This document shows, piece after piece, positions 1 to 64,000 of a DNA stretch of 64,000 nucleotides. Position numbers and translations under genes: made by a program. Under the pieces are notes generated by a model, which worked only from the letters and a program-made list of their open reading frames with translations, made no database searches and was not told the DNA's origin. The DNA lies in NCBI GenBank assembly GCA_964016885.1, contig OZ024743.1, positions 143,406,001 through 143,470,000 of the forward strand. Direction: 5' to 3'. The stretch is from Eledone cirrhosa. Taxonomy: Eukaryota. Positions within the stretch are counted from its first letter, which is position 1. Every line of letters begins with the position of its first letter.

Positions 1-3000
1 GCTTGGTGTTTGGTGTTTGGTGCTTGGTGCTTGGTGCTTGGTGTTTGGTGCTTGGTGTTTGGTGTTTGGTGCTTAGTGTTTGGTGCTTGGTGCTTAGTGT
101 TTGGTGCTAGGTGCTTGGTGTTTGGTGCTTGGTGCTTGGTGCCTGGTGCTTGGTGTTTGGTGTTTGGTGTTTGGTGCTTGGTGCTTGGTGTTTGGTGTTT
201 GCTGTTTGCTGTTTGGTGTTTGTTGTTTGGTGTTTGTTGTTTGGTGTTTGCTGTTTGGTGTTTGGTGTTTGCTTTTTTGGTGTTTGGTGTTTGCTGTATG
301 TTGTTTGCTGTTTGGTGTTTGGTGTTTGGTGTTTGGTGCTTGGTGCTTGGTGTTTGGTTCTTGGTGCTTGGTGTTTGGTGCCTGCTGCTTGGTGTTTGGT
401 GTTTGGAGTTTGGTGTTTGGTGCTTGGTGCTTGGTGTTTTGTGTTTCGTGTTTGGTTTTTGGTGCTTGGTGCTTGGTGCTTGGTCCTTGGTGTTTGGTGC
501 TGGGTGCTTTGTGTTTGGTGCTTGGTGCTTGGTGCTTGGTGTTTGGTGTTTGCTGCTTGGTGTTTAATGCTTGGTGCTTGGTGCTTGGTGTTTTGTGTTT
601 GGTGCTTGGTGCTTGGTGTTTGGTGCTTGGTGTTTGTACTTGGTGCTTGGTGCTTGGTGTTTGTTTCTTGGTTCTTGGTATTTGGTGTTTGGCATTTGGT
701 GTTTGGTGCTTGGTGCTTGGTGTTTGGTGCTTGGTGCTTGGTGTTTGGTGCCTGGTGCTTGGTGCTTGGTGCTTGGTGTTTGGTGTTTGGTGCTTGGTGC
801 TTGGTGCTTGGAGTTTGGTGTTTGGTGCTTGGTGCTTGGTGTTTTGTGTTTGGTGTTTGGTTTTTGGTGCTTGGTCCTTGGTGTTTGGTGCTGGGTGCTT
901 TGTGTTTGGTGCTTGGTGCTTGGTGTTTGGTGTTTGCTGCTTGGTGTTTGATGCTTGGTGCTCGGTGCTTGGTGTTTTGTGTTTGGTGCTTGGTTCTTGG
1001 TGTTTGGTGCTTGGTGCTTGGTGTTTGTACTTGGTGCTTGGTGCTTGGTGCTTGGTGTTTGTACTTGGTGCTTGGTGCTTGGTGTTTGGTTCTTGGTTCT
1101 TGGTGTTTGGTACTTGGTGCTTGGTACTTGGTGCTTGATGTTTGGTGTTTGGTGCTTGGTGTTTGGTGCTTGGTGCTTGGTGTTTGGTGCTTGGTGTTTG
1201 GTGTTTGGTGTTTGGTGTTTGGTGTCTGCTTTTTGGTGTTTAGTGTTTGCTGTATGGTGTTTGGTGTTTGCTGTTTGGTGTTTGGTCTTTGGTGCTTGGT
1301 GTTTGGTGCTTGGTGCTTGGTGTTTGGTGTCTGGTGCTTGGTGTTTGGTGTCTGGTGCTTGGTGCTTGGTGCTTGGTGTTTGGTGTTTGGTGTTTGGTGC
1401 TTGGTGTCTTGTGCTTGGTGTTTGGTGTTTGGTGCTTGGTGTTTGGTGTTTGGTGCATGGTGTTTGGTGTTTGGTGTTTGGTGCTTGGTGCTTGGTGTTT
1501 GTTGTTTGGTGTTTGGTGCTTGGTGTCTGGTGCTTGGTGTTTGGTGCTTGGTGTTTGGTGTTTGGTGTTTGGTGCTTGGTGCTTGGTGCTTGGTGCTTGG
1601 TGTTTGGTGTTTGGTGCTTGGTGCTTGGTGTTTGGTGCTTGGTGCTGGGTGGTTGGTGTTTGGTGCTTGGTGTTTGGTGCTGGGTGCTTGGTGCTGGGTG
1701 CTTGGTGTTTGGTGCTTGGTGCTTGGTCTTTGGTGCTTGGTGTTTGGTGTTTGGTGCTTGGTGCTTGGTGTTTGGTGCTTGGTGCTTGGTGTGTGGTGCT
1801 TGGTTCTTAGTGTTTGGTGCTAGGTGCTTGGTGTTTGGTGCTTGGTGCTTGGTGTTTGGTGCTTGGTGCTTGGTGTTTGGTGTTTGGTGTTTGGTGCTTG
1901 GTGGTTGGTGTTTGGTGTTTGCTGTTTGCTGTTTGGTGTTTGTTCTTTGGTGTTTGTTGTTTGGTGTTTGCTGTTTGGTGTTTGGTGTTTGCTTTTTGGT
2001 GTTTGGTGTTTGCTGTATGTTGTTTGCTGTTTGGTGTTTGGTGTTTGGTGTTTGGTGCTTGGTGCTTGGTGTTGGTGCTTGGTGCTTGGTGTTTGGTGTT
2101 TGCTGCTTGGTGCTTGGTGCTTGGTGTTTGGTGCTTGGTGCTTGGAGTTTGGTGCTTAGTGCTTGGTGTTTTGTGTTTCGTGTTTGGTTTTTGGTGCTTG
2201 GTGCTTGGTGCTTGGTCCTTAGTGTTTGGTGCTGGGTGCTTTGTGTTTGGTGCTTGGTGCTTGGTGCTTGGTGTTTGGTGTTTGCTGCTTGGTGTTTGAT
2301 GCTTGGTGCTTGGTGCTTGGTGTTTTGTGTTTGGTGCTTGGTGTTTGGTGCTTGGTGCTTGGTGCTTGGTGTTTGTACTTGGTGCTTGGTGCTTGGTGTT
2401 TGTTTCTTGGTGTTTGGTGTTTGGCGTTTGGTGTTTGGTGCTTGGTGCTTGGTGTTTGGTGCTTGGTGCTTGGTGTTTGGTGCCTGGTGCTTGGTGCTTG
2501 GTGTTTGGTGTTTGGTGCTTGGAGTTTGGTGTTTGGTGCTTGGTGCTTGGTGTTTTGTGTTTGGTGTTTGGTTTTTGGTGCTTGGTGCTTGGTGCTTGGT
2601 CCTTGGTGTTTGGTGCTGGGTGCTTTGTGTTTGGTGCTTGGTGCTTGGTGTTTGGTGTTTGCTGCTTGGTGTTTGATGCTTGGTGCTTGGTGCTTGGTGT
2701 TTTGTGTTTGGTGCTAGGTGCTTGGTGTTTGGTGCTTGGTGCTTGGTGCTTGGTGTTTGTACTTGGTGCTTGGTGTTTGGTTCTTGCTTCTTGGTGTTTG
2801 GTACTTGGTGCTTGGTGCTTGGTGCTTGATGTTTGGTGTTTGGTGCTTGGTGTTTGGTGCTTGGTGCTTGGTGTTAGGTGTTTGGTGCTTGGTGCTTGGT
2901 GTTTGGTGCTTGGTGTTTGGTGTTTGCTGTTTGGTGTTTGGTGTTTGGTGTTTGCTGTTTGGTGTCTGCTTTTTGGTGTTTAGTGTTTGCTGTATGGTGT

Positions 3001-6000
3001 TTGCTGTTTCGTGTTTGGTGTTTTCTGTTTGGTGTTTGGTGTTTGCTGTTTGGTGTTTGGTCTTTGGTGCTTGGTGTTTGGTGCTTGGTGCTTGATGTTT
3101 GGTGTTTGGTGCTTGGTGTTTGGTGCTTGGTGTTGGTGTTTGGTGTTTGGTGCTTGGTGCTTGGTGTTTGGTGTTTGGTGTTTGGTGCTTGGTGTCTGGT
3201 GCTTGGTGTTTGGTGTTTGGTGCTTGGTGTTTGGTGTTTGGTGCTTGGTGCTTGGTGTTTGGTGTTTGGTGCTTGGTGTTTGGTGTTTGGTGCTTGTTGC
3301 TTTGGTGCTTGGTGTTTGGTGCTTGGTGCTTGGTGTTTGGTGCTGGGTGCTTGGTGCTTGGTATTTGGTGTTTGGTGCTTGGTGCTTGGTGTTTGGTGTT
3401 TGGTGTTATATGCTTGGTGTTTGATGCTTGGTGCTTGGTTCTTGGTGTTTGGTGTTTGGTGCTTGGTGTTTGATGCTTGGTGCTTGGTGCTTGGTTCTTG
3501 GTGTTTGGTGCTTGGTGTTTGGTGCTTGGTGCTTGGTGTTTGGTGTTTGGTGCTTGCTGCTGGCTGCTTGGTGTTTGGTGCTTGGTGATTGGTGCTTGGT
3601 GTTTGGTGCTTGGTGTTTGGTGCTAGGTTCTTGGTGTTTGGTGCTTGGTGCTTGGTGTTTGTACTTGGTGCTTGGTGCTTGGTTCTTGGTGTTTGGTGCT
3701 TGGTGTTTGGTGCTTGGTGCTTGATGTTTGGTGCTTGGTGTTTGGTGCTTGGTGTTTGGTGCTTGGTGCTTGGTGCTTGGTGCTTGGTGTTTGGTGCTTG
3801 GTGTTAGGTATTTGGTGCTTGGTGCTTGGTGTTTGGTGTTTGGTGCTTCGTGTTTGGTGCTTGGTGCTTGGTGTTTGTTGCTTGGTGTTTGGTGCTTGGT
3901 ACTTGGTGCTTCGTGTTAGGTGTTTGGTGCTTGGTGCTTGGTGTTTGGTGCTTGGTGTTTGGTGTTTGGTGCTTGCTGCTGGCTGCTTGGTGTTTGGTGC
4001 TTGGTGTTTGGTGCTTGGTGTTTGGTGTTTGGTGCTAGGGGCTTGGTGCTTGGTCTTTGGTGCTTGGTGCATGGTGTTTGGTGTTTGGTGCTTGGTGCTG
4101 GGTGGTTGGTGTTTGGTGTTTGGTGCTGGGTGCTTGGTGTTTGGTGCTTGGTGCTTGGTCTTTGGTGCTTGGTGTTTGGTGTTTGGTGCTTGGTGCTTGG
4201 TGCTTGGTGCTTGGTGCTTAGTGTTTGGTGCTAGGTGCTTGGGGTTTGGTGTTTGGTGCTTGGTGCTTGGTGTTTGGTGCTTGGTGCTTGGTGTTTGGTG
4301 TTTGGTGATTGGTGCTTGGTGTTTGCTGTTTGCTGTTTGCTGTTTGGTGTTTGTTGTTTGGTGTTTGTTGTTTGGTGTTAGATGTTTGGTGTTTGATGTT
4401 TGCTGTTTGGTGTCTGCTTTTTGGTGTTTGGTGTTTGCTGTATGTTGTTTGCTGTTTGGTGTTTGGTGTTTGGTGTTTGGTGCTTGGTGCTTTGTGTTTG
4501 GTGCTTGGTGCTTGGTGTTTGGTGCCTGGTGCTTGGTGCTTGGTGTTTGGTGCTTGGAGTTTGGTGTTTGGTGCTTGGTGTTTTGTGTTTGGTGCTTGGT
4601 GCTTGGTGTTTGGTGCTTGGTGCTTGGTGCTTGGTGTTTGTACTTGGTGCTTGGTGCTTGGTGTTTGGTTCTTGGTGTTTGGTACTTGGTGCTTGGTCCT
4701 TGGTGTTTGGTGCTGGGTGCTTTGTGTTTGGTGCTTGGTGCTTGGTGTTTGGTGTTTGCTGCTTGGTGTTTGATGCTTGGTGCTTGGTGCTTGGTGTTTT
4801 GTGTTTGGTGCTGGGTGCTTTGTGTTTGGTGTTTGCTGCTTGGTGTTTAATGCTTGGTGCTTGGTGCTTGGTGTTTTGTGTTTGGTGCTTGGTGCTTGGT
4901 GTTTGGTGCTTGGTGTTTGTACTTGGTGCTTGGTGCTTGGTGTTTGTTTCTTGGTTCTTGGTGTTTGGTGTTTGGCGTTTGGTGTTTGGTGCTTGGTGCT
5001 TGGTGTTTGGTGCTTGGTGCTTGGTGTTTGGTGCCTGGTGCTTGGTGCTTGGTGCTTGGTATTTGGTGTTTGGTGCTTGGTGCTTGGTGCTTGGAGTTTG
5101 GTGTTTGGTGCTTGGTGCTTAGTGTTTTGTGTTTGGTGTTTGGTTTTTGGTGCTTGGTCCTTGGTGTTTGGTGCTGGGTGCTTTGTGTTTGGTGCTTGGT
5201 GCTTGGTGTTTGGTGTTTGCTGCTTGGTGTTTGATGCTTGGTGCTTGGTGCTTGGTGTTTTGTTTTTGGTGCTTGGTTCTTGGTGTTTGGTGCTTGGTGC
5301 TTGGTGTTTGTACTTGGTGCTTGGTGCTTGGTGTTTGGTTCTTGGTTCTTGGTGTTTGGTACTTGGTGCTTGGTACTTGGTGCTTGATGTTTGGTGTTTG
5401 GTGCTTGGTGTTTGGTGCTTGGTGCTTGGTGTTTGGTGCTTGGTGTTTGGTGTTTGGTGTCTGCTTTTTGGTGTTTAGTGTTTGCTGTATGGTGTTTGGT
5501 GTTTGCTGTTTGGTGTTTGGTCTTTGGTGCTTGGTGTTTGGTGCTTGGTGCTTGGTGTTTGGTGTCTGGTGCTTGGTGTTTGGTGTCTGGTGCTTGGTGC
5601 TTGGTGCTTGGTGTTTGGTGTTTGGTGTTTGGTGCTTGGTGTCTGGTGCTTGGTGTTTGGTGCTTGGTGCTTGGTGTTTGTTGTTTGGTGTTTGGTGCTT
5701 GGTGTCTGGTGCTTGGTGTTTGGTGCTTGGTGTTTGGTGTTTGGTGTTTGGTGCTTGGTGCTTGGTGCTTGGTGCTTGGTGTTTGGTGTTTGGTGCTTGG
5801 TGCTTGGTGTTTGGTGCTTGGTGCTGGGTGGTTGGTGTTTGGTGCTTGGTGTTTGGTGCTGGGTGCTTGGTGCTGGGTGCTTGGTGTTTGGTGCTTGGTG
5901 CTTGGTCTTTGGTGCTTGGTGTTTGGTGTTTGGTGCTTGGTGCTTGGTGTTTGGTGCTTGGTGCCTGGTGTGTGGTGCTTGGTGCTTAGTGTTTGGTGCT

Positions 6001-9000
6001 AGGTGCTTGGTGTTTGGTGCTTGGTGCTTGGTGTTTGGTGCTTGGTGCTTGGTGTTTGGTGTTTGGTGTTTGGTGCTTGGTGGTTGGTGTTTGGTGTTTG
6101 CTGTTTGCTGTTTGGTGTTTGTTCTTTGGTGTTTGTTGTTTGGTGTTTGCTGTTTGGTGTTTGGTGTTTGCTTTTTGGTGTTTGGTGTTTGCTGTATGTT
6201 GTTTGCTGTTTGGTGTTTGGTGTTTGGTGTTTGGTGCTTGGTGCTTGGTGTTGGTGCTTGGTGCTTGGTGTTTGGTGCCTGGTGCTTGGTGCTTGGTGCT
6301 TGGTGTTTGGTGCTTGGTGCTTGGAGTTTGGTGCTTGGTGCTTGGTGTTTTGTGTTTCGTGTTTGGTTTTTGGTGCTTGGTGCTTGGTGCTTGGTCCTTA
6401 GTGTTTGGTGCTGGGTGCTTTGTGTTTGGTGCTTGGTGCTTGGTGCTTGGTGTTTGGTGTTTGCTGCTTGGTGTTTGATGCTTGGTGCTTGGTGCTTGGT
6501 GTTTTGTGTTTGGTGCTTGGTGTTTGGTGCTTGGTGCTTGGTGCTTGGTGTTTGTACTTGGTGCTTGGTGCTTGGTGTTTGTTTCTTGGTGTTTGGTGTT
6601 TGGCGTTTGGTGTTTGGTGCTTGGTGCTTGGTGTTTGGTGCTTGGTGCTTGGTGTTTGGTGCCTGGTGCTTGGTGCTTGGTGTTTGGTGTTTGGTGCTTG
6701 GAGTTTGGTGTTTGGTGCTTGGTGCTTGCTGTTTTGTGTTTGGTGTTTGGTTTTTGGTGCTTGGTGCTTGGTGCTTGGTCCTTGGTGTTTGGTGCTGGGT
6801 GCTTTGTGTTTGGTGCTTGGTGCTTGGTGTTTGGTGTTTGCTGCTTGGTGTTTGATGCTTGGTGCTTGGTGCTTGGTGTTTTGTGTTTGGTGCTAGGTGC
6901 TTGGTGTTTGGTGCTTGGTGCTTGGTGCTTGGTGTTTGTACTTGGTGCTTGGTGTTTGGTTCTTCGTTCTTGTTGTTTGGTACTTGGTACTTGGTGCTTG
7001 GTGCTTGGTGCTTGATGTTTGGTGTTTGGTGCTTGGTGTTTGGTGCTTGGTGTTAGGTGTTTGGTGATTGGTGCTTGGTGTTTGGTGCTTGGTGTTTGGT
7101 GTTTGCTGTTTGGTGTTTGGTGTTTGGTGTTTGCTGTTTGGTGTCTGCTTTTTGGTGTTTAGTGTTTGCTGTATGGTGTTTGCTGTTTCGTGTTTGGTGT
7201 TTGCTGTTTGGTGTTTGGTGTTTGCTGTTTGGTGTTTGGTCTTTGGTGCTTGGTGTTTGGTGCTTGGTGCTTGATGTTTGGTGTTTGGTGCTTGGTGTTT
7301 GGTGCTTGGTGCTTGGTGTTTGGTGCTTGGTGCTTGGTGTTTGGTGTTTGGTGCTTGGTGTCTGGTGCTTGGTGTTTGGTGTTTGGTGCTTGGTGTTTGG
7401 TGTTTGGTGTTTGGTGTTTGGTGCTTGGTGTTTGGTGTTTGGTGCTTGTTGCTTTGGTGCTTGGTGTTTGGTGCTTGGTGCTTGGTGTTTGGTGCTGGGT
7501 GCTTGGTGCTTGGTATTTGGTGTTTGGTGCTTGGTGCTTGGTGTTTGGTGTTTGGTGTTATATGCTTGGTGTTTGATGCTTGGTGCTTGGTTCTTGGTGT
7601 TTGGTGTTTGGTGCTTGGTGTTTGATGCTTGGTGCTTGGTGCTTGGTTCTTGGTGTTTGGTGCTTGGTGTTTGGTGCTTGGTGCTTGGTGTTTGGTGTTT
7701 GGTGCTTGCTGCTGGCTGCTTGGTGTTTGGTGCTTGGTGATTGGTGCTTGGTGTTTGGTGCTTGGTGTTTGGTGCTAGGTGCTTGGTGTTTGGTGCTTGG
7801 TGCTTGGTGTTTGTACTTGGTGCTTGGTGCTTGGTTCTTGGTGTTTGGTGCTTGGTGTTTGGTGCTTGGTGCTTGATGTTTGGTGCTTGGTGTTTGGTGC
7901 TTGGTGTTTGGTGCTTGGTGCTTGGTGCTTGGTGCTTGGTGTTTGGTGCTTGGTGTTAGGTATTTGGTGCTTGGTGCTTGGTGTTTGGTGTTTGCTGTTT
8001 GCTGTTTGCTGTTTGGTGTTTGTTGTTTGGTGTTTGTTGTTTGGTGTTTGCTGTTTGATGTTTGGTGTTTGATGTTTGCTGTTTGGTGTCTGCTTTTTGG
8101 TGTTTGGTGTTTGCTGTATGTTGTTTGCTGTTTGGTGTTTGGTGTTTGGTGTTTGGTGCTTGGTGCTTTGTGTTTGGTGCTTGGTGCTTGGTGTTTGGTG
8201 CCTGGTGCTTGGTGCTTGGTGTTTGGTGCTTGGAGTTTGGTGTTTGGTGCTTGGTGTTTTGTGTTTGGTGCTTGGTGCTTGGTGTTTGGTGCTTGGTGCT
8301 TGGTGCTTGGTGTTTGTACTTGGTGCTTGGTGCTTGGTGTTTGGTTCTTGGTGTTTGGTACTTGGTGCTTGGTCCTTGGTGTTTGGTGCTGGGTGCTTTG
8401 TGTTTGGTGCTTGGTGCTTGGTGTTTGGTGTTTGCTGCTTGGTGTTTGATGCTTGGTGCTTGGTGCTTGGTGTTTTGTGTTTGGTGCTGGGTGATTTGTG
8501 TTTGGTGTTTGCTGCTTGGTGTTTAATGCTTGGTGCTTGGTGCTTGGTGTTTTGTGTTTGGTGCTTGGTGTTTGGTGCTTGGTGTTTGTACTTGGTGCTT
8601 GGTGCTTGGTGTTTGTTTCTTGGTTCTTGGTGTTTGGTGTTTGGCGTTTGGTGTTTGGTGCTTGGTGCTTGGTGTTTGGTGCTTGGTGCTTGGTGTTTGG
8701 TGCCTGGTGCTTGGTGCTTGGTGCCTGGTGCTTGGTGCTTGGTGCTTGGTGTTTGGTGTTTGGTGCTTGGTGCTTGGTGCTTGGTGCTTGGAGTTTGGTG
8801 TTTGGTGCTTGGTGCTTGGTGTTTTGTGTTTGGTGTTTGGTTTTTGGTGCTTGGTCCTTGGTGTTTGGTGCTGGGTGCTTTGTGTTTGGTGCTTGGTGCT
8901 TGGTGTTTGGTGTTTGCCATCTTGGTGTTTGATGCTTGGTGCTTGGTGCTTGGTGTTTTGTGTTTGGTGCTTGGTTCTTGGTGTTTGGTGCTTGGTGCTT

Positions 9001-12000
9001 GGTGTTTGTACTTGGTGCTTGGTGCTTGGTGCTTGGTGTTTGTACTTGGTGCTTGGTGCTTGGTGTTTGGTTCTTGGTTCTTGGTGTTTGGTACTTGGTG
9101 CTTGGTACTTGGTGCTTGATGTTTGGTGTTTGGTGCTTGGTGTTTGGTGCTTGGTGTTTGGTGCTTGGTGTTTGGTGTTTGGTGTTTGGTGTTTGGTGTC
9201 TGCTTTTTGGTGTTTAGTGTTTGCTGTATGGTGTTTGGTGTTTGCTGTTTGGTGTTTGGTCTTTGGTGCTTGGTGTTTGGTGCTTGGTGCTTGGTGTTTG
9301 GTGTCTGGTGCTTGGTGTTTGGTGTCTGGTGCTTGGTGCTTGGTGCTTGGTGTTTGGTGTTTGGTGTTTGGTGCTTGGTGTCTGGTGCTTGGTGTTTGGT
9401 GTTTGGTGCTTGGTGCTTGGTGTTTGTTGTTTGGTGTTTGGTGCTTGGTGTCTGGTGCTTGGTGTTTGGTGCTTGGTGTTTGGTGTTTGGTGTTTGGTGC
9501 TTGGTGCTTGGTGCTTGGTGCTTGGTGTTTGGTGTTTGGTGCTTGGTGCTTGGTGTTTGGTGTTTGGTGCTTGGTGCTGGGTAGTTGGTGTTTGGTGCTT
9601 GGTGTTTGGTGCTGGGTGCTTGGTGCTGGGTGCTTGGTGTTTGGTGCTTGGTGCTTGGTCTTTGGTGCTTGGTGTTTGGTGTTTGGTGCTTGGTGCTTGG
9701 TGTTTGGTGCTTGGTGCTTGGTGTGTGGTGCTTGGTACTTAGTGTTTGGTGCTAGGTGCTTGGTGTTTGGTGCTTGGTGCTTGGTGTTTGGTGCTTGGTG
9801 CTTGGTGTTTGGTGTTTGGTGTTTGGTGCTTGGTGGTTGGTGTTTGGTGTTTGCTGTTTGCTGTTTGGTGTTTGTTCTTTGGTGTTTGTTGTTTGGTGTT
9901 TGCTGTTTGGTGTTTGGTGTTTGCTTTTTGGTGTTTGGTGTTTGCTGTATGTTGTTTGCTGTTTGGTGTTTGGTGTTTGGTGTTTGGTGCTTGGTGCTTG
10001 GTGCCTGGTGCTTGGTGCTTGGTGCTTGGTGTTTGGTGCTTGGAGTTTGGTGCTTGGTGCTTGGTGTTTTGTGTTTCGTGTTTGGTTTTTGGTGCTTGGT
10101 GCTTGGTGCTTGGTCCTTAGTGTTTGGTGCTGGGTGCTTTGTGTTTGGTGCTTGGTGCTTGGTGCTTGGTGTTTGGTGTTTGCTGCTTGGTGTTTGATGC
10201 TTGGTGCTTGGTGCTTGGTGTTTGGTGTTTGCTGCTTGGTGCTTGGTGTTTGGTGCTGGGTGCTTGGTGCTTGGTATTTGGTGTTTGGTGCTTGGTGCTT
10301 GGTGTTTGGTGTTTGGTGTTATATGCTTGGTGTTTGATGCTTGGTGCTTGGTTCTTGGTGTTTGGTGTTTGGTGCTTGGTGTTTGATGCTTGGTGCTTGG
10401 TGCTTGGTTCTTGGTGTTTGGTGCTTGGTGTTTGGTGCTTGGTGCTTGGTGTTTGGTGTTTGGTGCTTGCTGCTGGCTGCTTGGTGTTTGGTGCTTGGTG
10501 ATTGGTGCTTGGTGTTTGGTGCTTGGTGTTTGGTGCTAGGTGCTTGGTGTTTGGTGCTTGGTGCTTGGTGTTTGTACTTGGTGCTTGGTGCTTGGTTCTT
10601 GGTGTTTGGTGCTTGGTGTTTGGTGCTTGGTGCTTGATGTTTGGTGCTTGGTGTTTGGTGCTTGGTGTTTGGTGCTTGGTGCTTGGTGCTTGGTGCTTGG
10701 TGTTTGGTGCTTGGTGTTAGGTATTTGGTGCTTGGTGCTTGGTGTTTGGTGTTTGCTGTTTGCTGTTTGCTGTTTGGTGTTTGTTGTTTGGTGTTTGTTG
10801 TTTGGTGTTTGCTGTTTGATGTTTGGTGTTTGATGTTTGCTGTTTGGTGTCTGCTTTTTGGTGTTTGGTGTTTGCTGTATGTTGTTTGCTGTTTGGTGTT
10901 TGGTGTTTGGTGTTTGGTGCTTGGTGCTTTGTGTTTGGTGCTTGGTGCTTGGTGTTTGGTGCCTGGTGCTTGGTGCTTGGTGTTTGGTGCTTGGAGTTTG
11001 GTGTTTGGTGCTTGGTGTTTTGTGTTTGGTGCTTGGTGCTTGGTGTTTGGTGCTTGGTGCTTGGTGCTTGGTGTTTGTACTTGGTGCTTGGTGCTTGGTG
11101 TTTGGTTCTTGGTGTTTGGTACTTGGTGCTTGGTCCTTGGTGTTTGGTGCTGGGTGCTTTGTGTTTGGTGCTTGGTGCTTGGTGTTTGGTGTTTGCTGCT
11201 TGGTGTTTGATGCTTGGTGCTTGGTGCTTGGTGTTTTGTGTTTGGTGCTGGGTGATTTGTGTTTGGTGTTTGCTGCTTGGTGTTTAATGCTAGGTGCTTG
11301 GTGCTTGGTGTTTTGTGTTTGGTGCTTGGTGTTTGGTGCTTGGTGTTTGTACTTGGTGCTTGGTGCTTGGTGTTTGTTTCTTGGTTCTTGGTGTTTGGTG
11401 TTTGGCGTTTGGTGTTTGGTGCTTGGTGCTTGGTGTTTGGTGCTTGGTGTTTGGTGCCTGGTGCTTGGTGCTTGGTGCCTGGTGCTTGGTGCTTGGTGCT
11501 TGGTGTTTGGTGTTTGGTGCTTGGTGCTTGGTGCTTGGTGCTTGGAGTTTGGTGTTTGGTGCTTGGTGCTTGGTGTTTTGTGTTTGGTGTTTGGTTTTTG
11601 GTGCTTGGTCCTTGGTGTTTGGTGCTGGGTGCTTTGTGTTTGGTGCTTGGTGCTTGGTGTTTGGTGTTTGCTGCTTGGTGTTTGATGCTTGGTGCTTGGT
11701 GCTTGGTGTTTTGTGTTTGGTGCTTGGTTCTTGGTGTTTGGTGCTTGGTGCTTGGTGTTTGTACTTGGTGCTTGGTGCTTGGTGCTTGGTGTTTGTACTT
11801 GGTGCTTGGTGCTTGGTGTTTGGTTCTTGGTTCTTGGTGTTTGGTACTTGGTGCTTGGTACTTGGTGCTTGATGTTTGGTGTTTGGTGCTTGGTGTTTGG
11901 TGCTTGGTGTTTGGTGCTTGGTGTTTGGTGTTTGGTGTTTGGTGTTTGGTGTCTGCTTTTTGGTGTTTAGTGTTTGCTGTATGGTGTTTGGTGTTTGCTG

Positions 12001-15000
12001 TTTGGTGTTTGGTCTTTGGTGCTTGGTGTTTGGTGCTTGGTGCTTGGTGTTTGGTGTCTGGTGCTTGGTGTTTGGTGTCTGGTGCTTGGTGCTTGGTGCT
12101 TGGTGTTTGGTGTTTGGTGTTTGGTGCTTGGTGTCTGGTGCTTGGTGTTTGGTGTTTGGTGCTTGGTGCTTGGTGTTTGTTGTTTGGTGTTTGGTGCTTG
12201 GTGTCTGGTGCTTGGTGTTTGGTGCTTGGTGTTTGGTGTTTGGTGTTTGGTGCTTGGTGCTTGGTGCTTGGTGCTTGGTGTTTGGTGTTTGGTGCTTGGT
12301 GCTTGGTGTTTGGTGCTTGGTGCTGGGTAGTTGGTGTTTGGTGCTTGGTGTTTGGTGCTGGGTGCTTGGTGCTGGGTGCTTGGTGTTTGGTGCTTGGTGC
12401 TTGGTCTTTGGTGCTTGGTGTTTGGTGTTTGGTGCTTGGTGCTTGGTGTTTGGTGCTTGGTGCTTGGTGTGTGGTGCTTGGTACTTAGTGTTTGGTGCTA
12501 GGTGCTTGGTGTTTGGTGCTTGGTGCTTGGTGTTTGGTGCTTGGTGCTTGGTGTTTGGTGTTTGGTGTTTGGTGCTTGGTGGTTGGTGTTTGGTGTTTGC
12601 TGTTTGCTGTTTGGTGTTTGTTCTTTGGTGTTTGTTGTTTGGTGTTTGCTGTTTGGTGTTTGGTGTTTGCTTTTTGGTGTTTGGTGTTTGCTGTATGTTG
12701 TTTGCTGTTTGGTGTTTGGTGTTTGGTGTTTGGTGCTTGGTGCTTGGTGTTGGTGCTTGGTGTTTGGTGCCTGGTGCTTGGTGCTTGGTGCTTGGTGTTT
12801 GGTGCTTGGAGTTTGGTGCTTGGTGCTTGGTGTTTTGTGTTTCGTGTTTGGTTTTTGGTGCTTGGTGCTTGGTGCTTGGTCCTTAGTGTTTGGTGCTGGG
12901 TGCTTTGTGTTTGGTGCTTGGTGCTTGGTGCTTGGTGTTTGATGTTTGCTGCTTGGTGCTTGGTGTTTTGTGTTTGGTGCTTGGTGTTTGGTGCTTGGTG
13001 CTTGGTGCTTGGTGTTTGTACTTGGTGCTTGGTGCTTGGTGTTTGTTTCTTGGTGTTTGGTGTTTGGCGTTTGGTGTTTGGTGCTTGGTGCTTGGTGTTT
13101 GGTGCTTGGTGCTTGGTGTTTGGTGCCTGGTGCTTGGTGCTTGGTGTTTGGTGTTTGGTGCTTGGAGTTTGGTGTTTGGTGCTTGGTGCTTGGTGTTTTG
13201 TGTTTGGTGTTTGGTTTTTGGTGCTTGGTGCTTGGTGCTTGGTCCTTGGTGTTTGGTGCTGGGTGCTTTGTGTTTGGTGCTTGGTGCTTGGTGTTTGGTG
13301 TTTGCTGCTTGGTGTTTGATGCTTGGTGCTTGGTGCTTGGTGTTTTGTGTTTGGTGCTAGGTGCTTGGTGTTTGGTGCTTGGTGCTTGGTGCTTGGTGTT
13401 TGTACTTGGTGCTTGGTGTTTGGTTCTTGCTTCTTGGTGTTTGGTACTTGGTGCTTGGTGCTTGGTGCTTGATGTTTGGTGTTTGGTGCTTGGTGTTTGG
13501 TGCTTGGTGCTTGGTGTTAGGTGTTTGGTGCTTGGTGCTTGGTGTTTGGTGCTTGGTGTTTGGTGTTTGCTGTTTGGTGTTTGGTGTTTGGTGTTTGCTG
13601 TTTGGTGTCTGCTTTTTGGTGTTTAGTGTTTGCTGTATGGTGTTTGCTGTTTCGTGTTTGGTGTTTGCTGTTTGGTGTTTGGTGTTTGCTGTTTGGTGTT
13701 TGGTCTTTGGTGCTTGGTGTTTGGTGCTTGGTGCTTGATGTTTGGTGTTTGGTGCTTGGTGTTTGGTGCTTGGTGCTTGGTGTTTGGTGCTTGGTGCTTG
13801 GTGTTTGGTGTTTGGTGTTTGGTGCTTGGTGTCTGGTGCTTGGTGTTTGGTGTTTGGTGCTTGGTGTTTGGTGTTTGGTGTTTGGTGCTTGGTGTTTGGT
13901 GTTTGGTGCTTGTTGCTTTGGTGCTTGGTGTTTGGTGCTTGGTGCTTGGTGCTGGGTGCTTGGTGCTTGGTATTTGGTGTTTGGTGCTTGGTGCTTGGTG
14001 TTTGGTGTTTGGTGTTATATGCTTGGTGTTTGATGCTTGGTGCTTGGTTCTTGGTGTTTGGTGTTTGGTGCTTGGTGTTTGATGCTTGGTGCTTGGTGCT
14101 TGGTTCTTGGTGTTTGGTGCTTGGTGTTTGGTGCTTGGTGCTTGGTGTTTGGTGTTTGGTGCTTGCTGCTGGCTGCTTGGTGTTTGGTGCTTGGTGATTG
14201 GTGCTTGGTGTTTGGTGCTTGGTGTTTGGTGCTAGGTGCTTGGTGTTTGGTGCTTGGTGCTTGGTGTTTGTACTTGGTGCTTGGTGCTTGGTTCTTGGTG
14301 TTTGGTGCTTGGTGTTTGGTGCTTGGTGCTTGATGTTTGGTGCTTGGTGTTTGGTGCTTGGTGTTTGGTGCTTGGTGCTTGGTGCTTGGTGCTTGGTGTT
14401 TGGTGCTTGGTGTTAGGTATTTGGTGCTTGGTGCTTGGTGTTTGGTGTTTGGTGCTTCGTGTTTGGTGCTTGGTGCTTGGTGTTTGGTGCTTGGTGTTTG
14501 GTGCTTGGTACTTGGTGCTTGGTGTTAGGTGTTTGGTGCTTGGTGCTTGGTGTTTGGTGCTTGGTGTTTGGTGTTTGGTGCTTGCTGCTGGCTGCTTGGT
14601 GTTTGGTGCTTGGTGTTTGGTGCTTGGTGTTTGGTGCTTGGTGTTTGGTGTTTGGTGCTAGGGGCTTGGTGCTTGGTCTTTGGTGCTTGGTGCATGGTGT
14701 TTGGTGTTTGGTGCTTGGTGCTGGGTGGTTGGTGTTTGGTGTTTGGTGCTGGGTGCTTGGTGTTTGGTGCTTGGTGCTTGGTCTTTGGTGCTTGGTGTTT
14801 GGTGTTTGGTGCTTGGTGCTTGGTGTTTGGTGCTTGGTGCTTGGTGCTTAGTGTTTGGTGCTAGGTGCTTGGGGTTTGGTGTTTGGTGCTTGGTGCTTGG
14901 TGTTTGGTTCTTGGTGCTTGGTGTTTGGTGTTTGGTGCTTGGTGCTTGGTGTTTGCTGTTTGCTGTTTGCTGTTTGGTGTTTGTTGTTTGGTGTTTGTTG

Positions 15001-16346
15001 TTTGGTGTTTGCTGTTTGATGTTTGGTGTTTGATGTTTGCTGTTTGGTGTCTGCTTTTTGGTGTTTGGTGTTTGCTGTACGTTGTTTGCTGTTTGGTGTT
15101 TGGTGTTTGGTGTTTGGTGCTTGGTGCTTTGTGTTTGGTGCTTGGTGCTTGGTGTTTGGTGCCTGGTGCTTGGTGCTTGGTGTTTGGTGCTTGGAGTTTG
15201 GTGTTTGGTGCTTGGTGTTTTGTGTTTGGTGCTTGGTGCTTGGTGTTTGGTGCTTGGTGCTTGGTGCTTGGTGTTTCTACTTGGTGCTTGGTGCTTGGTG
15301 TTTGGTTCTTGGTGTTTGGTACTTGGTGCTTGGTCCTTGGTGTTTGGTGCTGGGTGCTTTGTGTTTGGTGCTTGGTGCTTGGTGTTTGGTGTTTGCTGCT
15401 TGGTGTTTGATGCTTGGTGCTTGGTGCTTGGTGTTTTGTGTTTGGTGCTTGGTGCTTGGTGTTTGGTGCTTGGTGCTTGGTGCTTGGTGTTTGTACTTGG
15501 TGCTTGGTGCTTGGTGTTTGTTTCTTGGTGTTTGGTACTTGGTGCTTGGTGCTTGGTGTTTGGTGTTTGGTGCTTGGTGTTTGGTGCTTGGTGCTTGGTG
15601 TTAGGTGTTTGGTGCTTGGTGCTTGGTGCTTGGTGCTTGGTGTTTGGTGCTTGGTTTTTGGAGCTTAGTTTCTGGTGCTTGGTGTTTGGTGCTTGGTGTT
15701 TGGTGCTTGGTGTTTGGTGCTTGGTGCTTGGTGTTAGGTGTTTGGTGCTTGGTGTTTGATCCTTGGTGCTTGGTGTTTGGTGTTTGGTGCTTGGTGTTTG
15801 GTGTTTGGTGCTTGGTGCTTGCTGCTTGGTGTTTGGTGTTTTGGTGTTTTGTGCTAGGTGCTTGGTGCTTGGTACTTGGTGATTGGTGCTTGGTGCTTCG
15901 TGTTTTGTGTTTGGTGCTTGGTGTTTGGTGCTTGGTGCTTGGTGCTTGGTGTTTGTACTTGGAGCTTGGTGCTTGGTGTTTGGTGCTTGGTGCTTGGTGT
16001 TTGGTGTTTGGTGCTTGGTGCTTGGTGTTTGGTGCTTGGTGTTTAGTGTTTGGTGCTTGGTGTTTGGTGTTTGGTGTTTGGTGCTTGGTGCTTGGTGCTT
16101 GGTGTTTGGTGCTGAGTGTTTGGTGTTTGGTGCTTGGTGCTTGGTGCTTGGCGTTTGGTGCTTGGAGCTTGGTGTTTGGTGCTTGGTGCTTGGTGTTTTG
16201 TGTTTGGTGCTTGGTGTTTGGTGTTTGGTGCTTGGTGTTTGGTGTTTGGTGCTTGGTGTTTGGTGCTTGTTGCTAGGTGTTTGGTGCTTGGTGCCTGGTC
16301 TTTGGTGTTTGGTGTTTGGTGCTTGGTGTATGGTGCTTGGTGCTTG
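1..16346. repeat. Heptameric satellite (TTTGGTG/CTTGGTG)n with multi-kb higher-order repeats
   Basis: Continuous 7-bp periodicity; + strand almost devoid of A; rare variants (e.g. GTTAGGTATT at ~3806, 7958, 10719, 14415) recur at 4152, 2761 and 3696 bp. Extends beyond the window start. Confidence 0.98.
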
Positions 16347-16347
16347 C

Positions 16348-16455
16348 AGACACCTGGAACCGCCACATGGCACACTTAATAGTCAGGCGGATGATTAACT
16401 ATATATTAGAGGTCACTATTCTTGAAGGCAATCGTCAGGGAGAAAATGCATTTAT
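16348..16455 (+). mobile_element. Helitron Rep/Hel (PIF1-like helicase) fragment, decayed
   Basis: Translates with a frameshift as RHLEPPHGT / LIVRRMINYILEVTILEGNRQGENAFI, matching the PIF1-type RNL.PP.LCNGTRL.V....IE.TIL.G...G...FIP segment; homologous to 19068-19190. Confidence 0.8.
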
Positions 16456-16486
16456 CTATATTTATATCTTTATCTCTATGTAATAT

Positions 16487-16591
16487 AAAACACTGGAACT
16501 CCCCTCATCCTTTTAAAAAAACCTGGTCCCGCCACATCTATGTGATGGCACATGCTTAACAGTAAGGGTGAGGATAAACCATCTCCTAGAG
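16487..16591 (+). mobile_element. Second Helitron helicase fragment
   Basis: GTPLILLK/NLVPPHLCDGTCLTVRVRINHLLE; nucleotide similarity to the 16348 and 19070 copies. Confidence 0.75.
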
Positions 16592-17018
16592 TAAAGGTTC
16601 TCAATGGGGGGCATTTCGTAGCCCCAGGGAGGCGTTATGCAGTAAGGGGGCGTTGGGGGGGGGCGTTATGCAGTTATGGGGCGTTTGAAACTTTGAGGGC
16701 GCTAGAAGCCCTTTCAGTTTGGTAAGTTTTATAAGTCATATTTGTACGTCTCTTAGACAGTCAGTGATTTGAATGAATAAAACAAAGAAAATAAATTAAA
16801 GAAGCTTGTCAACGAATTCCCTAGGGAGATAAAAGAAAATCAAAAGAAATCAAAGAGAATGAAAGTAAGGACTACTTCAACAGAAATGACAAGAAGAAGC
16901 AATGGTGGTGAACATACACACACATACATACATACACACACACATATATACACATACATACACACACATATATACACACACAGGCCGGCGTTAGTGTTTG
17001 ATGAAGTTGAGAACCTGG
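16592..17018. mobile_element. Degenerate hAT (Charlie-like) MITE
   Basis: GGTTCTCAA near the left end after a CTAGA target-like site and TTGAGAACC near the right end; no clean TSD. Confidence 0.4.
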
Positions 17019-17216
17019 TCAAGCTTTCAGCCATAAGTGTGGTATTTAATCTCCCTAGGTAATAAAATCTGGCGACAAAAATGTTCTCCTTACCAAAAAA
17101 AGAAGACATAGATCATATCAACATCCTTACACACTTAACTATAAATGCATGTATATATACAAATGTATAAATGCATAGCTATATACATACGTAAATGTAT
17201 GTATATATGTATGTAG

Positions 17217-17246
<30 letters not shown>

Positions 17247-17252
<6 letters not shown>

Positions 17253-17805
17253 AGATAAGCAGAACAAGTAAAATTCAACCAATTTTTCAAAATAAATCAA
17301 AATTAATTTAAAATTAAAATTAATTAAAATTAAAAAATATAATATAAATATTTACCTATTCAGATGGCCCTTACTGTACAGTTTCACTTTGCAAAACATT
17401 AGATATCCTATGGATATTAATGGAAAAACAAAGATCATCAGAGAAGCATTTTCCTTTCCTAGGGTTAAAAACCCAGGAACGATAAAATATATGACCTCTT
17501 CGCCAACTAACAAGGCCTGAAAGATCGTAAAAGTGAACCGTATGTACGCCGGACTGAAGTGAAGGCGGGAAACCATAGACTAGTTGTCTATAGTTGCTAC
17601 TAAAAAAATAGCAGCTAAATAGAACAACAGATTTGTTCTCTACATAACGGAGTATAATGAATAAAGTTAATATGTCTAAGGGTACTAGGTACCCCCAGAA
17701 ATACATAGGTTGTCTATGATTCAAGGTGGTTCGATGGTATTAATTTGATATACCAGAACTTAATATCAAGATAAGCAGAACAAGTAAAATTCAACCAATT
17801 TTTCA
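17247..17805 (-). mobile_element. Non-coding 516-bp unit plus 43-bp terminal direct repeat; retrozyme or Penelope-like pLTR
   Basis: Identical ATATCAAGATAAGCAGAACAAGTAAAATTCAACCAATTTTTCA at 17247-17289 and 17763-17805; (TA)n on both sides; contains a hammerhead motif. Confidence 0.7.
17364..17449 (-). ncRNA. Type I hammerhead ribozyme
   Basis: Minus strand: AUGCUUCU-CUGAUGA-stem II (CUUUG/CAAAG extended by a CAUUA-AUAUCC/GGAUAU-UAAUG hairpin)-GAAA-palindromic stem III (ACUGUACAGU)-GUA-AGGGCCAU; stem I 7/8 paired. Confidence 0.75.
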
Positions 17806-18039
17806 TATATATATATATATATATAAATCTACATATATATATATATAAATATACATACATACATATATACATTTTTTTTTTTTAGTATATGTTGGTTGTA
17901 TACCAATACCTCAGTATGCAGATTGGAGCACTCGACGAAGTGCGCAGGTTGGTTTGGTTTCTCCGGAGTAATGTAAAATACAATAAAATAAATAAGTCAA
18001 ATGTTTAAAATTTGGCTTCGTTTATTACTGCTTCGTTTA

Positions 18040-18323
18040 TTATAAAGCTCAGTGTCAGATTTTCAAAGTTGTAGGATTGAATATGAGAGAATTGGTTTTT
18101 GCCTATGGACAGTTATATATAGTTTGTTCACGAGTGCGAACACGTAGAAATGTTCTTATACTATGTACGAACGGTAAAACGAAGAATCTGGTGTATCTTG
18201 AATGTTTTTGACAGTTTTTTCTCGGCTCATAGTTCAAACCAGACAACACATATAATACAGTTTCTCTTCTATCGTTCTTCTCTTATCATCTGTTGCCCAG
18301 GCGAAGCCGGATATCTCAGGTAG
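18040..18323 (+). mobile_element. Helitron helicase C-terminus with 3' terminus
   Basis: KAQCQIFKVVGLNMRELVFAYGQLYIVCSRV (KSQGQ...HGQLYVA.SRV motif), then a GCGAAGC-capped hairpin at ~18296-18311 and GTAG-T (decayed CTAG end). Confidence 0.75.
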
Positions 18324-18523
18324 TCTTAACTAAATAGAAATTTAATTTGAAAAAAATAAGAAAAATTTTGACCTTATTTATCAATTCTATGAAAAGTTTG
18401 GACACTCTGTATTTTAAAAACTTGAGCTTGAAACATAAATTCAATAAAAACACATTAAATATCAAACTTCTAACACGTTGTTTATATAATATATGAGTTG
18501 TATTTTCTCCTAAAAATGTTATC

Positions 18524-18579
18524 GGCCGCGTGGCCTAATGGATAATGCGTCTAACTTCGAATCAGAAGTCTTGTGGTCG
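18524..18579 (+). pseudogene. tRNA-Arg(TCG) pseudogene, T-arm deleted
   Basis: GGCCGCGTGGCCTAATGGATAATGCGTCTAACTTCGAATCAGAAG then jumps to the acceptor 3' strand GTGGTCG. Confidence 0.85.
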
Positions 18580-18865
18580 TAAACTTTCAATCTTTATTTT
18601 CTTCCTATCACACATTGTTATTACAAACATTTTTTATATTTTTTAACTATATGGAAACAATATTTTTTTTTTTAAGAATGAAGAATTTGTATCTTGTTTA
18701 TCAATTCAATGGCTCGAAGACGAATCGAAAGAAGAGATGGAGATTCTATAGTGAGGTCTCGGTTCTGGTCGGAACACCGTCATGTCTTTCATCTAACACC
18801 CGAACAAAGCATGGCGTCTGACCCTCTACCGATACTGCCAATCTACCGCAAAATAATGAAGGCTG

Positions 18866-18936
18866 CAACCACGACGTGACACGAAAGCGAAATCCTCTGA
18901 TTCGACGTCAGACGCCTTATGTTTGGCAACATGGTC
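18866..18936 (-). pseudogene. tRNA-Arg(TCG) pseudogene
   Basis: Aligns to the intact 24660-24732 gene; TCTGA/TCAGA anticodon stem retained, D and T arms decayed. Confidence 0.75.
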
Positions 18937-19067
18937 TTCCATGCAAACAATTAGAAACTACCACAATATATTATATAAAAAGTTGTCAAATGTGTGATAT
19001 TTCGTGTGTTTTTAATCAGTGTATTTACCATTTTAAAAAAATAGCGACACTTAACCCCATAACCTTT

Positions 19068-19488
19068 TGAAAAATCCTGTCCCGCCACGTCTCTGCGTTG
19101 ACACACGCTTAAGAGTAACGGTGATGATGAACCATTTCCTAGAGGTCACTATTCTTGGAGGCAATCATCAACGAGAAAATGCATTTATTCGCAAGATTCC
19201 TCTCATCTCTTTATCTACCTAGCTGCCATGCACATTCTCAAGACTTCACTTCCCTGTTAGAACCAGTTTTGCTATGACCATAAATAAAGCTCATAGTCAG
19301 TGTCAAGGTGGTAGGAATGAATATGAGAGAATCAATGTTTACCCATGGACAGTTATATGTAGGTACTTCACGAATGGGACCGCATAGAAATCTTCATATA
19401 CTATGTACGAACAGTACAACAAACAATCTGGTGTATCTGGAATGTTTTTTCTCAGCTCTTACTTTAAACCAGACAACACATATAATCA
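19068..19488 (+). mobile_element. Helitron PIF1-like helicase C-terminal remnant
   Basis: PPRLCVDTRL...EVTILGG...ENAFIRKIPLI...SRLHFPVRTSFAMTINKAHSQ / VVGMNMRESMFTHGQLYVGTSRM...NNLVY, with a stop and a frameshift. Confidence 0.9.
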
Positions 19489-19615
19489 GGGACTGAGTTA
19501 CGGCGTTAAGCGTCATTCTTTTTTTTAAATGGTAAATACATTGACTAAAAACATGAAATATCACACATTTCACAACTTTTTATATATTGTGGTAGTTTCT
19601 CTTGTTTGTATAAAT

Positions 19616-19688
19616 GTCGGCGTGGTTTTGCGCATAATGCCTCCGACTGTGAATCGGAAGATTGTGATTTTGAATCCCATCGTCGTCA
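19616..19688 (+). pseudogene. Degenerate tRNA of the Arg-type body with GTG at the anticodon position
   Basis: Gap-free 73-nt alignment to the tRNA-Arg gene; TCCGA-CTGTGAA-TCGGA arm; D and T arms broken. Confidence 0.65.
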
Positions 19689-19869
19689 CCAAAATTATAT
19701 TTATTTATATATGTTTACTTATCTTTTACCTGATACTTTACCTGATGTTTAAACTCAATAAAAATATAATTAAACAATATAACGAAGCATTTTATTCTTC
19801 TTTATCAATCCTGTATATTTGGCAAAATATTTCGCCCGCAAACATAGATGGGTGCTGGTACATTGCAAA

Positions 19870-20165
<296 letters not shown>

Positions 20166-20461
20166 GTGTGCGATTTTTGTACGTGTGTAATATATAGTTA
20201 TAGAGGTGGATATGTTCATTTTGATTTATATTTTTAATTATTATGTGTCTACTTCACCTTCCGTAGTTTATAGATTCCATACACTGGTGGAGCCCTGTTT
20301 ATTGATCGCACACACTCTCTCCCTCTAGTGTGTTAGCCTTTCTACATATTGTATTTTGAAGAGCCCAGGATTCCTTTTCCTTTGAGCACATAATTTACAG
20401 GGACTAACGCAAGTCTATTGACTCCGTTAATATTTGTATATATATATATATATATATATAT

Positions 20462-21656
20462 ATTACAGGGAAAAATGCGGGCGCATGTAAAGAAATATTC
20501 TTAAATTAATAAACCTAGAAAAGTAAAGGACAAGAAAACTTCTTAAAACTTCTTAAAATATTGCAGCTATAGTATAAATTTGAATAATAAAAAATATTTG
20601 ATTTAAATATACATAGAAAGTGATAAATTCTAATAATACAGTTGACTCTCTAATTGATAATAATACTAATTTATGATCATTTATTTAATTTTGTGATCCT
20701 AATTTACACCATAGTGGTTGGGTCATTAAATAAATATACTTTATTTTACTTTACTAAATGGGACTGAAAAAATTAGTGACAATTATAAACATCAAATAAA
20801 ACAAAATTTTGGCGTGTAAATGACACTAACAATTAATTAATAATTAATTAGGGAGCCAACTGTAATGATAAATAATAACAAATTATAATTGTTTAATAAT
20901 GAAATTTAAGACCTGTCAGAGATCAAAATAACTAATCTACATTTTTAGGTAGAGTAAAATTAGACTACAATTAAAAATTAAACATTGTCTAATTCAACAG
21001 TTCATCTAATGAATTGATGAATTCACTATAATTGATTGATTCACTATAAATGAATAATTGATGAATTGACTTTTACCTAATTTTGCTCCTTGAGATGTTG
21101 AATTTTACTATATTATAAAAAAAATCTGTAATACTCATAAAAAGTGCAATTATATGATGCACTGTTTTTGATTTATTTTACTGCATTATTTTATAACTAA
21201 ATTTTAAAAAATATAATTTGATTAAGAGTGAAAATTTTTAAATATCTTATAACATAAATTAATAAATTGTACATATTAATTATTATTATTATTATTTATT
21301 AATTATTAATTAATTATTGTACAAATTATTGTACAAATTTTATTTTAAAAAGATTAATTTGTATACACCAAGAAAAAAATTAAGTATACAGTAGTCAACT
21401 CTCCCTATAAGACAGTCATTTTTCCAGTCCTTTAAAGTGATATTTTTTTAACAATTAACTTATAATTATTTATTTTTAGTTTTATAATCTAAATATTTCT
21501 TTTCAAATTTAGACTTTAGCTGCAATATTTTAAGAAGTTTTAACAAGAAGTTTTCTTGTCCTTTACTTTTCCAGGTGTAATAACTTGTCCTTTACTTTTC
21601 TAGGTTTATTAATTTAAGAATATTTCTTTACATGCGCCCGCATTTTTCCCTGTAAT
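20462..21656. mobile_element. Non-autonomous foldback-like element with ~110-140-bp inverted arms
   Basis: 20462-20569 is the reverse complement of 21517-21656 (first ~70 bp perfect; right arm has an internal duplication); very AT-rich non-coding interior. Confidence 0.75.
20639..20862. mobile_element. Tc1/mariner(pogo)-type MITE nested in the foldback element
   Basis: TA|CAGTTGACTCTCTAATT ... AATTAGGGAGCCAACTG|TA. Confidence 0.7.
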
Positions 21657-21765
21657 CCACTTTTTTTCCAGGCAATGCAAGGATATTATATTAATATTAA
21701 AAATATTTATCAACAAATAAGTTAAATAAATAATAATGAATAGGAAGAAGTGCAGATAGGAAAAG

Positions 21766-21838
21766 CAATCAGGGTGGGAATCGAACCCACGACCTTCGGA
21801 TTGCTAGTCCGCTGCTCTACCGACTGAGCTACCTGACC
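21766..21838 (-). tRNA. tRNA-like cloverleaf, anticodon AGC, lacking the alanine G3:U70 pair (may be element-derived)
   Basis: GGTCAGG-TA-GCTC/GAGC D arm, CGGA-CTAGCAA-TCCG, GTGGG-TTCGATT-CCCAC, CCTGATT-G, then CTTTT. Confidence 0.55.
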
Positions 21839-22528
21839 ACAATTCACTATTGCACAATCTATCACTATTTTAATGTATTAGAAATTAGAAACAAACTAAG
21901 CGTTACTTATGTATGTAGTTCCTTACACTCTTTTGGTCCTCACTTATTTTTATCTAACTTTTTTTCTACTGAACCAAATTTCAATATTTTTATGTCAAAA
22001 AGTAGCTTATCTGTGGTCCTATAAAGTGCAAAACACCGCATCCAATTCTATCAAAAATTGAATTAGTGACGAAGCTTTGAATGTGTCGCGAGTGACCGAA
22101 ATGGGACCTTAAGAATATTATACACCTACTACCGTAGGTGTATGATATATATATGTATGTATGTATGTATGTGTGTGTAGGGGCGAAATTAGTGGTTCGA
22201 CAATTGCTGATATTTATAAAAGATTTCTAAAAGTTTTGTTCTGAGGGCCGATGTGAGTGACAACATATCTCTTCAAGGCATAATGTAGAAGACCTTAGGT
22301 TGTAGCGCAGATCCAATACTAAATAACAGATATATTTAAATGTTATTTTGGATATATTTAATTTGCTGTTGATACATTTCAAAGGATTTAGGAGTACAAT
22401 GGAGTATATGTGGTTATTGGCTATGGTCCTATGTTCCCTCTCATAATTCAACATACCACGATGTTTAAAAATATTTTTTTTTAAATATTAATTGTAATCA
22501 TGTCTAATAGGGAGAAAAAAACATACCG

Positions 22529-22601
22529 CGACCTAAACGTGACTCGAAATTGCAAACTTCTGATCCGGAGTCAGACACCTTATCCATTAGGGTAAGCGAC
22601 C
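22529..22601 (-). pseudogene. tRNA-Arg(CCG) pseudogene
   Basis: 73 nt: ...CCTAATGGATAAGGTGTCTGACTCCGGATCAGAAG...; acceptor and T stems mismatched. Confidence 0.8.
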
Positions 22602-23941
22602 ATCTGCGTTTATTCCTTAAAATTTAGAGTAGTATATAAAAGCTTATAAAATGTGTGCTAATTGATGTACAGTTAATGTACTAAATTATTAAAATTTTAA
22701 ATCACAAGTGTCACGCAATGGAATCGAGCCTAAAACCACATGATCGCGAAGAAAACTTTTTAATCACGCAGTCATGGATTTTCTCACCACATAGAAAATA
22801 TGACTGAGGTATTGCCAGCTCGGTGAAAACATGCTCATAAATATTTTCAGCCTCATAAAAAGAAAGTCAGTATTCAACTAAGATTCATTCACCAATATAC
22901 TTCAACCACTTGCTCACATATGTGCTGTGTCCTCTCCCTTTTTTTTTTCTACTGTTACAACAACGACGTGTGCTCATCTGAACTTGCTAGCAGCATACTA
23001 CGTCCACCCAGGCTCACTCTGACTCAAGGTATTTCTTTCAACTTTTGTGTGCTGAGTTCTTGGGTAATAGATTTAATCCGCCGCCTGGAATAACACAGTC
23101 GCCTGGTCGTGTGGTGCCATTAGTTAAATTCACTTTGTCACAAGTATTCGGGTCAGGTCTTGGGTTTTGAGAATGACTTCCAAACAAGTCTCGGTGGCTC
23201 TGAAAACTGAGTGACAGGCAGTGACCTCCTCTCCTTAACTAAACCGTAAAAAATAACAAAACAAAAAATAGCAACGTCTTTTCATCCCTATTCCATCTTC
23301 CAGATCCTGCACTAAACACTTTCCAATCCTTCCGATTCTGAGCTGAAATCCCAGGGCTTCCTTCCCCACAAAATATTTCTCCTGCAGGTGCTCTAATTGA
23401 ATACCAACCTCATTAATCTTATTAGTTTGTATCATCTAGAAATATCATAGGCACAGCCCGCTTCCCTTTAATAAATTAATAAATGTCAATATAGGTATAA
23501 CTTCAGTTTATAAACTTCACTGTGAAAATGTGAACAATTTCTGTTATTTAAAAAAAAACACTATCCACCGTTCTATAATAAAAAAAATTTTTTGATATTA
23601 AAAAAAATTCATTGACCTCTTATTTCAAATCATCCTATATCAATACACTTTAAATTTATATTAGATATATTTCTTATAAAATATAAAGATAAAAACCATA
23701 TTTTTCTATTAAATCAATAAATTATATTCAACTCGATCTTTTTCCTAATTCTATTTACTCTCAATGAAATAATCATAGAAAATAATAATAATATTAAAAC
23801 TAAAATGTTATATATAAACGGTAAGATAATAATTTCATTAAAATAGATATGTTTTGATAGTAAACCCCACCAAATACAGCCCCTAAAGACAAAATTAATA
23901 TAAACATGATCATATTAATATCATCGTCATTTATATTTCCA

Positions 23942-24122
23942 TAATTGTTTCTACTTTTGGCACAAGGCCAGCAATTAACCAATACATTACTGGTACTTTA
24001 TTTTATCGGCCCCGTAAGGATGAAAGGCAAAGTTAACCTCGCCGGAATTTGAACTCGGACCGTAAAGGGACGTAACTATGCTGGAAAGCATGGCGTCCGA
24101 CCCTCTACCGATACTGCCAATT
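23942..24122 (-). mobile_element. tRNA-derived SINE (MetaSINE-like central domain)
   Basis: A box TGGCAGTATCGG, B box GAGTTCAAAT and core CTTTGCCTTTCATCCTTACGGGG.CGATAAAATAAAGTACCAG; many copies in the window. Confidence 0.8.
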
Positions 24123-24659
24123 CAGTGAAGTCTAACCACATCTCTTCACAATATAAATATACACAGTAAAACAAGAGGTTGCCTTTATATACTTCACAAC
24201 TGCAAACAAGTATCCTTATCCTCCTGTCCACATTGTGAGCTATAGTTAAACGCTATTTATATATTTTAAAAACCCATTTGAATTCAATAGCCAGCCTAAT
24301 TTGGTGTTATGTGCATCCGTCGATTACATAATTAATTAAGAAATATTTCTGCCCAACACAGTATGTTAGAAAATCTATGATACACTTAATATAGTTATAA
24401 CTACAATTTATAAACATTGCAATGAAACTTGAAACAGATGTGAACGAACGCTGCAGAGTGAGATCAAATTTGAAACCTTATGATTGCGAAGCAAACTTTT
24501 TAACCATTCGGCCATGTACACAAATGCAGACGCGATTAAATTTGGATTGACAAACAAGAAAAAAATGCCTCATTTTTTCGAGCTTTCTTTAGTGTTGCAG
24601 TGTAAAAATGATAGTTGTTACCATTTTTAATAATTAAAAAAGAAAGAAAATACTTGCTG

Positions 24660-24732
24660 CGACCACGACGAGACTCGAACTCGCAATCTTCTGATTCGAA
24701 GTCAGACGCCTTATCCATTAGGCCACGCGGCC
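24660..24732 (-). tRNA. tRNA-Arg(TCG)
   Basis: GGCCGCGTGGCCTAATGGATAAGGCGTCTGACTTCGAATCAGAAGATTGCGAGTTCGAGTCTCGTCGTGGTCG: all stems pair, A/B boxes intact, T-runs downstream. Confidence 0.93.
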
Positions 24733-25137
24733 AGTCCATATATTCAGCTGGTTTATAAATAGTATTTTATATAAAATGAGTTACTTTCAATTCTATTTTT
24801 TTAAAGAAATGACTAGATTAATATTATATCATACAGTATGGTCGAGCGGTTAAGTTCACTTCGCAATCATAAAGTGCCGGGTTCGATCTCTCTGCACGGT
24901 ATCTTGAATAACTTATACATTCAGTAAAAGGTTCAACTTAACATAGCCTACATTTACAAAATATCATTCATAGCCATTTCAAACTAATTTCTATGTAGAG
25001 TCTCTCGTGCTGATGGACACGTTGCTTTTCATCTATCCTTAAGCCGCTTTGAATAACAGTAAATATTGCCTGAAATCTCCAACTCAAGCTAAAGTGGCTG
25101 CTTCTAATATCATTTTCATTCCATGGATACTTTACAG

Positions 25138-25455
25138 CAGGGGTGTGCAACATATACCATTGGCTGGCCACTTTTGAACATTGAAACAACTATTAGAGCC
25201 ATTAATATTTATTAAGCACTATTCCAAAGATTCACCTCAACTTCTTTCCATAACAAGGAACTGGGAAATTATAACACACATAACCCTATCAGTGAAGCCC
25301 TTTAGTATAGGTCAACTAACAGAAATTGTATTACGGTTATGAAAAATATTTTAAATAAGCCTACAAAGTAAAAATTAAAAACGGTCGTCGCAGGTCACCC
25401 GGACTGGTCTGGCGGGCCCGATTGTGGCCCGCGGGCCGCCTGTTGCACGCCCCTG
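25138..25455. mobile_element. hAT MITE
   Basis: TIRs CAGGGGTGTGCAACA / TGTTGCACGCCCCTG; 8-bp TSD CTTTACAG/CTTTACAA. Confidence 0.85.
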
Positions 25456-25604
25456 CTTTACAACGTTCTGTCTAGAATGGCGAACCGACAAAGCCGTTAA
25501 AGTATCGGATTAAATGTGTGTGTTTGTTCCGGCTCTCTGCACTGTGAATTCAAATACCGCCAAGATCGACTTTGCCTTTCGTCTTTTCAGCGACGATAAA
25601 TAAT

Positions 25605-25790
25605 TGTTTCTACGTTAGGCACAAGGCCAGCAATTACCCAGTACATTACTGGTACTTTATTTTATCGACCCCGTAAGGATGAAAGGCAAAGTTAACCTTG
25701 GCTGGATTTGAACTCAGAATGGCAAGGGCCGTAACTCTATGCGTCAAAGCATGGCATCCGACCCTCTACCAATACTTCCAATCCACCGCC
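25605..25790 (-). mobile_element. Full-length SINE with 17-bp TSD, nested in an older + strand SINE
   Basis: TSD CAGCGACGATAAATAAT at 25588-25604 and 25791-25807. Confidence 0.9.
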
Positions 25791-27229
25791 CAGCGACGAT
25801 AAATAATGTACCAATCCAAGAACAGTGAATTGAACAGAATTGCTTAAAAGTCAAACGAATTGTTTTTGCGGTGCCTGTTCTGACTATGTGCGTTATGAGT
25901 TCAAATACATCCTCCTTCTGTCAAAAGTTGCTGAATTCCAGATAATACCAGCAAATGGAAACATTTTATTTTTTTTGTCTGATCTGACAATCGGCTCACT
26001 CTTTTTTTCTTTTATCTCTATTCCATTAAAAAATATTAACATAACTCACATAGTCGAAGAGAAAACTAGATCGGAGTCGATTCTACCATTATAGGTTAAA
26101 GAAGCACAGCTGTAATTTTACTGGACTGCTTCAGCTAAGTAAGAAGGGTGTGGCAAACATGCTTATTGTCATACCTTTGAGGCAGTTCCAGTCTCATTCC
26201 GTGCACATTGGGTGTCGTAAGAAGCAAATGGATCTACCTATGCATCTCACTCGTGTCCGGGTTGATCTCCCTGCGTGATACTCGCTTGTTTCGAGCTTGG
26301 CCAGAGAACATAGCAAAACTCACACACTCATTCGCACAAGTCATAACAAGCGTCCGCACTCGATCGCAGCACACGCACCAAGAGAGAGACAGCCGGCACC
26401 TCCGACGTGATGTCACAGGCCCCTCGCTTCCGGTTCCCTAGCCTCACATTGGGCAAGTGTCTTCTACCGTAAAATTTGGTAGAAGAAGACTATGTAGAAG
26501 CCCTTCGTATATATATATATGTGTGTGTGTGTGCCTCAAGGTCTGAGTTTACTGTTTGTTTATGTCATGTAACTTAGCGGTTCGACAAGAACGATCGATG
26601 AAATAAGTACCAGATTTGAAAAAATAAGTACTGAGTTCAATGTGATCAACTAAATCCCTTTAAGGCTGTGCCCCAGCGTGGACACATTCCAATAACTGAA
26701 ACAAATAAAGAATAATATTGTTGGAGGGGCCTGGTATTTTCCGTTTGAGAATCACTGCGTTAATCCAACCGTTCAACGGAGAGAAAATCAGCAACGTCGA
26801 ACCAATAAAATCTACCATTAAATTGTTTGTCTTGTAGTTAAGTAAATAAATAAATCTCTAAGCGATTTGCCGAGACAGTTCGGTTGAGAAGTCGCGCTCC
26901 ATGTCTTGTTTATTAAACAAATATATGTAACTGTGATAATTTTGAACGGCCGTCAGAGATAGAGAGTTATTGGTATTTGGCAGGTCTGCAGTGTCAATAA
27001 AACCACAGCAATGGTCCTTGCAGATGAAAAGAAGCAGGCAGGCGTTCACCGCACCGCTAAATAACATCCGGGTTATTGGGGGTATTTTACCGTATTAAAT
27101 TATTATTGACAGAATCGATCGAACGAAATCTTTGCTGTATTTGAAATAGTAAATAGATATCTAAATTTATTTATGATAAAAACTGTATAAACATGATATT
27201 ATTTACAGTAACAATAATAATAATAATAA

Positions 27230-28532
27230 TAATTTCTATTATAGGCACAAGGCCAGCAATTATCCCAGTGTATCACTGGTACTTTATTTTATCGACCCCG
27301 TAAGGATGAAAGGCGGGATTTGAACTCAGACCATAAAGGGCCGTAACTCTATGCTGCAAAGCAAGGTGTCCGATTCTCTACCGATACTACCAATCCACCG
27401 CCAATAATAATTGTTTCTACTTTTGGCACAAGGCCACCAATTACCCAGTGCATTACTGGTACTTTATTTTATCGATCCCGTAAGGATGAAAGGCAAAGCT
27501 AACCTCGGCGGGATTTGAACTCAGCCTGGCGTCCGACCCTCTACTGATACTGCCAATCCAACTATAATGACGGCAATAATTAAAAAAGGGAGGGGAAACA
27601 AAAGGAAAGAAAGAATAAGGAAATATAGAGAGAAAGAAAGAAGAAAAAGAACGGGAAGGGGAGGGGTCCGCTTTTAACGGGTCGAGTTCGAATCCGACCA
27701 TGATCAATTTTGCCTTTCATCCTTCCTGAAATAAAGTATCTGTCGAATAATGAGGTCGTGTAATCGAATTTTTCCTTCCCTGAAAATTGAAGATTGTTGA
27801 ACTTGTACCTAAATTAGAAACCTGGTCAATAAAGAAATAATTATTGTTTAAGTGGCAGACAAATGGTTCTGTGGTACTTATTTCGGTTCTTTACATACTA
27901 AGTTCAAATCGCACCAAAAAATGTGTTGCCTTTTATTTATTCGAGGTCGATAGAATAAAGTGCCAGTAAAATAATGGGGTTGATTTAATCGACTTTTCCC
28001 TCCCACAAACTGTTGGCCTAAATTAGAAACAATTATTAATGGATAGGCAATACTTACGAGAGTCGACAGAATAAAGTACCAGTAAAGCACTGGGTCGATT
28101 TAATTGACTTTCCTCTTCCCCCCAAAATTGTTGGCTTTTGCCTAATGCAGAAACAATTAGTAATGGATAGGCAGAATTGTTAGGGCGCCGGAGGAAGTAC
28201 TGTGTGTTATTTCTTTCGACTCTTTATGTTCTAAGTTCAAATCCTTCCAAAGTCATTTTTGCCTTTCATATTTTCAAGGTCGATAAAATAAAGTATCAGT
28301 CTAGTGTTGGGGGTTGGTTTAATCAACTTTGTCCTTTACTGACCTAGTGCGTAAATTAGAAATCGCTATTTACGGCTTTTTACATTCTTAGTTCAAATTC
28401 CGCCAAAGTCAACTTTGCCTTTCATCCTTCCGACGTCAATAAAATAAAGTACCGGTTAAAAGCTGGAATGGATTTAGTCAATTTTCCTTTCCCTTAAATT
28501 TTCTGGCCTTGTACCTAAATTAGAAACCATTA
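27230..28532. mobile_element. Cluster of ~7 copies of the same SINE family (two on -, the rest on +)
   Basis: Recurrent TTTGCCTTTCATCC, GTCGATAAAATAAAGTACC and CCTAAATTAGAAAC motifs. Confidence 0.8.
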
Positions 28533-28991
28533 CTATTTATATTTTGTATTTGTCTGATAAAGTGACTTGATCTGAGACCGTATACTGAAACTGTTGACTT
28601 GATTTGGCATTTATCACATATTCCTTTGTTTGTAAAGTTGAAGTTAACAGTTTTTATGTTTTTAAATGGCTAAAACGATTCTTCCACAATGTAATTGGGT
28701 ATTATTATTTATTTTATTTGTTTGTTTGTTACTATTTGTTGACTTCCTATTAAACTGAATGTACCACCCCCACCCAGCACGTCCACAGTTTCTGTTGCTG
28801 TAATTTCTGCTTCTAATGTCTCTCAACTGTTGTCTTTGATGTAAATAAAAGAAAAGTCAGTCGTGTGAGCATTGGTGACACTACTCAAAGCCTGCACCAG
28901 TGTATTTAGCGCCCTAGGCTCAATCTATAACATGCGCCCCATTCTGCCCAATAAAATAATTTTAACTCAGTTTAGTAAACTGACAAACTTA

Positions 28992-29160
28992 CCATATATC
29001 CCGGCATTGAGGATGCTACTTTTTTCATAAAATAAGTCTCAAAAATCTACCATGCGTCCTGGAGGCCGAAGGTTGTTTATTTTTTTTTCTTAAAATTTTT
29101 GGTAGTCAAAATTAGGGTGCGTCCTCGAGGATGAAGCGTCTTCGGCGCCGGGAAATACGG
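28992..29160. mobile_element. Tc1/mariner (Tigger-like) MITE
   Basis: TA|CCATATATCCCGGC ... GCCGGGAAATACGG|TA. Confidence 0.7.
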
Positions 29161-29199
29161 TAGTTTTTTTAACACTTCTTGCTCTGACCACACTAAGAA

Positions 29200-29432
29200 A
29201 ATTACTAAGCTTTTATTTTCCACTACTCAGTCCACACACGTCCATACCAAATTATATAACAGGTCATATCTTTATACAACTTTCTCCACTGGCAAAGATG
29301 TTCAGCGATTTATTTGTTGATCGCAGATCCAGTTGGGTTATTTGAAAACGGTTACTTCTGACAGGATCCGCTGTAAGGCATGCTTGAGAATTCTGCCCAA
29401 CGACCCTCCCAGGAATAAGTGGGCGAAGAAGT
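29200..29432 (+). mobile_element. 3' end of an RTE-like LINE
   Basis: Reverse complement aligns with 48730-48845 (CCACTTATTCCTGG...CCTGTCAGAAG.AACCGT). Confidence 0.6.
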
Positions 29433-29654
29433 TCAGTAATGCGTCTCTCATACGCCTGCGCTCTGAACGGTGCCTAGTCGGCCTTAATGGAAGCGCCGGC
29501 CTTAATGCTACTGAGGAAAGATCTGAAGACGATGTGATATACAACTTTACACTATAAACTCTGCTAAACACAAAGTTGAAGATGTTGGCAATGGTGTTCA
29601 CCCATAGCTTAAGCGCTTATCTTCGGTAAGGAGTCGAAGTCACCCAGATCTAAT

Positions 29655-29880
29655 TACATGCATCTGTTCAATGGATATAAACATGTTACTCCGATGTAAC
29701 AAACTACATCTGTTAAACATTCGTTCATTGTGTATAAGCATACATAACAAATTACATCTGTTAAACATTCGTTCATTGTGAATAAACATAATTCTCCTAT
29801 ATAACAAACCACATAGGTTAAATATTCGCTCATGTGTATATAAACATGTTACTCCAACATAACACTACATTTGTTAAATT
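29655..29880. repeat. Minisatellite, ~48-58-bp unit, ~4-5 copies
   Basis: Repeats of ACATCTGTTAAACATTCGTTCATTGTG...ATAACAAA. Confidence 0.75.
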
Positions 29881-30084
29881 GCAGGTAAGATCATTGCTAA
29901 GATTGTGAGTTTCGATCCCATTTTCAGAGACTGGATCACTGGATTGTTCGTTTGGTCTGTTGGACGTATTATTATTCAGATAGAAGACATTAAAGAGCAT
30001 CCTGATCGAACTTTTATTAACGCTTAGTTAAAAGAGTGATGCATACGACTTTCTTCAGAGCCTCCATGACAGTTGGAGTTAGTT

Positions 30085-30751
30085 AATTTTCTATATAGAT
30101 AATAAACACAACCACAAGTATATGGTCCGAATGTGGAAGAACCGAACTCCCACTGTCATCGCCTCCATCTCTCTCGCCTCCCCATCTCTCACTATTATGA
30201 ACAAATGGGGTCGCACGTGCTGACCACCCCACAGCCCCGGCGGACAGAATGGAGAAAGCGTTTCCCCGGAGCATGGTAAGGGAGATGCGCTGGAAGAGCC
30301 ATTCCATCTCGCGAGGCTCACACCTGCGGCTGGCCAGCTCATAGCCTATGGTGGTGAGTAGGGAGGTATCCCTGGTGCCAAGGACACCAAAAGTCTCCAC
30401 TGCGAAAGGCACGACCGCAAACTTGCCAGAGAGCGACCGGTACTTGGAGAGTTTTCCCCCCTCAGCCCGACGTGCAGAAGAACCCGGGTTAGTTGCAGAG
30501 GGACGTCAGCAGAGGGAGAAGGAGGAAGGACGTCTACTAGGCTAAGTCCCAGCCGGCTCCATGTCTCGCAGGCGGCCGCACGTTCCCGATCACAAAGGCT
30601 TCCATTGTTTTGGAGAACCCTGCTGACGAGGACGCGGCATGAGGTTACCGACGGAAGAAACGCCGGCAAGCCAGCGAGCTCGGAGGCCAAGGCCACCATA
30701 TCTAACAGGTAAAGTGGCCCGTTGACAGCAGCCTTTGTCTAGGCCAATGTT
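30085..30751 (-). mobile_element. CRE-clade (RLE) non-LTR retrotransposon, 3' segment with internal deletion
   Basis: QRATLPVRYGGLGLR; FAVVPFAVETFGVLG...LFQRISLTMLRGNAFSIL. Confidence 0.8.
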
Positions 30752-31906
30752 TCGACCTTTAGGCAAGCGCCTATCCCAAGCGTGCCGAAGGACGCCGCAT
30801 CCCCTGTTCTCGTGTGTCTTCAACCTCCATCCCTGAGACCAGTGCCAAGCGTTTACGTGACCGCGTAAACGCCAAACTAATCATGGGTGATGTCTCGGCC
30901 GCAGTCAGAGTGGTTGCCTCAGTGGACACTGCCCTCCAACCCGCCGAGGAGGTCCTGGCTGCCCTGCGACTCAAGCACCCTGAGCAATTCACTAACCTTA
31001 GACCCATACCCCACCCGATCCCAACTTTCTCCTTGTGGCTTCCGACGCAGACATCATGTCTGCCAACAAGTCCTTCCCAGCTAGCACCAGGTCCATTACA
31101 CCTGCACTGGGTGTGGAGCTCAGTCCGGTGCAACTGGGTGTCGGCGTGTCCGGTGGCTGTGAGGGGGCCGCAACCAGGAAGTTCTTCAACAGCTTCCCAC
31201 CGGAACCGATATCCTGGGACTCCAGGCACCTCATTGTCAAGCTTGACATGAGGAATGCCTGTAACTGCCTACGCCGTGACCATCTGTTCGATGCCTGCCT
31301 CAGCTGAGCCCCCTCTCCCTATCCGCTGGTCTAACTGTCATATGGAGCCCCGAGCATGCTCCTTGCTGCTGATACGGTCATACCTTCAGCCACTGGGGTC
31401 TAACAGGATGACCCTTTGGTCCTCCTCCTGTTTGCTTGGTATAGACCACATTGCTCGGAGTATCACGGCCCCTCTCAACATTTTATACCTGGATGATGCT
31501 ACGTTAGGCGGGCCTGTAGAGACTGTCTGCCATGACCTTAAATCGGTGGTTCCTGCCCTGGCGGGAATCGGCCTCCAGGTCAACTCGTCCAAGTCGGATG
31601 TTGAGAGCTTTGCAGCCTCCGTCTCGGACGTGCGGTCCATTCTCCACCAGATACAGGTGACCCCCAAAGAGGATGTCCTCATCCTCGGGTCACCGATCCA
31701 CCATCAGGTCCAGGCTGCAGAAACTCCAGACCCTCACGAGCCGACTGGGCTTGATTGGCGGCCACCTAGCCCTCTTCCTGTTGAGGAACTGCTTCGCCAT
31801 GCCGAAGCTCTATACTTTTCGCAGCGCTCCGTACTACAGCCACGCATCTCTCCTTGTTGACCCCGACACTTGTATCCGAGCGGCAGCTGAGGAGATATGC
31901 AACGTC
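30752..31906 (+). mobile_element. CRE-clade reverse transcriptase segment, inverted relative to its 3' part, decayed
   Basis: KLIMGDVSAAVR, PVQLGVGVSGGCE, VKLDMRNA, ATGV*QDDP, LYLDD, ALFLLRNCFAMPKL; frameshifts and stops. Confidence 0.82.

Positions 31907-31907
<1 letters not shown>

Positions 31908-31986
<79 letters not shown>
31908..31986. repeat. (AC)n microsatellite
   Basis: Directly visible. Confidence 0.97.
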
Positions 31987-31987
<1 letters not shown>

Positions 31988-32284
31988 TTTACATATCAAA
32001 GTTAGCTTGGCTCAAGTAATTGGAATTGAAAAGTTATACAGGTATGACATTCAAAAATTCTAACCTTCCTAAAGCTAAAAAGCTCAGCTGAGGGCACAAA
32101 TAAGTTGCTACGGCCATCGCTGGTACCCCCCCCCCCCCCCCTCCACACACACATACACTGCAGGGAGACCGGGGCAATTTCCCCCTTGGCCTCCATTAAA
32201 TCTGGCCCTGGTGGTAATGGCAAGCACCGAGATTGGATAACCCTCTTGCGATTCAAGGGAGGTTAATCTGTGAGGTAAATATCT

Positions 32285-32570
32285 AATCTACGACATGTTC
32301 TTTGCCACCAACCAATCACTTCGGCCACAAACCCGGGCTCTGCAACCTGAAACACGGGTGGGGAGTGGGGAGATAGCCAATTACCAGGGTTTGACCAACC
32401 GTTTCCGTTTCGTGCAGGTCACCGTCGAGACTTCTGGTGTCCTCCCTCGATCTCCAAAATGCCGTTTTCCTTCGCAAAATTGGGAGGAGTAAATCCCACC
32501 TGAGGAAGGAGCTCTGAGAGAGGCAGTTCTCCACAGCAATGCCTCCACCATTTTTTCTGCGGAGCGTAGT
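32285..32570 (+). mobile_element. CRE-clade endonuclease C-terminal fragment
   Basis: IANYQGLTNRFRFVQVTVETSGVL, parallel to the 30346-30450 segment. Confidence 0.6.
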
Positions 32571-33544
32571 TGAGATATACCGCTTAAATTAGGGTATAGA
32601 GTCAGTTGCACAATCCCCTCCTCATTTCTTTTGCTATTTAATTTCTTTTCATTATTTTTTTTTTATTGTAAACATATAATGTGAGATTTTGTGAATAAAT
32701 TTACTTTGTTATTCACCTCTTATCAGTGAGTTAACATGCATTCCGATTAAACCAGTCTACCGCGGTGAGTTTTGTGACACTCGATGATACTTGATAACAA
32801 TGTAAAGGAAGTGCCGACTTAGCAATCCATGCCACTATCCTGAAGATACATTTAACAAGAAGGGATTTTATCATACAATTATTTATGATGCAAGGGAAAT
32901 AACTCGTACAGTCACAAGCTTTTTTTTTTTTACATTGATTTTGTTTATTAAGTCTGTTCAAAATTAATCGATTCAACTTTGTTTTCATTCTAGAGATGAA
33001 TAAAATGCACGGTCGGCCCTGATGGGTGTTGAATACATAACGTAGATATATGTAATTCATATCACAAATTGTTAGGTATAGTCAAATGAATGACTGGACA
33101 TTATTTTATTGATACAGAAACATGAAAAAATAATCCAATTTGGTGAGGTTTGAACTCAGAATTCAGACCAAAAAGGAAATGTAAATAGATAAATGTAAGG
33201 TAAAGAACCTTTAACACTTGATAAAGTCGTAAAGGCACCGTCATGAGACATGGCGTGTCTTATGTATTTTAAACCTGGCAGAAACCATCCTCTCCAGAGA
33301 GAGAGAGGGAGTGGAGAGAATGATCAACCCTAGTACTGGACTGGTATTTTGTTTACTGATCTCAAAAGGAGGAAAAAGCAAAAGTAACCTCGGTAGGATC
33401 TGAACGAAGAGAACAGTGAGCCGTAACAAATCTTTTGTGACGCTAAACTCCGCCAGTTGCAGACTGCGCATTAACATGTGATGTCTCTCTCCACAAAGTT
33501 CGATCACCAGCAGCAGAGTTCAAAGAGAAAAGATTAAGTCCAGT

Positions 33545-33875
33545 CCATAAGTTGACATTGTCAAGCCATTATTTTGGCTGCCGGCCTCTGCTTCTCTTAC
33601 CAGCCAACCTTCCTTCCAGGCATAACCTACTCACACCACTAGTTGATCGTTTTATATGGCCGTATAGTTTGAGTACTCTTGACTTGACAATTGATGTAAT
33701 TGGTCTCAGTCTGGGAATGTTGAGCAGCTCACTGATACATATACGGTCGTTGAGCCGCTTACCAGTCATAAGTCTCATGTTGTAGTTCTGGAATGTAGAG
33801 AGCTTCTGAAGTGACCTTGTCGTCCAATTAACAAAGACATATTTAATCCGATGCCTTAACAACTCTACTAACACG
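33545..33875 (-). mobile_element. RTE-like LINE 3' coding fragment
   Basis: KSRVLKLYGHIKR...LEGRLAGKRSRGRQPK. Confidence 0.7.
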
Positions 33876-34154
33876 CAGCCATAAACTTCCAGAACTAACT
33901 ACTACGAGGTATATTGTTCGGAACCCTTATTGTAGCTACCGCTACCTTATCCTGTACGAAATTAATTATTGTAAGACATTTGTTTCAACTCTCAACTATT
34001 TATTTTGGCTACTTTCCACACCCTTCTAACATTTTACAATAAACGCAAAAATGAAATTTCATCACAGTTTTTAGTGTTAAATCCTTTTATAAAACGAAAG
34101 CTGAAGAATGATATCAAGTAAAAAATAATTCTGGAGTGATGTGGGAGGTAAATA

Positions 34155-34825
34155 TTATTTAGCCAAAAGGCCAGAAATGTTAGGGTCAGGGGAAAGCCGA
34201 TTATATCGACTGGTGCTTTATTTTATTGACCCCAAAAGGATGAAAGGCAAAGTTGATATCGACGGGTTTTGAACTCAGAAAGTAATGAGCCATGAGAAAT
34301 ATTGCAAATCATATTATACGACGCTCTAACTATTCTACTAATTCGCCGTCCTTGTGTGAATTAATGCAGATTTCTTATTTAAGCACAAGGCCAATAAATT
34401 TGATGGAAAAGGCAAAGTTGATTCAATCAACACAGTACTTGACTTGGTACTTTATTTTATCAATCCCGGAAGGATAAAAAGTAAAGTTGATATCGGTGGA
34501 ATTTGAACTCAGAACGTAGAAAGTCATAATTAGATACCGCAAGATATTTTGTCCGATGCTCTATCGATACTGCCAATTCACCGCCATCATTGTGAGAATT
34601 AATATTGAGAATTTCTAATTTAGGCACAAGTCCAACAAATGTAAAGGAAGAGCAAAGTTGATTAACTCAACCACAGCACTCGACTGGTATTTTATTTTCT
34701 TAATCCCGGAAGGATAAAGGGCAAAGTTAACCTCGGCGGGAGTTGAACTAAGAATATAAAAAGCCAGAACAAATACTGCAATAGCAGTTTATCCGATGAT
34801 CTACCAATTCTGCCAATTCACTACG
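34155..34825 (-). mobile_element. Three head-to-tail SINE copies
   Basis: Three ~230-bp units, each with ACTGGT..TTATTTT...GGAT.AAAG.CAAAGTT...TTGAACT. Confidence 0.75.
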
Positions 34826-37800
34826 TTAATTGAGGAAATTAATATTAAAAACAGTTTTGTTATTGCACAGACGGAACTTCAGACCTTTGTGGTGTTAATC
34901 ATTCTCTCTACACGTTAATGAAATCAAATAACCAAAAATTGATTCTCATAAAATGCATCTCTCACTCTCCCCATTTAGCACGTTCCTATAGTCCCGAAGA
35001 AATTAACTCCTAACGGTGAGTGTCTGTTAAGATAAGTTTACAACTGGTACCGCAGATCAGCTCTGCGAAGAGAATATTACATAGAATTATCTAAATTAAT
35101 CAAAGATGTTGATGATCCATTGATAATGATTCCCCTTACAACCATAGGATGCATACCGAGAAGAAACTGTGTAAAAAAAAAAAAAAATGAACTATTTAGG
35201 ATGCATTAAAATTATATTTTCATATGGCATCTTCTAGATACTCCAAGTATTATGCAAAAAATCGCATGCTGTTTACTCAGATACAACTTCTGATTTTTAT
35301 CAATTTTGAGACTTGTCTGTCATGAATATGAAAAAATAATTCTACAGTTCCAAAACGAAATGACAGATCACTGTTATATCACAGATGAATTATACAGTTT
35401 TGCATTATCTATGCTTACAAGAATTTTGTATCCTTAGTATTTGAATCTTGAAATGAATTTAGATATTGAAGCACACTACCTCACACAGGAAAAATTGACT
35501 TCAGTTAGAATTTCCTCAATCTCTTAAACAGTAAATTTCCTCAATCTCTTAAACAGTAAATTTCCTCAAAACAAATTTATCAAGAACAAAGAAACATAGT
35601 ACAAAAATGATGCCTAATCTGTATTAGACCGACGTGTAAATAACTCATGAAACCTATACTTAATCTTTATTAGACCGACGTGCAAATAACTCTTAAAACC
35701 TATACCTTAAAATATTGAAACCCTTCAAAAGATTTTTTTTTAACCGTTTCAAAGCAGGTTTCTTCTAAAATCAAATAATGTTAATTTGTGAAGGCACACA
35801 GTCTAGTGTTTAAGATGTTGAGCTCACGATCCTAATCTCATAGGCTCGATTCCCAGGCTGGGCGGCGCGTTGTGTTTTTGAACAAAATACTTTATTTCAC
35901 GTTGCTCCAGTCAATATTGTTAAAAATTAGAACTAGAGATTGAGAGGCGTTTTGTATTCTAAGTTGCTTAACAACAATGAAACGTTACTCCGACTTTGCC
36001 CATCCACAATCAAATTACCGGCGCTCTAATCATGACTATCCACCATCAAAATTACCGATGATCTTGTCTACTCATCCTCAAAATTAATGGCAGTCCACCA
36101 TGAAAATTAACTGTGCTCCAACTGAGGCCATTCCCGCTCAAAATTAACGACGCCCCATCCATGGCCAGGCACCTTTTATAACAGCACTACAACTGTTACT
36201 CTCCATTCTCTTTTTTGCTTTAACGGCGTTCCAGCCGTGACTATCTACTCTCTAAATTACAGCATTACATCTATTTTTCAAAGGTGTTCTAACCATGTTA
36301 TGGGGAAACAAATTCGAGAGGTTCCAAACTATAGTTTCTGTTGAAACAGTAGTCGAACAGCCTCTTTTTGAATAGCGTTCCAAGTGTGACCATCCCGCCG
36401 CTTTTGTTTCTGTTTTTATTTATTTGTTTTTAGTGTTCCAGTCGGTACTGTGTATGTCTTTATCATTATTATTTTTAAGCGTTCCAACCCTTCTTGGATT
36501 TAAGGAGGTCTTGCAACTCGTTTTATATTTGCAGGTAAAACCACTTAGGGGAGACGGGATGATTCACGCCCTGATGCGGTGATAGAGGATTTTTTTTCTT
36601 AGTGGGAACACTTTTATTTTACTTTCAAAATACGCTTATAATATCATCATAATTTCTATATTTGGAACAAGTCCTGTAATTTTTGTTGGGATACAAAGTC
36701 AATTATATTGACTCTAATACTTGACTGGTATATTTTTATCGTTCCTGGAATGATGAAAAGCAAAGTTAACCTCAATAGGATTTGAACTCAGAAACATAAA
36801 ATAACTAAATGCAATATCATAATAACAAAAAGAAAGAAGAGAAAGACAAAGAAAATAAGGAATGTAGAGAATTGGGAGGGGAAGAAGTCTACCCTCTTGG
36901 CTGGACGGTATGACGTTGTGGAAAACTGTCTGCGTCAACTATTCTACTCCACAGGATTCTTTCTTCAGGCGCGAGGCCTTCAAAAACTCTATAATCCAAT
37001 TTAAAGATTTACCCGGCTAATATCAACCGTTAACCATAATGTTAGTGTGCTATTGTCAACAACTCTAATAAGTAGTGGCATAACTACAGTTGTGTGTCCA
37101 CTCCAGCTTTGTTTCCTCGTGCATGTATGCATAGACCAGTAACTCCCGATTGAATCGTAGAGACGTTTCGTGGACATTTCTAACCTGGCGGTTCCCATTC
37201 TCTTCCAGGTCTGAACATTTTCATCAGAGAAGAGGAGTGATAGGGAGGAAGTGAGAAAGAGATATAAAACAACAAACGAACCCAGTACTGGACTGGGTTT
37301 GCAGAGGTACATTTTCGAATGTGTACATTACGATTATGTTAATGAAAATTTGTTTAAATACTTTTTTCCGAAATTCAAAGTTCTAAAAGTGACACTATGT
37401 TCCATTATAAAATCTATTACATTATCTTAATTGAAGTTATATCCATTACCAACATAAAATTGGAAAGTATGATTAAATTTGTATGTTTACGTTTAGCCTT
37501 CTACAAAACGGATCGAAAACATTCAATAAATGAAACTATACACGAACTGAAGTATATGATAATTGTTTCTACTAATGAAAGCATTTTTCAAAAAGTAATA
37601 TTATTTAAATTTCATCAATATAATTGTAATTTACTTACACGTTGGGAAACCTATCTCTTCAACATTTCCTAAAAAATATACATTATTGAGGAAACAAAGG
37701 CGAGGTGGGAGACGCTAAACTGTAGTTATGTAGCAGTTGTTTGAACTTTTGTTCCCATTTTAGCAAAGTAAGTCAGGGTAACCACACATGCTGATCTTTT

Positions 37801-38167
37801 CAGCCAGATCGATATTGAATTCCTTTGTTTCGGGACTGCTGTCGCCAGCTTTTCTGGAGAAAGTGTCCAACTGGAGTTCATCTGAGATAACTAGCGTCAT
37901 CTCATTCTGCTCTTGTGTCTCAAAGGAGACACTAAACAAGCAAAACGATGTAGTCGTCAACAGACTCTCGTTTCGTTGCCACATGGTTTCTGGTTCAGTC
38001 CCACTGCGTGGCACCTTGGACAACTGTTTTCTACTTGAGCTTAGAGTTGACCAATGCTTTGTGAGAAGAATTTGGTTAGACGGAAATTGTATCCTCTAAT
38101 TTAGTGGTTCGACAAAAAGAGATCGATACAATTAGTACCAGATTTCAAAAAATAAGTATTTAAAAAA

Positions 38168-38296
38168 AATAGCATCACATGATACATCGGTTAAGCCAGC
38201 CGCCAGCATTGACAAGAACCTCGTCGTCAGCGGCCCAGTTTTCCCAAACGTCTTGAACGCCATAGGCTGGAAAAAATAGTTTGCCTATAATTCTGG
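38168..38296 (-). mobile_element. CRE fragment, inverted near-identical copy of 40243-40372
   Basis: Reverse complement matches 40243-40372 with few differences. Confidence 0.8.
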
Positions 38297-38559
38297 GGTC
38301 GATATGATCAAGGCAAAGCAATATGAAAAAAAAGAAAAGAAAAATATCGATTTCTTGTTTAAACACACGATCAACTTTTGTAATCATGGAGCAGGGACCA
38401 TTGATCGATCACAGGGAATTACTGCTCTCTATTTCAACGACTCCGAAGCGATGGAAATTAAAGTTGATTCGAGGCAGATTTGAACCCAGAATCTTGAGGG
38501 ACAAATGTTAATATGGTAATGCATTAAATATGTTGTTTCGGCTGCCTCTATCAACCTGA

Positions 38560-38950
38560 ATTTAACAAATGTAGAAGCTGACCTGCTGACGAGGTTTTAG
38601 TCATTGTTGACGGCTCACTATACTGAAGTATAGGGTGCTGTTCGCTATTCCAGCACCTTAGCTTCACTATCACTCGTGATAATGTCGTGAGTGTCTTGGC
38701 TTACCTAAAAATGTTTTAATGAAATACCTGCATTCCCTGTTGTAGCAATGTATATGTCTTCCTCATCTACCCCCCCCCCCCTTGGGTTTTTTTTTATTGA
38801 TTTGTTCCTTTGCAAATCACACCAAGCTGAACATGCCAAGCATACCCTGTCCAAAGACAATATGCCCTCAATTCTAGAGCCTGTCGGATTGTCTAGGGCT
38901 GATAAGAAGAGGCCTGATGGTCTTACTCTTTGTCCTTGGACAAGAGGTAG
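38560..38950 (+). mobile_element. CRE-clade endonuclease fragments
   Basis: MPSILEPVGLSRADKKRPDGLTLCPWTRGR (RPD motif), preceded by a decayed 3' tail. Confidence 0.7.
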
Positions 38951-39075
38951 GTGTGAAACGAAGTTAGTGTTGTTATGCAAGAGGGTGTATAAACATGATA
39001 AATACAATAATTTTCGTTAGCGATATAACTTTACTTCACTTTTTATAAAGGAAAAAAAATATGTGTTTATTATGC

Positions 39076-39485
39076 TGTAGTGACCTACATTCCGCGAGCT
39101 CACATGCATTCTCCGTGCGTTATTTGGCTCAGCCCAGCCAATGACCTCCAGCAGAGGAGATTGTATCTCTACGCGCCCCGAGGGAATAATTCCCGCGTTG
39201 ATTTGAGAAATCTGTCTCTTGCATTCAAATTGTGAAAAGGTAAACAACTAACTTTCTTTCGTCGTTAAATCACTAGCCAACATGTAACACAACTTAGCCA
39301 CGGCCTGGCAACACTTCAGCCAGTGGACCGTGCCTTCTGATATTCTTAATTCGTTTGTTTTATTACTCTTGGCATGCCTGCTCCACTCAGCTCAACCTTG
39401 TTAATAAATAATGTAAAACAAACCAAAGACGTTGTCGATGTTCTTACCACATCTTTCCACCGAACAGGTAACTCGTGGCGCTACT
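39076..39485 (+). mobile_element. Solo-LTR-like element
   Basis: Begins TGTAGTGACC, ends GGCGCTAC; AATAAA at ~39403; homologous in reverse orientation to 50164-50589; no TSD found. Confidence 0.55.
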
Positions 39486-39714
39486 AACAATAACATAAAA
39501 ACATCGTAGAGTCTTGTGATGCTGCTACCACAGCAATGCCTTTAAATGTGATATGGAAGGATTCCTTCCAGAGGTATTATCACAGCAGCAACAGAACCTG
39601 AGACTTACAGCCTAACCTCAATTCTTCGTGGCGATACATCTACTCCTTAAACCATCCTGTTAAAACTGGTGACTTTCGACGCAGGAGTATTTAGGCATAA
39701 AATGCTCCTTTACA

Positions 39715-39746
<32 letters not shown>

Positions 39747-40119
39747 ACCCAGCATTCTGTTAAAATGCTACGTTTGATTACAAAGTGACAAGTTGTTTCA
39801 GGATGTACACACCACTATAGTTAGCAGTAAGCTTACAGTGCAAAGGAGTTGTATGATTCTGTGTGTGTAGTTGAAATGCCGCTGGAAGAATTGCTGCTGG
39901 GCCCTTGTCGACAGGGGCGAAGTTTGTTTCGCTAAGTGTTATATCCCGCTAGTGATGCTTCTCTTCCAAGTTACCAGAGTTGTCTGAGACAAAAGAAGAA
40001 CTTATCTTGCCTTCACCTCAAGCTGACCAGCCAGTCCAGACAAAACGACGCCAATTAAGATAAAGAGAAATAACAGCCAGATGTCATTCGTGGGTCAGTA
40101 TGTGTAGTAAGAGATTTCG

Positions 40120-40440
40120 CTACAGGTGTCTCATCAGGGTCGCCACAGTCAGCAACTCTTTTGTTCCTTCTCACATCTTGAATGCCGTGGCGAGAGTGAG
40201 AATCACTACATCCATAGTTGAACGGAATAAAATTCTAAAATACCAGGAATTATAGGCAAACTATATTTTTCAGCCTATGGCGTTCAAGACGTTTGGGAAA
40301 ACTGGGCCGCTGACGACGAGGTTCTTGTCATTGCTGGCAGCTTGCTTAACCGATGTATCATGTGATGCTATTCTAGTGTCTTAGCCGTGATATTGCTTAC
40401 TGCAATGCTGCGAGTGTGTTGGTTTACCTCAAACATTTTT
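40120..40440 (+). mobile_element. CRE-clade 3' fragment
   Basis: VATVSNSFVPSHI...ERNKILKYQEL*ANYIFQPMAFKTFG; parallels 41740-42050. Confidence 0.75.
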
Positions 40441-40649
40441 AGTGGGAAACTCCTGCGCCTCATGTTGTGTGGCGCGTGATTGAGTGTGCGTGCCTTCTCC
40501 CACTTTTTCTCTTTTTTATATATAAATTGTGTTTATTTATAATTATGTAAAATAGAAAATATTTTTTCGTTTTATATATAATTTAATTGGAATAAAATAA
40601 AGTACACGTTCTAATTCAGAAAAGAAAAAAGAATAATTTGAAAAGGTCC

Positions 40650-42060
40650 TTGCAACGATGATTGAGGAGCTGGGTCGTAGGGGTCCTTCACGTTAACAGT
40701 TCCAAATACGAGCTCTGGTTCCTCAACCACCCAGCTTCACATCAAGAGACTGGTGATCTGTTCACAGTCTTTTCCCTCCATCGCTGTTCATCCCCCATCA
40801 GCGTGGTACACCCTTGGGGCCCCAGTTACAAACCAGGCCTTCGAGTCTATCTTTCAATCTAAGTTGGCTAACCTCAAACAACTTTTTTAAAACTTCGAAA
40901 TCATTGAGCCTCACCAAGGTTTTTTTTATTCTTCGGAATTATTTGTCAATCCCTAAGTTGCTATATTTCCATAGAGTTAGTCCCTCTTACAAATTCTCCT
41001 CGTCTCTCCAACACTTCGATGACCTAATATTCAGTGAGCTCGAGGGTTTGGTCAATGTCCGACTCTCTCCAGAGTCCCGCGACCAAGCTGCCTTACCCAA
41101 ACGGTCTGGACGTCTTGGTCTGCGTAAGTGTAATTTCATTGTCCCTACCTTGCTTTCTTTCCTCCATCCATGCCTGCTCCCCTTTTGTAGGTGACATCAT
41201 CTCCTTCCCAACTTGGACTAGTTCCACCAGGGAGTTGGATGAAGCTTTACTACAGTGGAGAGAGCTGGGTTTGTCAGTCCCAGTTACTGATGAGGATAGA
41301 CGGAATCAGAGAGTATGGGACAATCTGCGTTCGAGGGAAACTTTTAACTCTCTCTCTCTTTGATGTTTCCGATCAATTATCTAGGGGCCGCTTACTTTCT
41401 GCAAGCGCAAAGTTTTCGGGGGGTTGGATTGATGCCCTGTCTGTGACCAACATTGGTGGCCTTCTCTGTCAGAACGAACTCTGCATCACCATTGCATTTC
41501 GAGTGGGAGCCGACGTTTGTTGGGTCTGAGATGCCGGTGTGGTAGATTGCTCGATTCCACAGGTTTACATGGTTTGTCCTGCCGCCTGAATGCTGGTCGT
41601 TTTGCCAGTCACACCGAACTAAATCTGATCATCAAACGGGCCCTGGCTCGGGTAAATATCCCCACAGTTCTGGGGCAGGCTGGTTTATCCAGAAGTGATG
41701 GGAAGAGACCAGACGGTCTTACCCTTTGTCCCTGGGTAGATGTCTCATCTGGGACGTCACAGTCAGTGACTCTTTTGCTCCCTCCCACATCGTGGACGCC
41801 GCGGTGAATGTGCGGGTCACTGCTTCCGTTGCCGAACGGAATAAAATTCCAAAATACCTGGACTTATCAGATAATTATTTTACAGTCTGTGGCGTTCGAG
41901 ACGTTTGGTGGAGTTGGGCCGCTGACAGCGAAGTCTTTGTCATCAGTGGTGGCTCACTTTACTGAGGTGTGTCAAGTGATGCCCGTGAGGGTGCCTTAAC
42001 CTCGCCATCATCCGTGATAATGCTGCGAGCATGTTGGCTTGCCTCAAAGTGTGTAGTTAA
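40650..42060 (+). mobile_element. CRE-clade retrotransposon 3' portion (post-RT, CCHC knuckle, RLE), decayed
   Basis: QAALPKRSGRLGLR; CRCGRLLDSTGLHGLSC...HTELN; KRPDGLTLCPW; WDVTVSDSFAPS; VAFETFG; followed by a T/A-rich tail. Confidence 0.88.
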
Positions 42061-42243
42061 CCCTTAAGGTGTGAGGTGCGACCAATTGTCGCACTTGGTG
42101 GTGAATTGCACCACCACCACCCCCTCTTTTTTCCCTTTATCATTATTGTTCAATGAATTATATTATTATATGTTTTTATTAAAAAAAATTAAAATAATAA
42201 TGAAATGAAAATTATTGTGTACTATGCTCAGGTACACTACAAC

Positions 42244-42805
42244 AAAATGGACATCAACATCCAGTTATTTCATCTATCTAACTCTCTGCCACCCTGTGGC
42301 GCTTATTTGTGAGTTTGGGGAAGGTTAACAGTCGAAAATACCCCCCAAAACCGGCTGAAAAGAATTTCATTCGTTATTTTCTTCATCAAAGACATTTTTT
42401 CCCCTAATATATTTTGTGTCGTCTGCTTATAAACAATCTTTTAAAAAAATCTTTTTATCTCAATATTTCAATGGTAGACATAGTTTTAATGTAGTTTAAC
42501 CGAAATAATTTCACTGAAATATTTAGATCTTTCATCTATCTACCTTCCTGCTTCGCTGGGGATACTTGTTTGTGAGTTTGGGGAAGGTTAGCAGTCGAAA
42601 ACACCCCCAAACAAACCATGAAACCAATATTTTTACACGGTTATCAACATATTTCTGTAACAATATATAAAATGGACACCAACATCCAGCAATTTCATTT
42701 ATCTACCTTCCTGCCACCCTGGGGCCACTTGTTTGTGAGTTTGGGGAAGGTTAACAGTCGAAACCCCCACCCCCACCCTCAAACAAACCATGAAACCAAT
42801 ATTAT
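42244..42805. repeat. Three diverged ~100-130-bp direct repeats upstream of ATAD3
   Basis: TTTGTGAGTTTGGGGAAGGTTA.CAGTCGAAA at ~42306, ~42569, ~42732. Confidence 0.8.
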
Positions 42806-43808
42806 TTCCATTCTGACAGAATCGCAAACAATTTGTAATGTAATTTTTTACTTTTATAGTAAAATGGTCTGGATTAACCTAAAAGCAAGAATAGCATTTG
42901 CTACGGACACCGCATTTTCAGGAACTCTGCGCTGAGTGCTTTATATTATATTACTGTACTTCAACCTTTATATCATTTTATTTTTATTTTTAATGCAAGG
43001 CACCTTTATAATATATGCTATAGACCCTGCAGACATAAAGTTTATAAAAAGTTTCAATATGAAAAAAAAAACAAAAAAGAACACTTAATCTAAATTGAGT
43101 TGCTCTTTATACCTGATTGAGCAAACCGATCAAAGGCAGGCTACATTATCCAATGTGTTCTTTCCTTTCCTAAGGTATATTTGACTGTTATTTCTAGCAG
43201 ACTGAATGATCACACAGAAACTCCTTGTTTAAATTGAGTTAGTCAACATTGAAGAGTGTCAGACTAAATTTATTGCTATATTTAATATCGTACATATATA
43301 AATCTGGTAGAAATCCGGTACAACTTTGCCTTTCATCCTTCTGGGGGCGATAAAAGGAAGTACAACGTCGTGTGCTGAAGTCCAAAAACGTGTCTATCTT
43401 AAAAATTATTATTTCTAAGATCAGTTAAGCATCTTAACTAAAATGTAGTGTTTGTGAGGTTAACGAGAGAAAAGTAAAGAATATGATAGATAATACATCA
43501 GTCTGTATTAATATTTCGCTATATAAATAAATAAATCACCGGTATTATGTATGAGCGTGTTTTAAATCGCATATCCGTAATGAATATGTTTACGCACGCA
43601 AATATGTGTACGTGTCTCTATATCTACATATGTAAGTGTGATGTATGTGCGTAAGCGAGTCAAATTCAAGGGAGCTCACTCCAATACTTAATATTAACAC
43701 CACCCAATCAGTCGCCGAAAGAGCACATGTTAGAAACCACGTTGGATACATAGGGAACGGCTTCTTCGGCGATTTTAGTTGCGTAATAGTTCAAATATTA
43801 ATGTCACA

Positions 43809-44022
43809 ATGTCTTGGTTATTTGGAATAAAGAAAGATCAGCATGTTGGTGAGGCACCCCAGTTTCCTTTACCAATGCCACCTTCGTCTTCAGGAGGAGG
43901 TTCTAATGGCAAAGGTGACGATGACTCTGCCAGTTCTTTGAATTCAAAAATGGAAGCCTACCGGTTTGACTCAGCTGCTTTGGAAAGAGCAGCAAAAGCC
44001 GCCAAAGACCTGGAATCTTCAA
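43809..44022 (+). CDS. ATAD3: ATPase family AAA domain-containing protein 3, coding exon 1
   Basis: MSWLFGI...YRFDSAALERAAKAAKDLE; donor GTAAGA, phase 1. Confidence 0.93.
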
Positions 44023-44747
44023 GTAAGATATACTTATTCCTTTTCACAAAGTAATACAGTCGTATTTTTTTTTATTGTTTCTTTTGTCATTCTTATTCAG
44101 TAAAAATAAATGTATTACAAATATAAAGAGAGATAGATCGATAGATATGTTGATTGGACAAGGTTACACTTAAATGACGAAACTTTGTTATGAATTAAAG
44201 GCAAACAAAACTATGAAAAACAAATGTTGTAATTGATCCGCTTTCTAAATACTCTTAATTTATGATGACCCCAAACTAATTACATTCGACCCCTTTGTCA
44301 GTTCTGTTGATTTCAGTTCGTTTCGTGTCCTTCAACAAGTACCGGTGAATTATATATCCGATTTCCTATTACATGTAAAATAGTCAATATAATTGAATGG
44401 TACATGGTATTTATTTCTTATTAAAAATATTCTGGATTGAATTAAACTATTTTAGTACGCTACAAACTCCTCATTTTTATTTTTATTTTTTGTGACCTTG
44501 GCCATAAATTGAACGGCTGATGCAATTTTTTTATTTTAGATTCAACCCCTTCAACCCATTTATAATACTATTTATTTTTCATACACTGAATATATATAGA
44601 TATATAATCAAGGTGTATTTTTAGAAATAGGAAGAACAAATCTATAAATTTTAGTTAATGACTTTCTTCGAAATTTATGTAACCGGCACTACATCGTATG
44701 TCATGTAAGAAAACATATTTGTGACTTAGGAGTTTAAAATCAAAATG

Positions 44748-44853
44748 ATTAAACTGATTCTCTAAAATTATTAAACTGATTCTCTAAAATTATTAAACTA
44801 ATTCTCTGAAACTAATTATTAAAACTAATTCTCTAAAATTATTAAATTAATTC
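44748..44853. repeat. ~22-bp tandem repeat abutting a SINE fragment
   Basis: ATTAAACTGATTCTCTAAAATT x ~5. Confidence 0.8.
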
Positions 44854-47029
44854 TCATCCTTACGGGGTCGATAAAATAAAGTACCAGTAATACACTAGGG
44901 TAATAGCTGTCCTTGTGCCAAAAGTAGAAACAATTATTTATTCAATTATGGAATTATGTATTTTGTTGTCCATTGTTTAAAATGTTATATTTTGCTTGTC
45001 TATTATGTTTTAAGACAATAAGATATAAATACACGAGAAATGTTATTGAAATATCGCGAATATATAAATTAGCTTAATCAAATAGTGTATACTTGTCAAT
45101 AGATCTCCTTTGAAGAAAATGGAAATATCGCGTCCCGATTCATTTAGCATACTCTTCATATTCACACACACGAGCCGACGATGGACCTTTAACCCTAATA
45201 AAGATATATAATTACAGTGAATCCGGTTTATCGGACGAGTTATTTTAATTTTCTTCATTAAATATATTGCTAATGATACCCTAAAATATATATAGAGATA
45301 TAAGTTCTAAGCCAGACAGTTGAAACGGAGTGGACCCTCCGTTGGGTTTTACTAATTACTATAAAAATATAATTTATATCATCTAATTTTTCTTGAGTTT
45401 CTTTTAATCAAATATAGACATTTTGATTTTCTCTTCGCATTCAAAGAAAACGGTGATATTTCACAAATTTACAAAAAAATACTAACGGTTGGTAGATCTA
45501 ATATTTCGGGACTTCAATAACATTCCTTCTGATCACCTCATATTGTCTTATTATTAAAAAAAAAAAAGATAAGATAATGTAGTCCCAGATAAACTTTACT
45601 TCTCACTGTTATTGAATTTATCGAACTATTCCACAAACCCTTTTATGGACACGTAAACCACCGAAATATTCATGATGTATAGAATGTGTCAACGTCCCGT
45701 TGCCAACATCCATGAACCTTCGTAACTTTCGTCGTTTAAGTCTAACCGTGTCCAGTCAGCATAACAATCTTTCTATCTCTCTATATAGCTTTCCCTTCCT
45801 TTAAAATCGATCAAGTGATATCGACTAAATTCAAAATTGATCTAATGAGATCCAAACCCAAAGAGACGGAACAACTCGAATGTAGAGTTTCGAACTGAAT
45901 AAATGTTATACTAGTACATAAACCATTGTTTTACAGACGGGATAAGTAAAATTCGGTCTCTCTGCCAGGACCGCATCTCGCTTCTATACATTCCCACTGT
46001 TTACAATGTGTACTGGGTGTATTTCATCGTGGTTCTAACCCTACGGAAATTGCCAAGTCATACACACAGTTCTAGAGTCCCCTCGACCCGTTGTTTGGCA
46101 GGTTTTCTCAGGCTGGATGCCGTCCCTATCACCAACCATTTTCATGAGTATTGCAAGATTTTGTGCCCTTGTTTTTATTGGCAGCATGACGCTTCCAAAG
46201 TAGAGCAATATATGTTTCAACACATTGTTTCACATCAAGAATTTTGCAATACAAAAACAACATATATATATATATATATATATGCTTGTATAACATGAGT
46301 GTCACTCTACATCTCAGTGATTATTATCTGATGACAAGCCTTAACAAGATGATCAGTAATCACATAACCACAGGTTTCACTGCAGAGTTTTCCTTTCTTA
46401 GAAGAATGCTGTAATAACAGCTAGGGGTTGTTCACTCCCAGTGAAGTTACTGCACAATCTGACACCAACCAGGAGGGTTTCTGAGTTCCTGCACATAGAT
46501 GGGTTGTTATAATTATGATTAAGGAGTACCATTTACCCTGGTTTTGAAATCAGAGTGACTCTTCTACACAAGGCTCATTCGTTGGGCCTATTGCAGTAAT
46601 GATTGAGGTCATGTTGAGACGGTTATCACTTGACAAGATAAAGAAATCATGTGTGTATAATTCTGTCTGTACATGTTATAGCTTAATTGCCATAAATTTC
46701 TGTTTTGTCTTGCCTCTTACTCTATGGAGAGCGCTTTGGCTTGTGTCAGATGCTTTGACCCCGGATGGGCCAGCAGTACCGTTGGTAGGGGTTGAAACTG
46801 CTAAAGTACATCTCAACGGCTGAAGACTCTGCAATTCTGTGTCTTTTGTTTGCATTTTTATTTTCAAAAAATAATTCATTGAGGTTCTTCCTCAAAAAAT
46901 TGTTTTTCATTCATTGTCTTGTCTTCTCTTTATTTATTTTCCTAACTTTATTATATATATCATCATTTTGCGTCTGCTTTTCCATACTTATATTGGTTGG
47001 ATGGGTCTTTTTCAGCACAGCTTCTCTCT

Positions 47030-48015
47030 ACTTGTCGTGACCCTTTGTCATTTCTACCGTGAGCTTCAGTGATTTGAGATCAGCTCTCACCACTTCTGCC
47101 CAGGTCTAACTTTGTCTTCCTTTACTGTGGCTTCCTTCCACTGAGATTTCTTCACACGTCTTCACCCAGCAATCATCTTTGATGCACATCACATGTCGTG
47201 CAGTCTTCTCTCCTGCACACATCTGATTCCTTTTATACTGAAGTTCTGTCTCAGTTCATCCATGCTTTATCATTCACGTACATTAACATTGCACATCCAT
47301 CGAAGTATGCTCTTTTCATTTCTCCCCAGCTCTCACATATCTTCTGCAGTCACTGCCCATGTTTCACTACCATGCAGCATTGCATATTACACAGGCATCG
47401 TACAGCCGACATTTTGTTTGTAGGGAGAAACGGGTAGTAGCTCTCTAAACCTCTATCCCATTCTTATACTAGCTACATTGCTCCTGGAGCACCCACCTCT
47501 ACTGCTAATTTGGTCACCTAGGTAACAGAAGCTACCAACCACTTCTATGGATCCTACCTTGGATTGAAAAAGGTGTATATTACTGACAATTTTCCCTGAA
47601 CATCAATTACATACAAAATCTTCTTTTTAGTCTGCCTGCTATCTCTTGATTTGCATTTTATACATTTTTTTTTAGTTTCTAATACATCAGTGATGCTAAG
47701 TGTACCGGTGTCATTTCGAACACACTTTTCCCCAACAAGATCCGGATTAACACTTACAAACTGCTTTGCAATGCAGAACACCTTTCGTCTTTGATCCTCA
47801 CATCATAAGACATTGGCAAACCTCCTTCTTTCAGCCTCCTTGTGTGCTATGTATACTTATCATCTAGATTCTCTTAACTACTTAGTACTGGTCTCTGCTA
47901 CCCCCATTTTTCTAGTCTTTCCACACCTGCCTTGTTTTTAATGGCTCTATCCACTATGTTATTCCACCACCAGGTCAGCCTCTGTTTGGCTGGTACTTTG
48001 CTCCAGCTACAGGTC
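47030..48015 (-). mobile_element. RTE LINE fragments (intron 1)
   Basis: GEKCVRNDTG.L and the CYLGD region; homologous to 58900-60900. Confidence 0.75.
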
Positions 48016-48611
48016 TTATATATATATATATCACCAGGCCTATTTTGTTGTCGTTGTCATTGTGACGGGTTCATTACTGGTGTTGCTGTTGTTGTTAGCA
48101 GGGTGTTACTATCACTGACTACAACGGCCAATGTAGGCGATGTTGGTCGGTGTTTGCTGTTGTTGTTGTCTTGAATATAGCTGTCATCAAAATATATATC
48201 TCACCCTCCCTCAGTTACATTTGTTGCTTCCACTATCTGCTGCATTCTAGCTACGCATAGACTATTGTTTAGTACAGGTCAACGCAACACACTTGAAGGG
48301 TTACCCTTTTGATAATTTATGACCCTAATTCTGTGGGGGTGTGTGAGTCCTAATTTTGCTAATTGACACATGGATAGTACTTTATTCCAGAAAACACAAC
48401 GGCTGGGAGACCCCTTTAGGAATTCATATATGACTAGGTACCACATAATCATATTGCCCAAGGTACCACATAATAGGAGGGAACCTGAAACCATGTAGTT
48501 GCAAAACAAACTCCTTAAACATACAACCATGCCTCAGTATCATCACATATCTAACATTCTACCTCATTATAAGTTATGTTACTTTTTATATCTACTTATT
48601 TATTCTTCTAG

Positions 48612-48688
48612 AATTTTCAAAGGAAGCTTTGGAGTTGACTAAAATGCAAGAAGCAACATTGCAATCCAAGTACCAGAAAGAAATGAAG
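48612..48688 (+). CDS. ATAD3: ATAD3 coding exon 2
   Basis: ttctag|(K)FSKEALELTKMQEATLQSKYQKEMK|gtatgc; 77 bp; phase matches exon 1. Confidence 0.92.
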
Positions 48689-48721
48689 GTATGCCCATTG
48701 CTTCTATAGCCCCCTTGATCT

Positions 48722-49140
48722 TTTCTTCTTTCTTCTTCTCCCACTTATTCCTGGATGACTCATAGGGGAAGAGTCCTCAAACACACTTTCCAGCAAGTCC
48801 TGTCAGAAGCAACCGTCTCCAACTGATCTGGTTAGATTCCCAAGTGAGACCAGCCGATGTTATCCAACCATCTTGCTCGAGGTCTACCACTGGGTCTCCT
48901 GTTAGCTGGTTTTTCCCATAAGATCTGTCCAGCAATTCTTTCCTGAAACATTCAAACCACATGTCTGTAATGTCAGAGCTGTCATCTCTAAATTTAGAGA
49001 AGTAGTGGCTCTACCTGGAGCGACTCCTCAAGCTACACACTCTATCGAGTAAAGTTACTCCAAAGATCCTTCGGAGGAAACCCATCTTGGCCGTTTGTAT
49101 TCCCGATCATATTCTTTCGGTCATTACCCAAGATTCACTT
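48722..49140 (-). mobile_element. RTE-like LINE 3' fragment
   Basis: Decayed RRP.GRPR.RW-like end, (GAA)-type tail; same family as 29200-29432. Confidence 0.6.
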
Positions 49141-49489
49141 ATGTTGATGAAATTTAAATTTTTTTATTTTTTTTACACAATTCATAGTAGAAATGACATG
49201 ATGTTTCTATAGAAAATCTATAATATTTTCCTGATTGATATTATTCATTATCAATGTGAAATTGGAAGGTATGATAAAAAAGTTTATGTTTAACCTAAAA
49301 CAAACACTTGGGAATACAACCTTCATGTGGAATGCTTTATGACTAGAAAAAAAACTCTTAGACAAAATGGTTCCAAATTATTAGAAACATATAGGCAGTG
49401 ATTGTCATTAAAATTATGGTAACAAAAGGGTTAAATCTCCCTTTGTTGATATAACACTGTTTTCTTTTTGTTTGTTTGTTTTTCCTTAG

Positions 49490-49651
49490 GAATATGAGGC
49501 CCATGTTGCCCAACAGAAAATTGAAGAACACAGAGTGATGCAAGAAGAGAAGAGAAAGTCAATGGCAGAAGAAACCCGACAATATCAACAGAGAGCACAA
49601 TATCAGGATCAACTAGCTCGAAAACGTTATGATGAACAACTAGCTCAGCAG
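49490..49651 (+). CDS. ATAD3: ATAD3 coding exon 3
   Basis: ccttag|[10 protein letters not shown]...[28 protein letters not shown]|gtaaag; 162 bp. Confidence 0.95.
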
Positions 49652-49679
49652 GTAAAGTGCTCACAACTTACTCCTTTAA

Positions 49680-49914
49680 CCTTTTATTACCAAACTACCT
49701 GAATCCACCCCTGGTTCTATGATACAAAGCTGTTTATTCTAAAGTGTTTATAGATATCTAAAAACCTTCCAATCATAATTTTTAGGTTCTAAGCACCATT
49801 TTAATAATGAAAAAGTTAATTACATTACTAAATATCTCTTCATTCTTCATTATTTTCAAAATTAATTAAATATCATAATCAGTGTCTTTCATTAGAAATA
49901 TGGTAATGAAAGGG
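49680..49914. mobile_element. piggyBac-type MITE (TTAA)
   Basis: TTAA|CCTTTTATTACC ... GGTAATGAAAGGG|TTAA; a related end (GGTAACAAAAGGG|TTAA) lies at 49418-49434. Confidence 0.7.
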
Positions 49915-50163
49915 TTAATATTCTTTTTTTCTTTTGGTTTCTGTCATTAGACTACAACTATGCTGTGGCACCATCTTGAAGGAATTTAGTTAATCATATC
50001 ATTCCAAGTAGTTATTTTTTCAAGTCTGGTATTTATTTTATTGTTGCTTTGTTCCTATTTGAGAAAGTTACTTTTGGTATCCTTTTAGAAATAAGTATTT
50101 TGGAGGAAGTTAATAGATGATATAGATGTATGTGTTGTGTTGAGAATGTATGTATTTGTGTAT

Positions 50164-50589
50164 TGTATCACAGAAGTCACCATTGAAGCAGTTAAAAGCA
50201 ATGTTGTGGAAAATAGCATCATACGACTTTATAATGTTTATAACATATAATTTATTTACAAACCGATTACAATGGTTTAGATGGCATGCCACAAGAATTG
50301 AATAAACAAATTAAGATATTTAAGGAGGTACAGTCAACTGGCTGAGGCGTTAGCCAGACCCGTAGTGATATTTGTTGCTACATATTGTCTATGCTTGAGG
50401 AACAGAATCAAGAGATGTTTATCTTAACGTTGTCGAGCTGTAAGGGAAAGTTTATTGAAAAGAAGCAGGAATGTTTCCCTCTGAGTGGAAGTCGAGATAC
50501 ATTTTCCTACGCTGGTAGCGATTGACTGAACTGAGCCAAACAACGTACGGAGAATGTATCCATGGGCCCTCGGAATGTAGGTCGCTACA
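50164..50589 (-). mobile_element. Solo-LTR-like element
   Basis: TG...CA ends; minus strand starts TGTAGCGACCTACATTCCG, like 39076. Confidence 0.55.
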
Positions 50590-52274
50590 TCCTGTTTAGA
50601 ATAGGAACACTGTATCCTTCCTTGCCTGTCAAATGAAGTGACTAAATGGGTTTGCACCAGAAAGGGCATCCAGCCATAAAATATTTCATAGTCTGAAAAA
50701 GGGTCCTATGGTGCGTATGAACTCTGTCATTGCCCTTGCAGGGAAAATGGTCTTAAAACACTTGTTGGATGCATTTTATTGTGAACCTACACTAGAGAGG
50801 TTGCTATGACCTCAGCAGGACAAGGGTAGATGAGAATATGATGGAAAATGCACTGTAAAGAGAGCAATAGTAGCTACATATTTGTTGCTGAGATAGGGAA
50901 GGCAAGAACAATTGTTGGGTAATGGATGTTGTAAGAAGTAGCTTTGAGGGAGTGATGGCTGACTATGGGGGTGGATATATACAGAATTAAATGTATCCCT
51001 TAAGGAATGTGGGAGGGTAGGTGAGCTTCAGAGGACGGGAGTCTGGTAGATCTCAAGCTACTTCTAGTTTTGTGGGCAGGGTGGTACAGAGAAAGTGAGA
51101 TATAGTGGCTAGGATAGTTGAGAGGGTAATAGTGTGTGGCAGAGCAGCAGATTGAGAGAATGGGATTTTACAGGTATATATACAGTACAACGTATGCAAG
51201 GGTGGATGGGATTTTTCTATACCATAAGCTACCAATCATCACTGTTCTTTGTCACTTCTGTCATAAGATTCAGTTTCTTGAGGTCAGTTTTCACCACTTT
51301 ATTCCTAAGTCTACCTCATCCACGTGCTCCATCAGCTTCAAGAGCTTGACACATCTTTATACAACTAACATCTTCCATACGCATCACATGTCCAAACCAA
51401 CATAGCCTTTTCTCTTATATGTTACAACTGATTCCTCTTATATGAATTTTTTCTCTCAACTCATTAATGCACCTTAGTTTCATGCATATCTCTGATTACT
51501 CATTTTCACACCATTCCCAACATCCAGCTGAACATTCTCTCCATTACACTACCACATGATGAGATTTCATACTCATCATGGATTATTTTTTTAAAGTGAT
51601 TCTATTGTGGTAACAGCACAAGGGAGGTTGTCATGTCTATGACGTAACTGAAGAGTCTTCCTGAACCTTTGTTTGGCAAGATTTCTATGCCTGAATGTTT
51701 ATACTATCACTAACCACTTTACAGAATGTACTGGGTGCATTTTTTGTGTAGATGACCAACACTAGAGAGGTTGTTGTGTCCTTGACATAACCTTTTTGGC
51801 ATGGTTTCTACTGTTGGATGCCTTTCCTATCACCAATCACCTTAAAAAGTGTATTTGGTGAATTTATCGTGGCACCAGCACTAGAGAGGTTGTCGGTCAT
51901 TGACACAACTAAAGAGCCCTCACTACTCAATAGGGCAGGGTAAGAAGGATAAGTATGATGGCAGGTAGGGGAGGTGAGAAAGTATATCGAGGGTGTATGA
52001 CAAGTGTGGTGGGATTTGACAGGGCGGTAACTGGAAGGGGATGGTATAAACTCTAATAGCAGTGGGGGGAGTGTAGTGTGATGATGGAAGTGACTATTAC
52101 AGAGTTATGACTGATGTGTTAGGATTTAAGGGGAGTGAAAGTGATCCTGGGTAGAGTGGGGTAGGGAAGAGTATTTAGAGATGGTAAGATACCGACTAAG
52201 GAGCGATTGTGGAGGCACGGACAAGACTGGGTAGGTCACTTCTTTTAAGCTGGTAGGTGTGTATATATATATAT

Positions 52275-52680
52275 ATATATATATGCAGAGGTTATATTTA
52301 ATTTGTTGGGATTCAACAAGCTTAAAAATTTTTATAACTGATATAAAGCACTCGACAGATTAGTGGAGTAAATACACAATATATTAATAAATGGAAACTA
52401 TATTTATAAAACCATATTTATTTTATTATACATATTTCAAGGGCAACCAAGGCAAATTATGGTGCGCTTTCATCAGATAAAATACAGATTTGTTTTATAA
52501 ATAAATATTGACATACCCGGAAAAAAGACAACCTTAACGGTTGGAGCTTCCTGGATAGTGGAGATAATACTTTATTGAGGGTAATACAAAGTTATGAGTG
52601 AGTATGCAAATGAGTGTCTGAAAGGTTGAAAAGATAACGGTTTATTTAAATTAAACTGTTGGAAGAAGAGGATATGATTG
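52275..52680 (-). mobile_element. Penelope-like/retrozyme non-coding remnant between (TA)n and (TG)n
   Basis: Contains a hammerhead; shares AGCACTCGAC...GGAGTAA with 17927-17971; boundaries approximate. Confidence 0.55.
52419..52484 (-). ncRNA. Type I hammerhead ribozyme (antisense in ATAD3 intron 3)
   Basis: UAUUUUAU-CUGAUGA-AAGCGCACCA...UGGUUGCCCUU-GAAA-UAUGUA-UA-AUAAAAUA; perfect 8-bp stem I. Confidence 0.78.
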
Positions 52681-52832
52681 TGTGTGTGTGTGTGCATGCG
52701 TGCGCGCACACACACAGTGGCCCTTGGCATTCGCGGAATTTTCCTTAGAATCTAACTAATAATTGTTTGTGGAAACCACCGCAGAATCGTAAATATCTTC
52801 CGCGATTTTTTTAATGGCATTTTTCATGGCAA

Positions 52833-53270
52833 TATCATCATCGTTTTATGTCTCTTCTTCCACGTTAACATGGGTTAGACGGGTTGTCCTGTTGTGGGCA
52901 GTGTCCGGTAGGCTGACCTTGTCTTGCTCATACGGGAACTGATTTTGGCTTGATTTCTACAGCTGGATGCCCTTCCTAACACCAACCTCATTTACAGTGA
53001 GTGCTGAGTGCTTTTTTTCCGTGGCACCTAAACGTCCACTTTACAGTGTGGGCTGGGTGCTTTTTTGCTGTGGCACCTCCATGACCACTTTGCAGTGGAA
53101 TGATAGGGACCCCAGTCCTATCATCTCATTTCTACAGCTGAGTAAACTGGAGCAATGTGAAATAAAGTGTCTTGCTCAAGGAAACAACACATCACCCAGT
53201 TCGAGAATTGAACTCACAACCTTTCGATTGCAAGCCCAATGCTCTAACCACTAAGCCATGCGCCTTCACC
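52833..53270 (-). mobile_element. RTE 3' UTR copy with (GAT)n tail followed by a CORE-type SINE
   Basis: 52833-53070 nearly matches 58535-58770; 53125-53270 has a tRNA head and CORE-like TCCTTGAGCAAGACACTTTA. Confidence 0.7.
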
Positions 53271-53770
53271 ATATATATTTGTTTAATGCTAAATTAACAA
53301 TATACTGTATTAGCCAGCCTATTGGACGTTCCTTCACATAAGACACTCCTTTTTTTTTATATTTTACGTTATATTTTGACATTTATAGGCATTTTTATGG
53401 ACCACGTCCAATATTCACGGTCTTTCACTCTTCGCGGGTGCTCTGGGAACGTAACCTGGGGCATAATTGTATATATATAACACCAACCACATTATTTATA
53501 ACACTGTAAATGTGGTTGGTGTTATGAAGGGCATCCAGCTGTCAAAATCCCTGGCCAAATTTACAGTCCCATTGGAGCAAAGTACATCATGGCCAATCCT
53601 GGCCAGACTTGTCTCTCAATGTGGACAACCCGTCTGACCCATACAAGCATAGAGAAATGGATGTATGATGATGGTGGTGGTATAAATAAGCACACACACA
53701 CACATACCTACATAAATACATACATACATAAAAGGTTGCATTACAACATTGTTTTCAAATCTTTTCTCAG

Positions 53771-53840
53771 GCAAGAATGAATGAAGAAAACCTTAAAAAA
53801 CAAGAGGAATCCACAGCCAGACAAGAAGCACTTAAGAAAG
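53771..53840 (+). CDS. ATAD3: ATAD3 coding exon 4
   Basis: tctcag|ARMNEENLKKQEESTARQEALKK|gtatct; 70 bp. Confidence 0.93.
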
Positions 53841-53881
53841 GTATCTAATATTGTGTATATGACAATGTATGTGACATTTAA

Positions 53882-54098
53882 CCCTTTTCATTGCCATATT
53901 TCTAATGAAATACATTGTATTTGAATTAATTAATGAAGAATTTGGAGGAGGGTTTCCTAAAATTATTAATTATTTCATTATCAAGATGGTATTAATATTT
54001 ATAACATAACAAAAAATAATTATGTCAAATTATATTTGGCAGTGTTATAGGAACTTTTCAAAATGTGTGGTTTTGTTTTTAGCTTAGTATCAAAAGGG
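53882..54098. mobile_element. piggyBac-type MITE (TTAA)
   Basis: TTAA|CCCTTTT ... AAAAGGG|TTAA; reverse orientation of 49680-49914. Confidence 0.75.
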
Positions 54099-54148
54099 TT
54101 AAGACTATATAACTAATGTGTGTATGTGGTAGTCTATGTGACACTTAA

Positions 54149-54342
54149 CCCTTTAGCATTTAAACCGGCCAGATTCTCTCACCTCTTTCTGTTCAAACCA
54201 GTCGTAACTGGCCACTCATACTGATGTTGAGGTATTGTTCTGAAAATAAATATCAAAATCTCATAGATTCAATATTATGTGAGATAAAGCCTTTACCATG
54301 AAAATACAATAGTAAATATAGAATAATGTTATTGCTAAAGGG
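54149..54342. mobile_element. piggyBac-type MITE, second family
   Basis: TTAA|CCCTTTAGCA ... TGCTAAAGGG|TTAA. Confidence 0.8.
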
Positions 54343-54660
54343 TTAAGAGAGATAATTGATATTTTGTGTCTATCATTGGATGTAACACTTAAGAAAAGTA
54401 ATTAGTATTGTGTTCTGGCACTTAAGGTAATTAATGTTGTATACATAGCACTTAAGTTAATATTGTGTATGTGGCACTTCAGGTAATTAATACTGTTTAA
54501 TTTTGTGTATGTGATGTTTAAGAAAGGTAACTATTATTGGAAGATTTTTAGACAAATATAATAAACACTTTAACCATTTCATTATCATATTTCTAATGAA
54601 AGACCCTGCCTATGGTTTATAAATAATTTTAAAAATAATCAAGAATGTGGAGGTATTTAG

Positions 54661-55277
54661 TAATATAATAATAATGAACTTATTGTGTACAGTGCTCAGA
54701 TGCACTACAACTCATCAAAGGTGCATGTATAGAACATAGAATAATATACAAATGTCAAGGAAGTGAATAGTGTATGAGTCATGATATACATGTGTGCGTG
54801 TGTATGGAGGGGGAATTTTAGGTGTAGTATTGGCGAATCTCAGGAAGCATGGAGGTTTTAAAGGATGCAGTGTCTCGACAGCTAATAACTGATGCAGGGA
54901 ATTTGTTCCATGCTTCAGCAACTCTGGGCGTGAAAAAATGTTTCCGAAAGTCATGGGAGCTGTACTGTTTTCTGACTTTGTTGGCATGCCCATGCGTGTT
55001 AGACACATGGAATCAAAAAGGTACTCAGGGCTGTTGTTGGCAAGATGGTTAATAATTTTGTGGGTGTTTACCAAGTCAGTTGCCAGATGTCGGAGCTTCA
55101 ATGTATCCATGCCCAGGGAAGTAAGGCATTCAGAGTATGGTAGATGCCTGATGGAGGGTATTCGCTTGGTTGCACGTCTCTGAACAGTTTCCAGGCGGTC
55201 AATGTTCTGAGCAAGATAGGGATTCCAGACTGGTAATGCAAATTCTAAGAGTGGCCACACCATAGCTATATACAGCT
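54661..55277 (-). mobile_element. CR1-clade LINE 3' fragment inserted in a TTAA MITE (54574-~55470)
   Basis: LYIAMVWPLLEFALPVWNPY...LETVQRRATKRI...HFFTPRVAEAWN; short AT-rich repeat tail. Confidence 0.82.
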
Positions 55278-55516
55278 TTAAATAGATAGCTGGAGAGCGG
55301 CTGACAAAGGTCTTGCTGTGTGATCTATAACTGTTCTTATTAAATTGGTGTTTGGAGCATAACTTGACAAAGAGTCTTCCATAAAATTATGACAGAAGGA
55401 TTTTTGATAAATATAAACAGCTTTGTAGTATAGAACTAAAGGTGGTTTCAGTTGGTTTGGTATCAAAAGTATTACATTTCAAAATTGCTGATCATTTTAT
55501 AATCTATTTTCTGCAG

Positions 55517-55682
55517 CCACTGTTGAACATGAGGCTGATGTACTTCACAAACACAAAATGATGAGGCTGAGAGCAAAGATTCAAGAGAAAGCTAAAGTAG
55601 ATCGAGAAAACTGGGATCTCATACAGAAAGAGATCAAGTTAAAGGGAGCTGAGCATAGAGAAACTATATTAAAATCTATTGA
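55517..55682 (+). CDS. ATAD3: ATAD3 coding exon 5
   Basis: ctgcag|(A)TVEHEADVLHK...AKVDRENWDLIQKEIKLKGAEHRETILKSI|gtaagt; 166 bp. Confidence 0.93.
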
Positions 55683-56117
55683 GTAAGTTTGTCTGTCTAT
55701 ATACTTTTCACTGTTCTTTCCTGCCAATTTTCTCTCGGCACTTTCATTGCACACTCGTTTTTTCTGTTAAAACTCCTATGACAAATTTTATAATTATCAT
55801 TATTTTACATCCACTTACCATAATTTTTGCTTCAGCTGAGGAAATTTAAAAGGATCCTCATTATAGCAAGAGATGTTATGACACATTGTTGTATCAACAA
55901 CAAACACAGTATACACCATAATAGAGATGCTATATTTTGAAAAGACTTGTGTGTTTAATATCATCATGAAAAAAGAAAACAAAAATCAAAGTTAGGATTA
56001 AATTTTCTATAACTAACTTTCAAAATATAACAGTAAAAAGAAAATATTTAGATGTGATATTAGAAATTATATAAAAGATTACAAGAATAATACAGGAGTA
56101 TACTTAGTTGTACTGCT

Positions 56118-56150
<33 letters not shown>

Positions 56151-56330
56151 TTCGTTTAACATCCATTTTCCACGCTAGCATGGGTTAGTAGATTATTATC
56201 CAGTATAAACATAGCTAAGGCAAAAAAAGTACAACTTTGTGTGAATAAAAAAAAGAAATGGAATATTATAGACTAGCAAAAATTAAGGAAATATGAGATG
56301 ATAATACTAAATTATTGCTAACAAATTATC

Positions 56331-56503
56331 ATTGGCAGTATCGGTAGAGGGTCAGACACCATGCTTTTTAGAATAAAGTTACGCCCCTTTGTGGTCTGAG
56401 TTCAAATCCCGCCGAGGTTAACTTTGCATTTCATCCTTACGGGGTCGATAAAATAAAGTACCAGTAATAATTGCTGGCCTTGTGCCTAAAGTAGAAACAA
56501 TTA
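56331..56503 (+). mobile_element. SINE (same family as 23942 and 25605)
   Basis: ATTGGCAGTATCGGTAGAGGGTC...GAGTTCAAATCCC...GTAGAAACAATT. Confidence 0.85.
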
Positions 56504-56621
56504 TACATTAATATGTTCACTATAAAAAAAAAAATTATGTTACTCAAAAGTATAAATTCTAAGGTCAAGATATTTACTACACTAACTTGGAAGGTAGACA
56601 TATGGTGAAGATGATGAAGGG

Positions 56622-56917
56622 CAGAGGTTCTCAAACTTTCTGGGCCACTGCCCACGTCAGTGCCCCCAACTCTATTTCCAGAGAGACCTGCCTACATGCA
56701 AATTATAAATAATATATAATAAATAAAATCGTTAATGTATAATAAATAATATAATATATGCTATGTATAAATAAATATTATATATTTTTTATTTTACAAT
56801 ATATATATGTATCATTTGATATTTAATATACTATTATATCATCTCTACCACCCCCTTATGCTACAATACCCCTCCCCCCAGGGGAGGGGGTGATAGCACC
56901 CACTTTGAGAACCTCTG
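56622..56917. mobile_element. hAT (Charlie-like) MITE
   Basis: CAGAGGTTCTCAAA ... TTTGAGAACCTCTG followed by ATCTAGAG. Confidence 0.75.
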
Positions 56918-57016
56918 ATCTAGAGTATCTGATAGGAATATAAGTGTACTCTGTCCATCGAAACATTTTTGTAGCTACAAACTAATTTCTCTTTTTCTCC
57001 ATATTTTTCAACTAAG

Positions 57017-57086
57017 AACTGCTGGTGATGTTCTTGGAACTGGTTTCATGGCTTTTATTAAAGACTGGGACAGAGTTTCTGCTACA
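57017..57086 (+). CDS. ATAD3: ATAD3 coding exon 6 (gene continues beyond the window)
   Basis: ctaag|(E)TAGDVLGTGFMAFIKDWDRVSAT|gtaaga; 70 bp. Confidence 0.92.
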
Positions 57087-57699
57087 GTAAGAAATGCCAT
57101 TTTTTTTCTATTCCTTCAAATTTCAAATGTATTTGCCTTTTTCTTTTTTTTTTTTGTACTATTGAGAGAAAAAAAATCTGTTAAATGAAATTTCTTAATG
57201 CATAAACAACATTACCCAGCCATGCTCGGTTTTGTATGAAGTATTGTTAAAACTTCTTACAGCTTATGACCTTGTAAAGAGATGCCCCATGCAACATTTA
57301 GATATCTTGGTGCAGACTGTGGCCTACAACTTGAAGCATGCACAATCACTTTCCAAATTATTTTTATAACATCAACAAACTGTTGATTTTAAAAAAAAAG
57401 GGGGTATATATTCAACTGAGAGTGCAGATAGGGAGGATAGCAGTCATCTAACTAAGAGTTCAACAGTTTCTACCATATCATCAGCACTATGTGTTGACTA
57501 CACAAGTTATGAACAAGTCACTGCTGTTAGGAGTGGTAGTACTGTAAAATTGGCAAGTGTTTTCTTTGATTGCAGTATTGAATACAATTTCTGTAGTGGT
57601 CTTGAAAATGCCAAACCACTCTTGTGTAATCTTCCCTAGAACCATAAAACATTTAGACCACTTCATGGGTGATAACCCAAGCAATTAATGAGGTTTCAC

Positions 57700-58380
57700 A
57701 CTACACATCATCATTATTTTATGTTGTGGTCAAGAGGTGTGATGGAGGGGGCCTAAACTGGACTACTCACAGCCAAGCAACATAGATACAAACTTTACTG
57801 GAAAAGAAATGGCAATGGGGTAGGTTGTGTTGGCATTCCACTTGCTGAGAAATGGATAGATAAGGTGATAGAGGTAGTTAGAGTAAATGACAGCATTGTC
57901 AAGCTTAGAATAGCTGTAGGAAATAGAATGGTGACAATTACATCTACCTATGCACCACAGGCATGACTGAGTAAAGAACAAAGGGGCGGGTTTTACTGAC
58001 GAGAGACCTTATCATCTTCGCAGGCAACTTCAATGGACATGTTGGTCAGTACCAGAATGCATCACTGGAGTTCATGGTGGCTATGGTTATTGCTCAAAAA
58101 ATGAAGAGGGGGTGAGACTCCTGCAATTCTGTGATGCAAATGAACTAACCATTTGCAATACAAATTTCAGGAAACCAACTAGCTACTTGATCGCATGCCA
58201 ATCAGGCAAACATTCAAGCCAGATTGATTTCTTACTTGTAAGATGAGATAGACAGTAATAAATGCTAAGGCATCCCTAGGGAAGAACATGCTGCCCAACA
58301 CAATTTAATTTATAGTGACATCAGAATAAACACAAGACGGAACAAGATATGGAGACAGAAGGTTTGTAAGCTAAAAGACC
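57700..58380 (+). mobile_element. RTE LINE AP-endonuclease fragment, decayed
   Basis: YAPQ, GNFNGHVG, NEEGVRLLQFC, ICNTNFRK and SQIDF motifs, with stops. Confidence 0.8.
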
Positions 58381-58526
58381 TTTCTGTTAAGTATAGAACT
58401 CTTTCTGTCACTTTTATAACTTGGTCCATCAGTTTTACCCCTTTGTAATTGTTCCTTTCTAGAGCATCACTTTTACTCTTGCTATTTAGGATTGTACTGC
58501 TGTGCCAGTCGCTGTGTATGACTGTC

Positions 58527-61020
58527 TTCATCATCATCATCACCGTTTTACGTCCGTTCTTCCACGCTAGCATGGGTTAGACGGGTTGTCCTGTTGTGGG
58601 CAGTAGTCGGTTGGCTGACCTTGTCTTGCTCATACGGGAACTGATTCTGGCTTGATTTCTACAGCTGGATGCCCTTCCTAACACCAACCTCATTTACAGT
58701 GAGTGCTGGGTGCTTTTTTTCCGTGGTGCCTACATGTCCACTTTACAGTGTGGGCTGGGTGCTTTTTTGCAGTGGGAGGGTGTGGGGGCATATTGTCTAT
58801 ATGCTTCAGCTTTGGCTTGTACCCATGAGGGGTCAGGTCTTCTGTATTACTGCGTGACGCCAGGGGTCATGTGTCATCGCGTTTGAGAGGTGTAATTGGG
58901 TAAGGTCGGCTTTTATCACCTCATCCCAGGTCTTCTTGGGTCTCCGCTGCTTCCATTGACTTCTAGTGCTCTGCACCTTTTTATGCAGCTGTCATCCTTC
59001 ATACACATCACATGTCCATACCAATGCAACCGCCTCTCCTGCACACAGCATTTGATTCCTCTTATGCTCAGTCTCTCTCTCAATTCATTTATGCTTTGCC
59101 GTTCACGTATATTACTATTACACATCCATCAGAGCATGCAGGCTTCGTTTCTTTCTAATCTACGTAAGTGTTCCACAGACAGCGCCCAGGTCTCACTACC
59201 ATGTAACATTGCTGTTCGTATACACACATCATACAGTCTGCCTTTCATTTCGAGGGGAAAAGCCTTTTGCAGCTAGCAGTGGCAGTAGCTCTCTGAACTT
59301 CTTGCATCCCATTGTTACCCTAATTATTGTACTTCCCGAACACCCACCTCCACTGCTAATTCGGTCACCTAGGTAGCAGAAGCTGTCTACTGTTTCTACA
59401 GAGCCCTCCCAGAGTTTGATGGTACTTGTTTCCTGTGGCTGCTTGCTGTCCCAGCACAGCTGTTACATGTGAAGCCTACATTCTTAGTTAAGCTTCCTGA
59501 GATCCTGCTACATCTCTTGTGTACCCATTGTTTGCATTTGGGGCAGAGAATGGAGTTCCTACGTACTGAGCAAGGCCATTTCCCTGAGGGGATCTGGGTT
59601 CTGTTTTCTCGTCTACTTACAAGGACCTTAGTCTTTGTCAGGTTGACTTTGAGACCCTTTCTTTCTAGTCCCTGCTTCCAAGTTTGGAATTTCTTCTCTA
59701 GTTCTACCATAGATTCAGCTATAAGTGCGAGGTCATCTGCACACAGAAGTTCCGATGGGCATCCGGTCTTAAACTCCTCCGTTATTGCCTGCAGGACTAT
59801 GATGAACAGGAGAGGGCTAAGAACAGAGCCCTGGTGGACACCAACCTGTACGCCAAATTCCTCACTATACTCATTGCTAATCCTAACTTTGCTGACTGCT
59901 CCCCTATACATGGCTTGTACAGCTTTCACAAGCCATTCATCTACTCCTAGTTTTCTAAGAGCCCACCAGATTATAGCACGGGGAACTCTGTCAAAGGCTT
60001 TCTCGAGATCGACGAATGCCAGGTAGAGTGGCTTACTTTTAGCTAGGTACTTTTCCTATAACTGCCTCACAAGGAAGAGGGCATCAGTAGTGCTTCTTCC
60101 TGGCACAAACCCAAATTGCATCTCATCTAGTTTCACCCTAATCAACTCTTTCTGTTACTTTCATGACCTGGTCCATCAGCTTTTATACCTCTATAGTTTC
60201 CTCTATCTAGTGCATCACCTTTACCTTTGTAGCAGTTGACAATGATGCTACTGCACCAATCCTTTGGTATGACACCTTCTAGTATTACCTGGTTAACAAT
60301 ACGTGTGGTTATGGTGTGACCTACCGACCCAGATGCCTTCAGCATCTCAGCAGCTATACCCGATGGACCGGTTGCCTTGTATTATCTAATTGACAATGCG
60401 AGTTACTAGTTCGGCTCCTACTTCTGTCAATGCCTTTAACATCTCAGTAACTATCTCTATGGTCCCACAGCTTTACCATTCTTGATTGTATCTTTGACTG
60501 TTAATTTCAATAGTTGGTCCCTCTGTATGGTTATTCTTTACATTCATCAGCGTCTCATATTAACATTTCCAAACCTCTTTCTTTTGAGCTTCAGTGGTGT
60601 TAAGTGCACCAGTGTCATTTCTAATACACTTTTCCCCAACATCTTAATACACACTGACACATTGCCTTGCAATGCAGAACACTTCATATCTCTGGTCCTC
60701 ATGTTGCAAGACATTGGCAAACTTTCTTTCTTCAGCCTCTTTCTGAGCTATGTATACCTATCATCTAGCTTCTTTCTTAGCTACCTGATACTGGTCTCGC
60801 TACCTTAATTTTTCCAGTCTGTCCACATTTGTCTCTTGGCTTTAATGGCTCTATCCACTGTGCTAATCCATCACAAGGTCACCCTTTGTCTGGCTGCTGC
60901 CTTGCTCCAGCCAAAAGTCTCATCAGTAGTTTGCAATAGGTTGTCAAGTAAGAATTTTTAATTGCCCTCTATGTGATATGTATCTAAATCTTCTCCCCTC
61001 TCATCAAATGCATTCCATAG
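58527..61020 (-). mobile_element. RTE LINE (RT to 3' UTR), decayed
   Basis: AFVDLEKAFDRVPR, VGVHQGSVLSPLLF, CADD (for YADD), RRLHWYGHV; frameshifts; (GAT)n tail. Confidence 0.92.
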
Positions 61021-61029
61021 GACCTTTGT

Positions 61030-61900
61030 AAACCATAAGAGGAATTTAAGACTGGCTGTCCATGGGAACTTTTCTATGCAGATGGTCTGGTCCTTATAGC
61101 TGAATCCATAAAAGAACTAGAGAATAAGTTCTGACTATGGAAACTGAATTTGGAATCAAAAGGGCTCAGTAAACTTAGCTGAAACTAAAGTGCTAGTAAG
61201 TACGAAAGAAGAGAAGTAGCCTTACTCAATATGTAGAAAAGGAATAGACATAAACTCTCTACGATGTACACAATGTAAATCTTCGGTACACAAAATGTAA
61301 TGGAATAACAAGTAGACTAACAGGAAAGGAAGACTTTATATGTAAAAGATGCACAGATAATTGAGGAGAAGAGTGTCAGCGCTATAAACCTTTTCCAATC
61401 ACATGAAGGATCCATAAAAAGTGGTTGATAGCTTCTGCTCTCTAGGTGACATAATTAGTAGAGAAGGAGGGTGCGCCAAGAGCAAAATAGCTAGAGTAAG
61501 GATAGAAGAAGTTTGGAGAGCTACACTTACTGCTGACAACAAAAGGTTCTTCCCTACATACAAAAGAATGGCTGTATGATACCTGTGTGCAGAGTGTGAT
61601 ACTGCATGGTAGCAAAAAATGAGCAGTGACTTCAGAGGACATGTGTATGCTGAAGAGAAATGAAGCTACCATGGATGAACTTAGGAGGAAACTGGGTTTA
61701 AGAAGAATCCAAAGTGGTGTGCAAGAGAGAAGACTGTTGGTACAGACATGTGATGTGCATAGATGATGATTTCTGGAAGAAGTAGAAGGAGGGCATATAG
61801 GTAGACCAAGGAAGGCCTAGGTGGAGTTGTTGAGAGCTGATCTCAAATCACTGAGACTCACAGGAGATGGTGGAGAAATGCTGTGCTGAAAAGGACCCTG
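61030..61900 (+). mobile_element. Older RTE LINE 3' fragment, opposite orientation
   Basis: PWELFYAD, KTKVLVS, VQERRL; diverged homolog of 58900-59790. Confidence 0.8.
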
Positions 61901-62535
61901 AAGATGATCTATTTTTTCATCTATTATCACTCCAAGTCTCTTTATTCAACTTTCATTTTTTTATTTTCTTAATATTTTCTTGTTAATATTTTCAGTCTTC
62001 TCCATAGTTTTACCATAATGTATATTCACAATGAACTTATACTGAATTTTTAATGCAAATAGACCCTTGCTAAAGTCCCAGATTCTATTTTAATGATGTT
62101 AATAAAACAAAAAATAAATATATGTATGTATGTGTATATATATAATTTTCTTATTCCTATTACGGTTACCTACCCATATTTATGTGTTCCATTCATTTAT
62201 AGCAATTTTCCTGCCCTATATTGGCATGTAGATATTTCATCTTGCTTTTTTTTCCGTCTGTTTTCATCCCAAATAGATATCTTCTTTTAGATACTCTCGA
62301 TGCATTGGTAGCAAATAGTCATTAGAAGCATCTGAAACTATAATGATACCCAGAAGACAACCGAAGAGCAGGACTTGTCTATGTGCTTGTCCCTTCCAAG
62401 TTTTCTGTTTCCTATATGTGTCCCACATGTTTTTTTTTTTTAATGATATTATCATTGTAACTTACACAGCCTCATTTTGAAATCAAAACTGTTATTTACT
62501 ACTACTGTGATTCTCTCCCTCTCTCTATCTATCTA

Positions 62536-64000
62536 TCTAGGTCGTACCTAGATAGGTTCTTAGTTAGAATTAAGGATAAGGACTTTTTAAGTTGTCCAAA
62601 AATGCGCATGGTTGGCTATTCAGACCACAAATTAGTGACCTGCATGGTCAACCTTGACAGAACTCATAGACAGGGCCCCGGTTACTGGAAGCTCAACTTG
62701 TCCTTGCCGGCAAGTAGAGCCTACAGGAATCGGATTAGTACGTTAGTTAAGGAACGGTTGACTGGAGCGATCGTCAACAGCAGGTGGTGGGTATCTCTAA
62801 AGAGAGAGATTAGAGTAGTCTCGATAGAATTTAGTAAGGTTCTAGCTGCGGATAGGAATAGGAAGGAAAGGGAGCTAATAGATAGAGTAGAAGAGGCAAT
62901 TAGAAGCGGCGACGTGGCCAGAGTGCTAGCGTCGAGAACGGCTTTGAGCCAGTTTTTCGACGCGAAGCACGAAGGCTGCGTTGTCCGAAGTAAAATACGT
63001 GCTCTAGGGAACGAGGGGACCAAAGCTGTTAGCTGGGCCCGCGTGACAGAGGCCAACAGTGGAACTAAATCCACCATCCGGTCTTTGCGAGACCTGGATG
63101 GACGGGCGATTCTTGAGCCTAAGCAGATGTGTGAGGCCTTTCAAAGGCACTTTGCCCGACTGTTCGGGAGGGGCGGGGAGCCGGTTGGGAACGTGGACTT
63201 CGGTCCATACCTCAACGGCCTGCCGCGCCTCTCGGACAGGGAGGCGAAGTCCTGCGAGGAGCCGATTTCGGCCGCTGAGATAGAGGACGTGCTGAGCCAA
63301 TGCGGCAAACGCAAATCCCCGGGTCTCGATGGTCTTCCTTACGAATTATATCTAGCTATGCCGGACTTGTTCCCCGATCTCCTCGAGGTGGTCTACTGCA
63401 ACTGGCAACAGAACGGGAGAATTCCCTGTACTGTGACCAAGGGCGTAGTCACGCTAGTGAGGAAGGACGAGAACAAGGGGGACGAAATAAGTAACTTCAG
63501 GCCCATAACTCTGCTAAATACAGAGTTACAGATTTTGGCCAAGGTGCTAGCAAAGAGGTTGGCGCTTGTCGTGGGCAACCTGGTGGGAGATGCGCAGACA
63601 TGCGCTATCCCGTCCAGGTCCATCCGTGACAACCTCCACCTCATGCGATACATCATAGAGAGGGTTGGGAACGAACCCGGCTTTGGTGGGGCTCTGATCA
63701 ACTTGGATCAATCTAAGGCGTTCGATAGGGTCGACCATGGTTACCTGGATGCGGTGCTAGCGGCGGCAGGCTTCGGACCCGTTTTCAGGGGCTGGATCAC
63801 TGCTATGCACAGCAGCCGCATCTGCTCTAGGGTCAAGGTGAACGGCTACCTCTCGGAGCCGTTCAAAATCGCGCGGTCCATCCGACAAGGGTGCCCTCTC
63901 TCCTCCCTTCTGTATGTGTTGACTCTCGAGCCACTACTGCGGAAGTTGGAGTTGTTGCAGGGCATCCCTTTGGAACCGGGATTGCGGAAAGCGGTGTCGG
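62536..64000 (+). mobile_element. Tx1/L1-clade LINE ORF2 (5'-truncated in the endonuclease; RT continues past the window), no stop codons
   Basis: Read manually from 62542: SYLDRFLV...SDHK...GPGYWKLN...KSPGLDGLP...NFRPITLLN...LDQSKAFDRVDH...SIRQGCPLS; ~486 open codons, GC-rich relative to flanks; absent from the ORF track because it has no stop in the window. Confidence 0.93.

Follow-up and report, generated by a model that had tools for sequence, protein, structure and literature searches.

The closest described systems are the metazoan non-LTR retrozymes, for which monomers of 51-972 bp have been reported, and the Penelope-like elements (PLEs). Retrozymes were proposed to be passengers of PLEs in PMC7229834, and the proposal is supported in bioRxiv 10.64898/2026.07.22.740005 (statements on these and all other cited papers refer to the available parts of their texts). 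One of the hammerheads in PMC7229834, HHR_Amex2 of the axolotl, begins helix II with a U.U mismatch; as a monomer it cleaves to 22%, and dimers cleave much better. PLE copies have a tail of 30-40 bp that is found 'often only at one end' (PMC8557442) or 'optionally' at one inverted pLTR (PMC3846280). The PLE protein, a predicted dimer, cuts and extends both strands, and the tail is delimited by two internal sites at which reverse transcription begins (PMC11167929). Plant LTR retrozymes have a type III hammerhead, LTRs, PBS/PPT and 4-bp target duplications (bioRxiv 10.64898/2026.07.22.740005). Neither the reinsertion of animal retrozymes nor the origin of inverted PLE copies tailed at one end has been settled in this literature (PMC7229834; PMC8557442; PMC11167929).

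The unit studied here is located at positions 17247-17805 of the window, by which we mean the whole stretch of 64,000 nucleotides of Eledone cirrhosa DNA that was analysed. The initial annotation proposed a retrozyme or PLE-type element, and this was supported, as were a multi-copy family, a conserved hammerhead core with covarying helix II and (TA)n targets. With a probability of about 0.72, the unit is a non-LTR retrozyme that is likely mobilised by the reverse transcriptase (RT)/GIY-YIG protein of a PLE and whose copies lie in (TA)n and end at two fixed sites. As in metazoan non-LTR retrozymes, the unit is non-coding with a GC content of 31% (0.31), has one type I hammerhead per lap and shares its genome with PLEs, and its head-to-tail monomers are inside the size range given above (PMC7229834; bioRxiv 10.64898/2026.07.22.740005). 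Unlike the described non-LTR retrozymes, the copies are mostly dispersed (TA)n insertions of one to two laps; their 3' ends are fixed at two sites, and head-to-head inversion is common. The words 'inverted' and 'microsatellite' are absent from the main text of PMC7229834, parts 1-3 of 5 of bioRxiv 10.64898/2026.07.22.740005 contain no description of insertion ends, and the words hammerhead and retrozyme do not occur in the available part of PMC13282606.

With PLEs that have a pLTR and a tail (PMC11167929, PMC8557442, PMC3846280) the families share 5' truncation, partial tandems and head-to-head inversion, and also a tail at one end, microsatellite targets and ends downstream of the hammerhead cut; the unit differs from PLEs in having no ORF. 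Its tail of about 105-110 nt is about three times the 30-40 nt published for PLEs, and the combination of one tailed and one untailed end is near-obligate, compared with 'often' or 'optionally' in the PLE papers. Like plant LTR retrozymes the unit is non-autonomous and hammerhead-bearing, but its hammerhead is of type I and there is no fixed terminal repeat. The kind of element, a non-LTR retrozyme with a PLE insertion signature, is known and is an ordinary kind of selfish repeat; what is added here is the length of the tail and the near-obligate way in which the ends are paired. Neither a description of the families nor counts of tail pairing were found in the literature, taken without subscription papers, Repbase/Dfam and supplements, the last of which may bear on the counts.

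Layout of the window copy and its families

The features of the window copy are as follows (monomer positions are numbered from the predicted cut).

17220..17250, no strand: left (TA)n target tract
17247..17805, minus strand: whole insertion, 559 nt or 1.08 laps of the 516-nt monomer, with its 5' truncation at monomer position 83 and its 3' end at the S (short) site
17247..17251, minus strand: S 3' end, monomer position about 125, putative first start site of reverse transcription
17247..17289, no strand: first copy of the 43-bp repeat, monomer positions 83-125
17262..17361, minus strand: predicted long AU-rich hairpin, monomer 11-110, between cut site and S site, shorter in family B
17365..17448, minus strand: type I hammerhead, predicted cut 17372/17371 in GUA/A
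17448-17442 and 17371-17365, minus strand: strands of helix I
17441-17435 (CUGAUGA) and 17385-17382 (GAAA), minus strand: hammerhead core
17386..17434, minus strand: helix II, long (49 nt), first pair U.U
17373..17382, minus strand: helix III palindrome ACUGUACAGU
17653..17762, minus strand: tail between the S and L ends, monomer 126-235, internal in the window copy
17759-17729, 17718-17704 and 17703-17671, minus strand: predicted hairpins of the tail, the first of which is common to families B and C
17653..17661, minus strand: L (long) 3' end site at monomer about 227-235, where other copies end, putative second start site
17763..17805, no strand: second copy of the 43-bp repeat, monomer positions 83-125 of the previous lap
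17805..17825, no strand: right (TA)n tract

The exact 43-bp direct repeat with its offset of 516 bp and the (TA)n on both flanks were confirmed as first described, the initial ATAT of the repeat blending into the left (TA)n. The interpretation of the 43 bp as a terminal redundancy was not borne out. A fixed terminal repeat of this length was ruled out by the 136 arms of family A, which span 29-1224 nt, and the constant features are instead the two 3' ends. Given that the 5' ends are found all round the monomer and that the arms vary in length, the 43-bp overlap is the point where one cDNA happened to stop. Direct or inverted duplications in the flanks showed no excess (3/134 compared to 2.45 in controls) and, flank duplications being at control level, the inverted GTAGATTTAT in the flanks of the window copy was taken as chance.

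The unit is a single member of a dispersed family, A, which is non-coding and has a 516-nt monomer; its sister families, B (485 nt) and C (491 nt), number hundreds of copies. At least 107 matches were obtained for the unit in its own 3.0-Gb genome (DNA search, 40 scored of 2301 candidates), which bears out the expectation of a multi-copy family, and full-length matches were 90-100% identical. An exact 22-mer of the 3' core gave 103 matches for family A (0 for the control pattern), and the core patterns of B and C gave 659 (control 2) and 527 (control 0) exact matches, respectively. Family B was found through a diverged copy beside locus L006 and can be aligned to A over the whole monomer. Family C was found through a hammerhead beside locus L036; it is similar to A and B around the S site and the first tail hairpin (p = 0.002), with no other significant match outside this region.

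The insertions examined are samples and not a census: 93 distinct A insertions (overlapping loci were removed, from 113 to 98, and then 5 segmental duplicates were dropped), 41 B insertions, all on contig C1 (9 overlapping or duplicate loci dropped of 50), and 26 insertions from the C pattern search (4 overlapping loci dropped of 30). Searches with tail-motif patterns having other spacer lengths gave a further 26 loci, all of which matched A, B or C. Head-to-tail copies with at least one lap made up 56/136 arms in A and 27/52 in B. The unit was ruled out as coding, since a 111-aa ATG frame of the window copy reaches 100 aa in only 3/52 laps of A and in 0/39 laps of B.

Two 3' ends and their pairing in inverted copies

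The 3' ends fall at two sites, each entering (TA)n. The S site is 125 nt from the predicted cut in A, 92 in B and 81 in C, and the L site is at 227-235 in A, 193-198 in B and 192-195 in C, the exact end base being blurred by TA microhomology. Among the one-way copies, 39 ended at S, 6 at L and 2 elsewhere in the 93 distinct A insertions, and 26 at S, 2 at L and 1 elsewhere in the 41 distinct B insertions, which gives a total of 65 S, 8 L and 3 other. Of these 76 copies, nearly all enter TA at the 3' end, and in 50 the 5' end is flanked by TA as well, in agreement with the preference for TA repeats suggested earlier. Together with 5' truncation, partial tandems and head-to-head inversion, two fixed 3' ends downstream of a hammerhead in a microsatellite target constitute a Penelope-like insertion signature.

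For head-to-head copies in which both ends were canonical, one end was S and the other L in 40/40 cases in A and 9/9 in B, four of these pairs being scored through arms of only 11-17 nt. If the ends were independent at 50:50, the probability of 49/49 S+L pairs would be 1.8e-15. In family C the corresponding figure was 12/13, with a true S+S exception at L214. The inverted pairs of autonomous PLEs in the genome gave S+L in 4/4 (PLE-B) and 3/3 (PLE-A) cases; six of these were chosen as nearby opposite-strand matches and one (L140) was met in a fetched locus, their ends being disregarded in the choice. Altogether, S+L was observed in 68/69 scored inverted insertions (A, B, C and PLE). Two unscored copies, L022 and L192, may be S+S, and counting them as exceptions gives 68/71 (P about 3e-17 for independent choice). 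Inverted copies with one non-canonical end were left unscored (6 in A, 3 in B and several in C). The inversion junctions had overlaps of 0-6 nt in 37/45 cases. The S+L pairing is thus near-obligate, and it likely records enzyme priming on both DNA strands.

The tail is predicted to fold into three hairpins (z = -2.6 and -2.8) that were retained in alignment folding, with a two-sided change in 2/35 pairs, and these hairpins may be a protein-binding element. The families provide natural products that are short, number in the hundreds and are in part near-identical, with a tail that is long and easily scored.

The hammerhead and the template of reverse transcription

The minus-strand core CUGAUGA...GAAA...GUA, the position of the predicted cut, the U.U first pair of helix II and the palindromic helix III were all confirmed. 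The hammerhead is of type I with an open helix I, occurs once per unit, and has helices I-III paired. In 184 copies located by flanking sequence, CUGAUGA was intact in 169 and GAAA..UA in 179, of which only the 5' core is an unbiased test of conservation, since the 3' core belonged to the search patterns. Helix III was ACUGUACAGU in 112 copies and ACUGAUCAGU in 64, both palindromes; the first is typical of A and the second of B, and family C has the palindrome ACCGCGGU. The first pair of helix II was U.U in 117 copies and G-C in 59, corresponding to A and B, respectively. The U.U mismatch has a precedent in HHR_Amex2 (PMC7229834). This hammerhead also has a short helix III, but it differs from the present one, in which helix II is 49 nt and the sister family B has a G-C first pair.

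A hand-drawn structure had 93.5% of cells paired (40 of 115 distinct sequences) compared to 37-44% in slid controls. Compensatory changes were seen in distal helix II, and two-sided changes at five pairs, a count that was attained by 199/500 shuffles. The covariation mostly sets the subfamilies apart and therefore reflects few events. Conservation of the core and covariation of helix II, on which the initial reading had been made dependent, were thus both found, the latter with few two-sided pairs. The suggested search with Rfam hammerhead models came out negative, no hammerhead being found at the gathering score or at E<=10; the output at both settings comprised only microsatellite-driven miRNA matches and other weak ones. 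The long helix II is a likely reason. The helix III self-duplex would have 10 bp at a predicted -13.4 kcal/mol, and the circular folds of A and B had z-scores of -5.4 and -6.9, respectively, relative to 40 shuffles. The predicted MFE structures of both families differ from the catalytic fold.

The 5' ends were distributed all round the monomer, with arms of 29-2186 nt, and the cut site was crossed in register by 119/136 A arms and 48/52 B arms in a sample selected for the ribozyme. An enrichment of 5' ends at the cut site, which would be a sign of linear cleaved templates, was not found (5/188 arms within 4 nt compared to about 3 expected). Given that the arms cross the cut in register and that 5' ends are not enriched there, the template was either a circle or an uncut multimer. 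A cluster of 5' ends at monomer positions 10-20 probably results from AT-rich microhomology or sampling.

In family A the arms of one insertion differed by 1.9% and the laps by 2.0%, compared to about 4.2% between loci. Letters private to a locus and repeated in every lap numbered 23, in 15/90 loci, and 12 of them were present across both arms; 239 private letters occurred in one lap only. The likeness of arms and laps and the private letters favour one template that was read repeatedly, although gene conversion or homogeneous source arrays could also produce such likeness. As far as can be judged from their sequences, the copies fit reverse transcription around a circle.

Proposed mechanism, Penelope-like elements and neighbouring repeats

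No ORF with RT and GIY-YIG was found in the unit, which is therefore not an autonomous PLE, and none of the adjacent PLE ORFs anticipated by the initial annotation was linked to the window unit itself. A non-LTR retrozyme is expected to resemble the terminal repeat of a PLE of its own genome; here no long similarity was found between the unit and the PLE copies or the 3' regions of PLE fragments compared, which sampled in depth two of the many PLE families behind 62743 first-look candidates. A pair of B hammerheads spaced 2.8 kb apart was considered as a clue to a partner and proved to be a local duplication.

In PLE-A, S is at about 134 and L at about 320, which gives a tail of about 185 nt, and the ends are in (TA)n; in PLE-B, S is at about 37, L at about 125 and the tail is about 88 nt. 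In the PLE-A protein (P0001), RT motifs are accompanied by a Cys-rich linker and, at the C-terminus, an endonuclease region, with look-alikes of RVT_1, HTH_animal and GIY-YIG (Atlas), and a Pfam scan of the PLE ORF gave no match. The protein may be of the Neptune or Nematis type, a label taken from the linker as described in PMC8557442 and not from a tree. The hammerhead core of PLE-A reads CCGAUGA and has a very long helix II. PLE-B (L252-L290) has a 3' region of about 1 kb and open frames of up to 741 aa, and its hammerhead-like core is CAGAAGA, not CUGANGA.

Over 80 nt the likeness of the S site to PLE-A had a p value of about 0.1. The 30 nt before S resembled PLE-A more than five other families (p = 0.002-0.004, post hoc, 18 comparisons), with PLE-B next (p = 0.007-0.04). 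At L086/L114 (L086:2383-4703), a 164-nt S arm of family A continues upstream into 122 nt of the PLE-A ORF and then inverts, after which a 5'-truncated PLE-A extends as far as its L end; (TA)n flanks the whole insertion on either side. This chimera obeys the S+L rule and fits a template switch within one event; a deletion that fused neighbours is a possible alternative. When one-way A and B copies without TA at the 5' junction were compared with the PLE protein by tblastn, a match was obtained in L086 only. PLE-A is hence a candidate helper, as a lead only.

According to the proposed mechanism, multi-lap transcripts would self-cleave, probably through a dimeric helix III, and the cleaved RNA would likely be ligated by the host to a 516-nt circle. 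The PLE protein would bind the structured tail and cut both strands of a (TA)n tract, and the two freed 3' ends would both serve as reverse-transcription primers on the same RNA, with one starting at S and the other at L, so that each site would be used once. Each cDNA would pass the ribozyme junction and extend to a variable degree, and the two would be joined head to head at overlaps of 0-6 nt. Extension of a single cDNA would give a one-way copy, usually S-ended, as in the window. A more specific version, which we put forward tentatively and with the odds somewhat against it, is that a PLE protein dimer holds one small circular RNA by its 105-110-nt tail, each subunit priming at one tail edge from one of the two (TA)n strands and the circle being read both ways, that S+L is the footprint of this complex, and that PLE-A is the helper. 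If true, this would give one explanation for the PLE tail, inverted pLTRs and the spread of retrozymes. For the existing in vitro PLE assay, the families lead to a sharp prediction: on a single RNA, reverse transcription should begin at one site from one strand of a given target and at a different site from the other strand. Against such coupled priming, the use of start sites was equal between the strands in vitro (PMC11167929).

The same PLE-driven mechanism could act on an uncut linear multimer transcribed from tandem arrays, with no circle and with the hammerhead idle in insertion. Long arrays are indeed present, with at least three laps of B at a contig end (L241), about 4.6 + 2.2 laps in L190 and, in family C, at least six laps over at least 8 kb in L243 (G000:C1:176444019-176452291), which may serve as a source of linear multimers. 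A PLE used mainly uncut RNA in vitro, where anole PLE hammerhead mutants inserted normally (PMC11167929), and the lack of 5'-end enrichment at the cut site is as expected from this template, and equally so from a circle. However, the private letters in every lap fit better with one monomer being re-read, the core and the helix III palindrome have been kept in three diverged families, and retrozyme circles have been demonstrated in other animals (PMC7229834). We consider the linear template unlikely, while still giving it some weight.

Quite improbable, in our estimate, is that the inverted arm arose by fold-back or self-priming of one cDNA or on an antisense template, with the one-end tail produced by endonuclease resolution. 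For inverted PLE copies, self-priming has been suggested before (PMC3846280), as has resolution by an endonuclease for the tail (PMC8557442), and this reading would also account for the likeness of the two arms. However, the two arms end at unrelated monomer positions, the L arm lies wholly inside the tail in L079, L153, L161 and L177, a sequence that the S arm need not hold, and the in vitro start sites of the anole PLE match the genomic tail ends (PMC11167929). We regard it as hardly credible that the unit arose by duplication at a single locus, or is a satellite that was propagated as DNA, and that its hammerhead-like motif is there by chance or as a vestige. The missing Rfam match and the few loci that are segmental duplicates would agree with it, but the copies are dispersed, are flanked by (TA)n and have 5' ends that vary and 3' ends that are fixed, and the core is conserved with compensatory changes. 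The possibility raised at the outset that the 43-bp repeat is a single-locus duplication is contradicted by this dispersed multi-copy family.

Several other repeats were observed near the unit and its relatives. Window 1-16346 is a 16-kb satellite with strong strand skew, in which a 7-bp motif with the consensus GCTTGGT is repeated about 2339 times at 84% matches; it ends 900 bp from the hammerhead unit. Directly to the right of the unit, 17868-18043 is a tail fragment of another, very high-copy hammerhead family and matches the flanks of L016, L017 and L070. The flanks of L001-L144 contain about ten other type I hammerhead families with distinct helix III palindromes, which include ATATATAT, ACTAGT, ATGCGCAT, ACGCGT, ACAATTGT, ACGATCGT and ACCATGGT. 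Several of these families form inverted short and long pairs or tandem arrays (151 nt in L103 and 310 nt in L108), and several of their tails open with an ACTC...GAGT stem. The flanks of L004, L009, L061 and L088 have a roughly 230-bp internally palindromic element, also in (TA)n. In the window, a direct repeat of 83-91% identity about 1240 bp apart (18063-18256 / 19303-19486) and a 57-bp inverted repeat around 433 bp (19007-19063 / 19497-19553) are likely further mobile elements. Fragments at 30083-31860, 40757-41807, 54715-55386 and 59396-60055 resemble what we take to be non-LTR retrotransposon ORFs. Two tRNA genes, Ala-AGC (21765-21838) and Arg-TCG (24659-24732), were identified with ARAGORN, and a truncated tRNA-Arg-like copy was seen by eye at 18523-18580.
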